Source: Candidatus Dormiibacterota bacterium (GTDB lineage Bacteria; Chloroflexota; Dormibacteria; Aeolococcales; Aeolococcaceae). Taken from it: a stretch of DNA of 64,000 nucleotides. Position 1 is the stretch's first letter, and each line of letters begins with the position of its first letter. The position numbers were made by a program, and so were the translations under genes. Where the stretch lies: contig DATBPD010000023.1 of assembly GCA_036561525.1 (NCBI GenBank), forward strand, positions 58,930 to 122,929, read 5' to 3'. Shown in pieces: positions 1 through 64,000 of the stretch. The notes beneath the pieces are model-generated. The model did not search any database. It had not been told where the DNA came from and saw only the letters and a list, made by a program, of their open reading frames with translations.

Positions 1-174
1 CAGCCGCCGCACGTGCTCGTCGATGGTGCGCAGCCGCCGGCTCGCGCCATCGTGCGACTGGTCGAGATGCTCTCGCAGCAGGCGGCGGCTCACCACGGGG
101 TCGCCCCAGTCGAGCTCGACCGCGGCGTCGAAGGCGCGCGGCCAGGCGTCGAGTCGCGAGGGGCGCCGGCTCAT
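1..174 (-). CDS. hypothetical protein, N-terminal fragment; the gene runs off the window start
   Basis: Reverse strand from ATG at 174-172 reads MSRRPSRLDAWPRAFDAAVELDWGDPVVSRRLLREHLDQSHDG... with high GC3. The RBS is weak. Confidence 0.3.
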   Translation of the reverse strand, partial: MSRRPSRLDAWPRAFDAAVELDWGDPVVSRRLLREHLDQSHDGASRRLRTIDEHVRRL

Positions 175-214
175 CGGGGCAGCCTAGCCGAGCGCGGCGG
201 CGCGGCCGAGCCCC

Positions 215-841
215 GTGGCTTCAGAATGCGCGCCCGTGAGCAACTTCATCACCCATTGGGTCACCACCGGCGGCATCGTGCTCGTCTTCGTCCTGATGGC
301 GGCCGAGAGCTGCGGTATCCCCTTCCCAAGCGAGGTGATCATGCCCTTCGCTGGATTCCTCGCCGCTCAGGGACACATCAGCCTCACCGGCTCCATCCTC
401 GCGGGCACGCTCGGCAACGTCGCCGGGTCGCTGGTTGCGTACGCGCTGGCGGCGCGGTTCGGACGCCCGCTGCTTCTCGGCCCGGGGCGCCGCATCGGCA
501 TCTCCGCCGCGCACCTCGACCTCGCCGACCGCTGGTTCGAGCGCCACGGCCTGACGGCTGTTGTCGTCGGCCGCGTGCTGCCCGTGGTGCGTACCTACAT
601 CTCCTTCCCGGCTGGGCTCGCCCGCATCGACCTGCTCCGATTCACCCTGCTGACCGCGATCGGCGCGCTGCCCTGGTGCATCGCGCTCGCTGCGGCGGGA
701 TACGCCATCGGTGCCAACTACGACCGAGTCTCCGGGCCGATCGGGGTCGCGGCGATCGTCATCGCGGTGATCGTGGTCGCCATCGTGGTGGCGTGGTTCG
801 TGCGGGGGCGGCGCCACGGGAGCGCGGAGCGGGCGCGCTGA
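215..841 (+). CDS. DedA/SNARE-associated (TVP38/TMEM64) family membrane protein
   Basis: The 208-aa product has multiple TM segments and the motifs GIPFPSEVIMPFAGFLAAQG and GRVLPVVRTYISFPAG typical of DedA proteins. Confidence 0.85.
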   Translation: MASECAPVSNFITHWVTTGGIVLVFVLMAAESCGIPFPSEVIMPFAGFLAAQGHISLTGSILAGTLGNVAGSLVAYALAARFGRPLLLGPGRRIGISAAHLDLADRWFERHGLTAVVVGRVLPVVRTYISFPAGLARIDLLRFTLLTAIGALPWCIALAAAGYAIGANYDRVSGPIGVAAIVIAVIVVAIVVAWFVRGRRHGSAERAR

Positions 842-856
842 CGCGCCAACGGCCGG

Positions 857-1072
857 TTACGACATGTCGGGCCAGGCTCCCGGAGCCTCGCCCTCGCCCT
901 CTTCGCCCTCGTTGCGCTGCCGGTAGCGCTCGGCGACCATCTTGTTGGCGACGTTCTTGGGCAGGCCGAGCTTGACCAGGCTCTTCACCTCGTCGCTCAT
1001 CACCTTGTCGCGCGCGGTCTCGATCGCCGCGACGACGTCGTCGATGCTCACCGTCGGTCGCTTGGTTGCCAC
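857..1072 (-). CDS. small conserved hypothetical protein (71 aa), acidic C-terminus
   Basis: Clean ORF with GC3 above 90%. It ends in a Glu/Gly-rich tail and sits convergent with the DedA gene. Confidence 0.55.
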   Translation of the reverse strand: MATKRPTVSIDDVVAAIETARDKVMSDEVKSLVKLGLPKNVANKMVAERYRQRNEGEEGEGEAPGAWPDMS

Positions 1073-1142
1073 GTCCCGAGTTTAGCCCCTGACGCAGATT
1101 CACCGGCAGGCCGCGGCGAGACCGGCGGGCTCGTCTTCATAC

Positions 1143-2528
1143 TTGGACGCGATGGCCTACCTGCCCAATCGGGACTCTGATCGCCGGGCAATGCTGGAGG
1201 TTGTCGGCGCGGCGGACCTCCCCGATCTGTTCGCCACCGTCCCCGAATCGCTGCTCCACCCGGCGCTGGAATTGCCCGCACCGCTGGCCGAGCAGGACCT
1301 CGTCGCCGAGCTGGAGCGGCTGGCGGCGCGCAACCGCCCGCTCAGCCAGCTCGACAACTTCCTGGGCGCCGGTGTCTATCGGCGCTTCATCCCGGCGATC
1401 GTGCGCGGCACCATCGGTCGCCCCGAGTTCTACACCGCCTACACGCCCTACCAGGCTGAGGCGTCGCAGGGCACATTGCAGACCATCTTCGAGTTCCAGT
1501 CGATGATCTGTGCCCTGACCGGGCTCGACGTCGCCAACGCGTCGCTGTACGACGGCGCCACCGCCGCCGCGGAGGCGATGATGCTGGCGGTCCAGGCCAC
1601 CGGCCGCGATCGCGTCGCGGTCAGCGGTGCGATGCACCCCGAGACCCTGCGCGTGCTCCGCACCTACGCCGCGGGGCGCGCGGTCGGTGTCGACCTCGTC
1701 GAGTCACGTGATGATGTCACCCTCGCCGCCGACGTCAGGTCGGCCCTCACCGATCGACACGCCGGTCTGCTGGTGCAGCAGCCGACGTTCTACGGGACCC
1801 TGGAGTCGCTCACCGAGCTCGCCGACGCCGCGCACGCGGTGGGCGCGCTGGCGCTGTGCAGCGCTGACCCGCTGGCCTGCAGCGTGCTGGCCGCGCCGGG
1901 CGACGCGGGGTTCGACGTGTGCGTCGGCGACGGCCAGCCGCTCGGGGTGCCGGCGTCGTTCGGCGGTCCGCACGTCGGCTACATGGCGGTGCGCCAGGAG
2001 CTGGTGCGCCGCCTGCCGGGCCGATTGGTGGGGATCACCGTCGACCACGCCGGTCGGCGCGCCTACACGCTCACCCTGCAGACCCGCGAGCAGCACATCA
2101 GGCGCGAACACGCCACCTCAAACATCTGCACCAACCACGCGCTGATCGCGCTCGCCGCCACCGTGTACATGGCGCACATGGGCGCCGGTGGCATGGCCAT
2201 GGTGGCCACGGTCAGCGCGCAGCGCGCCCATTCCCTCGCGGAGAGGCTGGGCGCCGTGGCCGGCTTCTCGCTGGTCACCGACGCAGCCTTCCTCTGGGAG
2301 TTCGTGCTCCGCTGCCCGGGTGATGCCGCCGAGGTGGCCTCCCGTCTGCGCGAGCAGGGAATCGTCGCCGGCCTCCCGCTCGGACGGTTCGACGCGTCGC
2401 GCGCCGACCAGCTGCTGCTCTGTTGCACGGAGATGACGCCGCCCGCCGCCATCGACCGCCTCGTGGCAGCGCTGCGCAGCCTCGACGTGGCAACGCTGGC
2501 CCACGTCCGCAGTGAGGTGGCGGTGTGA
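1143..2528 (+). CDS. gcvPA: glycine dehydrogenase (decarboxylating) subunit 1
   Basis: The product has TAYTPYQAEASQGTLQTIFEFQSMICALTGLDVANASLYDGATA, the hallmark N-terminal half of P-protein. It overlaps the next gene by 4 nt. Confidence 0.9.
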   Translation: MDAMAYLPNRDSDRRAMLEVVGAADLPDLFATVPESLLHPALELPAPLAEQDLVAELERLAARNRPLSQLDNFLGAGVYRRFIPAIVRGTIGRPEFYTAYTPYQAEASQGTLQTIFEFQSMICALTGLDVANASLYDGATAAAEAMMLAVQATGRDRVAVSGAMHPETLRVLRTYAAGRAVGVDLVESRDDVTLAADVRSALTDRHAGLLVQQPTFYGTLESLTELADAAHAVGALALCSADPLACSVLAAPGDAGFDVCVGDGQPLGVPASFGGPHVGYMAVRQELVRRLPGRLVGITVDHAGRRAYTLTLQTREQHIRREHATSNICTNHALIALAATVYMAHMGAGGMAMVATVSAQRAHSLAERLGAVAGFSLVTDAAFLWEFVLRCPGDAAEVASRLREQGIVAGLPLGRFDASRADQLLLCCTEMTPPAAIDRLVAALRSLDVATLAHVRSEVAV

Positions 2529-4111
2529 GCAGCAGCGACTCGGGGGACGGGCAGGGGAACCCCACCACCGGCGCGGGTCGCGGCGTCGAGCCCGGCTGGG
2601 CCGGAGCTGAGGCGCTCGTCTTCGAGCTGAGCGACGATTACACGGGCAGCCCACGCCTCACCGCCGCCGGGGTGACCGCCAAGGGTCTCGCCGACCTGGT
2701 CCCTGCAGCCCACCTCCGGCGCGAGCCGCCGCCCGTGCCGGCGGTCCCCGAGCCGGTGCTCGCTCGCCATGTCGGCCGGCTGGCCCGCCGCAATCACCAC
2801 CTGCACCACGGCACCTACCCGCTGGGCAGCTGCACCATGAAATACAACCCGGTGGTCAACGAGCAACTGGCCGCGTTGGCCGGTTTTGCCGACCTCCATC
2901 CCTACCAGGACGAGGACGACGTGCAGGGCGCCCTCGAGCTGATGTGGCGCCTGGAGCGCATGCTGACCACGATCACCGGCATGGCGCGCATGTCGCTGCA
3001 ACCCGCGGCGGGCGCCCACGGTGAGTGGACCGGGCTGCGCATGATCCAGGCATTCCACGGGGAGGGCGGTGACAACAACCGCACCCGCGTGCTCATCCCC
3101 GACAGCGCTCACGGCACCAACCCGGCCTCCGCAGCATCGGTCGGGCTCGAGGTCGTCACCGTCAAGAGCAACCACGACGGCACTGTCGACATCGCCGATT
3201 TCGCCGGCCACCTCGATGATCGCGTCGCCGCGGTGATGATGACCAACCCCAACACGCTCGGGGTTTTCGAGAAGGACATCCTCGAGATCGCGCGGCTCGC
3301 CCACGACGCCGGCGCGTTGCTCTACTACGACGGCGCCAACCTCAACGCCCTGGTGGGCGTGGCCCGCCCGGGCGACATGGGCTTCGACGTCGTGCACCTC
3401 AACCTCCACAAGACGTTCTCGACGCCTCACGGCGGCGGCGGTCCCGGCGCCGGGCCGGTCGGGGTCGCAGAGCGACTGGTGCCGTTCCTGCCCGGGCCGA
3501 CCGTCGAACGCGACGGGGACCACTTCCGGCTGGACGATGACCATCCGCGCAGCATCGGCAAAGTGCGTTCCTACTACGGCAACTTCGGCATGCTGGTACG
3601 CGCCTTCGCGTACATCTGCGCGTACGGTGACGAGATCGCCGGCGTCGCGCAGGACGCGGTCCTCAACGCACGCTACCTGCAGGCCCGGCTGCGCGACCTC
3701 TTCCCGATGGCCGTGGCCTCGCCGTCGATGCACGAGTTCGTGTGCACGACGCGCGGCGGCAAGGTCGACGGCCTGCGCGCCATGGACATCGCCAAGCGAC
3801 TGCTCGACTACGGCATCTACGCCCCCACCGTCTACTTCCCCACGACTGTTCCCGAGGCGCTGATGTTCGAGCCCACCGAGACCGAGTCGCGGCAGAGCCT
3901 CGACCTCCTCGCCGACGTCTGCGCGGCGATCGTTGCCGAAGCCGAGAGCGACCTCGCCTTCGTCCAGGGGTCGCCGCACAACACCCCGGTGGAGCGCGTC
4001 GACGAGGTCGCGGCCGCGCGCCGGCCGGTGCTGCGGTGGACCGAATCATTGAAGCAGCAGGCGATCCAGCCTCAGGACGCCGACCTGCCATCGCGGCTGC
4101 CGACCGCCTGA
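2525..4111 (+). CDS. gcvPB: glycine dehydrogenase (decarboxylating) subunit 2
   Basis: The product has GSCTMKYNP and HLNLHKTFSTPHGGGGPGAGPVGV (PLP-lysine region). Start and stop are coupled to gcvPA. Confidence 0.9.
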   Translation: MSSSDSGDGQGNPTTGAGRGVEPGWAGAEALVFELSDDYTGSPRLTAAGVTAKGLADLVPAAHLRREPPPVPAVPEPVLARHVGRLARRNHHLHHGTYPLGSCTMKYNPVVNEQLAALAGFADLHPYQDEDDVQGALELMWRLERMLTTITGMARMSLQPAAGAHGEWTGLRMIQAFHGEGGDNNRTRVLIPDSAHGTNPASAASVGLEVVTVKSNHDGTVDIADFAGHLDDRVAAVMMTNPNTLGVFEKDILEIARLAHDAGALLYYDGANLNALVGVARPGDMGFDVVHLNLHKTFSTPHGGGGPGAGPVGVAERLVPFLPGPTVERDGDHFRLDDDHPRSIGKVRSYYGNFGMLVRAFAYICAYGDEIAGVAQDAVLNARYLQARLRDLFPMAVASPSMHEFVCTTRGGKVDGLRAMDIAKRLLDYGIYAPTVYFPTTVPEALMFEPTETESRQSLDLLADVCAAIVAEAESDLAFVQGSPHNTPVERVDEVAAARRPVLRWTESLKQQAIQPQDADLPSRLPTA

Positions 4112-4113
4112 CG

Positions 4114-4680
4114 ATGGACACCGACCTTGACGCCGCACGCTCCGAGCTGCACCACCTCCTCGCCGACCGCTCGTTCAGGTTCGGAGACTTCGTGCTCGCC
4201 AGCGGGCGGCGCAGCGACGTCTACTTCAACGGCAAGCAGGTCACCCTCGACGGTCGTGGCCTGTATCTGGTGTCGCTGCTCGTCCTGGCGCGCTGCCGCG
4301 AGCTTGGCATCGAGGCCGTCGGTGGGCTGACCCTGGGCGCCGACCCCATCGCCTGCGGTGTCGCCGCGCTGAGTGGTCGCGACCAACCGCTGCGCGCATT
4401 CATCGTCCGCAAGGAGGCCAAGGATCACGGCACCGGCAGGCTCATCGAGGGACCGGAGTTGCGCCGCGGCGAGCGCGTGCTCGTCGTCGACGACGTGATC
4501 ACCACCGGTGGCTCGCTGCTCAAGGCGGTCGACGCCGTCGTCGCAGCGGGCGTGGAGGTCGTCGAGGCACTGGCGGTGGTCGATCGCGAGGAGGGTGGCC
4601 GCGAAGCGATCGAGGCGCGTGGCCTGCAGGTGCACACCCTCTTCACCCGCAGCGAGTTCTCCGCGCCGACGCCCGCGTAG
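4114..4680 (+). CDS. pyrE: orotate phosphoribosyltransferase
   Basis: The product from MDTDLDAARSELHHL carries the PRPP-binding motif VLVVDDVITTGGS. The ATG lies 3 nt after the gcvPB stop. Confidence 0.85.
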   Translation: MDTDLDAARSELHHLLADRSFRFGDFVLASGRRSDVYFNGKQVTLDGRGLYLVSLLVLARCRELGIEAVGGLTLGADPIACGVAALSGRDQPLRAFIVRKEAKDHGTGRLIEGPELRRGERVLVVDDVITTGGSLLKAVDAVVAAGVEVVEALAVVDREEGGREAIEARGLQVHTLFTRSEFSAPTPA

Positions 4681-4691
4681 CCGCCGCAACG

Positions 4692-5156
4692 ATGCCGCTG
4701 TTCCGCCGCCGCGCCGCCGAGCAGCAGACCGACTGGTTCACCGTCGGCGTGCTGGGACACCGCTGCATCCCCGGCTCGCGCACCCCCGGCATCGAACAAC
4801 TCGAGGGTCTCGATGACTACGTCGAGGCGATCCGCCAGCGACGGCCACCGGGCGCCGACGGTCGCGACAGCATCGCGGTCCTCAACGCCAAGATGGACCA
4901 TGCCGATTCGGTCGACGACCTCGTCGCCGCCGTCGTCCTGGCGTCGGAGGAGCTCGTCGAGCGAGGCCTGCTCGACGAGTCGCTGGCGCCGGCGTCACCG
5001 CCCCATGCGGCGATGGCCGAGGACCTGGGCACGTATCACTACATCCAACAGGTGCATCAACGCGCGGTCGAGCGTCGCCAATGGCTGGACGACGTGGACA
5101 TCCTGTTCCGGCTCAACGGGGTGGCGCTGCTGGCCCCGTACCCCGTCGAGGAGTGA
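4692..5156 (+). CDS. hypothetical protein (154 aa)
   Basis: ORF with high GC3 and no recognisable motif. Confidence 0.5.
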   Translation: MPLFRRRAAEQQTDWFTVGVLGHRCIPGSRTPGIEQLEGLDDYVEAIRQRRPPGADGRDSIAVLNAKMDHADSVDDLVAAVVLASEELVERGLLDESLAPASPPHAAMAEDLGTYHYIQQVHQRAVERRQWLDDVDILFRLNGVALLAPYPVEE

Positions 5157-5183
5157 CCCGGAGATCGGGAGCCGGACGGCTCC

Positions 5184-5948
5184 TCAGTTGCCGATACCCC
5201 TGAGCAGGCCCCCGACCACTCCCCCGGCAACGCCGGCTTCGGCACCCTGGACCACGCTGAACTCACCGAGTGCCGCTGCAAGGCGCGCCAGCGGCAGTGA
5301 CTGCAGCCAGACCCGGCCCGGGCCGATCAGCTGGGCGAGGAAGATGCCGTCGCCGCCGAAGATCTTGTTCTTGATGCCCTTGACCGTGGTGATGTTGAAC
5401 TGCACGGTGTCCTGGAAGAGGCCGACGTGGCCGGGGTGAACCTTGATCTCCTCTCCCGGGCGCAGGTCGTAGATCACCACCTCACCGCTGAGCTCACACC
5501 ACACCCGTCCCTGGCCGCCGATCTTCTGGAGGCGGAAGCCGTCGCCTCCGAAGACACCGGCGCCGAGCTTCTGCTGGAAGCCCATCGACACCTGCACGCC
5601 ATGGGTGCCGGCCACGAAGGCGTGGCGATGGCCGAAGAACTGAAAGCCCGGTTCTGGCTTGACGTCGAGCGGAAAGATCTGGCCGGGGAGCTTGGCGGCA
5701 AACGCCACCATGCCCGGCCCGCCCTGCGCCGCGTACTCGGTCATGAAGAGCGAACCACCGCCCAGGGCGCGCTTGAACACGCCGCCGACGCCGCCGCCAC
5801 CGCCGTACTGGGTGGACGTGGTCATCTGGATGCTGGCGGTCATCCAGGAGAGCTCGCCGGATTCCGCGAAGATCGCCTCGCCCGGGTTGAGCGTCAGCTC
5901 GAGGACCGGCATGACGGTGCCGATGATCTTCTCGTCCATGGTGTGCAC
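5184..5948 (-). CDS. TIGR00266/AIM24 (DUF124) family protein
   Basis: The product has a Gly-rich stretch GGGGGVGGVFKRALGGGSLFMTEY and the beta-rich architecture typical of the AIM24 family. Confidence 0.7.
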   Translation of the reverse strand: MHTMDEKIIGTVMPVLELTLNPGEAIFAESGELSWMTASIQMTTSTQYGGGGGVGGVFKRALGGGSLFMTEYAAQGGPGMVAFAAKLPGQIFPLDVKPEPGFQFFGHRHAFVAGTHGVQVSMGFQQKLGAGVFGGDGFRLQKIGGQGRVWCELSGEVVIYDLRPGEEIKVHPGHVGLFQDTVQFNITTVKGIKNKIFGGDGIFLAQLIGPGRVWLQSLPLARLAAALGEFSVVQGAEAGVAGGVVGGLLRGIGN

Positions 5949-6091
5949 TCCTCGCGGTGGGATCGACTCGCGGATTGTGTCAGAACCTCAGGGCACGAGC
6001 CGAGCCCAGCCGCCCGTCGCAGCGGCCCTGGCTGCGCTACCGTTGCTCAGCGATGACCGCGACGGTGGGTGGCAGCGCGAGGAGTTCAGTC

Positions 6092-7216
6092 ATGCGAGCT
6101 CCGCAGCTGGCGATCCTCGCCTCCGTCACCGCGCTGGCCGCCTGCGGACCGGTGACCGCCGGCCCCGTCCCGACGGCAAGTCCGGCGGCTCACACGACGT
6201 CGGCAGCGCCCAGCGTGACCACGGCGCCGCCGACACCCGCACCCCTGCCGCCGCTGGCCGTTCTACAGAGCGACACTGCGCTGACCGCCGTCGACGACGG
6301 CGGCAAGGTGCAGTGGAGCCTCACACGTGCCGAGATGAACACGCTGCTGTCGGCAACGGCGCACGACGCCATCAGCGCGCGCGTCGCCGGCCCCAACGTC
6401 ATCCTGTCGGTTGTTCCGGCCGCGTCGACCACCAAGGGCAGGCTCGTGGTGCTCGACGGCACGGGGACATCGCTTGGTGCGAGCTCCTTCACGCCCAACA
6501 ACGCCGCTGACGATGTGTATGGGTCACCCAGCGGATCGGAGTGGGCATACAGCATTGACGACAGCCCCGCCTCCGCCACCCGCCATCACGGGAGGATCAT
6601 CGTCGCCGGCATCGGGACTGCCCCGCACACTGTGTTCTCGTGGGTCGCTCCCGCGGGCAGTGTCAACGAGCGTGTGGCCGGCTGGACCGACATGGGCATC
6701 GTCATGGAGCGCATCAGCCTGGAGGGATGCGGCGTCGGCTTCCATTCCGACGGAGCTTCCTTTCTCGTCGATCCTGTGGCCGGCACGCTGACCGACCTCT
6801 TCGTCGGCGGTGACCATTACGGCGATGCGCGCCATGGCGTGAAAGTCGCATTCGCCGCCCGGTCATCCTCGGCGGTGGTCGTGAAGGGCGTCCGCTTCGA
6901 CGAGGGTGGGACAGTCGTCGACAGCGTGTTCGTGAGTCCCGACGGCAGCCGAGTGGGCGTGGGGCGCGTCTCTGTCGTGGTGTGCGCCGGCAGCCCGACG
7001 TTGACGGTCAGCACCGAGCTCATCGACGTCTCCACAGCTGGTCACAGCGACATCACCGGTTGCGAGATCAGCGGCTGGTTCGACGCCGGCGATTTCGTCT
7101 GCAGCCCCCAGGACAGCACCAGCTCGACGCCAACGCAGAGGACCGAGGATGTCGCGGGCCACGCCGGCACCGTCCTCGGGCTCGGGCGCTTGGCGGGAGT
7201 CCTGTCGAGCGCCTGA
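6092..7216 (+). CDS. lipoprotein, hypothetical
   Basis: An internal ATG at 6092 is preceded by GGAG. The product starts with signal peptide MRAPQLAILASVTALAACG (lipobox) and is Ala/Thr/Ser-rich. Confidence 0.6.
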   Translation: MRAPQLAILASVTALAACGPVTAGPVPTASPAAHTTSAAPSVTTAPPTPAPLPPLAVLQSDTALTAVDDGGKVQWSLTRAEMNTLLSATAHDAISARVAGPNVILSVVPAASTTKGRLVVLDGTGTSLGASSFTPNNAADDVYGSPSGSEWAYSIDDSPASATRHHGRIIVAGIGTAPHTVFSWVAPAGSVNERVAGWTDMGIVMERISLEGCGVGFHSDGASFLVDPVAGTLTDLFVGGDHYGDARHGVKVAFAARSSSAVVVKGVRFDEGGTVVDSVFVSPDGSRVGVGRVSVVVCAGSPTLTVSTELIDVSTAGHSDITGCEISGWFDAGDFVCSPQDSTSSTPTQRTEDVAGHAGTVLGLGRLAGVLSSA

Positions 7217-7227
7217 CCCCGACGCTC

Positions 7228-8370
7228 TCAGAGCCCCAGCGCCGTCTTGGCGATGATCTCCTTCATCACCTCGTCGGTGCCGGCCCCGATGCGGATCAGA
7301 CGCGAGTCCCTGAAGTAGCGCGAGATGTGCGACTCGGCCATGAAGCCGAAGCCGCCGTGCAGCTGAAGGCAGGTGTCGGCCACGCGCGAAGTCACCTGGC
7401 CGACAAAGAGCTTGGCCATGGAGATCTCTGCCACCGGGTACTCGCCGTTGTTCCAACGCTCGGCGACGGCGTACACGTAGTTCTTGGCGATGCTGATGTC
7501 CGTGTAGAGGTCCACCAGCTTGTGCCGGTTGACCTGGAACCTGGCGATGGGCCGGCCGAACGCCTCACGCTCCTTGCACCAGCGCAGGGTCTCCTCGAAC
7601 ATCACCTCGGCGCCAGCGATGCTCCCCGCGCTGCCGATCAGCCGCTCACCCTGGAGCTCCCACATCAGGTGATAGAACCCCTGGCCCACCTCGCCGAGGA
7701 CCGCTGACTCGGGCACGTCGACGTCGCTGAACGACAGCTCGGCGGTGTCGCTGGCGTGCATGCCGAGCTTCTTGAGCTTGCGGCTCACCGCGAAACCGGG
7801 CGTCGCCTTGTCGACGAGGAACAGCGTGATGCCGTGCGCGCCCTCCTCCGCGGTGCCCGTCCGGGCGACCAGCAGGATGTAGTCGGCGCGCACGCCGTTG
7901 GTGATGTAGAGCTTGGCGCCGTTGATGCGCCAGCCACCGTTGTGGCGGACCGCGCGAGTGCGGACGGCGGCGACATCGCTGCCGGTGTCGGGCTCGGTGA
8001 TGCCGAGGCTGGCGATCTTCTCGCCGCGGATCGCCGGCACCAGGTAGCGCTGCTTCTGCTCCTCGGTGCCGAACTTGAGGATGGGCGGCGTGGCCATCTC
8101 CGCCTGTACGGAGATCGCCATCCCCACGCCACCCGAACCACAGCGAGCCATCTCCTCGGCCAGGACGATCGCGCTCCAGTAGTCGCCGCCCTGCCCCCCG
8201 TACTCCGGCGGGTAGCGCAGGCCGAGCAGGCCGAGCTCACCCATCCGCCTGAAGACGCTGTCGGGGAAGTGCTCAGCCGCCTCCCATTCGTCGGCGTGGG
8301 GGCGCAGCTCCTTGCTGACGAAGTCCCTGACGGTTTCGCGCAGCGCGTCGTGGTCGGCGGTGAACGGCAT
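7228..8370 (-). CDS. acyl-CoA dehydrogenase
   Basis: The product from MPFTADHDALRETVRDFV carries ACAD motifs GITEPDTGSDVAA and QLHGGFGFMAE. Confidence 0.9.
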   Translation of the reverse strand: MPFTADHDALRETVRDFVSKELRPHADEWEAAEHFPDSVFRRMGELGLLGLRYPPEYGGQGGDYWSAIVLAEEMARCGSGGVGMAISVQAEMATPPILKFGTEEQKQRYLVPAIRGEKIASLGITEPDTGSDVAAVRTRAVRHNGGWRINGAKLYITNGVRADYILLVARTGTAEEGAHGITLFLVDKATPGFAVSRKLKKLGMHASDTAELSFSDVDVPESAVLGEVGQGFYHLMWELQGERLIGSAGSIAGAEVMFEETLRWCKEREAFGRPIARFQVNRHKLVDLYTDISIAKNYVYAVAERWNNGEYPVAEISMAKLFVGQVTSRVADTCLQLHGGFGFMAESHISRYFRDSRLIRIGAGTDEVMKEIIAKTALGL

Positions 8371-8459
8371 CGCGGCCTCCCAGGTTGACGTGAATGTCGA
8401 TTCTGCCACCACGTGACCGCGCCGGCCGCTCGGTTGCGCCGCGCATACCATGGGGCCGG

Positions 8460-9185
8460 ATGCGCCGCCCCCTCGCCTGCCTGCTCGCCGCGGTGGCCAC
8501 AGCCGTCAGCGCGTGCGCGAGCGCTCCGGTCACCACACCCTCCCCGACCGCGCCCCCCGCCGTGCGGCCCACGGCGACCCCAACGCCGGCACCAGACACC
8601 GAGCGCGTCGTTGTCGTCAGCGAAGGGCTGGGTGTCTACCAGGCGGTGGTCGTCCCCGTCGCGGTGCTCCACAACGCCGCCACGCGCACCGGCGTGAGCG
8701 GGCTCGTCGTCCACTTCCTGCCCACCCGCGGAGGCGTTGCCCTTACCCCGCTGGACTCCCCCGCCGTCACCCTCTACCCGGGGCAGACGCTCGCGGTCAC
8801 CGCCGATTGCACCGACAGCTGCAACAACACCGGCACCAGCCGCGACCCGGATGGGCTGACGGTCACAGTCGGCCCCGGGACCTGGGCCCCCCTGCCGGGG
8901 GCTGCGCTGGCCGCCGGCGCGGTCAGCTTCGCCTGCAAGAGCGGCTGCTCTGGCGGCCACGGCCAGTGGGACGTCGCCACAACCATCGGCAGCCCTGAGC
9001 TGTCCCAGGGATCGAGGGTCGACCTCTTCACGTGGTGCACCAACGCCGCCGGAGCGATCCTCGGCGGCAACCCCCCCAGTGTCGTGGTCTGGCCCCAGAC
9101 CGGTGGCACGTTGAGCCACACCCTGCACGCCATCCTCAGCGGCCCTCCGGCGGCGTGCCGGGTGGGCGCCTCCGCTTCGATCTGA
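8460..9185 (+). CDS. lipoprotein, hypothetical (Cys-rich secreted)
   Basis: The product from MRRPLACLLAAVATAVSACAS has a lipobox. It has no recognisable catalytic motif. Confidence 0.55.
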   Translation: MRRPLACLLAAVATAVSACASAPVTTPSPTAPPAVRPTATPTPAPDTERVVVVSEGLGVYQAVVVPVAVLHNAATRTGVSGLVVHFLPTRGGVALTPLDSPAVTLYPGQTLAVTADCTDSCNNTGTSRDPDGLTVTVGPGTWAPLPGAALAAGAVSFACKSGCSGGHGQWDVATTIGSPELSQGSRVDLFTWCTNAAGAILGGNPPSVVVWPQTGGTLSHTLHAILSGPPAACRVGASASI

Positions 9186-9199
9186 CTTCGAGCCGTCCG

Positions 9200-9448
9200 G
9201 CGGATCGTGACGCGATCCGCGCAGTTCGGCTCGGAGGGGTCCGGTGACGTTGTGGTAGGGTCCCCCGGTCGCGGTCGTCACCGCATCGCTCAACTTCTCT
9301 CCCGGTGGCCGTCAGGATCGTCTGATCCGGTGCCGGGGGCCGCGGCCCACCGCCCCCAAAGTGCGGTGGATGGACGGAGGGAGACCAGTCGCTCTCCGGC
9401 GGCGACTCCATCGGCGCCCCCTGAGCGATCGAATACAGGAGACTTTAT
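9200..9448 (+). ncRNA. candidate ydaO-type (cyclic-di-AMP) riboswitch / structured leader of the transglycosylase-like gene
   Basis: A 250-nt GC-rich leader holds several strong hairpins: GGUGACG...CGUCACC at 9242-9280, GGAUC-GUCU-GAUCC at 9315-9328, and CCACCGC...GCGGUGG at 9347-9370. It has GGAGGGGUCC and GACGGAGGGAG elements reminiscent of ydaO and ends in a U-rich ACUUUAUUU tract. Its position ahead of a cell-wall hydrolase-like gene matches known ydaO contexts. Confidence 0.3.
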
Positions 9449-9487
9449 TTGCGGTTGCCAACACGTATTCGAGGAGTGGTCCTGGGC

Positions 9488-10018
9488 ATGACCACTCTCA
9501 TCGTCGGCCCCATTCTCGCCGCCACGCTGGTGGCCGCCAGCCAGCCAAAGGCCGGCCATCCCACCACCCCGGCGGTGAGTGATGCGCAGACCATGGTTCG
9601 CATCGAGGTGCGCAGCGCGCCGCTTGCCGTTGCCGAGTCGCTGCGAGCGCAGGCCCCGCCGCCGGCCACCCCGGCACCGACGCCCGCTCCCACCCTGGCG
9701 CCGAAGCCGAAGCCACCTGCGGCCGTCAGGCCGGTGGCCGTCGCTCCTGCCGACCCCAACAGCATCATCGGCATCATCCAGGCCGCCGCCGCCCGCTGGG
9801 GCGTGTCGGGAAGCTGGATGGTGAGCATCGCGCGCTGCGAGTCCGGCCTCCGCCCCACGGCTGTCAATCCGAGCGGGCCATACCGCGGCCTGTTCCAGTT
9901 CCTGCAGTCGACGTTCACGCACAACGGCGGCACCGACATCTGGAGCGCCACTGACCAGTCGAACATCGCCGCCAAGATGCTCGCCCACGGCCAGGCTCAC
10001 CAGTGGAGCTGCGCCTGA
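9488..10018 (+). CDS. transglycosylase-like domain protein (Rpf/lytic-transglycosylase-like, Pro/Ala-rich linker)
   Basis: The product has an N-terminal TM/signal MTTLIVGPILAATLVAAS, a Pro-rich linker and a C-terminal SIARCESGLRPTAVNPSGPYRGLFQF domain. An alternative TTG start lies at 9449. Confidence 0.7.
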   Translation: MTTLIVGPILAATLVAASQPKAGHPTTPAVSDAQTMVRIEVRSAPLAVAESLRAQAPPPATPAPTPAPTLAPKPKPPAAVRPVAVAPADPNSIIGIIQAAAARWGVSGSWMVSIARCESGLRPTAVNPSGPYRGLFQFLQSTFTHNGGTDIWSATDQSNIAAKMLAHGQAHQWSCA

Positions 10019-10057
10019 CGCTCGCGTGACCCTGCCGCAGCGCCGCCGGGGCCGCCG

Positions 10058-10642
10058 ATGCGGAACAATCCCCGGGCAGTGAGTTCTGACGATCGCGACC
10101 GCCATCTTCGTGAGGAGTTGCTGGCCCGCCGGCCGGTGTACGACGGGCGGCTCCTCCACGTCTTCGAGGACACCGTCCGCCTCCCCGCGGGAAGGGAGGC
10201 TCGTCGCGAGGTCGTCGAGCACATCGGGGCGGTCGCGGTGGTGGCCACCGCAGCGGACGGTCGGGTGGTGCTGGTGCGCCAGTGGCGCCATGCCATGCGC
10301 CGCGCTCTCTGGGAGGTCCCCGCCGGCACCCGCGAACCCGGCGAGGATCCCGCCGCCACCGCGGCACGGGAGCTCCTCGAGGAAACCGGCTACACCGCCG
10401 CCCGCTGGCACCGGCTCGGTCGTGGCGCGGTCAGCCCGGGGTACTCCAGCGAGGAGATCTGGTTCTTCGCTGCCGGTGAGCTGACCGGCGGGACCAGCAC
10501 CCCGGACGCCGACGAGCTGCTCGACGTCGAGCTCTACGGCGCCGCCGACATCGCCCGCCTGGCTGGGGAGGGCGAGGTCGACCTCAAGACCCTGTCCGGC
10601 CTGGCGCTGGCCGGCATCCGCCTGGACGGCGCCGGTGGCTGA
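10058..10642 (+). CDS. NUDIX hydrolase (ADP-ribose pyrophosphatase-like)
   Basis: The product has the Nudix box WEVPAGTREPGEDPAATAARELLEETGY. Confidence 0.85.
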   Translation: MRNNPRAVSSDDRDRHLREELLARRPVYDGRLLHVFEDTVRLPAGREARREVVEHIGAVAVVATAADGRVVLVRQWRHAMRRALWEVPAGTREPGEDPAATAARELLEETGYTAARWHRLGRGAVSPGYSSEEIWFFAAGELTGGTSTPDADELLDVELYGAADIARLAGEGEVDLKTLSGLALAGIRLDGAGG

Positions 10643-11246
10643 GGACGCCGCCGACCGCCTCGTCGCCCGCGCCATCGAAAGTGTCCTCGACCAGGTCCCT
10701 GGCAGCATCGACAGCGCGGTTCCCGAGGCCGGGACGGCCAAGCTGCAGCCGTGGGCCGAGACTGCCGCGCCGCTGGGCCGCAACAAGCGCCCGCTCGACG
10801 AGCTTCTGGTCGAGCTTGGGGAGCGCGTCGCCGCCGACCCCGATGCCCGCGCCACGCTGCCGCGCACCCGTCATCCTGCGCTCGCCTTCTTCGACCGCTT
10901 CGGTCGGGGTGGCCGTGGCCAGCCCGGCGCCGACCCCGGCCCGCCGGCCGAGCAGGGAGGAGGACGGCGCCGGCGCCGCCGCCGCGGTGGTGGCCGTCTC
11001 GGCGGTCAGGCGGTCGTGGCTGAGGCACCGGCCCAAGCGGCGAACCCGCCCGGCGAGAGGCAGCCGTCGTCGGGTAAGCGGCGTCGCCGCGGCCGCGGCG
11101 GTGGCGGCGGTGGCGCTGCCGGCGGTCCCACCGCGAGCCAGGGCGGCCAGCCCGGCCAGCCCCGCCCGGCCCCGAGTGGGGGCCGGCGCCGGCGCGGCCG
11201 CCGCGGGCGCGGCGGAGGTGGCGCTCCACCACCACCGTCGGGGTGA
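10635..11246 (+). CDS. hypothetical protein with a roughly 110-aa Arg/Gly-rich (RGG-like) low-complexity C-terminal tail
   Basis: A roughly 90-aa structured N-terminal part is followed by GGGRRRRRRRGGGR and GRRRRGRRGRGGGG stretches. Start and stop are coupled to the flanking genes. Confidence 0.5.
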   Translation: MAEDAADRLVARAIESVLDQVPGSIDSAVPEAGTAKLQPWAETAAPLGRNKRPLDELLVELGERVAADPDARATLPRTRHPALAFFDRFGRGGRGQPGADPGPPAEQGGGRRRRRRRGGGRLGGQAVVAEAPAQAANPPGERQPSSGKRRRRGRGGGGGGAAGGPTASQGGQPGQPRPAPSGGRRRRGRRGRGGGGAPPPPSG

Positions 11247-12016
11247 GCTCGCAGATCCTCGACGGCGGGCCGGTGGACGCGGTTCTCTTCGACTACGGCC
11301 TCACCCTGGTCGACTTCGAGCGCCCGGAAGCCGCCATCGATGCCGCGCAGGTGGAGATCGCGCACGGCATCGGCCAGGCTGGCTACCCGGCGCCATCCCC
11401 GGACACGCTGCGCGCCGAGGTCCACGACCGGGTTGAGGCTGAGGTGAGAGCCCACGAGGAGCGTGGTGCACTCGAGGAGATCGACATCGTGGATGTCGAG
11501 CGCCGCGCCTTTGCCGCCCTTGGGCTGTATCTCGACGACGACCTCCGCGATCGTTGCAGCCGGATCGCGCAGGAGGCCTGGTTCTGTGGCGTGCGTGCCT
11601 ACCCCGAGGTCGCCGAGGTGCTCGGCACCCTGAGTGCCGCCGGGCTCCGCCTGGGGATCTGCTCGAACGCTGCCTATCGTCCGGCGAGCATGCGCGACCA
11701 GGTCTGGCACGTCGGCATCGGCGACCTCATCGATGCCGCCGTCTTCTCGAGCGGTGTGGGCTGGCGCAAGCCGTCGCCGAGGATCTTCAGCGCGGCCCTC
11801 GAGGCGCTCGGCGCGAGCGCGGCCACCACCGTCTTCGTCGGCGACCGGTTGCGCGAGGACGTCGGCGGCGCCCACGGGGCAGGTATGCGGGCCGTGCTCG
11901 TGTCGCGACCGAGGGTGCCTGCAAGCCAAGCGGCGGATGCTGGGGAGCCGGAGGCTGTGATCAGCTCCCTCCGCGAGCTGCCCGCGCTGGTCCTCGACGC
12001 CCGCGTGGCGCGGTGA
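11243..12016 (+). CDS. HAD-superfamily hydrolase
   Basis: The product has motif I DAVLFDYGLTLVDF and a motif IV-like VFVGDRLREDVGGAHGAG. Confidence 0.8.
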   Translation: MSSQILDGGPVDAVLFDYGLTLVDFERPEAAIDAAQVEIAHGIGQAGYPAPSPDTLRAEVHDRVEAEVRAHEERGALEEIDIVDVERRAFAALGLYLDDDLRDRCSRIAQEAWFCGVRAYPEVAEVLGTLSAAGLRLGICSNAAYRPASMRDQVWHVGIGDLIDAAVFSSGVGWRKPSPRIFSAALEALGASAATTVFVGDRLREDVGGAHGAGMRAVLVSRPRVPASQAADAGEPEAVISSLRELPALVLDARVAR

Positions 12017-13047
12017 GGGCGGTGCAGTTCTCGGCGTACGGGGCTGCGCCACGGCTCATCGAGACAGATGCGCCGCCTTGCCCGGCCGACGGCGTCGTCG
12101 TCAAAGTCATGGCGACGGGTCTGTGCCGATCCGACTGGCACGCCTGGATGGGTCACGAGACCGTCCCCCTGCCGCACATCCCCGGCCACGAGTTCGCCGG
12201 GGTGATCGCAGCCGTCGGCGATGACGTCAGAGGGTGGTCGGTCGGCGACCGGGTCACCGCGCCGTTCGTGCTCGGCTGCGGGGTCTGCGACTACTGCCGC
12301 GCCGGCGACGCACAGGTCTGCCCGGACCAGCGCCAGCCGGGTTTCACTGGTCCCGGCTCGTTCGCCGAGCTGGTCGCCGTCGAGCGCGCCGCTGCCAACC
12401 TGATTGCGCTGCCCGCCGAGCTCGACTTCGTCGCCGCCGCGTCACTGGGTTGCCGTTTCTCGACCGCCTTCAGGGCCCTGACGGCGCACGGCAACGTGGT
12501 CGCCGAGCAATGGGTGGCGGTTCACGGCTGCGGCGGGCTCGGACTGTCCGCGGTGATGATCGCCAGCGCGCTTGGCGCGCGCGTGGTGGCCCTCGACCCG
12601 TCGCCCGCGGCTCTGACCTGGGCTGCGGCGCTGGGTGCGGCGCAGCTCATCGACGTGGGCGCCCACCCGGACTCGGCCGCGGCCGTGATCGACGTCACCG
12701 GCGGCGGCGCGCACGTGTCGGTCGATGCCATCGGTGACGCGAGGACCGCGGTCGCGTCGGTGATGTCGCTGCGCCGGCGCGGCCGTCACGTCCAGGTCGG
12801 TCTGCTGCACGGGGCGGACGCGATGACCGCGCTGCCGATGGACCGGGTCATCTCGCACGAATTGCAGATCCACGGTTCGCACGGGATGGCCGCGCATGAA
12901 TATCCGGCCATGCTCGCGCTTGTGGTCTCCGGCGCGCTGCGCCCCGACCGGCTGGTGGGCGCGGTGATCGGGCTCGACGCAGCCGCCGACGCGCTCACCG
13001 CGATGCACAGCAACGCCGGGCATGGCATGACGGTGATCGCGCTGTAG
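12013..13047 (+). CDS. zinc-binding alcohol dehydrogenase (MDR family)
   Basis: A GTG start overlaps the HAD stop. The product has CRSDWH and GHEFAGV zinc-site motifs plus a Rossmann motif VHGCGGLGLSAV. Confidence 0.85.
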   Translation: MRAVQFSAYGAAPRLIETDAPPCPADGVVVKVMATGLCRSDWHAWMGHETVPLPHIPGHEFAGVIAAVGDDVRGWSVGDRVTAPFVLGCGVCDYCRAGDAQVCPDQRQPGFTGPGSFAELVAVERAAANLIALPAELDFVAAASLGCRFSTAFRALTAHGNVVAEQWVAVHGCGGLGLSAVMIASALGARVVALDPSPAALTWAAALGAAQLIDVGAHPDSAAAVIDVTGGGAHVSVDAIGDARTAVASVMSLRRRGRHVQVGLLHGADAMTALPMDRVISHELQIHGSHGMAAHEYPAMLALVVSGALRPDRLVGAVIGLDAAADALTAMHSNAGHGMTVIAL

Positions 13048-13082
13048 CGCGTGCAGCCGCCACATCGCATCGGTTGTAACGA

Positions 13083-13115
13083 TTGTCGGGACCTTCAAGA
13101 GTGCCGGTCTATACT
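13083..13115 (+). promoter_or_regulatory. candidate promoter: TTGTCG, 21 nt, TATACT
   Basis: TATACT at 13110-13115 is a near-consensus -10 hexamer, rare in 72% GC DNA. The spacer to TTGTCG is longer than optimal. Confidence 0.2.
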
Positions 13116-13430
13116 CGCGGAACCTTACGACCACGCCGTCAATTTCGAGGCACCGATCCGGTGGACTTTCGTGACTACCTCAAGGAGAGGTGCCGCGCCC
13201 GCGGTATCTCACTCCACCGTCTGGCGCTGCTCTGCGACCTCAACCAGATCTATTTCTACCAGGCGGTGAACAAGAACAAGGAGAACCCACCGCCGTGGGT
13301 GCTGCGCCGCGCCGCGCCCCACCTCGGCGTCTCCTACGTTGAGCTGATGATCGCCGCCGGATATCTCCGCGACGAGGACCTGCGCGAATGGACCAGGGGC
13401 ACCTCGGTGGCGGCAGCGCCGGCGAGCTGA
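13083..13430 (+). CDS. XRE-family helix-turn-helix transcriptional regulator (small)
   Basis: The product has an HTH-like segment LKERCRARGISLHRLALLCDLNQIYFYQAVN. The start is ambiguous between TTG 13083 and GTG 13161. It lies immediately upstream of dinB. Confidence 0.55.
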   Translation: MSGPSRVPVYTRGTLRPRRQFRGTDPVDFRDYLKERCRARGISLHRLALLCDLNQIYFYQAVNKNKENPPPWVLRRAAPHLGVSYVELMIAAGYLRDEDLREWTRGTSVAAAPAS

Positions 13431-13485
13431 CCGGGCAGTTCGCGCGAGGCATCGGGACCGCTCACGCGCCACCGATACTTCATCC

Positions 13486-14697
13486 GTGCAGTGGCCGCGG
13501 GCGATCATCCATATCGATCTCGACGCCTTCTACGCGTCGGTCGAGCAGCTGCGCCGGCCGGAGTTGCGCGGCCGGCCGGTGATCGTTGGCGGCGGTGGTG
13601 ACGACTACCGGCGCGGCGTGGTCAGCGCGGCGTCGTACGAGGCGCGGCGCTACGGCGTGCGCTCCGCGATGCCTTTGGGGCGCGCCCGCCGCCTCTGCCC
13701 GCATGCGGCGGTCCTGCCTGTCGATTTCGTCGCCTACCGCGCCGCCTCCCGCCAGGTGTTCGCGATTGCGCGCGACTTCACGCCTCAGCTCGAACCGGCG
13801 TCGCTGGACGAGGCCTACCTCGATGTTGGCGGCTCGATCGCGCGAATGGGACCGCCGGACCAGATGGCCGCCGAGCTCCGCGACCGTGTCGCCGATGAGT
13901 GTGGCCTCGACCTGTCGTGCGGAGTGGCCACGTGCAAGCTCGTCGCCAAGGTGGCGTCCGACCTGCGCAAGCCGCGCGGCTTCGTTGTGGTCCGGCCCGG
14001 CGACGAGGCCGCTTTCCTGGCGCAACTGCCGCTGCGCCGCCTGCCCGGGCTCGGGCCGGCGTCGGAGAAGGCGCTTGCCGGGCTGGGGTTGACCACTCTC
14101 GGTGAGCTGGCGGCATTCCCGCTGCAGACGCTGCGACGCCGCCTCGGCGAGCACGCCGCGTTGAGCCTGACTGAGCGCGCACGCGGCGTCGACCACAGCG
14201 AGGTGGTGCTCCCGACCCGGCCCAAGAGCGTGTCGCGCGAGGAGACCTTCTCGACCGACGTGTCCGACCGCGGCGAGCTGCACCGCCGCCTGCGCGAGTG
14301 CGCCGCCGATGTCGGGCGCCAGCTACGCCGCGGCGGCTGGACGGCGAAGACCGCCACGCTCAAGCTTCGCTACGCCGATTTCACCACGCTCACGCGCCAG
14401 CTCACCTGGCCCAGCCCGCAGCACGGTGACACGGTGCTGGCGGAGGCGGCGCTGCATCTCTTCGACGCCACCTGGGCCGGCACGCCGGTGCGGCTGCTTG
14501 GCATGGGCGTCAGCGGCATCATCGACACTGCCCAGCTCGACCTCTTCGAGACCGTCGGCTCGCCGCGCGACGAGCACCTCGACCAAACCCTCGACGTGCT
14601 CCGCGACCGCTTCGGCAAAGCCGCCCCGCACCGCGGTGCCGAGCCGGCGATGCGCGACCTCGACTTCCGTGGCGAGGACCTGCGCGACGGCGAGTGA
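13486..14697 (+). CDS. dinB: DNA polymerase IV (Y-family)
   Basis: The product from a GTG start has IHIDLDAFYASVEQ, SLDEAYLDV and a little-finger domain. Confidence 0.9.
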   Translation: MQWPRAIIHIDLDAFYASVEQLRRPELRGRPVIVGGGGDDYRRGVVSAASYEARRYGVRSAMPLGRARRLCPHAAVLPVDFVAYRAASRQVFAIARDFTPQLEPASLDEAYLDVGGSIARMGPPDQMAAELRDRVADECGLDLSCGVATCKLVAKVASDLRKPRGFVVVRPGDEAAFLAQLPLRRLPGLGPASEKALAGLGLTTLGELAAFPLQTLRRRLGEHAALSLTERARGVDHSEVVLPTRPKSVSREETFSTDVSDRGELHRRLRECAADVGRQLRRGGWTAKTATLKLRYADFTTLTRQLTWPSPQHGDTVLAEAALHLFDATWAGTPVRLLGMGVSGIIDTAQLDLFETVGSPRDEHLDQTLDVLRDRFGKAAPHRGAEPAMRDLDFRGEDLRDGE

Positions 14698-14704
14698 CGG
14701 CTGC

Positions 14705-14975
14705 TCAGACGTGCAGGAGCGACTTCACCAGCTGGATGACGAGCACGGCTCCGCCGCCTTTGACGAGCATGTCGACAAGGAAGCCCGAGCTCGACTCCTG
14801 GTGCTGCATCACCTTGTGCAGGCTGGACAGCGCCACGCCGGCCGGGATCAGGTACTCACCGGCAGTGAGCAGCGGGCTCGCAATCGTGTCCCAAACGTGC
14901 AATGTGTCTTTGCTCGGATCCACCTGGATGTCGGCGACAAGGTGGGCGAGCACGGTGACCACGAGGAGCATCGGA
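14705..14975 (-). CDS. small hypothetical protein (88 aa), convergent with dinB
   Basis: ATG at 14975 is preceded by GGGAG 8 nt upstream. GC3 is about 87% although the locus is AT-richer. The product reads MLLVVTVLAHLVADIQVDPS... with hydrophobic termini. Confidence 0.4.
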
Positions 14976-15029
14976 AGTTCTCCCTGGTTGTCTGACGGGG
15001 CACTCAGGCGGCCACTGTCTGCTCTGTCC

Positions 15030-15084
15030 GCGGACACACCGAGGACAACGATGTCCGCTGCGTGTCCCGGGAGCGGACACACCG
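15030..15084. repeat. direct repeat GCGGACACACCG x2 (15030-15041 and 15073-15084), near palindrome GTCCGCGGAC (15026-15035) and tandem GTGACGTGACG (15088-15098)
   Basis: Read directly from the 390-nt divergent intergenic region between the small gene and the VirB6-like gene. The layout looks like an operator. Confidence 0.35.
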
Positions 15085-15362
15085 TCCGTGACGTGACGGA
15101 CTTGATCGTCAGGGAGTTGCGCCTGCGCCCGTTCAGCGACGCCGCCACCGCGCCGGCTCATCCACGCGAGCGGGGCGCGGCCGCCGTAACTCCGGACGCG
15201 AGGCTTGATGCCGAGCCCCTCAGCCGACTGTCGGCGCGGCACTCACTTCGACGTGTCGTCGACGAGCACGAGCTCTGAACGGGGTTTGTCCGCTGCCGGT
15301 CCGCAGCCCACGACTAGGTTCTGCAGCATGCTGCTCATCGCCGCGCCCACAGATGCGGTGCG

Positions 15363-17003
15363 ATGCTGACGATCGCGTCGCGATTCCCCGTGAACATGCA
15401 CATGGTTCTGGACGCGTGCGGTGTCTTCGGCCTCGGGCTGGGTGGAATCTGCAGCTTCGTCACCGGAGCGGCGGACTGGTTCAGCCAAACGCTGGAGGTC
15501 ATCCAGAACCCATTCAAATGGCTGTACCACCACACGCTCGGCGCGCCCATCCCCCAGCACGCGGGTGACCCCGGCTGGGACGCGTGCCAGGCGGATTGGA
15601 GCCAGCCGACATGCCCGAAGCTCATCGACGAGCTCAAGCCCGGCAGCCTGACGCTGTCGAGCACCTGGCCGCGCCTGTACAGCTCATTGTCGGTGTCGGG
15701 CGTCTTCATCGCTGCGACGTGCTGCGTTGTCCGGGTGGTGCGTGGGGTCTTCGACGAGCGCGTGGTGGGCGCGCACGTGGTGATCGACAACGTCGTCCGC
15801 ATGGTGGTCGCGACCGGCGTCCTGGTGGTGCCGACACCGGACAACTCATTGCTCCTCAACGCGCTGAGGCTCAGCACCCTGGCGTCCGGTCGCATCGCGG
15901 AGGCGAGCGCAGGCGCCGTCTCGTCAGCCTTCACTGCGAACCTCGATCTCAGCACAGTGGTGGGCAACATTGCGGCAACCGGCTTCGGGATCGCCGGCAT
16001 CGGTGACTTCCTGGTGGCGATCCCCATCCTGCTGGTCGCGGCCGCGTTCGTCTACGTGATGGCTCTGTACCTGCTGCGCATCATCCAGCTCATCTTCGCT
16101 GTGGCCACAGCGCCGCTGTTCGTCGCTCTGGCCGTGTACGACCACCGCAACCGGTTCCTGCAGTGGTGGCTCGACTTGTTCGCCTCGGCAATGTTGCTGC
16201 CCGTAGTTCTGGCCATCTGCGGGTCGCTGACGGCGGGCGTCGCCCTCTTCCTGCTCAACGGCAATCAAAACCAGCTCTCGCCAGGCGGCGCTGCGGAGTC
16301 GGTGACACGCACGCTGCTGGCCTGTTTTGCCGTGCTCGGCGGCGTCTGGATGACCGGCAAGGCGGTGCACGGCCTGGCCTGGCGACAGTTCAGCCACGGC
16401 GGGATCACCGGAGCCGCGACCGCTGTGTCGACCACGGTCATGGCGCTCCCCACCGCTGCCGGTGACGTCGCATCCCTGATGAGGGTCAGCGGCCGCACGC
16501 CGCGGCCAGGAGGTCTGCTCGAGACTCTGAGCCGCCCGGCAGGGCGCCGCGGTGCCACCGCGCCGACCCCAACGCGAGCGGCCGAGACGGGATCTGTCGT
16601 TGCCGCCGCAGCCGCTGGACACGCCGCGGCGGTGCTCGGCGAGAGCCCGGAGGTCGAGGCCGCGATGGAGGCGGCCGGCAGCGCGGACTTCAGCCGTCAT
16701 GGGTCGACGGCAGGCGTTCTTGATCAGCCGGCGATGAGAGTCGCATTCAACCAGGCCATTGGCGCGTCCATCGGGCGGTTCGCGACATCTGACGAGGGCC
16801 GGCTGGTGGTGGCGGAATCGACGCGGCATCTCGATGCCGCAGCCGCCGACCCCGCGGTGAGGGTGGCCGAGTACACCAGGGCGCTGGCGGACGATCCGCG
16901 CACCGGCAACGCGGTCGCCGGCCTGGCCTTCGCCAGCCTCCTTCACAACCAGGCACCGGACCTCGCGCCGATCCTGCGCAACCGCGCAGTCACCGCGGCA
17001 TGA
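15363..17003 (+). CDS. VirB6/TrbL-like polytopic membrane protein (T4SS/MPF-like)
   Basis: The 546-aa product has at least 6 TM helices (VVATGVLVVPT, FLVAIPILLVAAAFVYVMALYLL, LLPVVLAICGSLTAGVALFLL) and a hydrophilic Ala-rich C-terminus. Its stop overlaps the next start in an ATGA. Confidence 0.55.
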   Translation: MLTIASRFPVNMHMVLDACGVFGLGLGGICSFVTGAADWFSQTLEVIQNPFKWLYHHTLGAPIPQHAGDPGWDACQADWSQPTCPKLIDELKPGSLTLSSTWPRLYSSLSVSGVFIAATCCVVRVVRGVFDERVVGAHVVIDNVVRMVVATGVLVVPTPDNSLLLNALRLSTLASGRIAEASAGAVSSAFTANLDLSTVVGNIAATGFGIAGIGDFLVAIPILLVAAAFVYVMALYLLRIIQLIFAVATAPLFVALAVYDHRNRFLQWWLDLFASAMLLPVVLAICGSLTAGVALFLLNGNQNQLSPGGAAESVTRTLLACFAVLGGVWMTGKAVHGLAWRQFSHGGITGAATAVSTTVMALPTAAGDVASLMRVSGRTPRPGGLLETLSRPAGRRGATAPTPTRAAETGSVVAAAAAGHAAAVLGESPEVEAAMEAAGSADFSRHGSTAGVLDQPAMRVAFNQAIGASIGRFATSDEGRLVVAESTRHLDAAAADPAVRVAEYTRALADDPRTGNAVAGLAFASLLHNQAPDLAPILRNRAVTAA

Positions 17004-19645
17004 GCGCTGGGGGCGGGGCCATCCGCGTTCCGCTCGCCGTCGATGCGCAGTTCCGCCTCCCGGTCGGGCCGATGCTGCTCCCCGTCCGTTCGCTGGTGCT
17101 GGCGGCTCTGGCCGGCCCGCTCGCCTACGGGCTGCTCGCGATCGGGCTGCCCGGGCTGTGGGGTGCAGCGGGCGCCGGCTTCGTGCTGGCTTTGGCCGCC
17201 TCGCTCGGCTTGCCCGAGCGGCAGGGTGTGTGGCTCGGGACCCACGTCGCCTATCGCCACGCCTGGCGCATCATGCCCTCCACGGTCAGCCGCGGCCAGG
17301 CAGCACGCGCCCGTGTCCGTGCCCTGCGCGGCGCGGTTCACGTCACCGGCGAACGGCCGGCGGTCAGTCCGTCGAGGTGGGTTCCGCGCCGTCTCCGCAC
17401 CTTCCTGGTGGTGCCGGCGACCTCGACCGATGCAGCGGGAATACTGCGCCTGGACCCCGGTGGCGACCGCGCGGTGCTCATGCTCGAGGGCCCCGCTGTC
17501 AGTGTCGCAGGCGACGGGTACCTCGAATGGTGCCGCGCCGCGGTCCGCTGGATCGGGTCTCTGGACTGCCCGGCTCAGTTCATCACCCTGATGACCCACC
17601 ACGACGCCCGCCGCGTCGGCGAGGCCTTCGACCGTCGCGTCGCCGCCTGGCCGCGCACTCCGCTCTACGAGCTCGAGCGCGGGTTGGCAGGAACACTGGC
17701 GCAGACGACGCTCGGGCTGCGGCACTACGTGGTCCTTGCACCCGGTTCGGCGGGCGCCGACGGGGTGCCGCACCGCAGCACTCCATGGCGCGCCGGCGAT
17801 GCGCGCGACACCACGCACGACCAGGCTGATCGCGCTCTCCAGTCTGCGCTGCGGATGGCACCCGGCTTCGCCATCGAGGTTCGCGCGGCCGACCGCGACG
17901 ACATCGCTGCACTGCTGGCGCACACCGCGCTGGGGGCGTCGCGGGCGATGGTGGGGGAGGATGTGCTGCGGGTCGGCGACCGCCATCATGTCGTGCTGAC
18001 GACCACGCAGCTGCCCGCGATCATCGAGGTGGGGGCGGTCGTCGAAGCCATGACCCGGGCTCACGCCGTCGGAGTTGCCAGCCTGCATCTCCTGCCGGTC
18101 AGCACCGCCGTTGCCCAGAAGTACCTCCATCGTCGCTCGGCGATGCTCGACTACGTGCGCCGCCGGGGGGCTGATCCCGTGGAAGCCGAGGTGGCCCTGC
18201 AGGAGACCACCGACGTCGTGGCGGCTCTCGCACAGCGCGACATCGTTCCGTGGCGCGTCGCCCTCACCGTGTGCGTTGCGGACCGGGAGCGAGCCAGGAC
18301 GCTGGAGGCGGCGGAACGACTGGGTGCCATCCTGGCGGCGCACGGCTTCCGGACAACTGAGGTGACCGGGCCGGGCCTTCTGCCGGCGCTCGCGCTCTCG
18401 CCGGGATGCGCGCCGCTTGCACGCAGCCTGATCTTGACATCCGACTCTGTTGTTGCGCGGATGCTGCCATGTCTGGGCACGCCGTTCGCCGACGTGTCGG
18501 CACCGCTCCTCGGCATCAACGTGCTCAACGGAACACCGGCGTACTTCTCCATCTGGAGCCAGCCGAACCACAACCTCGTCGTGGTCGGCAGCTCGGGCGC
18601 CGGCAAGTCGATGGCGGCCAAGACGTTGCTGCTCCGCCACGTGATGGAGGGCGTCGCGGCGGTGGTCATCGACCCCGACTCCGAGTACGGCGCGGTGATG
18701 CATGCAGTCGGTGGGCGGTACCTCGACCTCGGCACCGAGGCGCTCAACTGTCTGGGCGTCGCCCCGGACGCGTCGGCCGACACCGCGGCGGGGCTGGTGC
18801 TGCCCATCCTCTCGGTCATGGCCGGCGATGACCGCGGAGTCCGCGAAGGCCGGCCAATACGCCGCCTTCCCGACGAGGACCAGGGCTGGCTGCACGGCGA
18901 GCTCGTCGACTTCTTCGCAGCACGGAAACGCGCCGGGGCAGCAGAGGCGCTGATGCGGGAACTCGTCGACTTTCTGCAGCGCACATCGTTGCCGCGCGCT
19001 CTCACCGACCGTGAGCGCGATCGATGTCGCGTCATCACCGCACGCTTGCGTCGCTTCACGCAGGGGATGCGCGCTGCGGTCTTCGACCGGCCGTCGACAT
19101 TCTCAGTCGACGCTGGCCCGATCGCGATCGGGCTCAAATCATTCGCGATGAACTATGGCGCGGACCTCACCCCGGCCTTGGCCGTTCTGCTCACGGCGAT
19201 CCTCGCGGCGCTCGGGAAACGGCGCGGCCGGATGATCGTGGTCGTCGACGAAGCCCACCGCATCACCTCCGACCCCGACGCCGGCGAGGTGCTCGGTCAG
19301 CTGGTGCGCCAGGCGCGCAAGCATGGCGCCGGTGTTTGGATGCTCTCCCAGCGCGTCGAGGACTTCGTGCGCACCGACCTCGGCCGCACGCTCGCCGCCA
19401 CCTCCGCGTCGAAGCTCGTCCTCGGCACCGAGGAGGCGGTGCTCGACGAGGTGCGCGAGGTCTTCAAGCTGCGCGGCGAGGAGCTGGCTGCGATCTGCCC
19501 GTCGAGCCCCGGGAGGGGGGTGCTGCTGGCCGGCGCTGAGCGGACTGTCGTTGACGTCGTGCCGGGACCGGCGATCATGGCGATTGCCGACACGCGTGCG
19601 ACGATGTCGCCTGCGCCGGCGGGTCGCAGCGCCAACGTGGCGTAG
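17000..19645 (+). CDS. VirB3-VirB4-like conjugation/T4SS ATPase (TraC/TrbE/ConE family)
   Basis: The 881-aa product has two N-terminal TM helices (VirB3-like), Walker A NLVVVGSSGAGKS, Walker B MIVVVDEAHR, and a size typical of VirB4. Confidence 0.6.
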   Translation: MSAGGGAIRVPLAVDAQFRLPVGPMLLPVRSLVLAALAGPLAYGLLAIGLPGLWGAAGAGFVLALAASLGLPERQGVWLGTHVAYRHAWRIMPSTVSRGQAARARVRALRGAVHVTGERPAVSPSRWVPRRLRTFLVVPATSTDAAGILRLDPGGDRAVLMLEGPAVSVAGDGYLEWCRAAVRWIGSLDCPAQFITLMTHHDARRVGEAFDRRVAAWPRTPLYELERGLAGTLAQTTLGLRHYVVLAPGSAGADGVPHRSTPWRAGDARDTTHDQADRALQSALRMAPGFAIEVRAADRDDIAALLAHTALGASRAMVGEDVLRVGDRHHVVLTTTQLPAIIEVGAVVEAMTRAHAVGVASLHLLPVSTAVAQKYLHRRSAMLDYVRRRGADPVEAEVALQETTDVVAALAQRDIVPWRVALTVCVADRERARTLEAAERLGAILAAHGFRTTEVTGPGLLPALALSPGCAPLARSLILTSDSVVARMLPCLGTPFADVSAPLLGINVLNGTPAYFSIWSQPNHNLVVVGSSGAGKSMAAKTLLLRHVMEGVAAVVIDPDSEYGAVMHAVGGRYLDLGTEALNCLGVAPDASADTAAGLVLPILSVMAGDDRGVREGRPIRRLPDEDQGWLHGELVDFFAARKRAGAAEALMRELVDFLQRTSLPRALTDRERDRCRVITARLRRFTQGMRAAVFDRPSTFSVDAGPIAIGLKSFAMNYGADLTPALAVLLTAILAALGKRRGRMIVVVDEAHRITSDPDAGEVLGQLVRQARKHGAGVWMLSQRVEDFVRTDLGRTLAATSASKLVLGTEEAVLDEVREVFKLRGEELAAICPSSPGRGVLLAGAERTVVDVVPGPAIMAIADTRATMSPAPAGRSANVA

Positions 19646-20365
19646 ATGTCGGTCCCGGCGGTCGCCGCGCAGCTGCTGGCGGCACGCAGCATCCGCAAAT
19701 GGGTCGGCTGTGGCTGCCTGGTGGCCATCGCCGTCGTCGCGCTGCCGCTGTTCATGGTCTTCTCGCTGGTGAGTGGTCTCGTCTCCGGCATCACCGGCGG
19801 CGCGGCCGGCGGCAGCCAGGCCGACGGCTTCACACTCGGCGGCGCCGCCCTCGTCTCGGCCAGCGGCGAGCCGCTGCAGCCCCACACGTTCGCTGTGAGC
19901 CAGGGGTTCGGATGCACCGGCGTCGCCGTCGAAGGCCGGCCACCGGCTCCATACAGCTGCCCCCCCGACGCAGCTCACCCGACTGACCAGCGCTTCCACA
20001 CGGGCATCGACCTCGCCGCCGCTTACGGTAGCCCGGTCTTCGCGGTTGCGGCGGGCATCGTCCACGTCGTCGAGTCCTCCACCGGATTCGGCGTGCACAT
20101 CCTGCTCGCTCCGCCGGTGACCACCGGCAGGCCGGTGGTCTACCTGTACGGCCATCTGAGCGGCGTTGCCGTCGGTGACGGCGTCGCGGTCACTGCCGGC
20201 CAGCCGCTCGGGTCGGTCGGCAGCACCGGCAACAGCACTGGACCGCACCTTCACTTTGAGGTCGATGTCGGCGGTGTCCCGGTGAACCCGTGCTCGATCT
20301 TCCCCGCCGGGTACCTCGCCCCTGCGGGCGTGGCCGCCGCCGGTTGCCTGGCCTGGGCCATCTGA
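19646..20365 (+). CDS. M23 family metallopeptidase (LytM-type cell-wall hydrolase), membrane-anchored
   Basis: The product has an N-terminal TM anchor then HTGIDLAA and GSTGNSTGPHLHFEV zinc-ligand motifs. Its ATG directly abuts the VirB4-like stop (TAGATG). Confidence 0.85.
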   Translation: MSVPAVAAQLLAARSIRKWVGCGCLVAIAVVALPLFMVFSLVSGLVSGITGGAAGGSQADGFTLGGAALVSASGEPLQPHTFAVSQGFGCTGVAVEGRPPAPYSCPPDAAHPTDQRFHTGIDLAAAYGSPVFAVAAGIVHVVESSTGFGVHILLAPPVTTGRPVVYLYGHLSGVAVGDGVAVTAGQPLGSVGSTGNSTGPHLHFEVDVGGVPVNPCSIFPAGYLAPAGVAAAGCLAWAI

Positions 20366-20406
20366 CCGACGACGGCGGCGGTGGCGAACCGGCCGTGGCC
20401 CGGCCT

Positions 20407-22389
20407 ATGGTGCGCAGCGTGACGGCCAGCGATACCTCCACCATGTCGTCCTTCGCCTGGAAGCCAACGCCCGCACAGGTGGAGAAGAGCCGGCTGCGGT
20501 CGTTCATGACCAAGCTCGGTGTGGACACGCTCGAGGATCTCAACCAGCTTGCGCGACGCGACCCAGAGCATTTCTGGGGCGCCACGGTCGACGACATCGG
20601 CATCGGCTGGCAGCAGCGTCCCGACCGGATGCGCGACTCCTCGGCCGGGTTGCCGTTCACCCGTTGGTGGACCGGCGGACGGCTCAACCTCGCCACCAAC
20701 GCCGTCGACCGCTGGGCCCGGGCCACGCCCGGCCGCGACGCTGTTGTTTGGGAAGGCGACGACGGCGATCGCCGTTCGTGGACCTACCTCGAGCTTGCTG
20801 CACAGACCTCTCGCTGCGCCAACGCCCTTCGTGAGCTCGGGGTGTGTCCTGGCGACGTGGTGGGGCTCTGCCTGCCGATGCTCCCGGAGACCGTCGCCAC
20901 CTTCCTGGCATGCTCGAAGGTGGGCGCGATCGTCACTCCGCTGTTCAGTGGCTACGGCGCCGGTGCGATCGTGGCGCGACTGCGCGACTGCGAGGCCAAG
21001 ATCCTTGTCGTCGCCGACGGATTCCTGCGCCGCGGCGCGCCGATCCCGATGAAGCCGGTGGCCGACAACGTCGCCGAACAGACACCGTCGCTGCAACACA
21101 TCGTGGTGGTTCGCAGGCTTGGCAACCTCGATGTCGGTATGCAACGCCCGCGCGATGTCTGGTACGACGAGATCACGGCGGCGCAGCCTTCGGTCGCGGA
21201 GACCCACGACAGCGACGCCGACGATCCCTTCATGCTCATCTACACCAGCGGCACCACCGGGCGTCCCAAGGGCACAGTGCACGTGCAGGGGGGCTTCCCG
21301 ATCAAAGCGACCCAGGACATGGCGCACTGCTTCGACGTCGGCCCCGGCGATCGCCTGCTGTGGTTCACTGACATCGGCTGGATGATGGGGCCGTGGGCGA
21401 TCTGTGGGGCTCTCACCATCGGGGCAGCGCTGGTGGTGTTCGAGGGCGTGCCCGACCATCCCGGTCCAGACCGGCTCTGGTCGGTCGTCGAGCGTCACCG
21501 CGTGTCGGTGCTCGGCGTGGCTCCGACCGTCGTGCGAGCGCTGATGCGCCATGGTGATGAGCCCGCCGGCGTCCACGATCTCTCGGCGCTCCGAGTCCTC
21601 GGCTCCAGCGGCGAGCCATGGAACGTCGACCCCTGGCTGTGGTTCCTGGAGAAGATCGGTGGCGGCCGCTGCCCGATCATCAACTACAGCGGCGGGACAG
21701 AGGTGAGCGGCGGCATTCTCGGCGGCAATATGCTGACGCCGCTCAACCCCTGCGCGTTCGCAGGCCCCTGCCCGGGTATGGACGCTGATGTTCTTGACGA
21801 CAATGGCAACAGCGTGCGCGGCACGGTCGGCGAGCTGGTGGTGCGCTCACCGTGGCCGGGAATGACCCACGGCTTCTGGCGCGATCAAGAGCGATATCTG
21901 GAGACCTACTGGTCGCGCTGGCCGAACATCTGGGTGCACGGCGATTGGGCGGAGATCGCCGACGACGGGCTGTGGTACATCCGCGGCCGCAGCGACGACA
22001 CCATCAAGGTTGCCGGCAAGCGGTTGGGCCCCGCCGAGGTCGAGTCCGCCCTGGTCGCGCATCCCGCAGTTGCCGAGGCGGCCGCCATCGGCGTGCCCGA
22101 CTCGGTCAAGGGCGAGGCGCTGCTGTGCTTCGTGGTTCTGCGGCCCGGGATTGCGGACAGCGATGTGCTGCGCGGCGAGCTGTCTGGTTGCGTGACCGCA
22201 GAGCTCGGCAAGGCACTGAGACCCAGGGCCGTGCTTGTCATCTCCGAGCTGCCCAAGACGCGCAACGCCAAGGTTCTCCGGCGCATCGTGCGTGCGGTGT
22301 TCCTCGGCGACGACCCCGGTGACCTCTCGTCGCTGGAGAACCACACCGCCCTGGCGGCCATCGAGACTGCGCGCACTGCCGCCGGCTGA
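20407..22389 (+). CDS. AMP-forming acyl-CoA/acetyl-CoA synthetase family
   Basis: The product has WTGGRLNLATNAVDRWA, the AMP-binding motif YTSGTTGRPKG and a C-terminal GKRLGPAEVESAL. Confidence 0.85.
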   Translation: MVRSVTASDTSTMSSFAWKPTPAQVEKSRLRSFMTKLGVDTLEDLNQLARRDPEHFWGATVDDIGIGWQQRPDRMRDSSAGLPFTRWWTGGRLNLATNAVDRWARATPGRDAVVWEGDDGDRRSWTYLELAAQTSRCANALRELGVCPGDVVGLCLPMLPETVATFLACSKVGAIVTPLFSGYGAGAIVARLRDCEAKILVVADGFLRRGAPIPMKPVADNVAEQTPSLQHIVVVRRLGNLDVGMQRPRDVWYDEITAAQPSVAETHDSDADDPFMLIYTSGTTGRPKGTVHVQGGFPIKATQDMAHCFDVGPGDRLLWFTDIGWMMGPWAICGALTIGAALVVFEGVPDHPGPDRLWSVVERHRVSVLGVAPTVVRALMRHGDEPAGVHDLSALRVLGSSGEPWNVDPWLWFLEKIGGGRCPIINYSGGTEVSGGILGGNMLTPLNPCAFAGPCPGMDADVLDDNGNSVRGTVGELVVRSPWPGMTHGFWRDQERYLETYWSRWPNIWVHGDWAEIADDGLWYIRGRSDDTIKVAGKRLGPAEVESALVAHPAVAEAAAIGVPDSVKGEALLCFVVLRPGIADSDVLRGELSGCVTAELGKALRPRAVLVISELPKTRNAKVLRRIVRAVFLGDDPGDLSSLENHTALAAIETARTAAG

Positions 22390-22527
22390 CGGACCAGCAG
22401 CGGACAAAGCGACTCCATCCGCACCAGACACGGCGCACCATCCCAACGCGTGCACGGCGTGGTGGCAGGATCGCCGGTTTCTCTCCGCGTCGCCGGCGTC
22501 GCCAGCGGCTTCACGAGGTTTGTCGCA

Positions 22528-24201
22528 ATGGCCGCAACCGTCCGTCTCGCCGGCAGCGCACGGCTCCGCCCCACCGGTTCGCACGACATCAGCACCCGCC
22601 CGCTCACCGCCGGCGAGCTCGCCGCGCCCGCGGCGATGACCCTGCACCTCCGGGAGAATCCGCGAACCGACGGCGTCGGTGTCCGGCTGGCGCGGCAGCA
22701 GGCCACGCAGGTGCAGTTGCGGCGCTATGTGGGCTCGGCTGAGCTGGTGCACACGCACAGCGCTCACGCGGATGACATCGCGTCCGTGGGCAGATGGGCG
22801 GCCAACTCAGGCCTGCGTGTGCGCCGGCTCGACGGCGCCACCAACACGCTCGATGTGAGCGGTTCCGTCGGCGCGCTGGCACGGGCGTTCTCGGTCAACG
22901 TGGAGCGCTACGTCGAGCGTGAAACTCGCACCGGCACGGTGAGCATCTACCGCGATCACCACCACGAGCTCAGCGTGCCCCGAGAGCTGGACGGCATCGT
23001 CACGGCTGCGCTCGGGCTCTGCAACCGCCCCATCGCCCGCCCCCGGATCTCGGTGTTGCCTCGGGGTGTGGTGGCTCCGTACAGCTACACACCAGAGCAG
23101 CTTGCGGAGATCTACGACTTCCCCATGCTGCCCGACGGTGGTGCGAACACGCGCATCACGGTCGGCATCGCCGAGCTTGGCGGGGCCGTGCACCGTGCCG
23201 ACCTTGCCGCGTTCCGCGCCGCCAACCCACGACTGCGCGTCGTCGAGGAGGCCGTGCAGGGCTGGGGACCCCTGTCCGATCCCTTCGGGCCCGACACAGA
23301 GGTGGCGCTCGACTGGCAGGTGATCGCCGGAGTGCTGGCGCGCTGCGCACCCCAGGCTGACGTGCAGATCGTCATCAAGTACGCCCCCAACACCGACCGC
23401 GGTTTCACCAACCTCGAAGCTGCGTTCGCGACCGACGGGCGCGACTACACCGCGGTGTCAACCAGCTGGGGGGCACCCGAAGATCGCTGGGCGCCGGCAG
23501 CCATGGATGCGATGGACCGTGCCTTTCAGCTCGGCGCCGTTCGCGGCATCGCGCACAGCGTGGCCGCCGGTGACAACGGTTCCACCGACGCCCGCCACGA
23601 CGGGCACCAACATGTGGATCACCCCGCGTCGGCGCCGAATGCTGTCGGCTGCGGCGGCACGCGGCTGTTCGCCGACGGCGGCCGGCGGATCCGCGAGGAG
23701 GCATGGAACGAGCTGCGTGCCGGTCAGGGGGCCACCGGGGGCGGTGTGAGTGGCCATTTCGCCATCCCCCGCTACCAGGCCGCCGCCGGGATCCGGCCGG
23801 TGTCGGTGGACGGCGGGGTCGAGGGACGAGGGGTGCCTGATGTCGCGGCGAACGCCGACCCGCTCACCGGGTATGTGATCCACCATTGCGGGGTCGACTC
23901 CGTGGTTGGCGGCACCTCCGCGGTGGCGCCGCTGTGGACAGCGCTGTTTTCGCTCATCGCCGCGTCGACCGACCACCGCCTGGGTAACGTTCTTCCCCTC
24001 CTGTACGCGTCCCGCGACAGGGCGTTCACGGACATCAGCACGGGCGACAATGACGCGTACTCGGCGCACCCCGGCTGGGACGCGACGACCGGCCTCGGTG
24101 CCCCGTCAGGACGGGCGCTGCTCGACAGCCTCTCCTTGCCCGCTGTGCATCGCATCCGAGCCTCCCACTTTCGCGTGCCGGCGGGCCACGAGCTCGGTTG
24201 A
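22528..24201 (+). CDS. S53 (sedolisin/kumamolisin-like) serine peptidase with pro-domain
   Basis: The product has GGTSAVAPLW around the catalytic Ser and a subtilase-like fold. Its N-terminal region resembles the pro-kumamolisin activation domain. Confidence 0.75.
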   Translation: MAATVRLAGSARLRPTGSHDISTRPLTAGELAAPAAMTLHLRENPRTDGVGVRLARQQATQVQLRRYVGSAELVHTHSAHADDIASVGRWAANSGLRVRRLDGATNTLDVSGSVGALARAFSVNVERYVERETRTGTVSIYRDHHHELSVPRELDGIVTAALGLCNRPIARPRISVLPRGVVAPYSYTPEQLAEIYDFPMLPDGGANTRITVGIAELGGAVHRADLAAFRAANPRLRVVEEAVQGWGPLSDPFGPDTEVALDWQVIAGVLARCAPQADVQIVIKYAPNTDRGFTNLEAAFATDGRDYTAVSTSWGAPEDRWAPAAMDAMDRAFQLGAVRGIAHSVAAGDNGSTDARHDGHQHVDHPASAPNAVGCGGTRLFADGGRRIREEAWNELRAGQGATGGGVSGHFAIPRYQAAAGIRPVSVDGGVEGRGVPDVAANADPLTGYVIHHCGVDSVVGGTSAVAPLWTALFSLIAASTDHRLGNVLPLLYASRDRAFTDISTGDNDAYSAHPGWDATTGLGAPSGRALLDSLSLPAVHRIRASHFRVPAGHELG

Positions 24202-24950
24202 GAGCTGAGGGACTCCCGCCCGCTGCTAGTGTGGCTCCCGTGGACGAGACACAGACAGCAGCAGTCACGACGTTGTCCAGCGATAGCACTGCGGCGCGCG
24301 TCAGGGTCGCTGAGATCTCGGCGGAGCGCTACGTCGACGATCCGCCCGAGATCCCCTGGCACACCAAGCCTGGCGCCGGCGACATCGCAGTGCAGCTGCG
24401 CACCACCGTGCGCCGCGTTGCGCTCGGTGCCGGGCTGGCAAGGAGTGCCGAGCTGGTGGAGCGGGTGCGCCAGATCGAGTGCGTTCCCGCGGTCGTCACC
24501 AGTCCCGTCGGAGGAACCTTCATCATCGGCGGCGACGCGTGGCTCGGCCTCTGTGCCATCGGTGTCCCGGGGCCCGGCCAGCCGTTGCCGCTCGACTGGA
24601 TGATGCGCTCACTGCGTCGCTGGTTTGATGCCTCCCTGGCGACGCTGGGCGTGACGACGGAGGTCGGCCGCGTGGAGGGCGCCTGGTGTCCGGGCTTCAG
24701 CGATATCGCAGTGCAGGGACGCAAACTCGCCGGCCTCGGCTTTCGGGTGACGCGCGACTGGGTGGTGATGCGCGGGGTCATGGCGGTGCAACCGATGAGT
24801 GCCGCCGACCTCGACGTTCTGGTGCAATGCCACCGCCTCATCAACGTGGAGGTGCGCGGCGACACCGCCATCTCACTCTCAGAGGCCGCCGGCCTGCCGC
24901 TGCTGGACGTCGCCGCCGCCATCAACGCGCTGCGCGACGTGGAAATCTGA
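24198..24950 (+). CDS. biotin/lipoate A/B protein ligase family (LipB/LplA-like)
   Basis: The product has DIAVQGRKLAGLGFRV, which resembles the LipB catalytic-lysine region. It overlaps the S53 peptidase stop. Confidence 0.65.
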   Translation: MRAEGLPPAASVAPVDETQTAAVTTLSSDSTAARVRVAEISAERYVDDPPEIPWHTKPGAGDIAVQLRTTVRRVALGAGLARSAELVERVRQIECVPAVVTSPVGGTFIIGGDAWLGLCAIGVPGPGQPLPLDWMMRSLRRWFDASLATLGVTTEVGRVEGAWCPGFSDIAVQGRKLAGLGFRVTRDWVVMRGVMAVQPMSAADLDVLVQCHRLINVEVRGDTAISLSEAAGLPLLDVAAAINALRDVEI

Positions 24951-25033
24951 GCGCTGGGGGGTGGGTCGCGCCCCTCCACCGCAGGGTAGAGTGTGGCGAC
25001 CAACCGCCTCTGAGCCTACCCGGGAGGAACGTG

Positions 25034-25501
25034 ATGGCGACCACCGTGGTCATCGGCAACAGCAGCTACAAGCGACGGAATCCCCTGGCCGTGTGGATCG
25101 GGCTGCCGCTCATCACCCTGGGCATCTACCACTTCGTGTGGTGGTACAAGATCAACAACGAAGCGAGGCGCTTTCTCGATGACCCGACGATCCGGCCGGG
25201 CGTCGCGGTGCTGGCGCTGATTCCCGGCTCCATCCTCATCGTGCCGCCGTTCGTGTCGATCTGGCGCACCACCGGCCGCATCGCCCGGATGCAAGAGCGT
25301 GCCGGTCGGCCCGGGGAAGGCGCCACCCCGCTGATCTCTCTGCTGCTCTCCTTCCTCTTCAGCCTCCACGTGCTCTACCTGCAGATGGAGCTCAACCAGA
25401 TCTGGGACGCGTATCTGCGCGGCGGTCCCCGGCCGAGCGGCCCACCGATGCCGCCGCCGGTGGCTTCGTACGGTCCGCCGGCATCGCCGCTGCGCGGTTG
25501 A
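25034..25501 (+). CDS. DUF4234-like small membrane protein
   Basis: GGGAGG lies 7 nt upstream of the ATG. The product has two TM segments and the motif GIYHFVWWYKINNE. Confidence 0.65.
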   Translation: MATTVVIGNSSYKRRNPLAVWIGLPLITLGIYHFVWWYKINNEARRFLDDPTIRPGVAVLALIPGSILIVPPFVSIWRTTGRIARMQERAGRPGEGATPLISLLLSFLFSLHVLYLQMELNQIWDAYLRGGPRPSGPPMPPPVASYGPPASPLRG

Positions 25502-25558
25502 TCCCACCATCACACGCGCACGCGGTGCGCACCATCGCAGCGCCGTTGCGCGCCATCG

Positions 25559-26533
25559 ATGACCCAAGGGCGCGAATCTGGGGTAGGGTGGCTGCTGCCG
25601 ATGCCGACATCCGTCCCAGCACCCTTCGAAGCACTGTTTGCCGGCTCCAGCGAGGGCGATCGCGCTGCCGTCGACCTCTTGTGCCGTCTTGTCGACTCGG
25701 ACAGCGACGTGCTCCTCGAGGTGAACGGTCGGCGGGTTCCGCTGCCCGCCCCATTGCGGACGCTCCTGCAACGCGCTGTCGACCATCTCCGCCGCGGTGA
25801 TGACATCCGTCGCTCCTTCGGCCGGGCTCCTGCCCGGACACTCCTCCAACCCGTCGTCCACCTGGCCACGTCGGCGATCGCCGGCTACGAGGCGTTGAGC
25901 GACATCTCCGCGCGCGATGTCCGCAGCGCCGACAGTTGGTTCCGCGACGCGGCGGTGCTCGGCCTCGGCGAGGAGTTCGAGCTGGTGTTGCTCACCCTCG
26001 CGCTCGAGGAGCTTTCGAGCCTTCCGGACGGTGCGTATCTATCGGTGAACGTTTCGCCGCACACCCTGCTGTCATCGCAACTCCCCGAATTGCTCAGCGC
26101 AGTCGACGGCGAACGCCTCGTGGTCGAGCTGACCGAGCACGCTCCCGTGGACGACTACGCTGCCCTCGATGCCCCGCTGAAGCGGCTGCGACGGCGGGGC
26201 ATCCGCCTCGCCGTCGACGATGCCGGCGCCGGCTTCTCGAGCCTCAATCACATCCTGCTGATCCGCCCCGACATCGTGAAGCTCGACGTCTCGCTGATCC
26301 GCGATGTGGACACGGATGTCGCCCGCCGCTCGTTGGTCAGCGGCCTGTGCCATTTCACGTCCGAGATCGGGGCGGACTGCGTCGCCGAGGGCGTCGAGAC
26401 CGACGCTCAGGCCCGCGCGCTTCGCGACCTCGGTGTCGGTTTTGGCCAGGGCTGGCACCTCGGGCCTCCCCGGCGCCGGCGCGTCCGACGCGGCTCGACA
26501 GCAGTCAGGGGATCGACGCCGGCGCGACGCTGA
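25559..26533 (+). CDS. EAL-domain protein (putative c-di-GMP phosphodiesterase), stand-alone
   Basis: The product has ELTEHAPV, LAVDDAGAGFSSLNHI and EGVETDAQ motifs, with no GGDEF domain. Confidence 0.8.
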   Translation: MTQGRESGVGWLLPMPTSVPAPFEALFAGSSEGDRAAVDLLCRLVDSDSDVLLEVNGRRVPLPAPLRTLLQRAVDHLRRGDDIRRSFGRAPARTLLQPVVHLATSAIAGYEALSDISARDVRSADSWFRDAAVLGLGEEFELVLLTLALEELSSLPDGAYLSVNVSPHTLLSSQLPELLSAVDGERLVVELTEHAPVDDYAALDAPLKRLRRRGIRLAVDDAGAGFSSLNHILLIRPDIVKLDVSLIRDVDTDVARRSLVSGLCHFTSEIGADCVAEGVETDAQARALRDLGVGFGQGWHLGPPRRRRVRRGSTAVRGSTPARR

Positions 26534-27017
26534 CCCACGCCCCGCGCGTGCACGGTGTGGCCGCCGCGGTGGTGGCGCCGATCACCGGCGCGGCGTAGTA
26601 CACCCCACGAACCACAACGCTGTCGCCGAACAGGGGGAGGGGCAGTTGCACTGTCTTCTCCACTGAAGCAAAGACCTCGCACCCATCGCTGACGCACCGA
26701 ACGCCGTTGCCGGCAGCCTGTGGGACATCGGCGGTCTCGGCCACACCACCCGTCTGGGTGAGCTGTGCGGACTCGTCACCGATCTGCACGCAGCCTCGCT
26801 CGAAGGCCATCAGGCCGCCGCTCGCTCCCATGTTGACGAGATGGGTGCTCTGACCGTACAGGTAGTGTGGGTCAACCGAGTTGGCTCCAGCCTGGGCAGC
26901 GTTCTGCGCGGCAGCCTGCACGCGCGACGACCACACGAACAGGTACGCGGCGTCGGCGACGAGTGCGACCAAGCCGAAGAGAAACAGGGCGAACGCCAGC
27001 GCCATCATCATGATCAT
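26505..27017 (-). CDS. TadE/TadG-like (Flp pilus-assembly pseudopilin) protein
   Basis: The product has the N-terminal MIMMMALAFALFLFGLVALVADAAYLF typical of a TadE-like TM segment. Its 3' end overlaps the EAL gene convergently. Confidence 0.6.
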   Translation of the reverse strand: MIMMMALAFALFLFGLVALVADAAYLFVWSSRVQAAAQNAAQAGANSVDPHYLYGQSTHLVNMGASGGLMAFERGCVQIGDESAQLTQTGGVAETADVPQAAGNGVRCVSDGCEVFASVEKTVQLPLPLFGDSVVVRGVYYAAPVIGATTAAATPCTRGAWVSVAPASIP

Positions 27018-27049
27018 CTGGCCGCGCTGCTGCGGGCGCGCCGCGGCTT

Positions 27050-27610
27050 TCACTGACGGAACGGAGGCGGGATGGCCTCCGCGGTCGAGGCGATCGTCGG
27101 GTTCCACGGGACCGCCCAGGCCAGGGGCGTGCGCGAAAAGTCGAGGGTCGCTGTGGCCGTGCAGCGCACCACGCGCAGCCCCAGCGGCGGATTCAGGGTG
27201 GCGTCGACGACGTCGAGGTCACAGCTGACGAACGATCTCTGGGCGCGGCCGAGGGAGGCTCCGCTGCGCCGGCAGAGTGGATGTGCGGCGACGTCGCGCT
27301 GGGCGGGGAAGACCAGGTAGCGGCGGAAGGTCATGGTGCCGTAGAAGGTCTCCGCCGCAAATCGGCATCCCTTGGGCATGCCGCTGGTGTCGAGCGAGTC
27401 GACCCCGGAGACGGTCTGTGGGCAGCAGGTGGTGCCGTCGCTGTCGATTGCCAGCTGTGGCGCCTGGAAGAAGGATTCCGCGGCCAGCTTGGTTGCCGCA
27501 TCGATCTCCTGTTGCGCCGACACCTGCACCATGATCGCGAGGAACGCGCTGATGAGTGCCAGCAGGACCGGGATCACGATCGCGGTCTCGATCACCGCCT
27601 GGGCGTCCAT
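27050..27610 (-). CDS. TadE-like protein
   Basis: The product from an internal start has MDAQAVIETAIVIPVLLALISAFLAIMV and a Cys-rich body. Confidence 0.55.
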   Translation of the reverse strand: MDAQAVIETAIVIPVLLALISAFLAIMVQVSAQQEIDAATKLAAESFFQAPQLAIDSDGTTCCPQTVSGVDSLDTSGMPKGCRFAAETFYGTMTFRRYLVFPAQRDVAAHPLCRRSGASLGRAQRSFVSCDLDVVDATLNPPLGLRVVRCTATATLDFSRTPLAWAVPWNPTIASTAEAIPPPFRQ

Positions 27611-27645
27611 GCTCCTGCGCTGTGGATGGCGGCGCCGCCGGCCGG

Positions 27646-28275
27646 TCACGATGCGAACCGCAGTGTGTGCGTGGTGGCGACCACGTCGACGGGTATCTCC
27701 CCGGCGTGCCAGCCGAACCCGCTCAGAGGAGGCACGAGCGAGGCGAGGAAGCCGATGATGTGGACGGTCACTGTCGGTGGGTCGCCGCAGCGAGGTGTCG
27801 GCGGCAGCGGCGCGGCGGGACACCGAGGGGCTGGGGCGCTGGTGTCGTCACACACAGCAACCGTGCGCGGACCGAAATGCCGTTCGACCTCATCTGGGTC
27901 GGTCGGGCAATGCGCGAAATCGCCCTGCGGGGCTGTCGCCACAGTCGATGAAGGGCAGGGACCTCCGGCCGGATCGCACCAGGCGACGACATGGGTGCCG
28001 AACAGCGCACTCTGCAACTGCATTCGCACCGCCGCGAACAGGACAGCCGGTGTGGGAGTGGCCTGGCTCTGCGGCGTGCCGGCCGCGGCTGCGGCGAGTC
28101 GTGCCGCCTGGTCGGCCGCCGATACCGAGGCGCTCGTCTGGATCGCCCACAGCCCGGCGTCGATCGCGGCGAAGAAGCAGAGGAAGAACAGCGGCGCCAC
28201 GAACGCGAACTCGATCGTCGCCTGTCCCCAGCCTGCCTTGCCGGCGCGACGTCGCGGCGGCCGCTCCCCTCCCAT
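27646..28275 (-). CDS. TadE-like protein
   Basis: The product has ATIEFAFVAPLFFLCFFAAIDAGLW near its N-terminus. Confidence 0.55.
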   Translation of the reverse strand: MGGERPPRRRAGKAGWGQATIEFAFVAPLFFLCFFAAIDAGLWAIQTSASVSAADQAARLAAAAAGTPQSQATPTPAVLFAAVRMQLQSALFGTHVVAWCDPAGGPCPSSTVATAPQGDFAHCPTDPDEVERHFGPRTVAVCDDTSAPAPRCPAAPLPPTPRCGDPPTVTVHIIGFLASLVPPLSGFGWHAGEIPVDVVATTHTLRFAS

Positions 28276-28323
28276 GTTCTCAATGGTAGGCAGCCGGGAT
28301 GACGATTTTGGGGCGGGTCGCTC

Positions 28324-29493
28324 CTACGGGAGCACGATGAAGGTGAGGTCTTCGGGCACCAGCGGCTTGACCGTGACCGGGTTGGCGGGCTGGTCGGTGC
28401 GCGGGTCAACCAGTGTCATCCAGTTGCGGTCGCGGAAGTACTCGAGGACGTACGGACCGCCCACTGGAACGGCAGCGATGGTGAAGTCACCGTTGCCATC
28501 GGCAGTGCCGGTATAGAACGGTGCGGCGGTCACGTAGCCGCCGCCGGGGAGCTGGGTGAAGTGGGTGCTCAGCCGCACCTGCCCGCTGGCGCCGTGGCCG
28601 GCCGTGTCCACCAACGACCCCGACACCGGTTGCGCGGCGGCCAGAAGCGCGCGCGCGGTGCCGGCCTGCGGCGACGAGCCGAAACCCTTCACCAGGCGTT
28701 GCAGGGTGGTCGCGCCCTCCTCGAAATCCGACATCGAGATCTCCGACCGCGCCGCAGCCAGCAGCGTGGCCGGGTACGCAGGAGCCGCTGCCGTCGCCGC
28801 GCCGTGCGCGGCGGCATCGTCGAGCAGGGCCACAGCGTCGGTCGGGTGTTTGGCGGCGACCAGCTCCGCGGCGGCCTTGACCTCGTCGGCAGCGCGCAGC
28901 CGGGCGATCGCCTGGATGGTTGAGCCGGGCAGTGCTCCCCGCTGAGCCTCGCTGAGCCGCTGCAGCGCCAGTTGCGCATGACCCGCCTTGACCGCAGTGG
29001 CCGCAGCGTCGATGAGGATCTGGGCCCGTGTCTGCGTTGCCTGCGCGACCAGCGCGGGCTGCAGCACCTTGGCCAGCACGGCCACCGCCGAATCGAACTT
29101 GCCTGCACCGGCCAGCTGCCGCGCCCAGGCCAGCCTGGCCACCTGGGCGTCGTGCTCGGCGCTCGATGCCGCGCCGGGATCGAGCACCATGAGAAAACCG
29201 CTCCTGCCGGCCACGGCCTCGTCGAGGCTGACCGCACGCGCCGGGTTGCCGGCGGCGAGCTCCGTCGTCGCCGCAATCCGGCCGTCCTCCGCTGACGCCC
29301 GCCCTCCCAGCAGCGCGCCGACCACCGCGGCGATCAGCGCCAGCGCAACCACGACACCCAGCCGGGGACGCTGCCGCTGTGCCGGCCGTGCCAGCCCGAT
29401 CGTGGCGATGGCCCCCGGCGGAGGAGGCGGCGGCGGCGGCGGCGGCAGCAGCTCACCGGTGAGGTGGAACTGGCGCGGGGGCGGAGCGTCCAT
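28324..29493 (-). CDS. proline-rich single-pass membrane protein with helical Ala-rich ectodomain and beta-rich C-terminal domain
   Basis: The product from MDAPPPRQFHLTGELLPPPPPPPPPPG has a TM segment LGVVVALALIAAVVGALLG, then Ala-rich repeats and a C-terminal GNGDFTIAAVPVGGPYVLEY. Confidence 0.5.
   Translation of the reverse strand: MDAPPPRQFHLTGELLPPPPPPPPPPGAIATIGLARPAQRQRPRLGVVVALALIAAVVGALLGGRASAEDGRIAATTELAAGNPARAVSLDEAVAGRSGFLMVLDPGAASSAEHDAQVARLAWARQLAGAGKFDSAVAVLAKVLQPALVAQATQTRAQILIDAAATAVKAGHAQLALQRLSEAQRGALPGSTIQAIARLRAADEVKAAAELVAAKHPTDAVALLDDAAAHGAATAAAPAYPATLLAAARSEISMSDFEEGATTLQRLVKGFGSSPQAGTARALLAAAQPVSGSLVDTAGHGASGQVRLSTHFTQLPGGGYVTAAPFYTGTADGNGDFTIAAVPVGGPYVLEYFRDRNWMTLVDPRTDQPANPVTVKPLVPEDLTFIVLP
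29421..29452. repeat. (GGC/GGA)n trinucleotide tract encoding poly-Pro on the minus strand
   Basis: A run of 8 or more GGC/GCC codons lies inside the 28324-29493 CDS. Confidence 0.6.
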
Positions 29494-29583
29494 GGCGATG
29501 TCCAGACGATAGCCGAGCGTCGGGCTCTGCCTTCCCGGCGGCCGGCACACGCCAGGCGCGGCGGACGGTACCCTGCCGCGGCG

Positions 29584-31100
29584 ATGGTGGTTCTCGACGG
29601 CGATCCCCTCAGCATCGACGACGTTGTCGCGGTGGCCCGCCTGGATGCGGAGGTCGGCGTGGCGGACGAGGCGCGCCGCCGCATGGCCCCGTCGCGTTCG
29701 GTCGTCGAGGAGTTGGAGAGCAGCGACAGCATCGCGTACGGCGTGACCACGGGATTCGGCGCCCTCGCCGACCGCGCGATCGCCCCGGCAGACCGTGCCA
29801 CCCTCTCGCGCCGTGTGGTGCTCAGTCACGTTGCCGGGATGGGTGCCGCGCTCGACGCCGAGGTCGTTCGGGCGATGCTGCTGCTGCGGGCGCGCACCCT
29901 GTGCGCCGGGTATTCAGGAGTGCGCTCGCTCCTTCCCGAGGCGATCGCTGCGTTGCTCAACGCCGGCCTCGTGCCCTGGGTTCCCGAGCACGGGTCGCTG
30001 GGTGCCTCTGGTGACCTGGCACCGCTTGCGCACGCCACCGCCTGCCTGATCGGGGAGGGTTGGGTGTGCGACGGCAGCGTCCGCCGCCCGGCAGCCGCTG
30101 CGCTCGCGGAGCGCGGGCTGGCGGCTCTGACCCTCGGGGCGCGCGAGGGCCTCGCGCTGATCAACGGCACCGACGGGATGTGCGCCGTTCTTGCGCTGGC
30201 CGTGCACGACCTCGCAGCGCTGCTCAGCGCTGCCGACGTGGTGGCGGCGTTGAGCGTCGAGGCGCTCCTCGGCACCACCCAGGCGTTTGCCGAGAACGCG
30301 GTTGCCCTGCGGCCGGCGCCGGGACAGGCCGCCAGTGCCGCGAACCTTCGCGCCATGCTCGATGCCAGCATGGTCGTGGCCTCGCACCGCGACTCGCATC
30401 ACGCCGTCCAGGATCCCTACTCGCTGCGGTGCACGCCGCAGGTGCACGGCGCGGCCCGCGACGTGCTTGGATTCGCGCGCGAGTGCGTGGTCCGTGAGCT
30501 GCACGCCGTGGTCGACAACCCGATGGTGCTCGACGGCCACATGGTCAGCGGCGGCAACTTCCACGGGCAGGCCCTGTCGTACGCCGCCGACATGCTCGCC
30601 AGCGTCTGCGCCGACGTCGCGGCGATCAGCGAACGCAGGCTCGACCGGCTCCTCGACCCGGCGCGGTCGCGTGGCCTCCCGGCATTCCTCACCGAGGAGC
30701 CGGGGCTGAACAGCGGGCTGATGATTGCCCAGTACAGCGCAGCGGCGATGGTGGTCGAGCTGCGCGCGTCCGCCGCGCCGATCGCCGTGCACAGTATGTC
30801 GACAAGCGCAGGCCAGGAGGATCATGTGTCGATGGGATTCACCGCGGCCCTGCGCACTCGACGCAGCGTGGCCACACTGAGGAAGGTGCTGGCGGTCGAG
30901 CTGCTGGCGGGCGCGCAGGCCCTCGAGCTGCGCACGCCGCTGCGCGCCGGTCCGGCAACCGCGGCGGTGGTGTCGTCACTGCGTCACCGCGTGTCCCACC
31001 TAGGCGACGATCGCGTGCTCGCCGGCGACCTCGCCGAGGCGGAGATGTGGCTACGTGACTGCGCCTGGGACGCGGCGCTGTCCGGCATCGTGGTGATCGC

Positions 31101-31104
<4 letters not shown>
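29584..31104 (+). CDS. hutH: histidine ammonia-lyase
   Basis: The product has [14 protein letters not shown] (the MIO-forming ASG triad). Confidence 0.9.
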
Positions 31105-32762
<1,658 letters not shown>

Positions 32763-32771
32763 GGACGGGTT

Positions 32772-33686
32772 GTGAACATGCGCGAGTGGCTGGCACGCGG
32801 CTGCGACGGCCGGCCCGACGTCATCGTGGTCGGCGCACCCATCTCGAAGGCGTCGATCAGCCGATCGCAGGCATGGTCGACGCCGCCCGCGTTCCGGCAG
32901 GCGCTGGCGCGCTTTCCCACCTGGCACGCGGGCTTGTCGGTGGACATCGAGGCGCTGGGGGTGCGCGACGCCGGCGATGTCGAGGGTGACCAGCACGACG
33001 CGGATGCGTCGGCCGCACACGCTCGCATCGAGGATGCCGTCGCCACGGCGGCGGCCGCGGGGACAACCGTTGTCGTCATAGGTGGCGACAACTCACTGAC
33101 CCGACCCGCCTTCCGCGGTATGGCCCGAGCGCACCCCGATCGCCAATGGGGCCTGCTCACCCTGGATGCGCACCATGACTGCCGGCCGGTGGTGGACCGC
33201 TCCGCCAACGGGACGCCGGTGCGTGAGCTGATCGAATCCGGGCTCGCCGCCGAGCGCGTCGCCCAGGTCGGCATCCATCCGCTAGGCAACGCCCGCGAGC
33301 ATGCAGCGTGGGCCCTGAACCAGGGCATCCACGCGCACAGCGTTGCCGAGGTCCGTGAACGCGGAATCGAGGCGGTGGTGGCGGCCGCTCTCGCCCAGCT
33401 GCGCGAGTGCGGCGCCGATGCCATCTACGTGGACCTGGACATCGACGTGGTCGACCGCGCGTTCGCGCCCGCGTGCCCAGCGAGCCTGCCCGGTGGCCTC
33501 GCTCCCGGCGACCTGCTCGACGCAGCCCTGCTGCTCGGCGGCGAGCCGGATGTCGCAGCGGTCGACCTCTGCGAGGTCGATGCGCTGGCCGACGTGGCGG
33601 GCATCACCATCCGTCTCATGTCGGCATCGTTCACGTCCGTGTGCGCCGGGCTCCTGGCGCGCAGGCGCGCGGCCGCGCCGTGTTGA
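32772..33686 (+). CDS. hutG: formimidoylglutamase (arginase/ureohydrolase family)
   Basis: The product has ureohydrolase metal motifs GGDNSL, LDAHHD and DLDIDVVD. Confidence 0.75.
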   Translation: MNMREWLARGCDGRPDVIVVGAPISKASISRSQAWSTPPAFRQALARFPTWHAGLSVDIEALGVRDAGDVEGDQHDADASAAHARIEDAVATAAAAGTTVVVIGGDNSLTRPAFRGMARAHPDRQWGLLTLDAHHDCRPVVDRSANGTPVRELIESGLAAERVAQVGIHPLGNAREHAAWALNQGIHAHSVAEVRERGIEAVVAAALAQLRECGADAIYVDLDIDVVDRAFAPACPASLPGGLAPGDLLDAALLLGGEPDVAAVDLCEVDALADVAGITIRLMSASFTSVCAGLLARRRAAAPC

Positions 33687-34936
33687 GCGATCCGATCACG
33701 CTGGTGGTGCGCGATATCGGCGCCCTGGTGACCTGTGACCCCGACCGCGGCGATGCCCCGGGCGTGATCAACGACGCGGTCCTGATGTGCGCAGGCGAGC
33801 GCATCAGCTACGCCGGTTCGCGCCGCGGCGCGGTGTTCGCGCCCCTGACCGGGGATGTCATCGACATCGACGCTCACGGCGCCGCGGTGATCCCCGGTTT
33901 CGTCGACGCCCACACCCACATCGCCTGGCTGGGCGACCGCGGCGACGAGTACGTGCTGCGCTCGTCCGGGGTGAGCTACGAGGAGATCGCCCGCGGCGGC
34001 GGCGGCATTCGCAGCACCATCCGCAGCACCGCCGCGGGGTCGGTGGCGACGATCTGCGATGCCGCCGGGCACCGCGCACGACGGATGATCGAACACGGCA
34101 CCACCACCGTCGAGGTGAAGAGCGGCTATGGCCTCGATCTGGACGCCGAGCTTCGTCAGCTCGACGCCGTTCTCGGGCTCGATGAGCGCGACGATCTTCC
34201 CCACGCCGTCGCGACATACCTGGCGCTGCATGCCGCCCCCGAGGGTGACCGCGAGCAGTTCATCACCGATGTGTGTGCCCGCGGGGTGCAGGAAGCGGCC
34301 GTGCGCGCCGCATTCTGTGACGTCTTCTGCGACGAGGAGGCATACACCGTGGAGGAGTGCCGGCGGGTGCTGGCGGCGGCGAGCCGCGCCGGTATGTCGC
34401 TCAAGATTCACGCTGAGCAGCGCAGTCGCAGCGGCGGCGCACAGCTTGCCGCCGAGCTTCACGCGACCAGCGCGGACCATCTCGAGCACGCCACCGACGA
34501 CGATCTCCGCGCCCTGGCCGCAGCCGGGGTCAGCGGCGTCATCCTTCCGAGCGCCGCGCTGGTGCTCGGCGGGCCGCCCCCACCGGGACGCCGTCTGCGC
34601 GACGCGGGAGCCACTGTCGCGATTGCCACCGACTGCAACCCGGGCACGTCGTACGCCGAATCGATGCCGCTGATGATCTCGCTCGCCGTTGCCACATCCG
34701 GCCTGAGCCCGGCGGAGGCGCTGGTCGCAGCCACGTCCGGAGGAGCAAGGGCGCTCGCACTGGCCGACCGCGGCGTCCTCCGGGTCGGTCTGCGCTGCGA
34801 CGCCGTGGTGCTCTCGACCCCGCACTGGATCGACGTGGCATATCACCTCGGCGCCAACCCGGTGGCCACCGTGATTCGGACCGGCCAGGTGGTGGTGGGC
34901 GCCGGCGCGGCTGACCGGCGTAGGGTGTGGACGTGA
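33680..34936 (+). CDS. hutI: imidazolonepropionase
   Basis: A GTG start overlaps the hutG stop. The product has the amidohydrolase motifs GFVDAHTH and IATDCNPG. Confidence 0.85.
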   Translation: MLSDPITLVVRDIGALVTCDPDRGDAPGVINDAVLMCAGERISYAGSRRGAVFAPLTGDVIDIDAHGAAVIPGFVDAHTHIAWLGDRGDEYVLRSSGVSYEEIARGGGGIRSTIRSTAAGSVATICDAAGHRARRMIEHGTTTVEVKSGYGLDLDAELRQLDAVLGLDERDDLPHAVATYLALHAAPEGDREQFITDVCARGVQEAAVRAAFCDVFCDEEAYTVEECRRVLAAASRAGMSLKIHAEQRSRSGGAQLAAELHATSADHLEHATDDDLRALAAAGVSGVILPSAALVLGGPPPPGRRLRDAGATVAIATDCNPGTSYAESMPLMISLAVATSGLSPAEALVAATSGGARALALADRGVLRVGLRCDAVVLSTPHWIDVAYHLGANPVATVIRTGQVVVGAGAADRRRVWT

Positions 34937-36354
34937 TCAGCAGCGCACGGGCGTGGCCCAAACTCTGCGGCGGCGGCATGGAGGTGCCCCTCGCCGACGG
35001 CACCCGGCAGCGGTACGTCAACCTCGACTGCGCCGCCAGCACACAGGCGCTCGACGCGGTGGTGGCCGCCGTCAACGATGTCCTGCCCTGGTACAGCAGC
35101 GTGCACCGGGGCGCCGGCCACCTCTCGCAGGTCTCCACCAGGCTGTATGAGGCGGCGCGACAGGCGGTGGGCACCTTCGTTGGCGCGCGCCCCGATGACT
35201 CGGTCGTCTTTGTCCGCAACACGACCGACGCCGTCAACCACCTGGCGGCGTGCCTGCGCATCCCCGCCGGCGCCACGGTCCTCACAACTGAGATCGAGCA
35301 CCATGCCAACATGCTGCCGTGGCGCCGGCTCGGGCCCGTCCTGCACCTGCCGCCACCGCGCTCGCCGGACGCGCTGCTCGCGTCGATGGACGCCGCGCTG
35401 AGGGATGCGTCCGGTGGCGTCGCGGTCGTCGCCGTCACCGGCGCAAGCAACGTCACCGGCGAGGTGATGCCGGTGGCGGAGATGGCGAGAATCGCGCACG
35501 CCCACGGCGCGATCATCAGCGTCGACGCCGCGCAGCTCGCGCCCCATCGCACCATCGACATGGCGGCGATGGACGTCGACTGCCTGGCGCTCAGCGGGCA
35601 CAAGATGTACGCGCCCTTCGGCGCCGGAGCGCTGGTCGTGCGCACAGGGCTGGTCGCCGACGCCGAGCCGCTGCTCGCAGGAGGCGGCGCCGTCGACTTC
35701 GTCACCGTCGACGACGTTCTCTGGACGGGCATGCCGGACCGTCTCGAGGCGGGCAGCCCCAACGTCATCGGGGCGATCGCGCTCGGTGTCGCGGCGACCA
35801 CGCTGACCGCAGTGGGGATGGACCGCATCGCCGAGCACGAGAGCGACCTGCTGGCGCGCGTCGACGCCGGGTTTGCCGACCTCCCCGGCGTGACGCGGCT
35901 GCGCCTCTGGGACGGCCCGGCGGTCGACCGTCTCGGCGTGGTGACGTTCACCGTCGACGGGTTACACCACGCCCTGGTCGCTGCCGCGCTCAGCGCCGAG
36001 CACGCCATCGGGGTGCGTCACGGCTGCTTCTGCGCCCACCCTTATATCACCCACCTGCTCGGCATCGACGCAGCCGCGGCCGACTCTGTCCGCAGCTCAC
36101 TCCGCCGCGGCGAGCGCGCCGGCATCCCCGGTGCCGTGCGGGCATCGTTCGGCATCGGCACCACCGAGCGGGACATCGACGCGCTCCTCACCGCGATGCA
36201 CGAGCTGATCGAGCGTGGTCCGCGGCTTGCGTATGCCCAGGACGAGCACACGGGTGACTTCCTCCCGGTCACAGATGAGCGGATGTGGCCTCGTTTCAGT
36301 GGGCTGCCACCGCTGGAGACCGCGGGACACTCTGCCGGCTGCGGGCAGTTCTGA
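34927..36354 (+). CDS. class V aminotransferase / cysteine desulfurase-like PLP enzyme
   Basis: The product has ALSGHKMYAPFGAGAL (PLP-Lys) and HGCFCAHPY. It overlaps the hutI stop by 10 nt. Confidence 0.75.
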   Translation: MDVISSARAWPKLCGGGMEVPLADGTRQRYVNLDCAASTQALDAVVAAVNDVLPWYSSVHRGAGHLSQVSTRLYEAARQAVGTFVGARPDDSVVFVRNTTDAVNHLAACLRIPAGATVLTTEIEHHANMLPWRRLGPVLHLPPPRSPDALLASMDAALRDASGGVAVVAVTGASNVTGEVMPVAEMARIAHAHGAIISVDAAQLAPHRTIDMAAMDVDCLALSGHKMYAPFGAGALVVRTGLVADAEPLLAGGGAVDFVTVDDVLWTGMPDRLEAGSPNVIGAIALGVAATTLTAVGMDRIAEHESDLLARVDAGFADLPGVTRLRLWDGPAVDRLGVVTFTVDGLHHALVAAALSAEHAIGVRHGCFCAHPYITHLLGIDAAAADSVRSSLRRGERAGIPGAVRASFGIGTTERDIDALLTAMHELIERGPRLAYAQDEHTGDFLPVTDERMWPRFSGLPPLETAGHSAGCGQF

Positions 36355-36370
36355 CCTCACGCTCGCGTTG

Positions 36371-37753
36371 ATCGCATCGACTCCCCATGCGGGATTGCCG
36401 CGGACGGCCGGAGTCGGACGGCGCGCCAGCGCGGCGCTGATCGACCTCGCCATCATCGTCGGCGGGGAGATCGGCGCGCTCATCGTTGGCGGGATCCTCA
36501 TCCAGGCCACCGGGGTTGGCAGTGCCAACCTCAGCGCCGGGCGCATCGGCGTGGCCGCGGGGTTGGCTCGAGCGCTGACGCAGTCGGCGCTGTACCTCGG
36601 ACCGATCACCTATCTGTACTTCGGCTGGCGTCGCGGGGGCACCGTGGGGATGCGTGCCCGCGAGTGCGCGCTTCGCTCAGCCGACAGAGTCACCGCGCCA
36701 ACGTCGAGCCAGGTGGTGCTGCGACTCTGCGGTCTCTTCTATTCGGTGCTCTGCGTCGGGCTCGGCATGGCCTGGGGCCTTGTGCGCAGCGACCGCCGCG
36801 GATGGTCCGACCTGTTCGCCGAGACGGTTGTGGTGCACATGCCGCGATGGCCAACCTCGGCTGCGCCAGCATGGACCGTGGCCGCCTGGCCGCCGCCACC
36901 CCCGCCGCTGCCGCCGGCGATGCCACCGCCGCTGCAGCGACAGCCGCCACCACCATCACCACCGCCGCCCTCCGCGACCTGGACGGCGTCAGCCCAGCAG
37001 CGCGCGCCGTACGCGATCCCAGCCACGAGCAGCGCCACCGCCGCAGTCGAGCGTGTGCCTTGGACGTGGACCGACGTCGCCCCCGTGGTTGTGCTACTCC
37101 TGCCGCTCTCGTATGCGGTGCAGTTCGTGACGGTCGCTGCCGTCAGGTTGATGCTGGGCGGGTTGGCGTTGACGACGCGCCGACCGATCGAGGCACTGGT
37201 CTCGGACATCACCGCGTACGGCGCGCTCATTCTGCTGGTGCTGCTGTTCGTCAAGGTGCGCCGCCACGCCTCCCTTGCCGCGCTGGGGATTCGTCGCGTG
37301 GGGTGGCGCTGGCTCCTCGCCGCCCTTCCGTTCATCTTCCTCGCTTTCCTGCTCGAGTCGATCACCGGTTTGCTCAGCCAGAGCCTCTTCCCCCAGGCCC
37401 CCGCCAACCAGTGCATCGACATCCGCAATGCGTACCAGGGGGCATTGTGGATGGCGGTCGTCGGCGTCGTCATCGTGGCTCCGATGGTGGAGGAGATCGT
37501 GTTCCGCGGCATGGTCTTCGGCTGGTTGCGCGGCCGGCTCCCGCTGGTGTGGGCTGTGCTGGTCTCAGCGATGCTGTTCTCGCTCGAGCACATCGGCTTC
37601 CTGCAGCTGACGCTGTTCCTGCCGATCTTCAGCACCGGCATCGTGCTCGCCATCCTCTACCACCACGCTGGCAGCGTCTGGCCAACGGTCCTGGTGCACG
37701 GCAGCTTCAACCTGATCGCCACGCTCGTGCTCTTCAGCACACTGTCGTGCTGA
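36371..37753 (+). CDS. RDD-domain / CPBP (CAAX-type) intramembrane protease fusion protein
   Basis: The N-terminal half has RDD-like LIDLAIIVGGEIGALIVGGIL and RRGWSDLFAETVVV. A Pro-rich linker follows, then a CPBP domain with EEIVFRG, FSLEH and HGSFN motifs. The start is uncertain (TTG 36371). Confidence 0.6.
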   Translation: MASTPHAGLPRTAGVGRRASAALIDLAIIVGGEIGALIVGGILIQATGVGSANLSAGRIGVAAGLARALTQSALYLGPITYLYFGWRRGGTVGMRARECALRSADRVTAPTSSQVVLRLCGLFYSVLCVGLGMAWGLVRSDRRGWSDLFAETVVVHMPRWPTSAAPAWTVAAWPPPPPPLPPAMPPPLQRQPPPPSPPPPSATWTASAQQRAPYAIPATSSATAAVERVPWTWTDVAPVVVLLLPLSYAVQFVTVAAVRLMLGGLALTTRRPIEALVSDITAYGALILLVLLFVKVRRHASLAALGIRRVGWRWLLAALPFIFLAFLLESITGLLSQSLFPQAPANQCIDIRNAYQGALWMAVVGVVIVAPMVEEIVFRGMVFGWLRGRLPLVWAVLVSAMLFSLEHIGFLQLTLFLPIFSTGIVLAILYHHAGSVWPTVLVHGSFNLIATLVLFSTLSC

Positions 37754-37766
37754 GGTGTTGGATTGC

Positions 37767-39794
37767 TCAGGGCCGCGACGGCGTCAGCTGCGCCGCGAGC
37801 TCAGGCGGATCGGTGACCGGCAGCTTGCACGCGAAGCTCTCGCAGACGTACGCGGCCGGTGCGCCGTCGACCAGAGGACGATCGGCCAGCAGCGCGATAC
37901 CGTCCGCTTCACCCCAGGCCAGGACCGCGTCTGGCATCCAGGTGCCGTGCACCGCGCGCACCAGTGCGTGCGTCCTGGCATCCTCGCGGTCGCCGCTGAT
38001 CGCGATCTCGCGTGACGGCGCCACGGCGCGGTCGCTGACACACGCCATCGAGCTCACCCCCAGGGGTGAGCGGGCGACCAGCGACGCCATCGAGCCGATG
38101 ATCTCCAGCGCTCGCGAGCGCAGCGGGGCGTCGCCCCTGAGCGCGGCGAGGCGGAGCAACGCGGACGCCAGCGCCGACTGCCCCGCGGGGACCGGGTTGT
38201 CGTCGATGGTACGCGGTCGCACCACCAGTGCCGGTGCGTCAGAGGCGGTGTCGTAGAGGACGCCGCCATCGCTGAATCGGAGCAGCGCGTCGTCGACAAG
38301 AAGGCCGGCGGACTCCAGGTAGGTTGCCTCGCCGATCGCCTCGTACAGCGTGATCAGGGCGTCGGCGAGGTAGGCGGAGTCCTCCAGGAAGCCGGTGATC
38401 TTGGCGCTGCCGTCCTTCCACGTCCGCAGGAGCACGCCATCAGGTCGCAGCGCGCTCAGCAGGAAGTCCGCGTTGCGTTGGGCTGCTTGGATGTACGCCG
38501 GTCGTTCGAGAGCAGCACCTGCCTCGGCGAGCGCAGCCAGCATCAGGGCATTCCATGAGGTCAGCACCTTGTCGTCGCGGGCCGGCGCCGCGCGCTGCCG
38601 CCGAGCGGCGAAGAGATGCTGCCTGATTCGGTCGAGGGTGCTCTGCAGGTCCGCCTCGGTGAGGCCGAGGCTGTGGGCCACCTCGTCGATCGGGTACGGC
38701 ATCGACAGCACCGTGCTGCCGTTCTCGACGTTGCCAGCTTCGGTCACCCCGAAGAGTCGTGCGGCGAGGGCGCCTTTCTCCGGGCCGAGGACCTCGCCCA
38801 GCTGCTGCGGCGTCCACACGAAGTACGACCCCTCGCCGCCTGGCGAGTCGGCGTCCTGTGATGAGGCGAAACCACCACCGGGGAGGGCCAGCTCGGCGAG
38901 CACATAGTCGAGGGTCTGCTCGACCACGCGTCGCCAGCGCATCTCGCCGGTCAACTGATAGGCGTGCAGATAGACCGGGACCAGCTGTGCGTTGTCGTAG
39001 AGCATCTTCTCGAAGTGCGGCACCGACCAGGTCGTGTCGACGGTGTAGCGGTGAAAGCCACCGCCGATCTGGTCGTTGATGCCCCCCCGCGACATCCGAT
39101 CGAGTGCCAGCGCGACGACCCCGAGCGAGTCGCGGTCGCCCGTGGCGCGATGGCGCCGCAGCAGGAGGTCGAGCGCAGCTGGATGAGGAAACTTGGGAGC
39201 GCCACCGAAGCCGCCGTTGTGCGGGTCAGCCTGTGAGAGCAGGAGAGCTGTCGCCGCTTCGAGGCTCGTCGTCGAAGGAGCCCCTGCCGCCAGCGCCGGC
39301 GGTTCGAGAACCTGGCGCAGCCGGTCGGCGGCAGCGCTCACCTCGTCGCGGCGGTCGCGGTACACCTCGGCGGCGGCATTGAGCACGTAGGCAAAGCCGC
39401 GCATACCCTGCCGGTCCTCTGGTGGGAAGTACGTGCCGCCGAAATACGGTTCACCGAGGGGCGTCAGGAACACCGTCATCGGCCACCCGCCATGGCCGCT
39501 GATGGCGAGGACCGCCTGCATGTAGATCGAGTCGACATCGGGGCGCTCCTCGCGGTCCACCTTGATGTTGACGAAGAGCTCATTCATCAAGGCGGCGATG
39601 CGCTCGTTCTCAAAGGATTCGTGGGCCATGACGTGGCACCAATGGCAGGCGCTGTAGCCGATGCTGAGGAGCACGGGGCGGTCGCGGTCGCGAGCTTGCG
39701 CGAACGCCTCGTCGCCCCACGGGTACCAGTCCACAGGGTTCTCGGCATGCTGGAGGAGGTACGGGCTGGTTTCGGCGGCGAGGCGGTTGCTCAC
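37767..39794 (-). CDS. thioredoxin-domain protein (YyaL/DUF255, N-acylglucosamine epimerase-like)
   Basis: The product has [20 protein letters not shown] at its N-terminus and a roughly 675-aa alpha/alpha-toroid body. Confidence 0.85.
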
Positions 39795-39899
39795 CCGGCG
39801 ACGCTACCAGACGGCCTCCATCCGTCCGCGGTGAGTTGTCCCCAAACCGACGAACGCGTGTGACAGTTGCAACAAACCAACCCGAACCGGAGACCGACG

Positions 39900-40382
39900 A
39901 TGACCGAAACCACCGGCGCCAACCCAGGCGCGCACCGCGAGATCTTCCACCACGTCCCCCATCCGCGCATCGGTCAGCGTCAGCACGAGGGGCCGGCCAC
40001 GACGACCGCCGTCCAGGAGCGGCTCGGGTTCAATGGAAAGGTCGGCGTCCTCATCACCACCGTGGTGGGCACGATGTGGGCCGCATACATCTTCACCATC
40101 CTGGCGCTCATCAGCCTGCCCGGAGCCATCTCGAGCGGGAACACGGTGATCATCGTCGGCTGGATTGCGCAGACCTTCCTGCAGCTGGTTCTGTTGCCGA
40201 TCATCATCGTCGGTCAGAACGTGCAGTCCGCGGCCGCCGACAAGCGCTCGCAGCAGACCTACAGCGACGCCGAGGCGATCCTCGCCGAATGCCTGCAGCT
40301 CCAGGCCCACCTCCAGGCCCAGGACAAGGTGCTCGATGACCTGGTCACCCGCCTGGAGAAGGTCGCGCCACCCCGAGCGTGA
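39900..40382 (+). CDS. DUF1003-family membrane protein
   Basis: GGAG lies 8 nt upstream of the ATG. The product has two TM helices (GWIAQTFLQLVLLPIIIVGQN) and a C-terminal coiled coil. Confidence 0.65.
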   Translation: MTETTGANPGAHREIFHHVPHPRIGQRQHEGPATTTAVQERLGFNGKVGVLITTVVGTMWAAYIFTILALISLPGAISSGNTVIIVGWIAQTFLQLVLLPIIIVGQNVQSAAADKRSQQTYSDAEAILAECLQLQAHLQAQDKVLDDLVTRLEKVAPPRA

Positions 40383-40478
40383 GCTCGGGAGGCCCACGCC
40401 CCGGGATGGACGCTCGACGCTACGCCACCACCGATCCACCGGGACCGGCGACCGATGGCGGGTCCTTGATCGCGGCGA

Positions 40479-40928
40479 TCAGCCGGGCACAGCCACCTGC
40501 TGTCGACGCCGCGACTTGCCGCCGTCGCCGGCGCCTCCAGCGTCGCCGGGCTCGACGGCCACGGCCGCCTCCTCGTCGCCGCTCCTGGGCGCATGGTCGT
40601 CGGTCTGCGGCCGGTCGAGCAGCTTCATTGTCTCGGCGACGATCTCCGTGGTGTGCCGCCGCAGTCCGTCACTGCCGTCGTACTCTCGCGTGCGCAGCCG
40701 CCCCTCGATGTACACGCGCCGTCCCTCGACGCAGTAGCTGGCGCATATCTCCGCCAGCTTGCCGAAGGCGACCACGTGGTGGAACTCGGCGTGCTCCTGA
40801 CGGTTGCCCTCCGCGTCGCGCCACACCGAGTTGGTGGCGATGCGCATTCGGGTCAAGGTCGTGCTCGGCCCGGTTGTCGGCTCAGCGTCCCGGGTGAGAT
40901 TGCCTACAAGGATGACTCGGTTGATCAT
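40479..40928 (-). CDS. ssb: single-stranded DNA-binding protein
   Basis: The product has an OB-fold MINRVILVGNLTRDAEP and an acidic/Gly-rich tail. It is not in an rpsF-rpsR context. Confidence 0.85.
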   Translation of the reverse strand: MINRVILVGNLTRDAEPTTGPSTTLTRMRIATNSVWRDAEGNRQEHAEFHHVVAFGKLAEICASYCVEGRRVYIEGRLRTREYDGSDGLRRHTTEIVAETMKLLDRPQTDDHAPRSGDEEAAVAVEPGDAGGAGDGGKSRRRQQVAVPG

Positions 40929-40979
40929 TGCCAGGGTGCCTCCGTCTGGGTTGGTTGAGACTGGTCGTGTGGTCGGCTG

Positions 40980-41933
40980 TCAGGCGGGTTTGCGGGGCGC
41001 ATGCGACGCGTGGTGGGTCGGCAACAGCGCGCGTTTCGCGGATCGCTCGAGGGTGTGCAACATCGTGTGTGCCTTGCTCTCCAGGTGCGCGGACGTGTTC
41101 ATCGCGCCCGGTACCTTGAGCAGCAACCACAGCGTCGCCAGCGCGTACACGGTGCTGATCAACCCGCCGCTCGAGTCGAACTCGGTGGTGACCGCCACGC
41201 GCAGGATGATCAGCTGCACGGCCTGCATGAACACAGTCCCAAGGAACAGCCGCAGCCACGAGCGGGCGTGACTTCGCGTATCGGGAATGACGCTGAGCAG
41301 AGCCGCAAGCGGGGCGGTGACGATCAATACGTTGAGCAGCGCGGTGCGGATCACATATGCGAGGACCAGGATGGCCATGGCAGCGACGAGGGCTAACGCC
41401 ATCACACCCTGGAACAGGTCCTGGCCGGTGACCAGACCGGCGATGATCTGCGGCGACAGGCTCGCCGACCAGGGCAGGTTGTCGCCGTTCAACGGTCCCC
41501 CGAGAGACAGCGCCACGCTGCCCATCGCGTTGTTGAGGTCGACCGCCATCTGCATGAAAAGCAGCGAGCCATGCGCCAGCACGACCGCGAGGAGGATCCG
41601 CGGGATGATCACCTTGAGGTCGTATCGCGACCGCATGGTGTGCTCGAAGATGCTCCGCAACGACGTGAACAGGATCACCAGCGCGATCAGCACGTCGACG
41701 GCCACAGTGAGCCCGAGGTTGAGCTTGGCGAGATTGGGATTGCCGGTGATCGGTCGGTTGCCCGCGACAGTGGGGTCGACGGTGCGGAACAGGAAGCGGT
41801 CGAGCACACCCATCATGTCGACGCGCGCGACGGAGATGAAGTGGCCGAGCAGCCCGGTGATCGACTGAAGCAGGAACCCGATCGGGTCGGTCACGGCATG
41901 TCCGACGCCGGTGATGCCGTTGATGAGCCCCAC
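40980..41933 (-). CDS. VirB6/TrbL-like polytopic membrane protein (second copy)
   Basis: The product has 6 or more TM helices (VIIPRILLAVVLAHGSLLF, VMALALVAAMAILVLAYVI). A GTG start immediately follows the mini-pilin stop. Confidence 0.45.
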   Translation of the reverse strand: MGLINGITGVGHAVTDPIGFLLQSITGLLGHFISVARVDMMGVLDRFLFRTVDPTVAGNRPITGNPNLAKLNLGLTVAVDVLIALVILFTSLRSIFEHTMRSRYDLKVIIPRILLAVVLAHGSLLFMQMAVDLNNAMGSVALSLGGPLNGDNLPWSASLSPQIIAGLVTGQDLFQGVMALALVAAMAILVLAYVIRTALLNVLIVTAPLAALLSVIPDTRSHARSWLRLFLGTVFMQAVQLIILRVAVTTEFDSSGGLISTVYALATLWLLLKVPGAMNTSAHLESKAHTMLHTLERSAKRALLPTHHASHAPRKPA

Positions 41934-41934
41934 G

Positions 41935-42174
41935 TCAGTGCACGCCGCCGGGGATGCTGGAGATGATCGCGTGGGTGAGTGTCCCGGCCACCTCGACGCC
42001 GATGGTGCCGAAGACGATGCGCCCGATCCAGCGCTTTGCCTCCATGACGCTGCGCGGGTCGACCGCGACGATCTTGTACATGAACGCAACCAGGAAGGCC
42101 AGGGCGCCGATTGAGCCGATCAGACCCTGCGCGAGCAGGATCCAGTTGTCGACGAGACCCTTCAGCTCCGACAT
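41935..42174 (-). CDS. VirB2/TrbC-like mini-pilin (79 aa, two TM helices)
   Basis: GGAGG lies 6 nt upstream of the ATG. The product is MSELKGLVDNWILLAQGLIGSIGALAFLVAFMYKIV... Confidence 0.4.
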   Translation of the reverse strand: MSELKGLVDNWILLAQGLIGSIGALAFLVAFMYKIVAVDPRSVMEAKRWIGRIVFGTIGVEVAGTLTHAIISSIPGGVH

Positions 42175-42245
42175 GGGCGACCTCCGACACGCGATGGCGG
42201 TCGCCCCTCCGGCCGGCCGGTCCAGCGACCGGCTCGCTCCGCAGT

Positions 42246-42276
42246 CTACCTACACAGGATTGTGTATGTCAAGGCG
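42246..42276 (-). promoter_or_regulatory. conserved dyad-containing motif, copy 1 (minus-strand GCCTTGACATACACAATCCTGTGTAGGT), 88 nt upstream of the mini-pilin ATG
   Basis: Contains a TTGACA -35-like hexamer and an inverted repeat TACACA/TGTGTA. Its core TGACATACACAA(A)TC is identical to the copy at 45324-45354. Confidence 0.4.
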
Positions 42277-42811
42277 GGATGCGAGAGCAAAGGCCGATCG
42301 CAAAGGTTTCCACGGATCCACCGCCGATGGCAAGTGCCAGATCGTCCGTCGTCAGCCCGCCGGCCGCCTTGCGCCTGAAGTCGGGGAGATAGTCGCGCGT
42401 CAACCAAAAGCTGTCCACGAACCGAATGTCCCATTGGAACAGCACCACTCGCGAGCGGGCGACGCGGCGCATCTCCCGAAGTCCGGCGAGACGGTCCGTC
42501 CAGTGGTGGTCCGACAGCACTGCCATGGATGCGTCGAATGCCCCGTCAGCGAATGGCAGCTTCTCGGCTCTGGCCTGCAACACCGGCGCGGAGCCCGGTC
42601 GACGCTGCGCGATCATCACCGACGATGGTTCGACCGCTGTGACGTCACGATCGGCAGGCTCATACGACCCCGTGCCAGCGCCGACATTGATCACCGTGCG
42701 AGCGTTACCCAGTTCTCGGTGAATCGCTACAGCCAGCCGCGGGTCTTCGCTGCGACCGATGCCATATCCCTTTCCGATCCGGTCGTACAGGGCGCGGTCA
42801 TGCTCGGTCAC
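42269..42811 (-). CDS. class I SAM-dependent methyltransferase
   Basis: The product has the SAM motif VINVGAGTGS and a downstream LPFADGAFD. Confidence 0.75.
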   Translation of the reverse strand: MTEHDRALYDRIGKGYGIGRSEDPRLAVAIHRELGNARTVINVGAGTGSYEPADRDVTAVEPSSVMIAQRRPGSAPVLQARAEKLPFADGAFDASMAVLSDHHWTDRLAGLREMRRVARSRVVLFQWDIRFVDSFWLTRDYLPDFRRKAAGGLTTDDLALAIGGGSVETFAIGLCSRIPP

Positions 42812-42832
42812 CGATGCTCCGCTGACCCTTGC

Positions 42833-43474
42833 CTACGCGCCGAACATGGCACGACACCCATCCAGTCCGAGCAGCTCGATGTCACCACGCCGTCCAGCTC
42901 TCCAGCCGTCCCGGGTGAGGCGGAGGGAGATATGACGGTCAGCCACGTCCCGTCGCAGCCGGAGGTCAGAGCCGTTGTCCTCGTACCCCAGCTTGCGAGA
43001 CACGGCCAACGAAGGCCGATTGTCGTGCCAGGCGCCGCTGTGGGCTTCGGCAGCTCCCAGCCCCGCAAAGGCCAGGTGGAGCACGGCCGCGCGCATCTCT
43101 TGGCCGATGCCCAGCCCCTGGAACGCACGTCCCAGCCAGGAACCGGTCCCGACCGAGCGCAGCGTGGCGACGTCCCGTGCTGCGAGGTCCTGGACGCCGA
43201 CGGGGATCCCATCCACAAGGACAGCGCCCGCGAAGGTCCAGTCCTTCGGACTCCACGCTGCGCGTTGATGCCACCACCACTGGAGCGCTGAGCGCTCGAG
43301 ATCGGGCGACGAGGCGTCGGTCCAGGGAATGGCGAACGGCATGTCTTCGGGGTCGTGAATCCCGGCGGAGGCGAGCCGGACAAGCTCGACCAGGATGTCG
43401 TCGCTGGGAAGACGGATCTCCAGCCGCGGAGTCCGAATGACCAGGTCGAACAGCGGCCAGTACGGATTGGGCAC
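42833..43474 (-). CDS. GNAT-family N-acetyltransferase (RimL-like)
   Basis: The product has an acetyl-CoA-binding segment RAFQGLGIGQEMRAAVLHLAF. Confidence 0.75.
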   Translation of the reverse strand: MPNPYWPLFDLVIRTPRLEIRLPSDDILVELVRLASAGIHDPEDMPFAIPWTDASSPDLERSALQWWWHQRAAWSPKDWTFAGAVLVDGIPVGVQDLAARDVATLRSVGTGSWLGRAFQGLGIGQEMRAAVLHLAFAGLGAAEAHSGAWHDNRPSLAVSRKLGYEDNGSDLRLRRDVADRHISLRLTRDGWRAGRRGDIELLGLDGCRAMFGA

Positions 43475-43589
43475 CCGCGAATTATCGGCTGCGGAGGTTG
43501 CGCGCGAGCCCGGTCCCGCTGGGGGGTGTCAGGCCACCCCGGCCCACGCGGGACCGGGATGGCCTGATCGGCGTTAGGTTTGCCTGCCC

Positions 43590-45209
43590 CTACTTGAACG
43601 TGGCGACCGACGCCACCCATACATGGCCGACGGTCGCGCCGAAGTGGAACGTGCCCGTCGCGCTCGTGATTTGGTAACCGCCCACCTCGTTGAGGCCGCT
43701 GTTGGTCGCGTTGGCGGTGGTGGGGGTGATCGTCCAGCCCGCCGTCGGACTGGTCGGGCTACCAGAGGTCGCCCAGCCAATGCCGCCGATGGCGATCTCG
43801 TTCGCCTGCGACGTCGTCGCCGTCGGGCCGCTATCAGCCGGCACTGTCCCCAGACCGGTTGCAGTCGCGGTCTGATCCACAAGAGTGGTTGCGCCGCTGA
43901 ACTCATAGAAACGGACGATGATGCCGCTGCTGGCCCCGTCGGTTGCGGTGACGGAGGTCACTCCAGCGGCTGCGTTGGAGGAGTACCAGATCTCTCCCGA
44001 CATCATCACGCTGGCGGGGTCTTGCGCGATCGCCTTGTGCCAGGTGTTGCCCTGGTTGTCGGTGATGGCGGTGACCGCCGTCGAGGGAGTCGCGGTGGTC
44101 CTCATGATGACATCGGCCACAAGCAGGTTGTGGGCCCCTGTCGCAGCAATACCGCTGAGTGTGAAGGTGGTTCCGGCGACGGTGTTGCCGCCCGCGACAG
44201 TTTGTTGGAATGCAAGCGGCGGCGCCCCTGTCGCTGAGGCCAGCGACACCCAGGTGCTGTCGTTGTTCACGGCGACCAGGTCCGCCCGGCCGTCGTTGCT
44301 GACGTCGCCGAGCAGAGTCGCCTTGGAGCCGAAGAATGGAGTCGACGACCACACCTCCGGAGCTCCGAATGCCGTACCGGAGGACGGCATCACCCGTGTG
44401 CCGCCGCTGTCGACCGCGACCAGGTCCGCGCTGCCGTCGCTGTTGACGTCACCCAGCAGGGTCGCCTTGCTGCCGAAGAACGGGGTGGACGACCACTTCG
44501 CGGGGGCCCCGAACGACGTCCCGCTGGAGGCCATCACCCAGGTGCTGTCGCCGTTCACCGCGACAAGATCGGCCCGGGCGTCGCCGGTGACATCGCCGAT
44601 CCTGGTCGCCTTGCTGCCGTAGAAGGGGCTCGACGACCACTTCGCTGGGGCTCCGAAACCGGACGACCCGTTGGACAGCTCCACCCAGGTGCTGTCCTTG
44701 TTCACCGCGACCAGGTCCGCGCTGCCGTCGTGGTTGATGTCGCCCACCAGGGTCAGCTCGCCGCCGAAGAAGAGGCCCGACGACCACCTCGTGGGAGCGC
44801 CGAAGGACGAGCCGGAGGACAGCATCACCCAGGTGCTGTCCTTGTTGACCGCGACCAGGTCTGCCCGGCCGTCGCCGTTGACATCGGCAAGAAGTGTCGC
44901 CTCGCCACCGTAGAACGGAACCGACGACCACTTCGTCGGAGCAGCGAAGGACGTCCCGTTGGACGCCATCACCCATGTGCTGTCGCTGTTCACCGCGACA
45001 ACGTCTGCCGCGCCGCTGGCGGCGGTGACCCGGCCCACCAGGGTCGCATGGGTGCCGAAGAAGGGGCTCGCAGACCACTTCGTCGGAGCTCCGAAGGAAC
45101 CGCTGGCCGCCGTGTTGGGATGGTTCGCCGCAATGGAACCCCGGGCCGGCAGAGTCAGGCCAACAAGGATCGCGAACGCCGCTGCGGTGAGGATGGTCTT
45201 CTGGCGCAC
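43590..45209 (-). CDS. secreted FG-GAP/VCBS-like repeat protein with unknown C-terminal domain
   Basis: GTG start at 45209 has GGAGGA 5 nt upstream. The product has a signal peptide RQKTILTAAAFAILVGLTLPA and seven repeats of roughly 43 aa with consensus ADLVAVNxDSTWVMxSxGxSFGAPxKWSSxPFYGSKATLLGDVNGDG. Confidence 0.7.
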   Translation of the reverse strand: MRQKTILTAAAFAILVGLTLPARGSIAANHPNTAASGSFGAPTKWSASPFFGTHATLVGRVTAASGAADVVAVNSDSTWVMASNGTSFAAPTKWSSVPFYGGEATLLADVNGDGRADLVAVNKDSTWVMLSSGSSFGAPTRWSSGLFFGGELTLVGDINHDGSADLVAVNKDSTWVELSNGSSGFGAPAKWSSSPFYGSKATRIGDVTGDARADLVAVNGDSTWVMASSGTSFGAPAKWSSTPFFGSKATLLGDVNSDGSADLVAVDSGGTRVMPSSGTAFGAPEVWSSTPFFGSKATLLGDVSNDGRADLVAVNNDSTWVSLASATGAPPLAFQQTVAGGNTVAGTTFTLSGIAATGAHNLLVADVIMRTTATPSTAVTAITDNQGNTWHKAIAQDPASVMMSGEIWYSSNAAAGVTSVTATDGASSGIIVRFYEFSGATTLVDQTATATGLGTVPADSGPTATTSQANEIAIGGIGWATSGSPTSPTAGWTITPTTANATNSGLNEVGGYQITSATGTFHFGATVGHVWVASVATFK

Positions 45210-45323
45210 GCTGCTCCTCCACGTGTCATCGGCTTGATCGTGCTCGCCGAATAGCAAGCACACGAGGTCCGGCGACGCTACCAGACTTGCCATGCCTGCG
45301 TCAGCATTTCGTGTCTGCAGATG

Positions 45324-45354
45324 AAGACGACACTGATTTGTGTATGTCAGGGCG
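45324..45354 (-). promoter_or_regulatory. conserved dyad-containing motif, copy 2 (minus-strand GCCCTGACATACACAAATCAGTGTCGTC), about 133 nt upstream of the FG-GAP gene
   Basis: Matches copy 1 at 15 of the 16 central plus-strand nt (TTGTGTATGTCARGGC). It has an ACAC...GTGT inverted repeat. Confidence 0.4.
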
Positions 45355-45589
45355 CTATCACTGTTCGCCACCGTGCCCAATGGTGCAATTCGTGCTCGCA
45401 ATCGTCAGCGCCGCAATCAGCCGGTCGCGGCCGGCTCAGCTCCGGGCGCCGTGGACGGCCGGTGGACGGATCGGCTGCTCGCTCTCCTCGACGAGCCTCG
45501 ATCACCCCGTCGACATTGTCCTGGCGCCCGTTGTGGTCATATCGCTGCGCGTGTTCGGCAACGGTGGCCGCCGATTGCATACTCGCGCG

Positions 45590-47215
45590 GTGGGTTTCAT
45601 CGATGTTGCCAACCTCAGGTACGTGCTCGGCGCCGGGCGCGTCCTCTTCGAAGATGTCTCCTTCCGCGTGGCGGACGGGTCGAACACCGCGCTGATCGGC
45701 GCCAACGGAACTGGCAAGACGACGCTGTTGCGGATCGTCGCCGGCGACCTGGCGCCGACGGGCGGCGCCATCTCCAGTCGTGGGGGCGTTGGGGTCATGC
45801 GTCAGTTCATCGGTTCGATCCGCGATCGCAGCACCGTCAGAGATCTCCTCGTCGCGGTAGCGCCGTCGGCGATGCGCCTCGCCAGGCGCGCCCTCGACGA
45901 GGCGGAACGCGGCCTGTCGGAGAGTGGCAGTAACGAGGCGGCCATCGCGCACGGGCAGGCGATCGCGGATTGGAGCGAGGTCGGCGGCTTCGATGCCGAA
46001 TTGGTGTGGAACCTCTGCACACAGGCAGCCCTGCACGAGTCGTACGACGATTCATGCGACCGTCTGGTGGCGGAGCTCAGTGGTGGCGAGCAGAAGCGAC
46101 TGGCGCTCGAGGCCCTGTTGCGGGGTCGACAGGAGGTGCTGCTGCTCGACGAGCCGGACAATTACCTTGACGTCCCGGGCAAGCAGTGGCTCGAGGAGGC
46201 GTTGCGGCTCACCCGCAAGACGGTGCTGTTCGTCACCCACGACCGTGAACTGCTCGCGCGCACGGCGGACCGCGCGATCACCCTGGAGGGCGGCACCGCG
46301 TGGACGCACGGCGGCAGCTTCGGCGCGTATGCGGACGCGCGGCGAGCCAGGCACGAGCGCCAGGCGGAGGTGCGCCGCCGCTGGGACGAGGAGCGCGAGC
46401 GGCTGACTACCTACGTGCGAACCCTCCAGCAGCAGGCGGCGCGCAGTGCCGACATGGCCTCGCGCTACCGAGCTGCCCAAACCCGGCTGGCTCGGTACGA
46501 GGCGGAGGGTGCGCCGCCCGATCGGCCGCGGGAGCAGAACGTGCGCATCAAGCTGATCGGGTCGCAAACCGGGGTCCGCGTCCTGATGTGCGACCGACTG
46601 GAGCTCACGGACGTGATGCAGCCCTTTGACCTGGAGCTGTTCTTCGGCGAACGGATCGCCGTTCTGGGAGCTAATGGCACGGGGAAGTCACACTTCCTGC
46701 GCCTTCTCGGCGGCGACGACATCGCATTCGGCGGACGATGGCGACTGGGGGCGCGGGTCGTGCCCGGCAGCTTCTCGCAGCTTCATCAGCGCGCCGACCT
46801 CGAAGGTCGCGTGCTCGTGGACGTGCTCCATGACCACCGGCTCGACCGCGGACAGGCAATCGGTGCCCTGCGTCGCTATGAGCTGGGCGCGCAGGCGGAC
46901 CAGTCCTTCGCAACGCTGTCCGGAGGTCAGCAGGCGCGGCTCCAGATCCTGCTGCTGGAACTCGGCGGCGCCACCCTCCTTCTGCTCGATGAGCCCACTG
47001 ACAACCTTGACATCGACAGCGCGCAGGCACTCGAAGACGGCCTTGCTGGTTTCGAGGGGACGGTGATCGCCGTCACTCACGACCGCTGGTTCGCGCGATC
47101 CTTCGACAGGTTCCTGGTGTTCGGGTCAGACGGAGTCGTGCGGGAGTCGGGCGAACCCGTCTGGGAGCCTGCCCGCCGTGCACAACCGGCGCATCAGGAT
47201 GCGGGTCGACACTGA
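45590..47215 (+). CDS. ABC-F family ATPase (tandem ABC domains, no TMD; translation factor or ARE-type)
   Basis: The product has two Walker A motifs (GANGTGKTTLL and GANGTGKSHFL), two LSGG signatures, and an interdomain linker of about 70 aa. The start is GTG 45590 or TTG 45575. Confidence 0.8.
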   Translation: MGFIDVANLRYVLGAGRVLFEDVSFRVADGSNTALIGANGTGKTTLLRIVAGDLAPTGGAISSRGGVGVMRQFIGSIRDRSTVRDLLVAVAPSAMRLARRALDEAERGLSESGSNEAAIAHGQAIADWSEVGGFDAELVWNLCTQAALHESYDDSCDRLVAELSGGEQKRLALEALLRGRQEVLLLDEPDNYLDVPGKQWLEEALRLTRKTVLFVTHDRELLARTADRAITLEGGTAWTHGGSFGAYADARRARHERQAEVRRRWDEERERLTTYVRTLQQQAARSADMASRYRAAQTRLARYEAEGAPPDRPREQNVRIKLIGSQTGVRVLMCDRLELTDVMQPFDLELFFGERIAVLGANGTGKSHFLRLLGGDDIAFGGRWRLGARVVPGSFSQLHQRADLEGRVLVDVLHDHRLDRGQAIGALRRYELGAQADQSFATLSGGQQARLQILLLELGGATLLLLDEPTDNLDIDSAQALEDGLAGFEGTVIAVTHDRWFARSFDRFLVFGSDGVVRESGEPVWEPARRAQPAHQDAGRH

Positions 47216-47221
47216 GGAGCA

Positions 47222-47782
47222 GTGATGCCCAACGGAGAGACGCCGGAGGTGAGGATCGAGCCCTGGGCGGAGGGCGATCTTGACCTGCTGCGCGAAACCA
47301 ACAGCAGGGAGATGAAGGAACACCTGGGCGGCCCGGAGACCGAGGAACAGATCGTGGCACGCCACCAGCGCTATCTCGCCACCGGCGGGTCGGGCACGGG
47401 GCGCATGTTCAGCATCGTGCTGCTCCCTGAGCGCCGCGGAGTCGGCACCATCGGCTACTGGGAACGCGTGTGGAAACAGGACGCTGTCTACGAGACGGGT
47501 TGGAGTGTTCTGCGCCGCTTTCAGGGTAGAGGCATCGCGGCCGCGGCGACTGAGGCGGTCGTCTCCGCGGCCAGGGCGGAGACGAAGCACAGATACATCC
47601 ATGCCTTCCCGTCCGTCGACAACCCCGCGTCGAACGCGATCTGTCGAAAGCTCAACTTCACATTGCTCGAAGAGTGCGACTTCGAGTTCCCGCCGGGCCA
47701 CCTGATGCGCTGCAACAATTGGCGCCTGGACCTCACTGCCGGTGGGGACCCGGACAACGCCAGCGGTGGCACCGTCCGCTGA
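47222..47782 (+). CDS. GNAT-family N-acetyltransferase
   Basis: The product has RRFQGRGIAAAATEAVV and lies 7 nt after the ABC-F stop. Confidence 0.7.
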   Translation: MMPNGETPEVRIEPWAEGDLDLLRETNSREMKEHLGGPETEEQIVARHQRYLATGGSGTGRMFSIVLLPERRGVGTIGYWERVWKQDAVYETGWSVLRRFQGRGIAAAATEAVVSAARAETKHRYIHAFPSVDNPASNAICRKLNFTLLEECDFEFPPGHLMRCNNWRLDLTAGGDPDNASGGTVR

Positions 47783-47895
47783 AGTCTCGCGCCTCGAGGC
47801 CCAGCCCACTCTCGAGGAGGGTGGTGACAACCGATCACACAAAATGCGTTGCAACCGTCCGGCATCGGGTACCGTCTGCCCATGCCGACTGAGCG

Positions 47896-49512
47896 ATGTC
47901 GCCGGCCGACGTGAGTTCGCGAAGACTGAAGCTTCATCGACCCGTGGCGCGTGCGGTCTGTGCGGTCCTCGCCGTCGCCACCGCGGTGGCGACCGGCGGC
48001 CTGGCCACGCCGTCGCACGCCAGCGCGGCGGGCTACGCCAGCATCCGCGTCAACCCTGTGCGTCAAAAGTACGGGCTCGATTGCGAGGCCGCGGCGCTGC
48101 AGATCGCTCTGAGCGCGATCGGCATCAACGTCAGCCAGGACTGGCTCCTGCAGCGGTTCGGTGTCGATCCCCGGCTCCCGGCGATGAGCGGGGGCCGCCC
48201 GGTGCGGTGGGGAGATCCGTACGAGTCTTTCGTCGGAGATGTGCGTGGTGCCTGGTTGAGGACTGGATACGGCGTCTACTACCCGCCGATTGCCGCGGCG
48301 GCGCAGGTTGCCGGGGCCGGCGCGGTCGGACATGAAGCGTGGTCCCCCTCCCAGCTCTACAACGAGGTGGCCCTGGGTCACCCGGTCGTGGTTCGCGTGT
48401 CACACCTGCTCAACCCCGTCTCGGTGGGCCATTGGACGGCCTGGGATGGCCGCAACGTGTGGTACTCGCCGCAGGACCACGCGCAGGTGCTGTCCGGGTT
48501 CAACTACGCGGCGGGGACGGTGACCCTGGCTGACCCGAGCGACGGCCAGATGCACACCGTCTCGATGTCGCTCTTCGAGTATCGATTTGCTCAGTTCATG
48601 GGCTCGGCGGTGGTCATCACACCCCCGGGCATACACCTCGCACCGCTCCAGACAACAGGGCAGGCCAGCTCTGCGATCGCCGTTGCCAGCGGCACCATCT
48701 GGGCTCTGTCGCCGGGCGCCGGCTCGTTCGGCAGCAACCACCAGTGGTCCTCGGTCCCGTTCTACGGCACGCGCGCCACCACCTTCGCCGACCTCGACGG
48801 CCCCGGCAAGCCCGCTTCGGCGGTGGCCATCAACGAGGCCTCCGTCTGGGTCATGAAGAACAACAACGGCAGCTTCGGCTACCCCACACCGTGGTCAAGC
48901 GTCCCGTTCTACGGTTCACGAGCCACGCTGATGGCAGATGTCGACGGAAGCGGTTTCGCTGCCGCGGTGGCGATCAACGACAACAGCGTCTGGGTGATGC
49001 GCGTCAACTCCGCGAGGGATGGCTTCGGGGCGCCGCAGCTGTGGTCAAGCTCGTTCTTCTACGGCAACCGCGCCACCGTCATGGCCGATGTCGACGGCAG
49101 CGGCCGGGCGTCCCCCGTCGCCGTCAACGACGACAGCATCTGGGTGTTGCCGAACCACGGGGGCGCATCCTTCGACCCGCCGCAATCGCGATCAAGCTCG
49201 CTCTTCTACGGCAGCCGCGGCACCTTCATGGCCGACCTCGACGGACCCGGCAAACCGGCCTCGGCCGTGGCCATGAACGACAGCAGCATCTGGGTGGAGA
49301 AGAACAACGGTGCGGGCAGCTTCACGGCGCCGGTGCCCTGGTCCAGCGGGCCCTTCTACGCCAACTCGCAGTACCTGGCCGATCTCGACGGCAGTGGACG
49401 CGCCTCGGCCATCGCGGTCAGCAGCACAGCCATCTGGGTCGAGCAGAACACCGGGTCCGGCTTCGGGCCTCCCACCAGGTGGTTCGACGGCGCCTTCTAC
49501 GGAACCCACTAG
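47896..49512 (+). CDS. secreted protein: N-terminal peptidase C39-like (papain-fold) domain plus FG-GAP-like repeats
   Basis: The product has a signal peptide, then YGLDCEAAALQIALSAIG (Cys of a C39-like domain), then 6 or more repeats paralogous to those in the 43590-45209 protein. Confidence 0.65.
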   Translation: MSPADVSSRRLKLHRPVARAVCAVLAVATAVATGGLATPSHASAAGYASIRVNPVRQKYGLDCEAAALQIALSAIGINVSQDWLLQRFGVDPRLPAMSGGRPVRWGDPYESFVGDVRGAWLRTGYGVYYPPIAAAAQVAGAGAVGHEAWSPSQLYNEVALGHPVVVRVSHLLNPVSVGHWTAWDGRNVWYSPQDHAQVLSGFNYAAGTVTLADPSDGQMHTVSMSLFEYRFAQFMGSAVVITPPGIHLAPLQTTGQASSAIAVASGTIWALSPGAGSFGSNHQWSSVPFYGTRATTFADLDGPGKPASAVAINEASVWVMKNNNGSFGYPTPWSSVPFYGSRATLMADVDGSGFAAAVAINDNSVWVMRVNSARDGFGAPQLWSSSFFYGNRATVMADVDGSGRASPVAVNDDSIWVLPNHGGASFDPPQSRSSSLFYGSRGTFMADLDGPGKPASAVAMNDSSIWVEKNNGAGSFTAPVPWSSGPFYANSQYLADLDGSGRASAIAVSSTAIWVEQNTGSGFGPPTRWFDGAFYGTH

Positions 49513-49525
49513 CGACCTACCCCAC

Positions 49526-50260
49526 TCAGCGCAGGCCCTGCACGATGGCTGCCGCGGCGCCCAGGCCGGCGAGCACCAACGTCCCCCAGCGAACCGCCTC
49601 CTCGTCCAGATGGCGCACCAGCACGACGCCCGCTGCGAATCCCACCAGCAATGCCGCCGCGCCTCCGACCAGGAACCAGGCCGGCAACGACGGTACTCCG
49701 CGAGACGCCACCGACACGATGTTGATGCCCAGGAAGTATGTCCCCAGGGTGGCCCGCGTCTGCCCAGGCGACCAGCGCGCGTTCAGCGCATAGCCGGCCA
49801 CCGCCGGACCGCCGACGCCCCCTGCGACGTTCATCGCCCCGCTGACGGCGCCGGCCAGCACCGCGCCCACGCGACCGGCGAGTCGCTGCAGCGCGAGGCC
49901 CGAGGCCAGCAGAGCCACGGTGACCAGCACCAGGCATCCGGCCGCGACGGCGAGAACATGTGGATTGGCGTCGCGGATCAGCCAGGCGGTCGCCAGGGCG
50001 GCAAGGCTCGCGGGGACAAGGAGAAGAATCGCCTGGCGCAGGTCTGCCGACCGCCATTCACGCTTCACGACGAGCAGGTTGACGCCGATTGCCAGAAGGT
50101 TGGCAAGGCGGACGCCGTCGCCGCCCCCGAGCGCCACGGTCAGAAGAGGAGCACAGACCAGGGCGAAGCCGATACCGGTGATCGCCTGCGCACCGGCACC
50201 CGCGGTGACGGCGAGGAGCGCGGCACCTTCAGCGAGGCTCACCGAGCAGATGGTGCCCAA
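49526..50260 (-). CDS. TauE/SafE (DUF81) sulfite/anion exporter family membrane protein
   Basis: The product is a polytopic Gly/Ala-rich membrane protein with the duplicated halves characteristic of TauE. Confidence 0.75.
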   Translation of the reverse strand: MGTICSVSLAEGAALLAVTAGAGAQAITGIGFALVCAPLLTVALGGGDGVRLANLLAIGVNLLVVKREWRSADLRQAILLLVPASLAALATAWLIRDANPHVLAVAAGCLVLVTVALLASGLALQRLAGRVGAVLAGAVSGAMNVAGGVGGPAVAGYALNARWSPGQTRATLGTYFLGINIVSVASRGVPSLPAWFLVGGAAALLVGFAAGVVLVRHLDEEAVRWGTLVLAGLGAAAAIVQGLR

Positions 50261-51665
50261 TCACATCGTGGTCAGGCGCCCGGCTGTGGTTCGCCTCTCT
50301 GATGCGATTGACGACGCGACCGACCACCAGGGTCGCCGGCGCGGCGATGCCGGCGTGGGCCACCGCCGCCGTGATCTCGCAGAGCGGGGCGCGGACGGTC
50401 ACCTGCGTGTCGGTGGTGGCGTTGGCGATGACCGCGGCCGGCCAGTTGGGCCCGAGCACGCGAGCAAGCCGTCGCACCATGCCTGCGAGGGCCGCGAGCG
50501 GCATCAGCACCACCAGGGTGTCGACAGCTGCGGCGACCGCCTCGATGTCGCGCGGCAGCCGTCCGTCGCTGTCGCTCCCGGTGACGATCGCCACCGACCC
50601 CGAGACGCCGCGAAAGGTGACCGGGATGTCCGCCGCCGCGGGCGCGGCCAGCGCCGAGCTCACCCCTGGCACGACGTATGCCTCGACCCCGGCGCCGCGC
50701 AGCGCGTCCAGCTCCTCACCACCCCTGCCGAACAGAAACGGGTCGCCGCCCTTGAGCCGCACCACCTCCAGACCGGCACGCGCTGCATCGATGAGCTTCG
50801 CGGTGATGTCATCCTGGGAGGTGCGCAGCCCGCCGCCGCGTTTGCCCACGTCGACCAGCCTGGTTCTCGCCCCACACAGGTGGAGGATGTCGGGCGACAC
50901 CAGCGCATCGTGGAAGACGACGTCGGCATCGAACAGCAGCTCGCGCGCCGCTATCGTGAGCAGCCCTGGATCCCCCGGTCCCGCTCCGACGAGGTGGACG
51001 ACGCCGGCGGGCGCGAGGTCCCGCGCAGCGGCGCCGGGCGGCGCACCCAGCGCTGTCCCCGAGCCGCCGTCGCGCAGCGAAGCTCGAACCCGCGCCCGAA
51101 GCAGCCCACTGTAGATGCGCTGCTGCTCCGCGGCGGACACCCCGTCGCGACGCAGCCGGCGGCGCACCCCGCCCACCAGCGACAGCAGCGAGCCCCACTC
51201 GTCACCGATGAGCTTCTCCAGGCGTTCGCGGACCGCGGCCGCAACGTAGGGGCTGTCACCCGATGTCGACACCGCGACCTGCAGCCGGCCGCGCCGCACC
51301 AGCGCCGGCGACGCGAAGTCGCACGACCGTGGCCGGTCGTGGGTGTTGAGCAGCACACCCTCCGCCGTGGCCTCGACGCGCGCCGCGCGCTCGGTGGCCA
51401 CCTCGTCGATGGTGTTGAGCGCGAGGAATGCGCCGCGCAGGTCCCCGCGCCCGTACGCGCGCGCAGTCCAGTCGATGCCCCCGCTGGCTGCCAGCTTCGC
51501 CAGCGTGATGTGCAGGACTGGTGCGACCACGGTGACAAGCGCGCCGGCGTCGAGGAGGCCGGCCACGCGACGCGCAGCGATCTCGCCACCGCCGAGCACG
51601 ACGCACCGCCGGCCGGCGAGGTCGAGCGCGACCATGTAAGCGAGCGGACGCTCGGCGCGGATCAC
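50229..51665 (-). CDS. cysG: siroheme synthase (precorrin-2 dehydrogenase/ferrochelatase fused to uroporphyrinogen-III C-methyltransferase)
   Basis: The N-terminal half has a Rossmann motif VVLGGGEIAARRVAGLL. The C-terminal half has VVHLVGAGPGDPGLLT (a CobA-type SAM methyltransferase motif). Confidence 0.85.
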   Translation of the reverse strand: MIRAERPLAYMVALDLAGRRCVVLGGGEIAARRVAGLLDAGALVTVVAPVLHITLAKLAASGGIDWTARAYGRGDLRGAFLALNTIDEVATERAARVEATAEGVLLNTHDRPRSCDFASPALVRRGRLQVAVSTSGDSPYVAAAVRERLEKLIGDEWGSLLSLVGGVRRRLRRDGVSAAEQQRIYSGLLRARVRASLRDGGSGTALGAPPGAAARDLAPAGVVHLVGAGPGDPGLLTIAARELLFDADVVFHDALVSPDILHLCGARTRLVDVGKRGGGLRTSQDDITAKLIDAARAGLEVVRLKGGDPFLFGRGGEELDALRGAGVEAYVVPGVSSALAAPAAADIPVTFRGVSGSVAIVTGSDSDGRLPRDIEAVAAAVDTLVVLMPLAALAGMVRRLARVLGPNWPAAVIANATTDTQVTVRAPLCEITAAVAHAGIAAPATLVVGRVVNRIREANHSRAPDHDVIGHHLLGEPR

Positions 51666-53416
51666 GCCGGCACGGCCGCCACGGCGTCCTCACGCACGGC
51701 CATGTCGGGCTCTCCAAAACGGCGGCGCAGCGCCTCGATCCCGATACGATGGCACCAGTCGCCGAACGCCTCGCCGTGGTCCCGCTCGGCTGCGAATGCG
51801 CGCAGCACCGGCCGCAACAGTCCGCAGATGGACTCGAACGGCACCGCGAAGGCGTATTCCTGATTGAGCCGCGTCCCTCCGGGATCGCCACCGAGGAACA
51901 CGTCGTACTTCCCCAGGGTGGTGCCGACCAGGCCGACGTCGCCGAGGTAGGGGCGCGCGCAGCCATTGGGGCAGCCCGTCATCCGCACGGAGATGGGCGA
52001 GTCGGCCAGGCCGGCCTCGTCAACCAGGGTCTCGATGTCGCGAATCAGCGAGGGCAGGACGCGCTCGCTCTCGGCCACCGCAAGCCCGCACGTGGGTATC
52101 GCCGGGCAGGCCATGGAGAGGCGGCGCACCGGGTGCACCGCCGCCGCCGGCTCGACACCATGGCCGTCGAGGATGGCGTCGACGGTGCCGCGGTGCTCGG
52201 GCGAGACACCGGCGAAGATGACGTTCTGCTGGGCGGTGAGCCGCACCTCCGGACGGATCGTCTCGACCACCTCGCGGAGCGCGGAGCGCAGACGCGTCGC
52301 AGCAGTGTCGGCGATACGGCCGTTCTCGACGAAGAGCCCCAGGTACAGGCTGCCGTCGCCCTGCTCGTGCCAGCCGAGGTGATCCTCAACTCGAGGCCAG
52401 CTGAGCGGAACCGGCTCGCCGAGCGCGAACCCGACGCGACCCTGCACCTGCTTGGTGAACCAGGGCAGGCCACGGTCGCCGATGAGGTACTTGAGACGGC
52501 CATGGCGGCGGTCCCCGCGATTGCCGTGGTCGCGTTGCACCTCGATGACCGCGCGACTGAGCGCCACCACCTGGTCGGGCAGCACCGTCGCCATGGGACG
52601 GGCCACCGCGGCGAATGTATCGGGCTTGTTGCGTGTGCGTCCCAGGCCCCCGCCGACCAGGGCAGTGAAGCCCGAGAGGTTTCCGTCGGAGCCGCGCAAC
52701 GCCACCAGGCCGAGGTCGTTGGCATGCACGTCGACGCAGTTGTCACCGGACAACGCGATCGCGGTCTTGAACTTCCTCGGCAGGTAGCGCGACCCGTACA
52801 GCGGCTCGCTCTCGGCGCTCACCGACTCCACCGCCAGCTCCCCGTCCAGCCAGATCTCGTGGTACGCGCCCGTGGACGGGGTGAGCTCGGCCACCAGCGC
52901 GGCGAGCCAGCGCGTCACCTCGCTGCGGAATCGGTCCACCACCGGGGCTGGGCAGCACATGATGTTGCGCTCCACGTCCCCGCAGCCGCCAAGCGTGGTG
53001 AGCAGGGCGTCATTGATCTCGCGGATCGCCACGCGCAGGTCGCCCTTGAGCACGCCGTGCAGCTGGAAGTCCTGCCGCGTGGTGACACGCATGGTGGCGT
53101 TGCCCCACTCGGAGGCGATGCGATCGTGGGCGAGGTACGCGTCCGGCGAGACGATCCCACCCGGGATGCGCGTGCGCACCATCATCTGGTGGTGCTTCGC
53201 CAGCCCGAGGCGGCGCGCCTCCCTGCGCCGGTCACGATCCTCCTGCTGGTAGACGCCGTGAAACTTGAGGAGCTGCATCGACGACTCGGTGAAGAGCGGC
53301 TCGGCGGACGCCAGCTCGTCGACGATCGCGCCGCGCAGCAGGTTGCTCGATGCCTTGATCAGCTCGACCTTGGAGAGGTGTTGCCCAGGCGCATTGCAGC
53401 CGCACGTGCCACACAT
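51662..53416 (-). CDS. sir: ferredoxin-dependent sulfite (or nitrite) reductase hemoprotein
   Basis: The product has a siroheme/4Fe-4S motif CPAIPTCGLA...C plus duplicated ferredoxin-like halves. It is ATGA-coupled to cysG. Confidence 0.8.
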   Translation of the reverse strand: MCGTCGCNAPGQHLSKVELIKASSNLLRGAIVDELASAEPLFTESSMQLLKFHGVYQQEDRDRRREARRLGLAKHHQMMVRTRIPGGIVSPDAYLAHDRIASEWGNATMRVTTRQDFQLHGVLKGDLRVAIREINDALLTTLGGCGDVERNIMCCPAPVVDRFRSEVTRWLAALVAELTPSTGAYHEIWLDGELAVESVSAESEPLYGSRYLPRKFKTAIALSGDNCVDVHANDLGLVALRGSDGNLSGFTALVGGGLGRTRNKPDTFAAVARPMATVLPDQVVALSRAVIEVQRDHGNRGDRRHGRLKYLIGDRGLPWFTKQVQGRVGFALGEPVPLSWPRVEDHLGWHEQGDGSLYLGLFVENGRIADTAATRLRSALREVVETIRPEVRLTAQQNVIFAGVSPEHRGTVDAILDGHGVEPAAAVHPVRRLSMACPAIPTCGLAVAESERVLPSLIRDIETLVDEAGLADSPISVRMTGCPNGCARPYLGDVGLVGTTLGKYDVFLGGDPGGTRLNQEYAFAVPFESICGLLRPVLRAFAAERDHGEAFGDWCHRIGIEALRRRFGEPDMAVREDAVAAVPA

Positions 53417-53985
53417 CAGCTCGCTGCCTCAGCGAGACCCAGCGGCGTCACAAGATCGTCCGCCAGCAGAGCCGAGTCGATGGCCCGCAGCACCGCGACG
53501 ACGGCATCGTCGACGGTCTCTGTGCCAGTCTCGACCCGCACGTCCGGACTGACGGGCTCCTCATACGGATCTGACACACCCGTGAAGTTGCCGATCTCAC
53601 CGGCGAGGGCGCGCCGGTACAGGCCCTTGACGTCACGGCGAACCAGCTCGTCGAGCGGGCAGTGCACGTACACCTCGAGGAACCGGCCGACGCGGGCGCG
53701 CACCTCGTCGCGGACTGCACGGTAGGGAGAGATCGCTGCCACCAGGACGACCACACCATTGCGGGTGAGCAGGTCGGCGACGAAACCCAGCCTGCGGATG
53801 TTGGTGTCGCGATCCTCCTTGCTGAAACCGAGGCCGGCGCTCAGGCTCCTGCGGACCTCGTCGCCGTCGAGGATCTCCACTGGCCGGTCCTGCTCCCTGA
53901 TGTGCCTGGCCACCGCCTCGGCGAGTGTCGACTTGCCCGCACCGGACAGGCCGGTGAACCACACCGTCAGGCCCTGCTCGCTCAC
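53416..53985 (-). CDS. cysC: adenylyl-sulfate (APS) kinase
   Basis: The product has the P-loop VWFTGLSGAGKST. Its GTG start overlaps the cysH stop in a GTGA. Confidence 0.85.
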   Translation of the reverse strand: MSEQGLTVWFTGLSGAGKSTLAEAVARHIREQDRPVEILDGDEVRRSLSAGLGFSKEDRDTNIRRLGFVADLLTRNGVVVLVAAISPYRAVRDEVRARVGRFLEVYVHCPLDELVRRDVKGLYRRALAGEIGNFTGVSDPYEEPVSPDVRVETGTETVDDAVVAVLRAIDSALLADDLVTPLGLAEAAS

Positions 53986-54743
53986 GACGCCGCTCCGACC
54001 GGAGCCAGCAGCGGCGTGGCATGGATGCCGCACTCCTTCTCGACGCCGGTCTCCCACCACCAGCGTCCAGCACGTGCGTGCTCGCCGGCGGCGACCGGGC
54101 GCGTGCACGGCGCGCAGCCGATGCTCGCGTATCCCGTGGAGTAGAGCGGGTGCAGCGGCACCCCATGCGCGCGCAGGTAGCTCTGCACGTTCTCGTCGGA
54201 CCACCGCGCCAGCGGGTTGACCTTGATGATGCCGCCGTGGCGAGCATCGATCTCGAGCATCTCCGCACCGGCGCGCCCCGCCGCCTGGCCGCGCCGCACG
54301 CCGCTGAGCCAGCAGTCGACGGCCGCCAGGACACGCTGGAGCGGGGCGACCTTGCGCAGGTGGCAGCAATCCAGGCGCAGCTGTGCGGACGCGTAAAAGG
54401 GATTCGCACCGTGCTCACGCGTGAACCCCTCGAGGGCATCGCGATCGGGATGGATGACCTCGATGGTGCGCGCCCAGTGCTCGCGCAGCGTGTCCAAATA
54501 GCGGTGGGTGGCCTCCGGGAGTCGACCGGTGTCGATGGTCAGCACCCGGACGGCTGGATCAAGCGCGATGGCCATGTCGGCGACGGCGACGCCCTCGGCC
54601 TGCAGCCCCGTGACAACCACGCGCCGCTGGCGCGAGAAGCGTGTCAGCGCCCAGGCGATGACGTCACGTGCGTTGCCGTCGATCAGGCGCGCGCGAGCCA
54701 GGACCAGTTCCTGTTCGGAGAAGGCGGTGGTCGGCAGCGTCAT
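53982..54743 (-). CDS. cysH: phosphoadenosine-phosphosulfate/APS reductase (thioredoxin-dependent, Fe-S type)
   Basis: The product has a PP-loop fold plus CC...CAPC cysteines (DCCHLRK and IGCAPCT) indicating the 4Fe-4S APS reductase subtype. Confidence 0.8.
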   Translation of the reverse strand: MTLPTTAFSEQELVLARARLIDGNARDVIAWALTRFSRQRRVVVTGLQAEGVAVADMAIALDPAVRVLTIDTGRLPEATHRYLDTLREHWARTIEVIHPDRDALEGFTREHGANPFYASAQLRLDCCHLRKVAPLQRVLAAVDCWLSGVRRGQAAGRAGAEMLEIDARHGGIIKVNPLARWSDENVQSYLRAHGVPLHPLYSTGYASIGCAPCTRPVAAGEHARAGRWWWETGVEKECGIHATPLLAPVGAAS

Positions 54744-55163
54744 GTATTCCTCGTTCCTTGGGGTCAACCGGCATTCGCATCTGCGCCGGCACGTCACTTG
54801 TTGCCAGGCGTGTGCGCAGCCCTCGGTGAGGGCGAATTCCCGCAGCGTTCAGGCTGCGGGGGCTCCGTCGACGGCGCGACCGCGGTCGCGTGAAGTCCTG
54901 TCGACTGCGCTCAGCGCATTGGACAGATCGCGGTGCCGCAACGACCGTGGTCGAGCCACAGCCTGCGTGTCAGCGAATCGCCTTCCCTCGTCATTGGCGC
55001 TGATCGTACGTTGGCCACGTCGGCGGCGTCAAACTCGATCGACGCGCGCCACCGGTTCACAGAAGCCACCATGTCGCAGCTGACCCACCGCGGTGTGAAC
55101 CGCCGGCCCGTGTCAGACGCTGAGCGGCACAGCGTTCCGAAAATCTGCACTGGCCGACGCGAG

Positions 55164-55526
55164 TCAACGGCCCGGCTCCAGCTGGTGGATCAGGTCGTCG
55201 AGATGGCCGCGAAGCGCCGCCTCGAGCTGCTGGATCAGCGCATACAGCCCGATCGCCGTGTCGCGGGTGTCGCCGTTCAACTGCCGAAGCGCTCCCGGAA
55301 GGATCGGAATGCCACCCGGCGGGCCTGGCGCCGGCGACGGGGATGGCCCCGCGACGGCGGCGCTCGGGATGGCAGCGGCCGGAGCCGCCGACGGTGCGGT
55401 ACTGGCGACCGGCCACGTCGCCGGCTGCACCACGACGCTGCCCGGATGGGCGAGGAGGTGAACGCCTCCCCACGCGATCAGCACGATCGTGACGGGGAGG
55501 AGGATTCGCGCTGAGATCAGTCGCAT
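55164..55526 (-). CDS. small secreted/anchored hypothetical protein (120 aa), Pro/Ala-rich
   Basis: GGTGGAG lies 8 nt upstream of the ATG. The product is MRLISARILLPVTIVLIAWGGVHLLA... and GC3 is high. Confidence 0.45.
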   Translation of the reverse strand: MRLISARILLPVTIVLIAWGGVHLLAHPGSVVVQPATWPVASTAPSAAPAAAIPSAAVAGPSPSPAPGPPGGIPILPGALRQLNGDTRDTAIGLYALIQQLEAALRGHLDDLIHQLEPGR

Positions 55527-55680
55527 GGCACGCTCCACCCTGGCGCGCGCCGCCCCTCCGCCGCGGTGTCGGTCCCGGCGCCACCAGCATACACAGATCG
55601 GTGGTGGTTGGGCAAGCTGGTCCCAGGCAGCTGGCGGCGCGGCAGCGCGCCCATCGGGAGCTCTGTGCAAGCCTGTAGGC

Positions 55681-56844
55681 GTGGTCGCTCGCCTGCGTCT
55701 GCTCAGCTGCCTCGCCGCCGCGGTCGCCACGACCAGCTCATGCGGGTCGACCCCGCCGGCGAGCGCCACCGCCACTCTGAGGGCGACGGCGTCGCCCACG
55801 TCCACCCCGGCGCCGAGCGCCACCGCGGATGCCTGCGCTGTGCACGCTCAGGCACCGCCCTCAGCGACCATCCCCGCCGCGTTCGCCACCGCCCTGGCCT
55901 TCGCCCCCGACGGCCGCCTGTTCTACACCGAGCGCTCGGGAACCGTCCGCGTCTGGCAGGATGGGGCCGCGCGGACCTTCGCGACGGTCGCGACCGTCAC
56001 GACTGAGTCCAACGGCTCGTACAGCGAGCGCGGCCTCCTCGGCCTGGCCATCAGCCCCACGTTCACCACCGATCGTTTTGTCTACGCGTTCTACTCGGAC
56101 GCCAACCGCACCCAGCAGCACGTGATCCGCTGGCGCGATTGCGCGGGGACGGGTGTCGGCGCCAAGATCCTGGTGACGCTGCCGTCGGGATCTGACTGCT
56201 GCCACAAGGGAGGTCGGCTGGCCTTCGGGCACGACGGCATGCTCTACGTCACCCTCGGCGAAGAGCACACCGCCAGCGCTGCGCAGAACAAGGCGGATCC
56301 GCGCGGCAAGATCCTCAGGTACCGGCCGGACGGGAGCATCCCCGCCGACGACCCGTTCGGACCGACGGATCCCGTCTGGGCGTTCGGGCTGCGCAACCCC
56401 TTCGGCATCGCCGTCGCCGCCAGCGGCCAGATCGCGGTGACCAGCAACGGTCCCTCCGGCGACGCGGGCAGCCCAACAAGCGGCTATGACACCCTGATCC
56501 TGTCGGTGGCGCGGGGCGCCGGGTATCAATGGCCGCTCTGCTATGGATACTCGCACCCGCTCGCCGGGCCCTCCGGTTGCAACGGCAGCATCGCCCCGGA
56601 CTGGAGCAGCGAGACCAGCACCGTGATTCCCACCGGTGCCGCGTTCATCGACGCCGGCGGTCCCGCGGCCTATGCAGGGCACCTCGTGTTCTGCACGTAC
56701 GGGCGGGGCATGCTGGTGGTCAGCCCCGGCAGTCCGCACGCCACCGTGACGCCCGGGCCGTCACAGTGCACGCTCGACGTGGTGCAGGGACCTGACCGCG
56801 CCATCTACGTGTCCGACACCGGCCACATCTACCGTTTCGGCTGA
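55681..56844 (+). CDS. PQQ-dependent sugar (glucose/sorbosone) dehydrogenase-like beta-propeller lipoprotein
   Basis: The product has a lipobox LAAAVATTSSCGS. Propeller motifs are LAFAPDGRLFYTERSGTVRV and LAFGHDGMLYVTLGE. The start is uncertain (GTG 55681). Confidence 0.7.
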   Translation: MVARLRLLSCLAAAVATTSSCGSTPPASATATLRATASPTSTPAPSATADACAVHAQAPPSATIPAAFATALAFAPDGRLFYTERSGTVRVWQDGAARTFATVATVTTESNGSYSERGLLGLAISPTFTTDRFVYAFYSDANRTQQHVIRWRDCAGTGVGAKILVTLPSGSDCCHKGGRLAFGHDGMLYVTLGEEHTASAAQNKADPRGKILRYRPDGSIPADDPFGPTDPVWAFGLRNPFGIAVAASGQIAVTSNGPSGDAGSPTSGYDTLILSVARGAGYQWPLCYGYSHPLAGPSGCNGSIAPDWSSETSTVIPTGAAFIDAGGPAAYAGHLVFCTYGRGMLVVSPGSPHATVTPGPSQCTLDVVQGPDRAIYVSDTGHIYRFG

Positions 56845-56857
56845 GCAGACCTCGCCG

Positions 56858-57247
56858 TCAGGCCGCGGCCGGCGAGGCCTTGGCGCGTCGCTCGGTCCCA
56901 CCCGCGACACGGCGCAGGTACACCGCGATGGCCACGCTGCCGATCGCCGCCCATGCGCACCACAACGAGGTCAGGCCGGTGAACGTGAGCCACGTGATCA
57001 CCCCGACGACCGCGAGGTTGGCCAGCCCGAACCCCGCCAGCAGCCGGTCGCTGGCGGCCAGCAGCGAACCGCAGGTGGCGACGACGTACAGCACGGTCAG
57101 CAGCACGGCGTAGGTGACCCCCGCCGTGTAGGCGATGTGGTGCCCGTGGCGCCACGCGTTTTCTCGGCGAAGCCTGGCCGCAACCCCGTGGTGCGATGAT
57201 GGGGGAGCGTCCAACCTCAATCGTCCACGCGGTGCGACCATTGGCAC
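56858..57247 (-). CDS. small membrane protein, hypothetical
   Basis: The product has three predicted TM helices (VTYAVLLTVLYVV, LANLAVVGVITWLTF, WAAIGSVAIAVYL). Confidence 0.4.
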   Translation of the reverse strand: MPMVAPRGRLRLDAPPSSHHGVAARLRRENAWRHGHHIAYTAGVTYAVLLTVLYVVATCGSLLAASDRLLAGFGLANLAVVGVITWLTFTGLTSLWCAWAAIGSVAIAVYLRRVAGGTERRAKASPAAA

Positions 57248-57271
57248 CCGTGATCGGAAGTTCTTCAGCCA

Positions 57272-60200
57272 GTGCCTGACAGCGTCCCTCTGACCCTCCC
57301 CGCGATGGGTGAATCCGTCGCCGAGGGCACCATCTCACGCTGGCTCAAGGCCGTCGGTGACAGCGTCGCCGAGGGGGAGTCACTCGTCGAGGTCACCACC
57401 GACAAGGTGGACGTCGAGGTGCCCTCACCGACCGCGGGCAGGCTCGAGAGCATCGTCGCCCACGAGGGCGATACCGTCGTGGTCGGGGCCACGCTGGCCA
57501 CCATCGCGCCCGCCGCCAATGGGGCCGCCGCGCCTCCGCGCGGCGACCAGGCTGCCAAGGAGAAGCCGGCCGCCGAACCGGCCGCGCCCGCGAAGCCGGC
57601 CGCGCCCGCGGCGGACGGCGCTGACAACCCCAACGTCTCACCCCTGGCCCGTCGCGCCGCCGTCATCCGCGGCGTCGACCTCCGCGCCGTCACCGGCACC
57701 GGCCCCCAATCGATGGTCCGAAGCGGCGACGTCAAAGCGGGGGCAAGCGCACCCGCCGTCGCCACCGTGGCGGCAGCAGCGCTTCCCGGCGAAACCACCG
57801 TCGAGCTGCGTGGCCCGGCGGCTGCGCTGGTCGACTACATGGAGCAGAGCCGCGACATCCCCACAGCCACCTCATTCCGCACCCTGCCGGTCACCATCCT
57901 CGACGCCCGTCGCCGCGAGCTCAACCTCGGGCTGGCTACGGCAGCCAAGGCCACCAAGGTCTCGTTCACCCATCTGATCGGCTACGCGGTCGCCCGCGCC
58001 GCTGCGGAGATGCCCGCAATGTGCGCCCACTTCGCGCGGACCGACCAGGGTCGTCCGGCTCGCGTCGAAGGCGGTGTCAACCTCGGTCTTGCTGTCGACA
58101 CCAGGCGCAAGGACGGCAGCCGCTTCCTGGTGGTGCCGGTGATCAGGGACGCAGGACAGCTCGACTTCGCAGCCTTCCGCAGCGATTACGAGCGTCTGAT
58201 CGAGCGTGCGCGCACCAACTCCCTTGCCGCAGAGGAGTTGCGCGGGGCGACGATCACTCTGACCAACCCCGGCGGCATCGGCACGGGCGCTTCAGTCCCG
58301 CGGCTGATGCCGGGTCAGGGAACCATCGTCGCCGTGGGCTCGCTCGGCTACCCGCCGGAGTGGCGCGAGGCGCCCGAGGCAAGGCCGCGCGAGCTCGGCG
58401 TTGCCAAGGTCATGACCATGACCTCGACGTACGACCACCGGGTCATCCAGGGAGCCCAGTCGGGCGAGTTTCTCGGCCGCATCGAGGCGCTGCTCAACGG
58501 CGCGGACGGCTTCTACGACGCCGTTTTCGCCAGCCTCGGCGTCGGGGTTCCGGCTGCAGAGATCGCGCGGGGCACCACCGCCGGGCCGCCGCCCGCCGAC
58601 TCGAGCGCACACCTCGCCGTCGTCGAAGCCGGCCAGCCATCGCGACAGCTGCTCGGCGCCATGCAGGCGGCGATCTCGCTGATCAAGGCCCACCGGACCC
58701 ACGGCCACCTCGGCGCGCACCTCGATCCACTCGGCACCCCACCGATCGGCGACCCCGCGATGGAGCCGGAGACGTACGGGCTCACCCAGGACCTCATGGA
58801 GAAGCTGCCGGCCGACCTGCTCCGTGTGTATGTGCCGGGTCGAACGCTCGCCGAGGTGTTGCCCAATCTCCGCCGCACCTACTGCGGAACCATCGCCTAC
58901 GAGATCGAGCACATCGCCAGCCACGAACAGCGCGTGTGGCTTCGCGAGCACATCGAGTCCGGTGCGTACCGGCTGCCCTTCAACGCGGACGCCAAGCGCC
59001 GCCTGCTGCAGCGTCTCACCAAGGTCGAGGCGATGGAACGGTACCTGCGCCGCACCTTCCTCGGCCAGAAGACGTTCTCTGCCGAGGGGCTCGAGTCGAT
59101 GGTGCCGATGCTCGAGTACCTGCTCAGCGCCATCGCCGACGACGGCATCGGTGAGGTGATCATGGGGATGGCGCATCGCGGCCGGCTCTCCACCATCGCG
59201 CATGTCGTCAACCGCCCGTACGAGGCGGTGCTCGCCGCATTCGAACGCGGTGAGCAGCGGCGCGCTGTCGGCGCCATCAGCGATGCCCCGACGGGTGATG
59301 TCAAGTACCACATCGGCGCCACCGGAACCTACGTCACCGACACCGGCAAGGGCATCACCGTCCGTCTCCTCCCCAACCCATCGCACCTCGAGGCGGTCGA
59401 CCCGGTGGTTGAGGGCTGGACTCGAGCGGCTCAGTCCAAGCGCAAGGCCGAGGTGCTCCACGTCGACCCCATGGCCGCCGTCCCTGTGCTGCTGCACGGC
59501 GATGCCGCGTTTGCCGGCCAGGGCGTGGTCGCCGAGGTGCTCAACCTGCAGTCACTGCCCGGCTACGCCACCGGCGGCACCGTGCACCTGATCACCAACA
59601 ACCAGATCGGCTTCACCACCGAGGCGGCCGACGGCAGGTCGACGCGCTATGCGAGCGACCTCGCCAAGGGTTTTGACGTGCCGATCGTGCACGTCAATGC
59701 CGACGACATCGAGGCGTGCATCAACGCCGTGCGCCTGGCCTACGACTACCGCCGCACCTATCACCGCGACGTCGTCATCGACCTGATCGGCTACCGCCGT
59801 TTTGGCCACAACGAGACCGATGAGCCGTCGTACACGCAGCCACAGATGTACCAGAAGATCAAGAACCATCCCCCTGTGCGCGAGCTGTTCGTGCGCCAGC
59901 TGGTCGCTGAGGGGCTGATCAGCGAAGCCGAGGCCGCCAACGACTTCGAGACGGCGTACAGCGCGGTCGCCGAGGCCCACAAACGGGTCAAGGCAACCCT
60001 CGCCGAGCCGGTCGAGGAGTCCGAGGAGTCGACCGCCGCCGAGACCGAGTCACCGCGGCCGTCGACCCGTGTCCCCGGACCCACCCTGGTCCTGCTCAAC
60101 GAGCAGCTCTCGACCGTGCCCGACGACTTCCACCTCTACCCCAAGCTCGCCAAGCAGCTTGACCGCCGCAGCGGCTCCCTCGAGCAGGGCCGCATCGACT

Positions 60201-61339
60201 GGGGCACGGCGGAGTCTCTCGCCTTTGCCTCGCTGGTGATCGAGGGCCGGCCCATCCGCCTCAGCGGGCAGGACACTCAGCGCGGCACCTTCAGCCAGCG
60301 ACACCTCGTGTTCCACGACGACCACACCGGCGCCGAATGGATCCCGATCCAGCACCTGGTGGGAGCATCGGCCACCTTCGAGGTCTACAACAGCCCGCTC
60401 AGTGAGGTGGCCTGCCTCGGCTTCGAATACGGGTACAGCGCCGCCGACCCCGACGCCACCGTGCTGTGGGAGGCGCAATACGGCGACTTTGTCAACAACG
60501 CGCAGATGGTCGTCGACCAGTTCGTCTCATCCGCCCTCGCCAAATGGGGGCAGCGATCGCGGCTGGTGCTGCTATTGCCGCACGGCTATGAGGGCAACGG
60601 ACCGGAACATTCGAGCGCGCGGTTGGAGCGCTTCCTACAACTCTCTGCGCACGGCAACATGCGCGTCGCCTACACCTCGACCGCGGCCCAGTACTTCCAC
60701 CTCCTGCGCGACCAGGCGTTGGCCCCGACGCCGCGTCCACTGGTGGTGATGACCCCGAAGAGCCTGCTGCGGCTGAAGGAATCGGCGAGCACATTGGACG
60801 AGCTCGCCGAGGGTGACTTCCGGCCGGTCATCGACGACCCCGCGATGTCGGCGGATGGCAAGCACCGCAAGGGAGTTCGCACCCTGCTGCTGTGCACCGG
60901 CAAGATCTACTACGAGCTCGAGCTGCATCCGAGCCGCGCTGAGGCGGACGACCTGGCCATCGCTCGGGTCGAGTTGCTCAACCCGCTTCCCATCGAGGAG
61001 ATCCTCGCGCTCATCCGCACCTATCCCAGCCTGGAACAGATCTACTGGGTGCAGGAGGAGCCGTCGAACATGGGGGCGTGGTTGCACCTGGCCCGCCCGC
61101 TCGGCCTGCGCAGGCCGTACGACATCCGCTGGGACTACATCGGCCGGCCGCGCCGCGCCAGCCCCTCCGAGGGCCACGCCGGCTCGCACCACCTCGAACA
61201 GGAGCGCATCGTCACCACCGCGCTGTCGACGTCGCAGACGCTTGCCGCCAAGCGCGCCGACATCGCCAACATCGCGCGCACCCGCGAGCCCGACAAGCTG
61301 CAGGCATCCGCCAGCCCCACGAAATCTGGCGACGCGTGA
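57272..61339 (+). CDS. sucA: multifunctional 2-oxoglutarate dehydrogenase: lipoyl domain, peripheral-subunit-binding domain, E2 acyltransferase core and E1o (SucB-SucA fusion, Kgd/OdhA-like)
   Basis: The product has a lipoyl-lysine motif VEVTTDKVDVEVPSP, a PSBD VSPLARRAAVIRGVDLRAVTGTG, an E2 catalytic DHRVIQG, and an E1o ThDP region through GDAAFAGQGV and HGYEGNGPEHSSARLERFLQL. Confidence 0.9.
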   Translation: MPDSVPLTLPAMGESVAEGTISRWLKAVGDSVAEGESLVEVTTDKVDVEVPSPTAGRLESIVAHEGDTVVVGATLATIAPAANGAAAPPRGDQAAKEKPAAEPAAPAKPAAPAADGADNPNVSPLARRAAVIRGVDLRAVTGTGPQSMVRSGDVKAGASAPAVATVAAAALPGETTVELRGPAAALVDYMEQSRDIPTATSFRTLPVTILDARRRELNLGLATAAKATKVSFTHLIGYAVARAAAEMPAMCAHFARTDQGRPARVEGGVNLGLAVDTRRKDGSRFLVVPVIRDAGQLDFAAFRSDYERLIERARTNSLAAEELRGATITLTNPGGIGTGASVPRLMPGQGTIVAVGSLGYPPEWREAPEARPRELGVAKVMTMTSTYDHRVIQGAQSGEFLGRIEALLNGADGFYDAVFASLGVGVPAAEIARGTTAGPPPADSSAHLAVVEAGQPSRQLLGAMQAAISLIKAHRTHGHLGAHLDPLGTPPIGDPAMEPETYGLTQDLMEKLPADLLRVYVPGRTLAEVLPNLRRTYCGTIAYEIEHIASHEQRVWLREHIESGAYRLPFNADAKRRLLQRLTKVEAMERYLRRTFLGQKTFSAEGLESMVPMLEYLLSAIADDGIGEVIMGMAHRGRLSTIAHVVNRPYEAVLAAFERGEQRRAVGAISDAPTGDVKYHIGATGTYVTDTGKGITVRLLPNPSHLEAVDPVVEGWTRAAQSKRKAEVLHVDPMAAVPVLLHGDAAFAGQGVVAEVLNLQSLPGYATGGTVHLITNNQIGFTTEAADGRSTRYASDLAKGFDVPIVHVNADDIEACINAVRLAYDYRRTYHRDVVIDLIGYRRFGHNETDEPSYTQPQMYQKIKNHPPVRELFVRQLVAEGLISEAEAANDFETAYSAVAEAHKRVKATLAEPVEESEESTAAETESPRPSTRVPGPTLVLLNEQLSTVPDDFHLYPKLAKQLDRRSGSLEQGRIDWGTAESLAFASLVIEGRPIRLSGQDTQRGTFSQRHLVFHDDHTGAEWIPIQHLVGASATFEVYNSPLSEVACLGFEYGYSAADPDATVLWEAQYGDFVNNAQMVVDQFVSSALAKWGQRSRLVLLLPHGYEGNGPEHSSARLERFLQLSAHGNMRVAYTSTAAQYFHLLRDQALAPTPRPLVVMTPKSLLRLKESASTLDELAEGDFRPVIDDPAMSADGKHRKGVRTLLLCTGKIYYELELHPSRAEADDLAIARVELLNPLPIEEILALIRTYPSLEQIYWVQEEPSNMGAWLHLARPLGLRRPYDIRWDYIGRPRRASPSEGHAGSHHLEQERIVTTALSTSQTLAAKRADIANIARTREPDKLQASASPTKSGDA

Positions 61340-62703
61340 GTCAGCGCGTTGTGGTCCTGGGCGGAGGCCCGGCCGGTGACGTCGCCGCCCTGCGCGCTGC
61401 GCAGCTCGGCGCCGACGTGGTGCTCATCGAGCGCGCCGAGCTGGGCGGCACCTGCCTGAACTGGGGATGCATCCCCACCAAGTCGCTGCTCGCCGGCGCC
61501 GACCTGCTGCGCAAGATCCGGCGGGCGGGCGACTTCGGCATCGAGGTGGATGAGCCGACCATCAACTTCGCCCGGATGATGGAGCGCAAGGAGGAGGTCG
61601 TCGTCAAGATGCGCTCTGGCGTGGAAGCCGCCTGCAAGCGCAGAAAGGTGCGCGTGGTGCGCGAGCAGGGCGTCATCGAGGGAGACGCCGTCATCGCCGG
61701 CGGCGAGCGCCACGAGTTCGATCACCTGATCATCTGTGTCGGCACCGTGGCCAGCGGGCTTCCCGGCATCGACATGGAGCACCCCCGCGTGGTCACCTCC
61801 GACGGCATCCTGCGCCTCGAGCGGATTCCCAAGCGCATGCTGGTGATCGGCGGCGGGGTCATCGGGTGCGAGTTCGCCAGCCTGTTCGCCCCGCTCGGTA
61901 CTCAGGTGACGGTGGTCGAAGTGCTGGCGCAGATCCTCACCGGCGTCGATCCGCGCATCGTCACCCAGTTCCGCAAGCTCGTCGAGAAGGAGGGCATCAC
62001 CTTCCACACGGGGCGCCGCGTCGAGAAGGTCGACTACCGCAAGACGTCTCTCACCGCGCATCTCGACGACGGCACCGAGGCGTCCGCTGACCTGCTCCTC
62101 GTCTCCGTGGGCCGGCAGCCGGACACGCGCGGGATCGGCCTCGAAGACGCCGGCGTGAAGGTGTCAGAGCGCGGCCACGTGGAGGTCGACGACCACCTCC
62201 GCACCGCCAACCCGAAGATCTGGGGGGCGGGGGACTGCATCGGCGGCGCCCAGCTCGCCCACCTCGCCAGCGCCGAGGCCGCCCGTGCCGTCGAGAACGC
62301 CCTCGGCCACGAGGTGATGGCGATCGACCGCACCGTGGTGCCGTCGTGCATCTACACTCATCCTGAAATTGCCATGGTTGGCCTCAACTCGGAGACCGCC
62401 AAGACAGCCGGGCATGAGGTGAAGGTCGGCCAGGCGAGGTTCCTCGGCAATGGCAAGGCGCTCGGCGAGGGCGAGCCGGACGGTGTCGCGCAGCTGTACT
62501 CCGACGCCGGTACGGGACTCCTGCTCGGCGCCACTGTGATGGGCGTGCACGCCGTCGAGATCATCCACGAGGTGGCTGTTGCCATCGCCGATGGGCTCAG
62601 CGTCGACGAGCTCGGCTCGATCGTCCACGCCCACCCGACGGTGAGCGAGAACATCATGGACGCCGCCCAGGTGGCCGCCGGGGTGGCTCCCTACCTCTCC
62701 TAG
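61336..62703 (+). CDS. lpd: dihydrolipoyl dehydrogenase (E3)
   Basis: A GTG start overlaps the sucA stop (GTGA). The product has GGGPAGDVAALRAA and a redox disulfide GGTCLNWGCIPTK. Confidence 0.9.
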   Translation: MSQRVVVLGGGPAGDVAALRAAQLGADVVLIERAELGGTCLNWGCIPTKSLLAGADLLRKIRRAGDFGIEVDEPTINFARMMERKEEVVVKMRSGVEAACKRRKVRVVREQGVIEGDAVIAGGERHEFDHLIICVGTVASGLPGIDMEHPRVVTSDGILRLERIPKRMLVIGGGVIGCEFASLFAPLGTQVTVVEVLAQILTGVDPRIVTQFRKLVEKEGITFHTGRRVEKVDYRKTSLTAHLDDGTEASADLLLVSVGRQPDTRGIGLEDAGVKVSERGHVEVDDHLRTANPKIWGAGDCIGGAQLAHLASAEAARAVENALGHEVMAIDRTVVPSCIYTHPEIAMVGLNSETAKTAGHEVKVGQARFLGNGKALGEGEPDGVAQLYSDAGTGLLLGATVMGVHAVEIIHEVAVAIADGLSVDELGSIVHAHPTVSENIMDAAQVAAGVAPYLS

Positions 62704-63104
62704 CCGCGAATCTCGCCGCGCAACTCCCGATCGCGTCGCCGCAACCGCCTCACCTTCACCAACCGTCGAGCCAGCCGCGCCTCACGGATGGTCAGCACCG
62801 CGAAGAAGAACCCAACCCCGAGCAACACTCCGCCGATCCAGCGTGGCGACAGCACCACGCTGCTGGTGCCCCCGGCCAGGCAGAGGGCCGTGGCGGTCCC
62901 GAAGCCAACCGTGATGAGCACACGGGAGGCCAGCGACGCCGTCTCGCGCGCCTCGCGGACCCGCCGCCGCATCGCCGGCGAGCTCGCCGCCGCTCGACCC
63001 GCGGTGCGACCTGCCGCCTGGGCCGCCGCCGCCCGCCGCCGTGCGCCCGCCAGCCTCCAGAACAATACCCCGGTGAGGATGCGGATGAGCAGCGTCCACG
63101 GCAT
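62700..63104 (-). CDS. small Arg-rich membrane protein, hypothetical
   Basis: The product has two TM helices and RRRAAAAQAAGR and RRLRRRDRELR basic stretches. It overlaps the lpd stop convergently. Confidence 0.4.
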   Translation of the reverse strand: MPWTLLIRILTGVLFWRLAGARRRAAAAQAAGRTAGRAAASSPAMRRRVREARETASLASRVLITVGFGTATALCLAGGTSSVVLSPRWIGGVLLGVGFFFAVLTIREARLARRLVKVRRLRRRDRELRGEIRG

Positions 63105-63218
63105 CGTTCAATTGTGGGCCACCTCCCGGCAAATCCGACTCTCCGTGCACACCCGCGGTGCACGGCGCGAGCCGGTGCTATCGTCGGGCACCCCACGACC
63201 GCCACGGAGGTAGCTGCG

Positions 63219-63449
63219 ATGGTTCGGGCGTACGTTCTCATCACTGCCACGGCGGGCAAGGCACTCGAGGTGGTCGAGCGATTGCGCTCGTCCGAGGGCG
63301 TTCTCAACGCTGACGCGATCACCGGGGAGTACGACGTCATCGCGCTGGTGCAGGCAGACGACATCGCGGGCATCGGCCGGCTCGTCGTCGAACGCGTCCA
63401 GGGTGCCAGCGGTGTGCTCAAGACGATCACCTGCCTGGCAGTTCCGTAG
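63219..63449 (+). CDS. Lrp/AsnC-type ligand-binding (RAM) domain protein, stand-alone
   Basis: GGAGG lies 8 nt upstream of the ATG. The 76-aa product MVRAYVLITATAGKALEVVERLRSSEGV... has a beta-alpha-beta-beta-alpha-beta pattern. Confidence 0.65.
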   Translation: MVRAYVLITATAGKALEVVERLRSSEGVLNADAITGEYDVIALVQADDIAGIGRLVVERVQGASGVLKTITCLAVP

Positions 63450-63454
63450 TCCGT

Positions 63455-64000
63455 TTGGAGGTCACCGGCGCTCCCGCGACCGGGCTGCGAGGCCTCCTCC
63501 ACGAGTCGTTCGCGCTCCTGCGCGGCAGCCCCCGGCTGCGCGGGTCGCTTTTCCTGTGGTTGGGTATTGGGCTGGTGGTCAGCGAGAGCTTCACCATCCC
63601 GCTTGCGGAGCTGCACGATCCCCACTCAGTCGTGCCACTGGGCGCCGGAGCGTTGGCGTCGTGGGCCGCTGTGTCGCTCTTCCTGGTCTTCGGCGCACCA
63701 CTGCTGCTGACGCCGGACGGTGAGCGAGTCGACCGCTACGGGCTTCCCAACGGTCTGACCGCCATCCGCGCCTGGCTCTGCTTTCCGCTGGTGGTGTGCG
63801 CCGCGGTGTCGCTGCCGGGAAGCCTCGGGCTCTACCTCTGGTGCGCGGTCGGTGGGAGCACGGGGATGCTCGATTTCGTTGACGGCTACGTCGCTCGGCG
63901 GTTCGGGCCTGTGACCGCCCTTGGCAAGGCGATGGACCCCGCGATGGACGCGGTGTTCTTCGGAATGGGCGGAGTCGGCAGCTGGCTGCTGGGTATCTCG
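63455..64000 (+). CDS. CDP-alcohol phosphatidyltransferase family protein (PgsA-like), 3' partial
   Basis: The product has the conserved DFVDGYVARRFGPVTALGKAMDPAMD, a D-G-x2-A-R...G...D...D motif. The start is uncertain (TTG 63455). It continues past the window end. Confidence 0.65.
   Translation, partial: MEVTGAPATGLRGLLHESFALLRGSPRLRGSLFLWLGIGLVVSESFTIPLAELHDPHSVVPLGAGALASWAAVSLFLVFGAPLLLTPDGERVDRYGLPNGLTAIRAWLCFPLVVCAAVSLPGSLGLYLWCAVGGSTGMLDFVDGYVARRFGPVTALGKAMDPAMDAVFFGMGGVGSWLLGIS

Follow-up and report, generated by a model that had tools for sequence, protein, structure and literature searches.

A vertically inherited gene module of type IV secretion origin in Dormibacterota: probably one island of a dispersed, non-mobile apparatus

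Introduction

Four genes encoding a VirB6/TrbL-like protein, a VirB4-family ATPase, an M23 peptidase and a small membrane protein probably constitute a fixed, vertically inherited and non-mobile module of the Dormibacterota that goes back to a type IV secretion system (T4SS), forms one island of a dispersed system and has DNA as its likeliest substrate. The module was analyzed in a 64-kb stretch of DNA, hereafter the window, which comes from a bacterium closely related to Ca. Dormibacter. Other parts of the dispersed system would be a VirD4 protein encoded elsewhere on the chromosome, an island of pilin-like, VirB6-like and single-stranded DNA-binding protein (SSB) genes, and genes for a Tad-type pilus. 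Dormibacterota are uncultured bacteria with a presumably monoderm envelope. A search of the accessible literature found no paper on a T4SS of Dormibacterota; database annotation already calls some members of these families 'VirB4 family' or 'VirB6-like'.

[quoted passage not shown] A phylum-wide, single-copy and selectively maintained set of T4SS-derived genes in apparently free-living soil Dormibacterota would extend it to the sister lineage of the candidate phyla radiation (CPR), and the steady linkage of this set to Tad-type pilus genes, VirD4 and SSB strengthens the case. The module is a concrete candidate for DNA exchange or acquisition in slow-growing bacteria of soil and Antarctic desert, and its small protein, VirB6-like protein, membrane-anchored VirB4 and M23 enzyme would make a compact, well-defined set with which minimal T4SSs of the monoderm type could be approached by structural and heterologous means.

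Gene layout and translational coupling

Three genes of the module follow one another on the plus strand. The first encodes a VirB6/TrbL-like polytopic membrane protein of 546 amino acids (15363–17003), in which a Cys-rich loop near the N-terminus is conserved and the C-terminal domain is confidently helical; the second encodes the VirB4-family ATPase of 881 amino acids (17000–19645), which has two N-terminal transmembrane helices and an N-terminal region specific to the clade, and ends in a canonical P-loop domain; and the third encodes a membrane-anchored M23 (LytM-type) peptidoglycan endopeptidase of 239 amino acids (19646–20365). Their GC3 values of 0.83–0.86 follow the pattern expected of real genes. 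An initial sequence-only reading had assigned these three identities, which hold in the light of profiles, fold and an intact M23 active site, and had proposed translational coupling. The coupling is borne out: the stop of the VirB6-like gene and the start of the VirB4 gene overlap in ATGA at 17000–17003, the VirB4 stop abuts the M23 start in TAGATG at 19643–19648, and the same overlaps recur at orthologous loci in both major clades of Dormibacterota. The description as a three-gene operon has to be widened, as a fourth member, a very conserved small membrane protein of 88 amino acids with two hydrophobic helices (small88; 14705–14971), is encoded on the minus strand, divergent from the VirB6-like gene. 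An Rfam scan of the window was empty, and promoter and terminator scans were uninformative.

The ATPase and its membrane anchor

Judged by sequence profiles and predicted fold, the 881-residue protein is a member of the VirB4 family and not of HerA/FtsK. Its best curated profile is that of F-type TraC (TIGR02746), which matches residues 514–816 with an E-value of 1.3e-32 and 112.7 bits against a cut-off of 567. The VirB4_CagE model (TIGR00929) gives 2.5e-18 and 65.7 bits (cut-off 643), the NCBIfam models of the FATA type give 65.8 bits (CD1110) and 66.8 bits (Mbov_0397) compared with the 112.7 bits of F-type TraC, and the CedB model (NF041017) gives 20.5 bits (cut-off 700). As it scores below the curated cut-offs, the protein represents a divergent branch of VirB4 that is no equivalog of any curated model. 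Among PDB sequences it matches a VirB4 (4ag5; E = 3.6e-14). The AlphaFold2 model (pLDDT 76.8) has as its top Foldseek match the full-length TrwK/VirB4 of R388 (8rtd_T), with an E-value of 1.7e-25 over about 800 columns, and it also matches the C-terminal domain of a Thermoanaerobacter VirB4 (TM 0.69, E = 1e-14), whereas the matches to HerA (1.7e-10) and TrwB (6e-7) are weaker. An assignment to HerA/FtsK or to a defense-type ATPase was ruled out, as VirB4 profiles and the VirB4 fold fit far better; a better fit to HerA/FtsK is what would have overturned the earlier assignment. The Walker A (GSSGAGKS) and Walker B (VVVDEAHR) motifs noticed initially are both present and are invariant in 15 VirB4 orthologues (G530–S537 and V748–R754).

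The two N-terminal transmembrane helices, likewise noticed initially, are predicted both by hydropathy (approximately residues 20–71) and in the AlphaFold model (residues 29–47 and 54–70). The full-length alignment of the model with TrwK supports an N-terminal domain of the VirB4 type. Generic VirB4 proteins match only profile positions 315–865, so that the N-terminal region is clade-specific at the level of sequence, and residues 1–320 matched neither PF05101 nor PF12666 even at E ≤ 10. By their topology, the N-terminal helices may be VirB3-like.

The VirB6-like protein, the M23 peptidase and the small membrane protein

The assignment of the 546-residue protein as VirB6/TrbL-like is supported by the TrbL family (PF04610), which matches the protein of the window with 19.9 bits, under the Pfam gathering score of 25.9. 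In 20 of 23 VirB6-like orthologues the same family is found at E ≤ 0.01 (best, 3.1e-6) and no other family was matched; several orthologues carry a precomputed PF04610 annotation. The earlier assignment, which a complete lack of TrbL or VirB6 matches would have undone, thus stands, although the match in the window is under the gathering score. In addition, the protein has a polytopic helical fold like that of TrwI/VirB6 and its gene adjoins virB4. A PDB sequence-profile search from the alignment of VirB6-like proteins returned nothing.

The M23 protein matches PF01551 with an E-value of 5.3e-25 and 87.9 bits (gathering score 28.7) and has an N-terminal transmembrane segment at residues 15–54. 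H118, D122, H170, H201 and H203, which comprise the HxxxD and HxH ligands and H170, are invariant in 44–45 of 45 orthologues, and the dN/dS of the gene is 0.23–0.29. The active site is intact as judged from the sequence, and within the module this enzyme presumably opens the wall.

In small88, a charged loop connects two hydrophobic helices, which are preceded by a variable, hydrophobic N-terminus. It is found in every orthologous locus of sufficient length, with a dN/dS of 0.09–0.11; in the other Dormibacterota clade the gene for a homologue (47–59% identity) is on the plus strand and immediately precedes the VirB6-like gene. For small88, and likewise for pil2, a small protein of the second island described below, a pilin identity would agree with the size, the pair of helices joined by a charged loop, the position of the gene and the extreme degree of conservation. 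Membership of either protein in a pilin family was rejected: neither matched the pilin families PF04956 and PF18895 at E ≤ 10 in a search whose positive control, a Dactylosporangium protein, scored 2.6e-12; hhalign of the small proteins against actinobacterial T4SS_pilin gave probabilities below 1%; and a profile search of the PDB found nothing. Because known pilins were matched in none of the Pfam, PDB sequence and hhalign searches, a pilin role for small88 is one that we infer, and the protein is a candidate for a VirB2/CedA1-like pilin or a small translocon subunit.

Chromosomal fixation of the module

One module locus per genome is found in 53 species representatives of Dormibacterota, including the complete chromosomes OY970307.1 and OY970355.1. 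The module is located between dinB and acs, and the gene order SLT-NUDIX-HAD-DinB-(small)-VirB6L-VirB4-M23-ACS-kumamolisin-...-EAL-TadE persists in loci whose VirB4 identity is as low as 53%. Its GC content of 0.69–0.72 equals that of the flanks, and its dN/dS of 0.09–0.29 is similar to that of the neighboring dinB. Single copy in 53 species, flank-like GC, the conserved dinB/acs setting and low dN/dS speak against a mobile element. The comparison of synteny thus identifies it as a conserved chromosomal unit across Dormibacterota, and of the two alternatives offered by the sequence-only reading, a stripped-down minimal conjugative pore or a domesticated apparatus, vertical inheritance throughout the phylum favors the latter.

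The absence of a relaxase, a VirD4/TcpA coupling protein, a VirB8-like protein and a recombinase, also reported initially, was reproduced by Pfam scans that covered practically every ORF with GC3 support in the 64-kb window, in agreement with tblastn searches of the window with VirD4 and CpaF queries, which found neither. Among relatives, no relaxase domain was detected within about 10 kb of approximately 55 flanked loci, nor beside the VirD4 genes of the relatives L087 and L070. The missing relaxase, VirD4 and integrase could be taken to mean that the module is the decaying remnant of an integrative and conjugative element (ICE) or a plasmid that has lost these functions, and a serine recombinase does adjoin the second island in one relative (L070). 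However, the hallmarks of an integrative element or genomic island are absent, with no integrase, no tRNA in the 64-kb window (ARAGORN), no deviation in GC and conserved synteny; moreover, each of 53 species has a single locus in its genome, with flanks conserved to 53% identity, the catalytic motifs are intact and dN/dS values are 0.1–0.23. A decaying remnant is hardly credible in view of this conservation, composition and selection, and was rejected.

The second island

A further set of T4SS-like genes, also overlooked in the sequence-only reading, is located at 40479–42174 on the minus strand. It begins with pil2 (41935–42174), encoding a pilin-like or VirB3-like protein of 79 amino acids with two transmembrane segments, whose stop abuts the start of TrbL2 (40980–41936), a second TrbL/VirB6-like polytopic protein of about 318 amino acids that matches PF19597 (TrbL_4; 1.4e-5) and PF04610 (9.4e-4) with scores below the curated family cut-offs. 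The listed ORF of TrbL2 (40980–42089) overlaps pil2, and its true start is therefore probably near 41936. Immediately downstream is a gene for an SSB of 149 amino acids (40479–40928; PF00436, 1.3e-29). Pil2 gave no match in a family search; it is 77–96% identical over 15 metagenome loci, in which it is always directly upstream of TrbL2. TrbL2 orthologues are 50–83% identical, and the order pil2-TrbL2-(M23 paralogue)-SSB is kept in a housekeeping context, the SSB being syntenic with pil2-TrbL2 in both clades. The SSB has no canonical acidic C-terminal tip, and in eight orthologues the C-termini are variable and none is DDDIPF-like; it could be a housekeeping copy.

Paralogy of the VirB6-like protein and TrbL2 was rejected, as BLASTP gives an E-value of only 0.02 and hhalign a probability of 3%, yet the two are collinear over 220 columns. 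That they are placed here in a single superfamily, as remote relatives, is due solely to the independent match of each to TrbL.

Linkage to VirD4 and to a Tad-type pilus

Two VirD4 proteins of relatives (P0342 and P0338) are encoded on contigs, of 1.87 and 0.48 Mb, that also carry VirB4 loci with the layout of the window; P0342 is encoded about 69 kb downstream of VirB4, and no relaxase domain was detected in the genes around it. In the other clade, 30 species loci have the order small-VirB6L-VirB4-M23 followed directly by genes for a CpaB-like protein, a TadZ-like protein, a T2SSE ATPase, TadB/C-like proteins and a ParA-like protein, and VirD4 is found no more than 10 kb away in 13 of these 30 Tad-fused loci. 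Even in two distant relatives (L086 and L088; 40% identity, 33% GC), VirB6L, VirB4, TadE pseudopilins and a T2SSE ATPase are encoded in one co-directional cluster. The picture of a stripped-down minimal pore does not survive these observations: a relative of the same synteny has VirD4 about 69 kb away, the window itself has the second pilin-like/TrbL-like/SSB module, and most Dormibacterota have the module directly beside a cluster for a Tad-type pilus, frequently with VirD4 as well.

In the window, three TadE/TadG-like pseudopilin genes (26505–27107, approximately 27053–27604 and 27646–28275, minus strand; PF07811 TadE, 1.5e-11; PF13400 Tad, 1e-3) lie about 6 kb downstream of the module, a position conserved in loci with the same layout. 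In tblastn searches they match the pseudopilin genes of L086 and L088, which are flanked there by VirB4 and the T2SSE ATPase. They have probably been split off from the Tad-type cluster that in other lineages adjoins the VirB4 module, and they may be functionally linked to the module. A syntenic SLT/Rpf-like gene (9449–10018) was considered as an equivalent of VirB1 and rejected, as it is unlinked to the module in the other clade.

The contiguity and common direction of the module with CpaB-like, TadZ-like, T2SSE, TadB/C-like and TadE genes in the 30 species loci and in L086 and L088, as well as the TadE-like genes 6 kb downstream in the window, would also suit an interpretation in which the VirB4/VirB6 module forms no secretion channel of its own but belongs, as an integral accessory, to the machine of a Tad-type (type IVc) pilus, the hybrid producing a pilus that serves adhesion or aggregation. 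To our knowledge, such an accessory is without precedent. In the clade of the window, however, the module is split from the Tad ATPase genes and yet remains intact under purifying selection, which argues for an autonomous function, and VirD4 co-occurs; we regard a mere pilus accessory as improbable.

Proposed mechanism and substrate

Assembly, direction of transport and substrate of the T4SS-derived translocon we infer as follows. The Tad-type pilus would provide contact with another cell or a surface, and the membrane-anchored M23 enzyme would open the peptidoglycan locally. VirB6-like subunits and the small two-helix protein would build a membrane conduit or a short pilus, a membrane-tethered VirB4 hexamer would power assembly and translocation, and VirD4 would deliver the substrate. 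The substrate is most likely DNA, to judge from the gene neighborhood, namely the linkage of the islands to SSB and VirD4; the process would be a relaxase-independent exchange or import of chromosomal DNA, as in Ced and Ted.

Comparison with known systems

Among diderms, T4SS genes in scattered chromosomal islands are found in the rvh system of Rickettsiales, and the ComB competence system of Helicobacter is a T4SS for DNA uptake without a relaxase. The Dormibacterota genes resemble the former in their scattered islands and the latter in the lack of a relaxase. Both systems, however, retain the VirB7–10 outer-membrane core, belong to the MPF-T class and are not known to be linked to Tad genes, in all of which they differ from the system described here.

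The conjugative MPF-FATA systems of monoderms (Prg of pCF10, Tra of pIP501, Con of ICEBs1 and Tcp of pCW3) share with the Dormibacterota genes a minimal inner-membrane set of VirB1-like hydrolase, VirB4, VirB6 and, as putative members, VirB3 (by topology) and VirD4 (from relatives of the window), without the outer-membrane core of VirB7, VirB9 and VirB10. In contrast to them, the Dormibacterota locus is chromosomal and dispersed and has no relaxase or oriT and no recognizable VirB8-like protein (PrgL/TcpC); the proteins of the module had no matches to PrgI, PrgH or PrgL profiles. A place in the MPF-FATA class is not supported, the best curated VirB4 profile being that of F-type TraC and not one of the FATA type. 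The M23 enzyme had been taken initially for the hydrolase class of MPF-FATA, but the hydrolases described there are SLT plus CHAP (PMC12102498), or else NlpC/P60.

The T4SS of Patescibacteria (CPR) is phylum-wide, chromosomal and mostly relaxase-less, with VirB4, VirB6, VirB3 and VirB2-like genes near virB4 and the coupling protein usually far from virB4 (Quinonero-Coronel et al., 2025; PMC12102498). Peptidase or lysozyme genes adjoin virB4 in Saccharimonadia, the system is essential for epibiosis in Ca. Southlakia, and the CPR is placed sister to Chloroflexota plus Dormibacterota (PMC12102498). The Dormibacterota ATPase differs in bearing two N-terminal transmembrane helices, no VirB3–VirB4 fusions having been found in Patescibacteria (PMC12102498); TrsD and the pilin arrays typical there were not seen in Dormibacterota, whose module is linked to a Tad-type cluster and SSB. 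This system, together with bacteria-killing T4SSs as a further model, suggests that the same domesticated apparatus might secrete proteins, such as effectors, toxins or factors of contact-dependent interaction, in place of DNA. A relaxase was found neither in the window nor beside the loci of relatives, and VirD4 serves protein-secreting T4SSs as well. On the other hand, no candidate effector or immunity genes were recognized beside any of the approximately 55 loci, SSB is linked to the second island, and the hosts appear free-living, with chromosomes of 3 Mb that do not suggest a reduced, host-dependent epibiont. Protein secretion is thus unlikely, and DNA is retained as the preferred substrate.

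[quoted passage not shown] The core of a small two-helix pilin-like protein, a VirB6-like protein and a VirB4-like protein is common to both sides, as are chromosomal location, vertical inheritance, the lack of a relaxase and a type IV-filament pilus alongside (Ups there, Tad-type genes here). The Dormibacterota system, however, is bacterial, has no detectable sequence similarity to Ced/Ted and has in addition the M23 hydrolase, a membrane-anchored VirB4, a VirD4 (encoded in relatives of the window) and the second VirB6-like island with SSB. As the resemblance is architectural, it would be an analogue and not a member of Ced/Ted.

The archaeal Ced/Ted systems of DNA import and the chromosomal T4SS of Patescibacteria are, by analogy, the best analogues of the module. 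We tentatively raise a wider possibility, doubtful as it is at present, that Dormibacterota and the 33%-GC lineage hold an ancient, vertically inherited hybrid in which a VirB2-like/VirB6/VirB4/VirD4 translocon is coupled to a Tad-type pilus for relaxase-independent exchange or import of chromosomal DNA. Such a hybrid would be a bacterial counterpart of Ced plus Ups and may share ancestry with the T4SS of Patescibacteria, in which case the latter would have been inherited within the CPR/Chloroflexota/Dormibacterota lineage and not acquired from Firmicutes.

The genes of the module and their coupling

Because the GC content of the window is about 70%, ORF lists are noisy, and the real genes were picked by a third-position GC (GC3) filter. 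Three plus-strand genes with GC3 values of 0.83-0.86 encode VirB6L (15363-17003; 546 aa), VirB4 (17000-19645; 881 aa) and an M23 peptidase (19646-20365; 239 aa). Their translational coupling, proposed from the sequence alone, was found as claimed: the VirB6L/VirB4 junction is ATGA (17000-17003), the VirB4/M23 junction is TAGATG (19643-19648), and both overlaps recur in orthologous loci from both major clades. The description as a three-gene operon has to be amended, since a fourth conserved gene, encoding an 88-aa protein, lies on the minus strand at 14705-14971.

The VirB4 ATPase

Both motifs attributed to the ATPase, GSSGAGKS and VVVDEAHR, were confirmed, and neither varies among 15 orthologues. 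Its best profile match is the VirB4/TraC model TIGR02746 (1.3e-32), the VirB4_CagE, CD1110 and Mbov_0397 profiles follow at about 1e-18, and the best PDB sequence match is Thermoanaerobacter VirB4 (3.6e-14). Full-length R388 TrwK/VirB4 aligns with the AlphaFold model (pLDDT 76.8) over about 800 columns (E = 1.7e-25), with weaker fold matches to HerA (1.7e-10) and TrwB (6e-7). An assignment to HerA was rejected, being worse than VirB4 both in fold and in profile (1.5e-3); VirB4 profiles and fold thus score better than the HerA/FtsK alternative. Every curated VirB4 cut-off lies far above the scores obtained, and the protein is therefore regarded as a divergent VirB4 branch. When 1.84 billion representatives were searched with the profile, matches to generic VirB4s were confined to positions ~315-865, so that the N-terminal third is clade-specific at the sequence level. 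The suggestion of VirB3-like helices at the N-terminus holds in part: two TM helices are predicted there and the topology fits a fusion, but neither VirB3 nor PrgI profiles match them. In four relatives' loci from long-read MAG assemblies (L047, L049, L052 and L058) the VirB4 frame is fragmented, which could reflect frameshift assembly errors or true pseudogenes.

VirB6L, the M23 peptidase and the small protein

TrbL/VirB6 is the sole family matched by VirB6L, at 19.9 bits and under the gathering score; TrbL is also matched by 20 of 23 orthologues, and the top Foldseek match of a model of moderate confidence (pLDDT 67.6) is TrwI/VirB6, in agreement with the VirB6-like identity first proposed. 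The last gene encodes a membrane-anchored M23 peptidase, as had been read from the sequence: it scores 87.9 bits, carries an N-terminal TM anchor and has invariant zinc and catalytic residues. The small protein, the most conserved member of the module (dN/dS ~0.1), consists of a variable hydrophobic N-terminus followed by two hydrophobic helices with a charged loop between them. Its gene is found in all orthologous loci long enough to show it, and in the other Dormibacterota clade the homologue lies directly upstream of the VirB6L gene on the same strand. No pilin family matches it, so a candidate role as a VirB2/CedA1-like component is suggested by architecture and position only.

Distribution and synteny

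Every close homologue belongs to a metagenome-assembled genome of Candidatus Dormibacterota, and the nearest one, at 87% identity, is that of a Ca. Dormibacter sp. A scan of GTDB species representatives gave 53 Dormibacterota loci, one per genome, two complete chromosomes included, and their layouts were sorted by a tblastn synteny panel. Type A (15 species loci, the window's relatives among them) has the order SLT-NUDIX-x-HAD-x-DinB-(small, minus strand)-VirB6L-VirB4-M23-ACS-kumamolisin-LplA-...-EAL-...-TadE, maintained down to 53% VirB4 identity; the triad is thus conserved as a chromosomal unit. In type B (30 species loci), small-VirB6L-VirB4-M23 is followed directly by CpaB-like, TadZ-like, T2SSE ATPase, two TadB/C-like and ParA-like genes and two small proteins, and VirD4 lies within 10 kb in 13 of the 30. 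Minor layouts occur in L021, L022 and L026 and in L044 and L045.

The GC content of the module equals that of its flanks, and its dN/dS (0.09-0.29), in the purifying range, is close to that of the adjacent dinB. No relaxase, VirD4 or integrase had been noticed near the operon, and none was found anywhere in the 64-kb window, nor was any tRNA or Rfam match. An ICE remnant is rejected on the conservation of the locus, the GC content, the dN/dS and the lack of a tRNA in the window. Of the two possibilities first offered, the domesticated apparatus is borne out by the single locus per genome, synteny, GC content and dN/dS: the module is a vertically inherited chromosomal trait.

A more distant full-length VirB4 relative (L085, protein P0155; 29% identity, 75% GC) has ParB_N, DnaJ and HTH genes upstream and is followed by a 176-aa protein and M23; tblastn detected no VirB6-like gene near it.

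Partner genes

The other possibility, a stripped-down minimal pore, is contradicted by VirD4 on relatives' type A contigs, a second island and TadE/TadG-like genes in the window. The evidence for VirD4 and the Tad ATPase comes from relatives, and relaxases were searched locally at the loci. VirD4 homologues are abundant among Dormibacterota, and two VirD4 genes share contigs with type A VirB4 loci; one relative's VirD4 (P0342) is surrounded by housekeeping genes some 69 kb downstream of VirB4, and a relaxase domain was not detected in its neighbours.

The second island comprises, on the minus strand, the 79-aa two-TM protein pil2 (41935-42174), the TrbL_4/TrbL-like TrbL2 (40980 to ~41936) and SSB (40479-40928). 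Orthologous islands of soil metagenome relatives (50-96% identity) have the order pil2-TrbL2-M23 paralogue-SSB in a housekeeping context, the M23 paralogue being absent from the window's clade. The SSB orthologues read (L062, L068, L071, L075-L077 and the window) have a variable C-terminal tail, and all lack the canonical acidic DDDIPF-type tip; the protein could be a specialised SSB or the housekeeping one. On one metagenome contig only (L070), a large serine recombinase (6232-7746; Resolvase, Recombinase, Zn_ribbon_recom) lies directly upstream of pil2-TrbL2, with VirD4 5 kb downstream.

TadE/TadG-like pseudopilin genes occupy 26505-28275 within a minus-strand operon (26505-29829), and the window has no T2SSE ATPase or TadB/C gene. 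The pseudopilins match those that two more distant relatives, L086 and L088, encode between VirB4 and a T2SSE ATPase, the whole set forming a single co-directional cluster there; the L088 VirB4, from a 33%-GC organism, is 40% identical to that of the window over its full length. The 14.7-28.3 kb region of the window thus resembles an ancestral VirB4-plus-Tad supercluster that has come apart. That the module is part of the Tad machine itself is a serious rival reading. L088, L089 and L090 (ENA ERZ27237454 and others), with a full-length VirB4 of the same subfamily, have Toprim and CHAP upstream and TadE, TadE, Tad, CpaB-like, TadZ-like and T2SSE downstream. The 501-aa protein preceding the window's TadE/TadG-like operon on the minus strand has no Pfam match, and relatives' counterparts give weak or faint TPR matches.

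Other features of the window

The stretch at 41000-48000 has a lower GC content (0.65-0.67 versus ~0.70). Its genes encode an FG-GAP repeat protein of 603 aa (minus strand, 43590-45401), a C39-like peptidase that also carries FG-GAP repeats (47896-49512), two GNAT acetyltransferases, one methyltransferase and one ABC-F ATPase. An additional ~1.3 kb (5957-7216), with a 419-aa ORF having no Pfam match, separates the genes for AIM24 and acyl-CoA dehydrogenase, where the relatives L001 and L002 have a gap of ~110 bp. The gap separating the HAD hydrolase gene from dinB (12016-13486) exceeds that of L001 and L002 by about 1 kb and resembles that of the close relative L048; two candidate ORFs there (12234-12737, plus; 12442-13134, minus) have no Pfam match. 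A 1355-aa protein (57272-61339) fuses lipoyl, E3-binding, E2 acyltransferase and 2-oxoglutarate dehydrogenase E1 domains, resembling the actinobacterial OdhA/Kgd-type fusion, and a dihydrolipoamide dehydrogenase gene comes next.

A proposed mechanism

Dormibacterota are probably monoderm. The observed parts, coupling, conservation and genomic partners of the module could fit together as follows: Tad-type pili would make contact, VirD4 would recruit the substrate, a TM-tethered VirB4 hexamer would energize assembly and translocation, VirB6-like subunits and the small protein would form a membrane conduit or short pilus, and the anchored M23 enzyme would open the wall. DNA is favoured as the substrate because VirD4 and SSB are linked to the islands, because the archaeal Ced/Ted systems, which import DNA, have the same core triad, and because no effector-like genes were seen at the loci. 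The last point also weighs against protein secretion, a serious rival that may draw on analogy with the chromosomal T4SS of Patescibacteria, for which such a function has been proposed (PMC12102498).

Comparison with known systems

The module is a domesticated T4SS. The literature searched contained no paper on a T4SS of Dormibacterota, and some database entries are already labelled VirB4 or VirB6. Five features set the module apart from MPF-FATA conjugation systems: the lack of a relaxase, the lack of a recognisable VirB8-like protein, the hydrolase (M23 versus SLT/CHAP), the chromosomal, dispersed genes and the best curated profile, F-type TraC. It would work like the Ced/Ted importers, which act together with type IV pili (PMC9905601), and like the Patescibacteria system, but has no sequence membership in either. 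Most novel among the possible readings are the Tad linkage and a possible common ancestry with the CPR T4SS.

Follow-up and report, generated by a model that had tools for sequence, protein, structure and literature searches.

Results

Layout of the two loci

We analysed a 64,000-nucleotide stretch of chromosomal DNA of Candidatus Dormibacterota (the window), which carries two separate groups of genes resembling T4SS components (Table 1). Locus 2 reads, on the minus strand, as a gene for a 79-aa protein, a one-base gap, a gene for a 317-aa TrbL/VirB6-like protein (TrbL2) and ssb. The first-pass annotation of this DNA had proposed a two-TM 79-aa gene with a strong ribosome-binding site and, 1 nt behind its stop, a GTG-started TrbL/VirB6-like gene, and both proposals hold: GGAGG lies at 42185-42181, 6 bases before the ATG, the protein has two hydrophobic segments, and the single base C 41934 separates the two genes. 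The length of 369 aa given there for the second protein was wrong, the true gene encoding 317 aa, as confirmed by a 100% identical 317-aa protein (P0001) and by orthologues of 313-323 aa. The 369-aa frame, the longest ORF, starts at an upstream TTG and overlaps the 79-aa gene; it was rejected for the 317-aa reading.

The ssb gene has its own ribosome-binding site (GGAGG, 40943-40939) and, as had been noted, lies outside the rpsF-ssb-rpsR context, flanked by TrbL2 and by a convergent membrane-protein gene. This 171-aa neighbour follows ssb in L001, L049, L051, L054, L056, L058 and L060 and is missing from other lineages; kept in the window clade only, it is doubtful as a part of the system. The MPF-like operon that the first-pass annotation placed about 20 kb away also exists, its TrbL-like (TrbL1), VirB4-like and M23 peptidase genes lying 21 kb from locus 2 (locus 1). 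The end of TrbL1 overlaps the start of VirB4 by 4 bases, so that this paralogue, unlike TrbL2, abuts VirB4.

Table 1. Coordinates of the features discussed, as positions in the window
Feature	Position	Strand	Remarks
orf88, 88-aa small membrane protein	14705..14971	-	start = Met60 of a 147-aa ORF
TrbL1, 546-aa polytopic VirB6/TrbL-like protein	15363..17003	+	sub-threshold Pfam TrbL, E 7e-4
VirB4-like ATPase, 881 aa	17000..19645	+	AAA_10 7.6e-12; TraC-F-type 1.3e-32
M23 peptidase, 239 aa	19646..20365	+	Pfam Peptidase_M23 5.3e-25
171-aa two-TM protein, convergent with ssb	39867..40382	+	weak DUF1003 match, E 5e-4, below cut-off
ssb, 149-aa single-stranded DNA-binding protein	40479..40928	-	Pfam SSB, TIGR00621
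TrbL2, 317-aa polytopic TrbL/VirB6-like protein	40980..41933	-	GTG start 41933
79-aa two-helix protein gene	41935..42174	-	ATG 42174-42172, TGA 41937-41935
Structured 5' leader of the pilin-like gene	42175..42236	-	RNAalifold
Promoter-like site TTGACA-18 nt-TAGACT	42243..42272	-	consensus scan, 10 of 12; consensus match only

Upstream of the 79-aa gene, the spacer of the promoter-like site contains an inverted repeat (TACACAATCCTGTGTA, 42266-42251), and the whole block is kept in most aligned orthologous upstream regions, distant lineages included. The 16-mer in the spacer occurs once in the window and is not repeated at the VirB4 locus. The leader is predicted to fold into two hairpins (42236-42214 and 42206-42175), and the arms of the second would sequester GGAGG, the ribosome-binding site, together with the bases between it and the ATG. 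Across eight lineages RNAalifold predicted 18 pairs, five of which show compensatory changes, chiefly in hairpin 1, and the minimum free energy was -42.4 kcal/mol (z = -2.4). The leader matched nothing in Rfam at either threshold; it may have a regulatory role.

VirB6-like and VirB4-like components

Against the TrbL/VirB6 families of Pfam (PF04610, PF19590 and PF19597), the window TrbL2 falls just under the cut-off of TrbL_4 (26.2 bits, cut-off 27, E 6e-6) and scores 19.1 bits with TrbL (E 1.2e-3). Within the TrbL2 family tested, TrbL_4 was matched by all 26 of 26 members (best 3.5e-10) and TrbL by 14, and precomputed database annotation places TrbL_3 and TrbL_4 on the identical protein and on TrbL2 homologues. 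The earlier assignment is thereby borne out, and we classify the 317-aa protein as TrbL/VirB6-like on these profile matches. A stringent hydropathy scan finds four transmembrane segments in it and inspection by eye about six; its AlphaFold model was unusable (pLDDT 52.9). For TrbL1, Pfam TrbL is also matched by three of four further family members, NCBIfam VirB6-like models from Mycoplasma ICEs reach about 3e-5, and hhalign aligns it with the TrbL2 family at E 3.3e-4 over 183 columns.

The VirB4-like ATPase further matches VirB4_plasma, CD1110 and VirB4_CagE, each at about 1e-18, and its best solved relative is Thermoanaerobacter VirB4 (4AG5); two hydrophobic segments within its first ~75 residues may represent a VirB3-like anchor. 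An M23 gene stands behind VirB4 in nearly all loci and likely encodes the machine's cell-wall hydrolase, in the role of VirB1, and in other lineages a paralogous M23 or CHAP hydrolase stands behind TrbL2. The small protein orf88, whose hydrophobic N-terminus precedes two hydrophobic helices, is encoded next to TrbL1-VirB4 in about 40 of the 45 species genomes, divergently in the window and co-directionally and upstream in a distant clade. Pfam gives it no match, and similarity to the 79-aa family could not be detected; its architecture would fit a VirB2- or VirB3-like role.

The 79-aa protein and its link to VirB2/TrbC

Hydropathy places the hydrophobic segments of the 79-aa protein at residues 12-30 and 53-71, and its AlphaFold model (pLDDT 77.6) has helices at 2-37 and 40-73, joined by a basic loop (4 K/R vs 2 D/E). 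This agrees with the layout of TrbC/VirB2 pilins, whose mature part of ~70 residues has two hydrophobic helices and a short basic loop. Because 352 close homologues, 75-99% identical across the phylum, are almost all exactly 79 aa long, and dN/dS against six orthologues is 0.06-0.30, the reading frame is not a chance ORF.

The first-pass annotation had called this protein VirB2-like, a claim that found no direct profile match and stands through an intermediate. Neither Pfam nor NCBIfam gave the window protein a match at E <= 0.1, Foldseek and PDB profile searches gave nothing, and the close homologue P0239 reaches T4SS_pilin at E 0.017 at best. The more divergent P0249 fits the profile of the 79-aa family (1.1e-23; 59% identity), has the gene order pilin-TrbL-hydrolase, and passes the gathering score of Pfam TrbC (PF04956; 31.5 bits vs 27.9, profile positions 12-98 of 98), with further matches to T4SS_pilin (PF18895, 5.5e-4) and DUF4134 (1.9e-4). 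Other weaker members also link the family to TrbC/VirB2, T4SS_pilin and DUF4134. By this chain of sequence similarity the 79-aa protein is VirB2/TrbC-like, transitively only.

Divergent members such as P0249 have a leader, ending ALA|DATG. In the window protein a signal peptide is missing: only ten polar residues stand before helix 1, and reading farther upstream in frame gives no hydrophobic stretch. Leaderless pilins have a precedent in CedA1, a VirB2-like pilin that is unprocessed (PMC9905601).

An operonic SSB without an acidic tip

The SSB scores 102.7 bits with Pfam SSB (PF00436, cut-off 26) and 112 bits with TIGR00621 (cut-off 54), and its OB domain, 47% identical to that of E. coli SSB, has the canonical fold. 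Its tail, which ends ...KSRRRQQVAVPG, has no acidic DDxPF-type C-terminal tip, and neither do the variable tails of 14 SSB orthologues and of deeper-lineage SSBs. No S6, S18 or L9 genes were found in 1.55 Mb of Dormibacterota DNA.

All SSB orthologues (61-100% identity) sit behind pilin-TrbL2. The module is followed by an SSB gene in four or more arrangements and in several chromosomal contexts, and this extends over lineages whose TrbL2 is only 39-47% identical to that of the window; in several deep lineages ssb lies behind the pilin-TrbL pair, usually downstream of an M23 or CHAP cell-wall hydrolase. Between TrbL2 and ssb the ancestral locus 2 probably also had a peptidoglycan hydrolase gene, since lost in the window clade. 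The exception is the L002-like clade (~35 loci), with no ssb at the locus.

Among all the components, the conserved operonic SSB alone points to DNA as the substrate, and it bears directly on another reading of the loci, as a relaxase-independent T4SS for protein delivery or cell contact, with SSB an unrelated passenger of the operon. Some T4SSs are known to deliver effectors, and a function of this sort has been proposed for Patescibacteria. A chromosomal, phylum-wide system with no relaxase or coupling protein seen nearby would suit such a role, a profile shared with Patescibacteria (PMC12102498), as would the one large clade whose locus is without ssb. The linkage of SSB nevertheless survives deep divergence and replacement of the hydrolase, and no candidate effector or immunity genes recur beside either locus. 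Dormibacterota are moreover regarded as free-living soil bacteria, not epibionts. We therefore consider delivery or contact an unlikely function and prefer a machine that handles ssDNA.

Conservation of the loci across Dormibacterota

The VirB4 operon occurs in 45 species-level Dormibacterota genomes (45-87% identity), with flanks constant per clade: DinB, acetyl-CoA synthetase and a sedolisin-like gene in the window clade, a Tad-like cluster in a distant one. The pilin-TrbL2 pair was present in all 80 of 80 metagenome loci with room downstream, and in at least 15 of these an OGDH gene lies nearby, across lineages whose TrbL2 proteins are 43-100% identical. A TrbL2-linked wall hydrolase is found in most lineages, M23 having been swapped non-orthologously for CHAP in one clade. 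The two-locus split described in the first-pass annotation is real and recurs in every locus examined, locus 1 and locus 2 never being adjacent; VirB4 was never found within 6-10 kb of TrbL2 in 125 related loci, and one 1.72-Mb contig has the loci ~21 kb apart, matching the window.

The same annotation hinted at plasmid or ICE cargo, which commonly includes an ssb, and the loci could accordingly be what remains of an integrated conjugative element or plasmid, or its cargo. Such elements typically carry VirB4, VirB6-like and pilin-like genes and an accessory ssb, all of which are seen here, and GC content is slightly lower at 40-48 kb (0.65-0.68 vs ~0.70 elsewhere). Base composition is otherwise even across the window, with no break. 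The cargo reading is not supported, because the window ORFs scanned include no integrase, tRNA or further large transfer-type ATPase, Pfam scans of them returned housekeeping families only, and the flanks show deep synteny: distant relatives share identical flanking genes, and the loci occur in every lineage sampled. Their divergence tracks that of the housekeeping neighbours, and the pilin gene is under strong purifying selection. Of the features expected in a conjugative element with an MPF-FATA T4SS, the VirB4 ATPase is present. The others would be a coupling protein, a relaxase and integrase or replication genes on one element of patchy distribution; neither relaxase nor coupling protein turned up in Pfam scans of the window ORFs or in the flanks read, the flanks examined at related loci show no other recurrent large ATPase, and the distribution is phylum-wide. 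Genes for both proteins could lie elsewhere in the genome. An origin as element cargo is thus very improbable. Here VirB4, VirB6-like and VirB2-like genes are chromosomal, passed on vertically and seen with no relaxase, the pattern of a domesticated T4SS, and vertical inheritance across Dormibacterota suggests a domesticated apparatus for DNA transfer or DNA uptake.

Discussion

The analysis shows the gene content and homologies of the two loci, their conservation throughout the phylum, their synteny and the linkage with SSB. On balance we favour, with moderate confidence, the explanation that the two loci are the conserved halves of a chromosomal, vertically inherited T4SS of monoderm type (MPF-FATA-like), domesticated, split and dedicated to handling ssDNA. 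Co-occurrence is the tie between the loci, from which we infer that they work together.

In the mechanism that we propose, locus 2 would be expressed as an operon from its own promoter-like site through the structured leader. The hydrolases would open the wall locally, both VirB6-like proteins would build a membrane translocon powered by VirB4, and the 79-aa protein, inserted N-out/C-out, would polymerise to a short conduit or pilus. The substrate would be ssDNA, coated at the cytoplasmic side by the dedicated SSB. As to the direction of transport, relaxase and coupling protein were not seen in the window ORFs and the flanks read, and therefore import, or cell-to-cell exchange of chromosomal DNA, is favoured over classical conjugative export, as a bacterial parallel to Ced/Ted of archaea and to ComB.

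Several observations count against this explanation. The 79-aa protein is linked to VirB2 transitively, the window TrbL1 and TrbL2 score just below the Pfam cut-offs, the inverted repeat of the promoter-like site is missing at the VirB4 locus, and the L002-like clade has no ssb at the locus. The near-invariance of the 79-aa sequence, too, would be unusual in an exposed pilin. Such extreme conservation (75-99%) would befit a core component of cell biology, for example if the pilin-like protein, the VirB6-like protein and the hydrolase formed a scaffold for envelope or cell-wall remodelling that has lost transport and is independent of the VirB4 locus; the hydrolases are indeed the most constant partners, and loci 1 and 2 are never adjacent. 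Remodelling would leave the operonic SSB without a role, and the same genomes conserve VirB4 equally well, along with a VirB6 paralogue, a small membrane protein and a hydrolase of its own, so we judge this alternative quite improbable and retain the split ssDNA-handling T4SS.

A more specific version, put forward tentatively and as somewhat unlikely, is that the system is a core-genome counterpart of Ced in Dormibacterota, with a leaderless, near-invariant conduit and its own SSB, which imports or exchanges DNA and shares ancestry with the T4SS of Patescibacteria. Were this true, the apparatus would date back to the common ancestor of these Terrabacteria lineages instead of having reached each of them horizontally.

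Dormibacterota are abundant, uncultured bacteria of soil and permafrost whose cell biology is little known, and we know of no genetic tools for them. If real, a conserved DNA-handling T4SS would offer a concrete candidate route for DNA exchange or uptake in the phylum, with a minimal parts list of VirB4, two VirB6 paralogues, two hairpin proteins, interchangeable wall hydrolases and a tip-less SSB, in which the near-invariant 79-aa protein would be a handy marker and a target for structural work.

Comparison with known systems

A second SSB that serves DNA uptake is known from competence: the SsbB proteins of Bacillus and Streptococcus are competence SSBs, and in Bacillus this second SSB, whose C-terminal tail is reduced or missing, is co-expressed with DNA-uptake genes. 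SsbB is encoded outside any T4SS operon whereas the Dormibacterota SSB lies inside one, and the two are likened at family level. Helicobacter pylori ComB is a relaxase-free T4SS for DNA uptake, of the diderm MPF-T type with VirB7-10. In archaea, cedB is located apart from the cedA genes.

The archaeal Ced and Ted importers consist of domesticated VirB4-like and VirB6-like proteins and a VirB2-like two-helix pilin (PMC9905601, Nat Commun 2023). They are chromosomal like the Dormibacterota system and have no relaxase, none having been seen in the window ORFs and flanks read either, and the unprocessed CedA1 parallels the leaderless 79-aa protein (PMC9905601). There is no detectable sequence similarity between them, and Ced/Ted work in an archaeal S-layer envelope, whereas the Dormibacterota system includes an SSB and peptidoglycan hydrolases. 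Import of DNA is an experimental finding for Ced and an inference for Dormibacterota.

The MPF-FATA systems (ICEBs1, pCF10 and pIP501; PMC4027160) share with Dormibacterota VirB4, whose best solved relative comes from a Firmicute, as well as VirB6-like polytopic proteins, small proteins with two TM segments and wall hydrolases of M23/CHAP type, and outer-membrane core components are missing from both. In Firmicutes and Actinobacteria, MPF-FATA systems are carried by mobile elements that also encode a coupling protein and relaxase, and VirB2 pilins are reported missing (PMC4027160); in Dormibacterota, by contrast, the system is chromosomal and vertical, a VirB2-like protein is present, and coupling protein and relaxase were not seen.

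Also close in profile is the T4SS of Patescibacteria/CPR, which is chromosomal, phylum-wide and MPF-FATA-related, with the relaxase missing from most clusters (PMC12102498, Microb Genom 2025). It too has VirB4, VirB6, VirB3-like proteins and VirB2-like pilins recognised through PF04956 and PF18895 (PMC12102498). Its components lie mostly near virB4 and often close to dnaA, unlike those of Dormibacterota, which form two loci, each with its own VirB6 paralogue; its pilins often form variable arrays (25% mean identity), whereas Dormibacterota have a single ultra-conserved, mostly leaderless gene; and the Patescibacteria paper (PMC12102498) does not mention ssb, which in Dormibacterota encodes an operonic tip-less SSB. 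Patescibacteria are placed sister to Chloroflexota and Dormibacterota (PMC12102498). The Dormibacterota system would add a free-living bacterial phylum to the few host-domesticated conjugation machines, namely Ced/Ted, ComB and the Patescibacteria T4SS, and would thereby bear on the origin of the last of these.

Gene content of the pilin locus

Three co-directional minus-strand genes lie at the position flagged by the first-pass annotation, and the layout it described there, a small two-TM protein gene with a strong ribosome-binding site just ahead of a GTG-started TrbL-like gene and then ssb, is present in full (Table). The length of 369 aa that it gave for the TrbL-like protein has to be revised: that reading begins at an upstream TTG and overlaps the 79-aa gene, whereas the identical (100%) database protein has 317 aa and orthologues have 313-323 aa, so that the GTG start is real. 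The converging 171-aa two-TM gene resembles DUF1003 only weakly, at a score under the cut-off, and keeps its position beside ssb only in the window clade, the lineage of window-type loci.

Table. Coordinates of features in the window and on related contigs
Sequence	Feature	Position	Strand	Remarks
Window	DinB-type translesion polymerase gene	13486-14697		Adjoins VirB4 operon
Window	orf88	14705-14971	minus	C-terminal 88 codons of a 147-aa ORF
Window	TrbL1, VirB4-like and M23 genes	15363-20365	plus	VirB4 locus
Window	Hydrophobic segments of VirB4-like protein	17000-17230		Residues ~30-75
Window	Gene for 171-aa two-TM protein	39867-40382		Converges on ssb
Window	ssb, 149 aa	40928-40479	minus	Follows 51-base gap; GGAGG inside gap
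Window	TrbL2, 317 aa	GTG 41933 to 40980	minus	One base after 79-aa stop
Window	79-aa pilin-like gene	ATG 42174 to TGA 41937-41935	minus	GGAGG six bases 5' of ATG
Window	Promoter-like site plus ~62-nt leader	42175-42272	minus
Window	Promoter-like TTGACA-18-TAGACT	42272-42243	minus	Consensus match
L020	orf88-type gene	7970-8248
L020	Tad-like cluster	14108-17132, 19039-19899		Distant clade
L072	Truncated pilin-like copy	804-914		5' half of gene
L101	Truncated pilin-like copy	132-224		5' half of gene
L122	CHAP-type hydrolase	~2590-3100
L125	CHAP-type hydrolase	~7170-7680
L127	CHAP-type hydrolase	~7150-7640

Sequence conservation clearly marks the 79-aa ORF as a genuine gene: its close homologues number 352, are 75-99% identical and with few exceptions have exactly 79 aa, and its dN/dS is 0.06-0.30. 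The protein is also far more conserved than the neighboring TrbL2, since small proteins 75% and 59% identical to that of the window (loci L002 and L055) are accompanied by TrbL2 proteins only 52% and 34% identical, respectively. Two metagenome contigs carry, ahead of the intact pilin-like gene, a truncated extra copy of its 5' half; these may be duplication or insertion remnants or assembly artefacts.

The first-pass annotation had called the small protein a VirB2-like pilin with two transmembrane segments. Hydropathy bears out the topology, with two membrane segments joined by a net-basic loop, and the AlphaFold model contains two long helices. The family call stands only by way of an intermediate, as the window protein itself matches nothing in Pfam or NCBIfam. 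Searched by profile, 1.84 billion representative proteins contained only 72 relatives, some of which are divergent and have a classical leader. One of these, the 109-aa P0249 with a leader that ends ALA|DATG, scores above the Pfam TrbC/VirB2 gathering threshold (31.5 versus 27.9 bits, profile positions 12-98 of 98), also matches T4SS_pilin and DUF4134, and on its contig precedes a gene for a TrbL_3 protein and the beginning of an M23-like one; three further family members have weak T4SS_pilin matches. It is therefore only through an intermediate that the window protein is supported as a leaderless version of a VirB2-like pilin, the lack of a signal peptide following from the mere ten polar residues that precede helix 1. 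Archaeal CedA1, a VirB2-like pilin left unprocessed, provides a precedent for the leaderless form (PMC9905601). A Foldseek search of the PDB with the model gave one insignificant match, a helical hairpin being too simple for a fold test, and profiles of the 79-aa and orf88 families matched no PDB sequence.

TrbL2 is accepted as a VirB6/TrbL-family protein on profile evidence, as the first reading of the sequence had proposed: although the window protein itself falls just short of the TrbL_4 cut-off (26.2 versus 27 bits; TrbL/VirB6 E 1.2e-3), TrbL_4 is matched by every one of 26 diverse members of the family (best 3.5e-10), and TrbL by 14 of them. The window protein also matches NCBIfam Mycoplasma-ICE VirB6-like models. 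Its AlphaFold model (pLDDT 52.9) is too poor for a fold search.

The SSB has a canonical OB fold (Pfam 102.7 bits; TIGR00621 112 bits; 47% identity to E. coli SSB) and a C-terminal tail that varies across orthologues, ending in the window protein in ...KSRRRQQVAVPG. An acidic DDxPF-type tip is present in none of 14 aligned orthologues and is missing also from deeper-lineage SSBs, with endings such as ...ALPAAS and ...AEPVTA, which makes a second, replicative SSB elsewhere in the genome likely. Every orthologue whose context was read directly follows the pilin-TrbL2 pair, and among the 120 SSB matches listed all are orthologues; neither S6, S18 or L9 genes nor a second SSB occur in 1.55 Mb of related Dormibacterota loci.

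The VirB4 locus

In the second locus, the VirB4-like ATPase (881 aa) matches the TraC-F-type family (1.3e-32), its nearest solved structure is a Firmicute VirB4 (4AG5), and PADLOC defence models yield only generic HerA/mads8-type ATPase matches. Two hydrophobic segments within its first 75 residues may represent a fused VirB3-like membrane anchor. TrbL1 (546 aa) and three of four further members of its family give TrbL matches below threshold, and TrbL1 aligns with the TrbL2 family at E 3.3e-4 across 183 columns (hhalign); the third gene encodes an M23 peptidase. A genome scan found the operon in 45 species-level genomes, with VirB4 identities of 45-87%.

An orf88-type protein (88-92 aa) is encoded beside the operon in about 40 of these 45 genomes. 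In the window clade its gene diverges from the operon; in the distant, L020-like clade it precedes TrbL1 in the same direction. We rejected a 147-aa reading of this gene in favor of its C-terminal 88 codons. The protein has a hydrophobic N-terminus and two conserved, near-invariant hydrophobic helices, matches no Pfam family and shows no similarity to the 79-aa family by hhalign, and we do not call it a pilin; a role as a VirB3-like or as another pilin-like component is conceivable.

In the distant clade (~25 loci, L021-L048), a further cluster always follows the VirB4 operon. It comprises an unassigned 235-aa gene, a T2SSE-family ATPase (CpaF-like, Pfam 4.9e-28) and a membrane protein, with a gene carrying a ParA-like P-loop motif further downstream, and looks like a Tad-type pilus cluster. 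Four Dormibacterota-type operons (L021, L043, L024, L044) lie on contigs named Saccharimonadales, Acidiferrales or Acidimicrobiia; their GC content is 64-70%, as in Dormibacterota, three have the Tad-like neighbor, and they are probably mis-binned or mislabelled MAG contigs. A lower-GC lineage (54-56%; L019, L023) carries orf88 and a VirB4 at 53% identity and is a rearranged variant of the locus, since in L019 the TrbL1-like gene, elsewhere upstream of VirB4, lies ~3 kb beyond it on the downstream side. Throughout the window clade a DinB-type polymerase gene adjoins the VirB4 operon, beside the divergent orf88.

Conservation of the split arrangement

A metagenome scan for the 79-aa family listed 80 loci of 554 confirmed matches. 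TrbL2 directly follows the pilin-like gene in each of those with room downstream, and what comes after it varies: at least 13 loci have M23 followed by SSB, some of them with a TrbL2 only 39-42% identical to that of the window; one clade has a CHAP-type hydrolase before the SSB; the window clade has only the SSB, and the L002-like clade only M23. A signal peptide and Cys/His motifs are recognizable in the CHAP protein, and its PDB CHAP matches are weak but consistent (1e-5 to 7e-3). The ancestral operon therefore likely encoded pilin, VirB6-like protein, wall hydrolase and SSB; in one clade a secreted, non-orthologous CHAP enzyme has taken the place of the M23 hydrolase, and the window clade has lost the hydrolase.

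The first-pass annotation had remarked on a second VirB6 paralogue and a VirB4 lying in a separate locus, and this split recurs throughout: VirB4, TrbL1 and orf88 are absent within 6 kb of any of the 80 pilin loci, and in the 45 genomes the 10 kb on either side of VirB4 contain neither pilin nor TrbL2. On a 1.72-Mb contig the two loci lie ~21 kb apart, as in the window, and over the whole identity range there is an OGDH gene at a distance of 2-15 kb from the pilin locus. Together these observations indicate vertical inheritance from an early Dormibacterota ancestor and do not fit a mobile element.

The earlier suggestion of plasmid or ICE cargo, and with it the reading of the system as an ICE remnant, is the least likely of the alternatives. 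The arrangement is phylum-wide. A Pfam scan of the window ORFs found no integrase, coupling protein or further large transfer-type ATPase; outside the two loci the ORFs scanned matched housekeeping families only, among them glycine-cleavage P protein, acyl-CoA dehydrogenase, DinB, acetyl-CoA synthetase, hut genes, DsbH-like thioredoxin, sulfite reductase, siroheme and PAPS reductase genes, OGDH and Lpd. The window is even in composition, at ~70% G+C without a break, and contains no tRNA gene and no Rfam match at either threshold. The MAGs in which homologues of all three pilin-locus proteins occur bear the names Candidatus Dormibacteraeota or Dormibacteria, a class assigned to phylum Candidatus Dormiibacterota (NCBI taxonomy), with a few records under older Chloroflexi labels.

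A conserved leader at the pilin locus

The promoter-like site, whose spacer contains the inverted repeat TACACAATCCTGTGTA, is kept together with the leader across deep lineages. Hairpin 1 of the leader shows compensatory changes, and in hairpin 2 the GGAGG ribosome-binding site and the bases between it and the ATG are paired, which suggests translational control of the pilin-like protein. As the leader is unmatched in Rfam at either threshold, it may be an undescribed cis-regulatory element. The SOS/Cheo box (GAAC-N4-GTTC) shows no enrichment, and neither locus has one in its promoter region; the inverted repeat is confined to the pilin locus and was not found at the VirB4 locus, so the sequence gives no evidence of co-regulation.

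Discussion

We consider it very probable that this system derives from a T4SS and has been inherited vertically. The parts are those of a monoderm-type (MPF-FATA-like) T4SS of which only the membrane core is left: VirB4, a pair of VirB6 paralogues, a VirB2-like and a second small hairpin protein, and M23 or CHAP wall hydrolases. Outer-membrane core components do not figure among them. The genes are chromosomal, and the sequence examined showed neither a relaxase nor a coupling protein. We lean towards the view that the two loci encode one machine, with less assurance than for its origin.

The sole pointer to a substrate is the persistent operonic SSB without a partner-recruiting tip, which points to single-stranded DNA. 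The reading that we favor is a domesticated T4SS that would translocate ssDNA, probably for import or cell-to-cell exchange; we regard DNA as substrate as an evenly balanced proposition and import as the direction of transport as a tentative one, rather doubtful at present. A protein-secretion or contact system is a rival, against which the SSB speaks; an exapted wall-remodelling module is another, which would give first place to the recurrent M23 and CHAP hydrolases and has the same SSB to accommodate.

A full-text literature search yielded no account of a Dormibacterota T4SS. Among the closest described systems to the ssDNA-translocating T4SS that we favor is the chromosomal T4SS of Patescibacteria, a group placed sister to Chloroflexota and Dormibacterota in a study in which the Dormibacterota themselves were not analysed (PMC12102498). 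The archaeal Ced/Ted DNA importers are likewise among the closest (PMC9905601). The Ced system is DNA-damage induced, and the DinB gene beside the VirB4 operon recalls this; no SOS box was found in either promoter region. Ced is also functionally linked to type IV pili, and in the distant clade a Tad-like cluster adjoins the VirB4 operon.

Follow-up and report, generated by a model that had tools for sequence, protein, structure and literature searches.

Sigma70 promoters in which the operator of a dimeric repressor lies between the -35 and -10 hexamers are the classical cases of promoter occlusion, by regulators such as LexA or those of the TetR type. The NrdR box, a 16-bp palindrome (acaCwAtATaTwGtgt), occurs in tandem pairs upstream of ribonucleotide reductase (nrd) genes. 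Dormibacterota are abundant in cold, nutrient-poor soils and are essentially uncultured, and our literature search turned up no account of promoters or regulators in this phylum. CopY/CopR and BlaI-type operators are given as TACAnnTGTA (PMC7253601). Type IV secretion systems that lack a relaxase, are encoded on the chromosome and have VirB2-like pilins occur in Patescibacteria; the study that describes them places Patescibacteria as sister to Chloroflexota and Dormibacterota, and treats neither Dormibacterota nor promoters or operators (PMC12102498).

We analyzed a 64-kb stretch of Dormibacterota DNA (the window) in which a sequence-only reading had noticed a 16-nt motif upstream of two genes, and had proposed a promoter/operator common to a pilin/TrbL/SSB unit and an FG-GAP repeat protein. 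We consider it fairly probable, from comparative sequence analysis, that the first copy of this motif belongs to a promoter with an operator-like palindrome, that a 119-aa secreted protein (SP119) is co-regulated with the pilin unit, and that a truncated paralogue of that promoter makes up the second copy.

A repeated motif in the window

On the plus strand, copy 1 reads TTGTGTATGTCAAGGC at 42260-42275, the 16-mer of the sequence-only reading, and copy 2 reads TTGTGTATGTCAGGGC at 45338-45353. Direct sequence comparison bore out the reported identity of 15 of 16 nt and the position of copy 1; that of copy 2 had been given as 45339-45354, a shift by 1. Without gaps, the similarity covers 21 of 25 nt (42252-42276 against 45330-45354; 4 positions differ), and the flanks are dissimilar outside this 25-nt match. 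Both copies lie on the minus strand, each upstream of a minus-strand gene. Copy 1 is 98 nt from the pilin ATG (42174) and overlaps the TGA with which the methyltransferase ORF upstream of it (42269-42811) ends. The distance from copy 2 to the FG-GAP GTG (45209), which has the ribosome-binding site GGAGGA, is 140 nt.

The repeat had been called improbable by chance, and our counts support this. The exact 12-mer TGACATACACAA occurs at 2 places in the 64 kb, both of them motif copies, and first-order Markov simulations gave 0.03 repeated 12-mers with at least 8 A/T per window, against 1 observed. When as many as 3 mismatches were allowed, only 1 of 100 shuffles produced two matches to the 16-mer; with 1 mismatch allowed, the dyad TACAC-N6-GTGTA matches the window at the two copies only. 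The motif does not behave as a dispersed repeat or IS end, which the sequence-only reading had named as the finding that would count against it: beside the two exact 12-mer copies in the window, a 20-mer query yielded 10 matches in 185,579 species. Eight of these are in Dormibacterota, all at the pilin promoter, with one match per genome apart from one duplication.

Scanning with a position-weight matrix covered neighborhoods of 8-20 kb, and Markov nulls reached 16.6 bits. Only three window sites exceeded 13.1 bits; one is copy 2, and the other two are the promoters of the pilin operon and of the 119-aa gene. About 158 kb of related loci scanned in the same way contained no further sites. Two weaker sites that had been listed along with the motif (47825-47856 and 39861-39878) differ from it at more than 3 of 16 positions, score below 13 bits and are chance-level.

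The mini-pilin and SP119 promoters

Copy 1 consists of the -35 hexamer and the left half of the spacer of the core promoter of the mini-pilin/TrbL/SSB operon (42243-42272, minus strand), in which TTGACA (42272-42267) and TAGACT (42248-42243) are separated by 18 nt. TTGACA-18-TAGACT matches the sigma70 type at 10 of 12 positions and is the sole such match in 39500-48200 (8.7 kb; 0.6 expected). Promoter and leader, the latter of ~80 nt, are conserved in about 16 Dormibacterota genomes, including those whose TrbL is 52-69% identical, and the hexamers with their 18-nt spacing are kept upstream of every pilin orthologue examined, the distant L007, L009 and L010 included, where the -10 hexamer is TAGTCT. 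In 12 close genomes the homology starts exactly at TTGACA and continues through the leader to the start codon; 5' of TTGACA the sequence is unrelated in every genome compared. For copy 1, the proposal of a promoter/operator is supported, with the only sigma70-type match in 8.7 kb, a dyad and conservation at all pilin orthologues examined. We take copy 1 to mark the 5' boundary of a regulatory block that the phylum conserves before the Dormibacterota mini-pilin/TrbL/SSB operon.

The first gene of the operon (41935-42174, minus strand, from the ORF listing) encodes the 79-aa "mini-pilin," which is 92-99% identical in most orthologues and 75-82% in the two most distant. It matched no family in Pfam or NCBIfam, and its pilin label is a putative one. 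The following genes, on the same strand, encode a TrbL/VirB6-like membrane protein (TrbL_3; 40980-41933; Pfam TrbL_4/TrbL) and a single-strand DNA-binding protein (40479-40928; Pfam SSB, E = 1.3e-29), the synteny of the latter being maintained in the close clade. The source names of the precomputed TrbL homologues (PF19590) place the family in Dormibacterota. Pfam agreed with the earlier labels for TrbL, SSB, FG-GAP, C39+FG-GAP and, weakly, DUF1003. Elsewhere in the window, at 16.8-20.4 kb, are a VirB4-like ATPase and an M23 peptidase.

The promoter spacer contains a 16-bp palindrome, TACAC-AATCCT-GTGTA (42251-42266), a perfect 5+5 dyad. Its arms are the same in all 12 close genomes, between which the center of 4 nt takes 8 different forms (TCCT, ACCC, ACCA, ATCA, ATCC, TTCC, GTCT and ACTA), and TACAC and GT remain invariant columns in an alignment of 13 promoters with the distant orthologues. 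In distant genomes the element is displaced by 3-4 nt relative to the -35 hexamer, yet intact. The spacing of the dyad varies somewhat: if the half-sites are taken to be 6 nt long, it is N6 in the clade of the window and N4 in L007 and L009, where the sequence is CTACA-N6-TGTAG. These comparisons demonstrate the geometry of the promoter, its conservation and the combination of invariant arms with a variable center. We infer that the palindrome is the putative operator of a dimeric DNA-binding protein. Because the palindrome sits between -35 and -10, where it fills the 18-nt spacer, this protein would most likely act as a repressor by keeping RNA polymerase off the promoter. No candidate regulator gene was consistently linked to the loci examined.

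The conserved 5' leader of the pilin operon (42175-42242, minus strand) is predicted from sequence conservation and a consensus fold to form two GC-rich hairpins, the second of which (GGGGCGACC/GGTCGCCC) adjoins the Shine-Dalgarno sequence and the start codon; a leader box, CGGAGGGGCGAC, lies at 42200-42211. In the consensus fold 93.5% of cells are paired, against 18-56% in slid controls, and 5 pairs are altered on both sides. The folding energy of the single sequence is no better than that of shuffled sequence (z = -1.2), and Rfam covariance models gave no match at E <= 1 in 39500-48200.

The third site above 13.1 bits precedes a gene that the sequence-only reading had missed and that we recognized by tblastn orthology across genomes. 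This gene (55167-55526, minus strand) encodes SP119, a 119-aa secreted protein without a Pfam match; it has 99 homologues, for which all source names given are Dormibacterota. Its promoter (55586-55615, minus strand) has TTGCCC at 55615-55610, 18 nt of spacer and TATGCT at 55591-55586, and the operator-like site CACCACCGATCTGTGTAT (55606-55589) adjoins the -10 hexamer and scores 21.1 bits on one strand and 23.2 bits on the other. The arrangement is the same in L005, L006, L007, L009 and L010, and the left arm is degenerate in SP119 promoters (CACCAC, CCCTAC). In all, 6 genomes carry the putative operator at more than one promoter, that of the pilin and that of SP119, and in these genomes the leader box likewise recurs before the SP119 gene. 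Element, box and arrangement are found again in 2 held-out genomes, at loci L029 and L030 (19.9 and 16.9 bits); apart from one pilin promoter, nothing else in the held-out 20-kb loci reaches 14 bits. The SP119 leader (55527-55585, minus strand) contains the box CGGAGGGGCGGC at 55549-55560. Exact matches to CGGAGGGGCGRC are confined to the SP119 and pilin leaders, and the two leaders share GGCCGGAGGGGCGACCG in L009 (exactly) and L010 (with one mismatch). The pilin operon and SP119, not the FG-GAP gene, are likely to be the co-regulated set, in which a putative operator, abutting the -10 hexamer at SP119, and a related leader box, CGGAGGGGCG, are common to both units.

Conservation of the spacer could alternatively come from contacts with RNA polymerase, with no separate factor. 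Carried through the whole locus, this reading would make the spacer an intrinsic part of a strong promoter, contacted by sigma or RNA polymerase, and copy 2 a chance match or neutral remnant. The remaining two of the 10 species matches fit it, being unrelated AT-rich metagenome sequences that are promoters of the usual kind (L021 has TTGACA and TATAAT with 17 nt between them), and the apparent constraint is inflated because the whole block, leader included, is highly conserved at low divergence. Against it, the element is palindromic, its central 4 nt vary freely where the arms never change, it stays intact while sliding by 3-4 nt against the -35 hexamer in distant genomes, and it recurs at the SP119 promoter despite a different -35; by chance alone the repeat is expected about 0.03 times. 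We regard an explanation that dispenses with a regulator as very improbable.

The second copy and the FG-GAP gene

Copy 2 in its full length, CGCCCTGACATACACAAATCAGTGT (45330-45354, minus strand), has a -35-like CTGACA and TACAC-N6-GTGTc and lacks both a -10 hexamer and the leader. It agrees with the promoters of the pilin operon in L013, L014 and L015 at 20 of 22 positions, spanning the non-palindromic -35 part and the palindrome, keeps 9 of 10 positions of the palindrome arms, and scored 25.2 bits with a matrix trained without it. It ends just short of the -10 position, where the window has CTTCAT (CTGACA-18-CTTCAT), and no promoter was called there in the sigma70 scan of 39500-48200. The gene downstream, for an FG-GAP/VCBS repeat protein with a signal peptide (Pfam; 43590-45209, minus strand, GTG start at 45209), has a promoter-like block of its own about 35 bp downstream of copy 2 (45275-45304, minus strand): CTGACG at 45304-45299, 18 nt and TAGCGT at 45280-45275, with TGG just 5' of the -10 hexamer. 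We found one full-length orthologue of this gene, in L023, with 60% identity and a tyrosine integrase adjacent. Between L023 and the window, conservation starts exactly at the CTGACG-like -35 hexamer and extends to the start codon, so that the two have in common a block, cTGACG-18-TAGCGT, located between copy 2 and the gene. The L023 locus has no motif at up to 3 mismatches, and the alignment leaves the motif segment as a gap. In the closest relatives of the window (TrbL 86-88% identical), the pilin locus has neither copy 2 nor the FG-GAP gene.

The sequence-only reading took both copies for functional promoter/operator sites of one regulon, with the FG-GAP gene co-regulated with the pilin operon. 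The high score and near-complete arms of copy 2 are compatible with this, as are its orientation and position upstream of the FG-GAP gene; its center lies ~68 bp before the start site that we infer for FG-GAP transcription, a distance that some activators can use. At the two well-supported sites, however, the element lies between -35 and -10 and not at about -68, copy 2 is without -10 hexamer and leader, and the promoter block that the window does share with L023 is a different one. The motif is missing from L023 and from the closest relatives, and the weaker sites cited for the regulon are of chance quality. A look at orthologous regions, which had been suggested as a check, came out positive for every pilin orthologue examined and negative for the sole full-length FG-GAP orthologue. 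We consider a pilin/FG-GAP regulon unlikely. Copy 2 is most likely a truncated duplicate of the pilin promoter and as such does not point to a shared regulon. The putative regulator could nevertheless bind to it, and a near-intact palindrome is also the outcome expected from selection for regulator binding.

Between the two copies lie the FG-GAP gene, a GNAT gene (42833-43474) and the methyltransferase gene (42269-42811). Comparable arrangements occur in L019/L006 and L007, in which co-oriented cargo is flanked by duplications of ~180 bp that comprise the promoter, the leader and pilin codons 1-26, with the intact pilin operon still present downstream; in L019 and L007 the duplicated block ends at a shared breakpoint, pilin codon 26, and not at the palindrome. 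Because two other genomes carry such fresh duplications, copy 2 is most likely a relic of a promoter-block duplication. The insertion of FG-GAP, GNAT and methyltransferase genes would have brought the duplication along, and copy 2 would be its remnant, a history that is a reconstruction since the duplication in the window measures only 25 nt with 4 differences from copy 1.

Inverted arms around a 6-bp center resemble the core sites of recombinases, and the copies could also be viewed as attL and attR of a 3.1-kb islet, with the palindrome as an att-like core. Several features would suit such an islet: direct repeats enclose accessory-type cargo with a lower third-position GC, the sequence 5' of TTGACA differs in every genome, duplications flank cargo at the same place in two other genomes, and the L023 FG-GAP orthologue adjoins an integrase. 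Yet the palindrome precedes the SP119 gene in 8 genomes without duplication or cargo, the breakpoint in L019 and L007 follows after ~180 bp instead of falling at the palindrome, the copies have 4 mismatches in 25 positions, and no integrase lies near either window copy. In our judgment recombination at the palindrome is distinctly improbable, and we retain the truncated promoter duplicate as the most likely explanation of copy 2.

The duplications do resemble those made by integrative elements that duplicate the end of a target gene, in that the duplicated block of L019 and L007 flanks co-oriented cargo with the intact operon downstream. Unlike with such elements, the inserts of L019 and L007 contain no integrase, the duplicated part is a 5' end with its promoter, and the window retains only 25 nt of the outer copy.

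Comparison with described regulatory and secretion systems

The palindrome was compared with three known boxes. The NrdR box has similar outer arms (ACAC...GTGT) and an A/T-containing center, but its gap between ACAC and GTGT is N8 against N6 here, and the window has a single box with pilin-like/TrbL/SSB and secreted-protein genes downstream. The cop box of CopY/BlaI shares the half-sites TACA/TGTA; its spacing, in the form of the operator given above, is N2 against N6 in all copies, and the gene context includes no copper or beta-lactam gene. As for a LexA/SOS box, the DinB-family polymerase gene (13351-14697) is without a site of at least 13.1 bits, a weak test with lexA and recA outside the window.

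The locus provides a comparatively validated housekeeping-type promoter for Dormibacterota (TTGACA, 18 nt, TAGACT), along with a candidate operator with a two-member regulon and a conserved leader. These may serve as anchors for promoter models, in the reading of metatranscriptomes and in the search for the factor that regulates a conserved pilin-like secretion unit. The locus also illustrates that an AT-rich repeat, however conspicuous in DNA of high GC content, can be left over from a promoter duplication and need not signify co-regulation, which is relevant to regulon inference from single genomes.

As a tentative hypothesis, which we hold to be possible but short of probable, a phylum-specific module, consisting of a repressor at TACAC-N6-GTGTA within the promoter spacer and a shared structured leader with the box CGGAGGGGCG, might co-control a chromosomal, relaxase-less, type IV secretion-like mini-pilin/TrbL/SSB apparatus and SP119. 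The promoter block would then be a recurrent hotspot of insertion and duplication, at which newly arriving genes of accessory type (FG-GAP, GNAT, toxin-antitoxin) come under a duplicate of the controlled promoter. The systems of Patescibacteria are similar in that a small pilin-like gene, VirB6/TrbL and VirB4-like components are found on the chromosome of a Terrabacteria lineage; in the present case, in contrast, the components lie apart from one another, and a lone pilin gene takes the place of an array.

A close regulatory parallel is with occluded sigma70 promoters. Unlike in the LexA and TetR-type examples, the palindrome of the pilin and SP119 promoters is a candidate operator, whose half-site TACAC/GTGTA we could assign to no known operator. 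The likeness lies in the architecture: TTGACA-18-TAnnnT with a 16-bp palindrome that has conserved 5-nt arms and a free center and overlaps or abuts the -10 hexamer, and one type of site at two transcription units.

The pilin promoter and its embedded palindrome

The 16-nt motif described in the sequence-only reading is indeed repeated in the window. Copy 1 lies at 42260-42275 (plus strand, TTGTGTATGTCAAGGC) and copy 2, one base off the coordinate first assigned to it, at 45338-45353 (plus strand, TTGTGTATGTCAGGGC). The two are identical at 21 of 25 nt without gaps (42252-42276 and 45330-45354), and alignment of the two upstream regions outside these 25 nt found no further similarity. The exact 12-mer TGACATACACAA occurs in the 64-kb window, which has a G+C content of about 70%, only in copies 1 and 2, and Markov simulations give an expectation of 0.03 repeated 12-mers with at least 8 A/T per window. 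The dyad TACAC-N6-GTGTA also matched only these two copies in a search of the window, and none of the searches recovered the two weaker sites proposed at 47825-47856 and 39861-39878.

Genes around the copies were called from third-position GC and Pfam matches, and the window was assigned to Candidatus Dormibacterota from the names of homologues. The minus strand carries genes for a thioredoxin-DsbH protein (37767-39794), SSB (40479-40928), a TrbL-like protein (40980-41933), the "mini-pilin," a 79-aa two-helix protein that matches no family (41935-42174), a methyltransferase (42269-42811), a GNAT acetyltransferase (42833-43474) and an FG-GAP protein (43590-45209). The plus-strand genes beyond them encode an ABC-F ATPase, a second GNAT and a C39-peptidase/FG-GAP protein. 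Orthologues of the mini-pilin are 92 to 99% identical where the TrbL proteins share only 69 to 88%, and 75 to 82% identical in two genomes with TrbL at 52 to 57%; judged by these identities, the constraint is unusually strong for a small membrane protein without a family assignment.

Copy 1 reads TTGACA-TACACAATCCTGTGTAGG-TAGACT in gene orientation and is the sole sigma70-type match in 8.7 kb. Orthologous loci were gathered via the TrbL protein and via a pattern scan with one genome per species; the population variants (L001 to L004 and L024) are near-identical to the window and uninformative for comparison. In 12 genomes of a close clade, homology starts exactly at TTGACA and spans the spacer, the -10 and a leader of about 80 nt up to the start codon, while the sequence and the neighboring gene upstream of TTGACA are different in each genome. 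Distant orthologues keep the geometry, with TTGACG-18-TAGTCT in locus L007, TTGCCA-18-TAGTCT in L009 and TTGACA-18-TAGTCT in L010. The scan of 185,579 species returned 10 matches, 8 of them in Dormibacterota and all of those 8 at the pilin promoter; hence, the element is lineage specific and not a dispersed repeat, the case that would have spoken against the sequence-only reading. The methyltransferase open reading frame has its TGA stop inside copy 1, within the -35 hexamer, so the pilin promoter starts within the final codons of the upstream gene.

The spacer of this promoter contains a palindrome with perfect 5+5 arms. In the close clade, ATACACAA and GTGTAG are invariant and the 4 central bases take eight forms. 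An alignment of 13 sequences that includes distant genomes retains TACAC, and GT six bases on, as invariant columns, even where the palindrome is shifted by 3 to 4 nt relative to the -35; L007 and L009 have the version CTACA-N6-TGTAG. Such conservation is what a dimeric DNA-binding protein would be expected to leave, and because the palindrome sits between the -35 and the -10, we infer that it is a candidate operator and that the protein would be a repressor. An extended -10 (TGn) was considered as the reason for the conserved right arm and rejected, as its register is wrong.

RNAalifold predicted two hairpins in the leader; the second (GGGGCGACC/GGTCGCCC) extends to the start codon. Pairing on this structure was kept in 93.5% of cells, compared with 18 to 56% in slid controls, and 5 pairs were changed on both sides. 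Single-sequence folding of the leaders gave energies no better than those of shuffles, and an Rfam search of the region from 39.5 to 48.2 kb found no family match. We regard the leader structure as plausible but unproven.

A secreted protein as the probable second member

The leader core GGCCGGAGGGGCGACCG has second copies in L009 and L010, immediately upstream of a gene of about 120 aa whose product carries a signal peptide and could be placed in no known family. Orthologues are found in loci L005, L006 and L007 and in the window (55167-55526, minus strand; 119 aa), a gene absent from the list of the sequence-only reading, and the protein has 99 homologues, among which the source names given are all Dormibacterota. 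All these genes are preceded by the palindrome, here abutting the -10, and by a leader that contains the box CGGAGGGGCG. The window promoter is TTGCCC-AACCACCACCGATCTGTG-TATGCT (55615-55586, minus strand); the box of its leader, CGGAGGGGCGGC, resembles the one in the pilin leader and lies at 55549-55560 (minus strand).

A weight matrix trained on the promoters of both the pilin operon and this gene found only three sites above 13.1 bits in the 64-kb window: the pilin promoter (27.8 bits), copy 2 (25.2 bits) and the promoter of the 119-aa gene (21 to 23 bits). The maximum in Markov nulls was 16.6 bits, and a scan of about 158 kb from related loci added none. The site was also present at the expected place, with 19.9 and 16.9 bits, in two orthologues of the 119-aa gene that were fetched later and held out of the training. 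A small regulon consisting of the pilin operon and the 119-aa secreted protein probably exists.

Copy 2 and the FG-GAP gene

In gene orientation, copy 2 reads CGCC-CTGACA-TACACAAATCAGTGT-cgtcttcat. It agrees with the pilin promoters of three loci (L013 to L015) at 20 of 22 positions, the nonpalindromic -35 part included, and the match ends just short of the -10. Comparison of the upstream regions found no leader at copy 2, and the promoter scan did not call it. Of the shared promoter/operator first proposed, what stands is copy 1, a promoter with an operator-like site that is conserved in orthologues.

The proposed regulon linking the pilin unit with the FG-GAP gene was not supported. The FG-GAP protein has only one full-length orthologue (60% identity, locus L023), and there is no motif at that locus. 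The window and L023 have instead a common promoter-like block, cTGACG-18-TAGCGT, between copy 2 and the FG-GAP gene (45304-45275), and their conservation begins exactly there. The genomes closest to the window (TrbL 86 to 88% identical) carry different accessory genes ahead of the pilin promoter and lack copy 2. A metagenome scan for noncanonical copies, with a pattern ending in GTGTB chosen to leave out pilin promoters, yielded just two AT-rich contigs, both unrelated and resembling ordinary promoters, and not the source population itself; thus, it gave no further copies of the FG-GAP type.

In L023 (11656-12561), from another Dormibacter genome, the FG-GAP orthologue adjoins a tyrosine integrase gene, as would fit an origin of the FG-GAP gene as mobile cargo. 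The exact 16-mer GGCGACGCTACCAGAC (minus strand TGGTAGCGT, extended -10-like) occurs both in the FG-GAP promoter block (45271-45286) and at 39797-39812, where it ends 6 nt ahead of the GTG start of the thioredoxin-DsbH gene. This position suggests a leaderless thioredoxin-DsbH transcript; the repeat is GC rich and is also compatible with chance. On the other side of copy 2, the public annotation starts the plus-strand ABC-F ATPase at ATG 45380, and the Pfam-supported ABC domain runs from near GTG 45590, so the adjoining stretch (45355-45590) is possibly a leader or N-terminal extension of about 200 nt.

Where does copy 2 then come from? In L019, which is from the same genome as L006, a block of about 180 bp comprising promoter, leader and pilin codons 1 to 26 is near-identically duplicated 1.86 kb upstream (5681-5860 and 7537-7716), and the copies flank a co-oriented cargo of a GNAT fragment, a kinase-like gene and a methyltransferase. 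L007 has the same type of duplication (8185-8370 and 9657-9840) around a co-oriented antitoxin/PIN pair. The breakpoints of both lie at the same pilin codon, and about 40 nt past the junction are about 75% alike, with differing cargo. The cargo of the window (FG-GAP, GNAT and methyltransferase) is likewise co-oriented between the copies, with an outer copy of only 25 nt. Because of this parallel, we hypothesize that copy 2 is the decayed outer copy of a promoter-block duplication, shrunk to 25 nt; a truncated duplicate is the most likely origin, as a reconstruction and not a demonstration. The alternative, that the palindrome copies are att sites, is weakened by the presence of the same palindrome at the 119-aa gene without cargo and by the fresh duplications, which end within the pilin gene and not at the palindrome. 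At the far end of the L019 and L007 inserts, the junction sequence was not found in inverted orientation, and tblastn of the window cargo genes against the cargo inside the L019 duplication gave no matches.

Relation to known systems

Chromosomal type IV systems that lack a relaxase and have VirB2-like pilins are known from the related Patescibacteria (PMC12102498). The plus strand of the window encodes a 561-aa protein without a family assignment, a VirB4/TraG-like P-loop ATPase of 950 aa and an M23 peptidase (15318-20365, the latter two at 16.8 to 20.4 kb), apparently additional components of a dispersed type-IV-secretion-like system; TrbL is directly followed by an M23 gene in L009 and L010. 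Ahead of the VirB4-like cluster (15.3 kb), searches found neither the palindrome nor the leader box. A literature search found no paper on Dormibacterota promoters or type IV secretion genes.

NrdR boxes occur in tandem upstream of nrd genes and have the same outer arms as the palindrome, with a gap of 8 nt between them instead. The cop box, TACAnnTGTA, has related half-sites and a different spacing (PMC7253601), and a literature search for TACAC/GTGTA operators led only to such CopY-type boxes. An SOS box is somewhat less likely, since a weight-matrix scan found no site at the dinB-like gene of the window. Judged by its promoter and leader, the regulon partner of the pilin operon is probably the 119-aa secreted protein and not the FG-GAP gene. 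The architecture of the pilin promoter is that of housekeeping promoters that carry a repressor operator inside, and the promoter with its candidate operator represents a known kind of element in a poorly known phylum.
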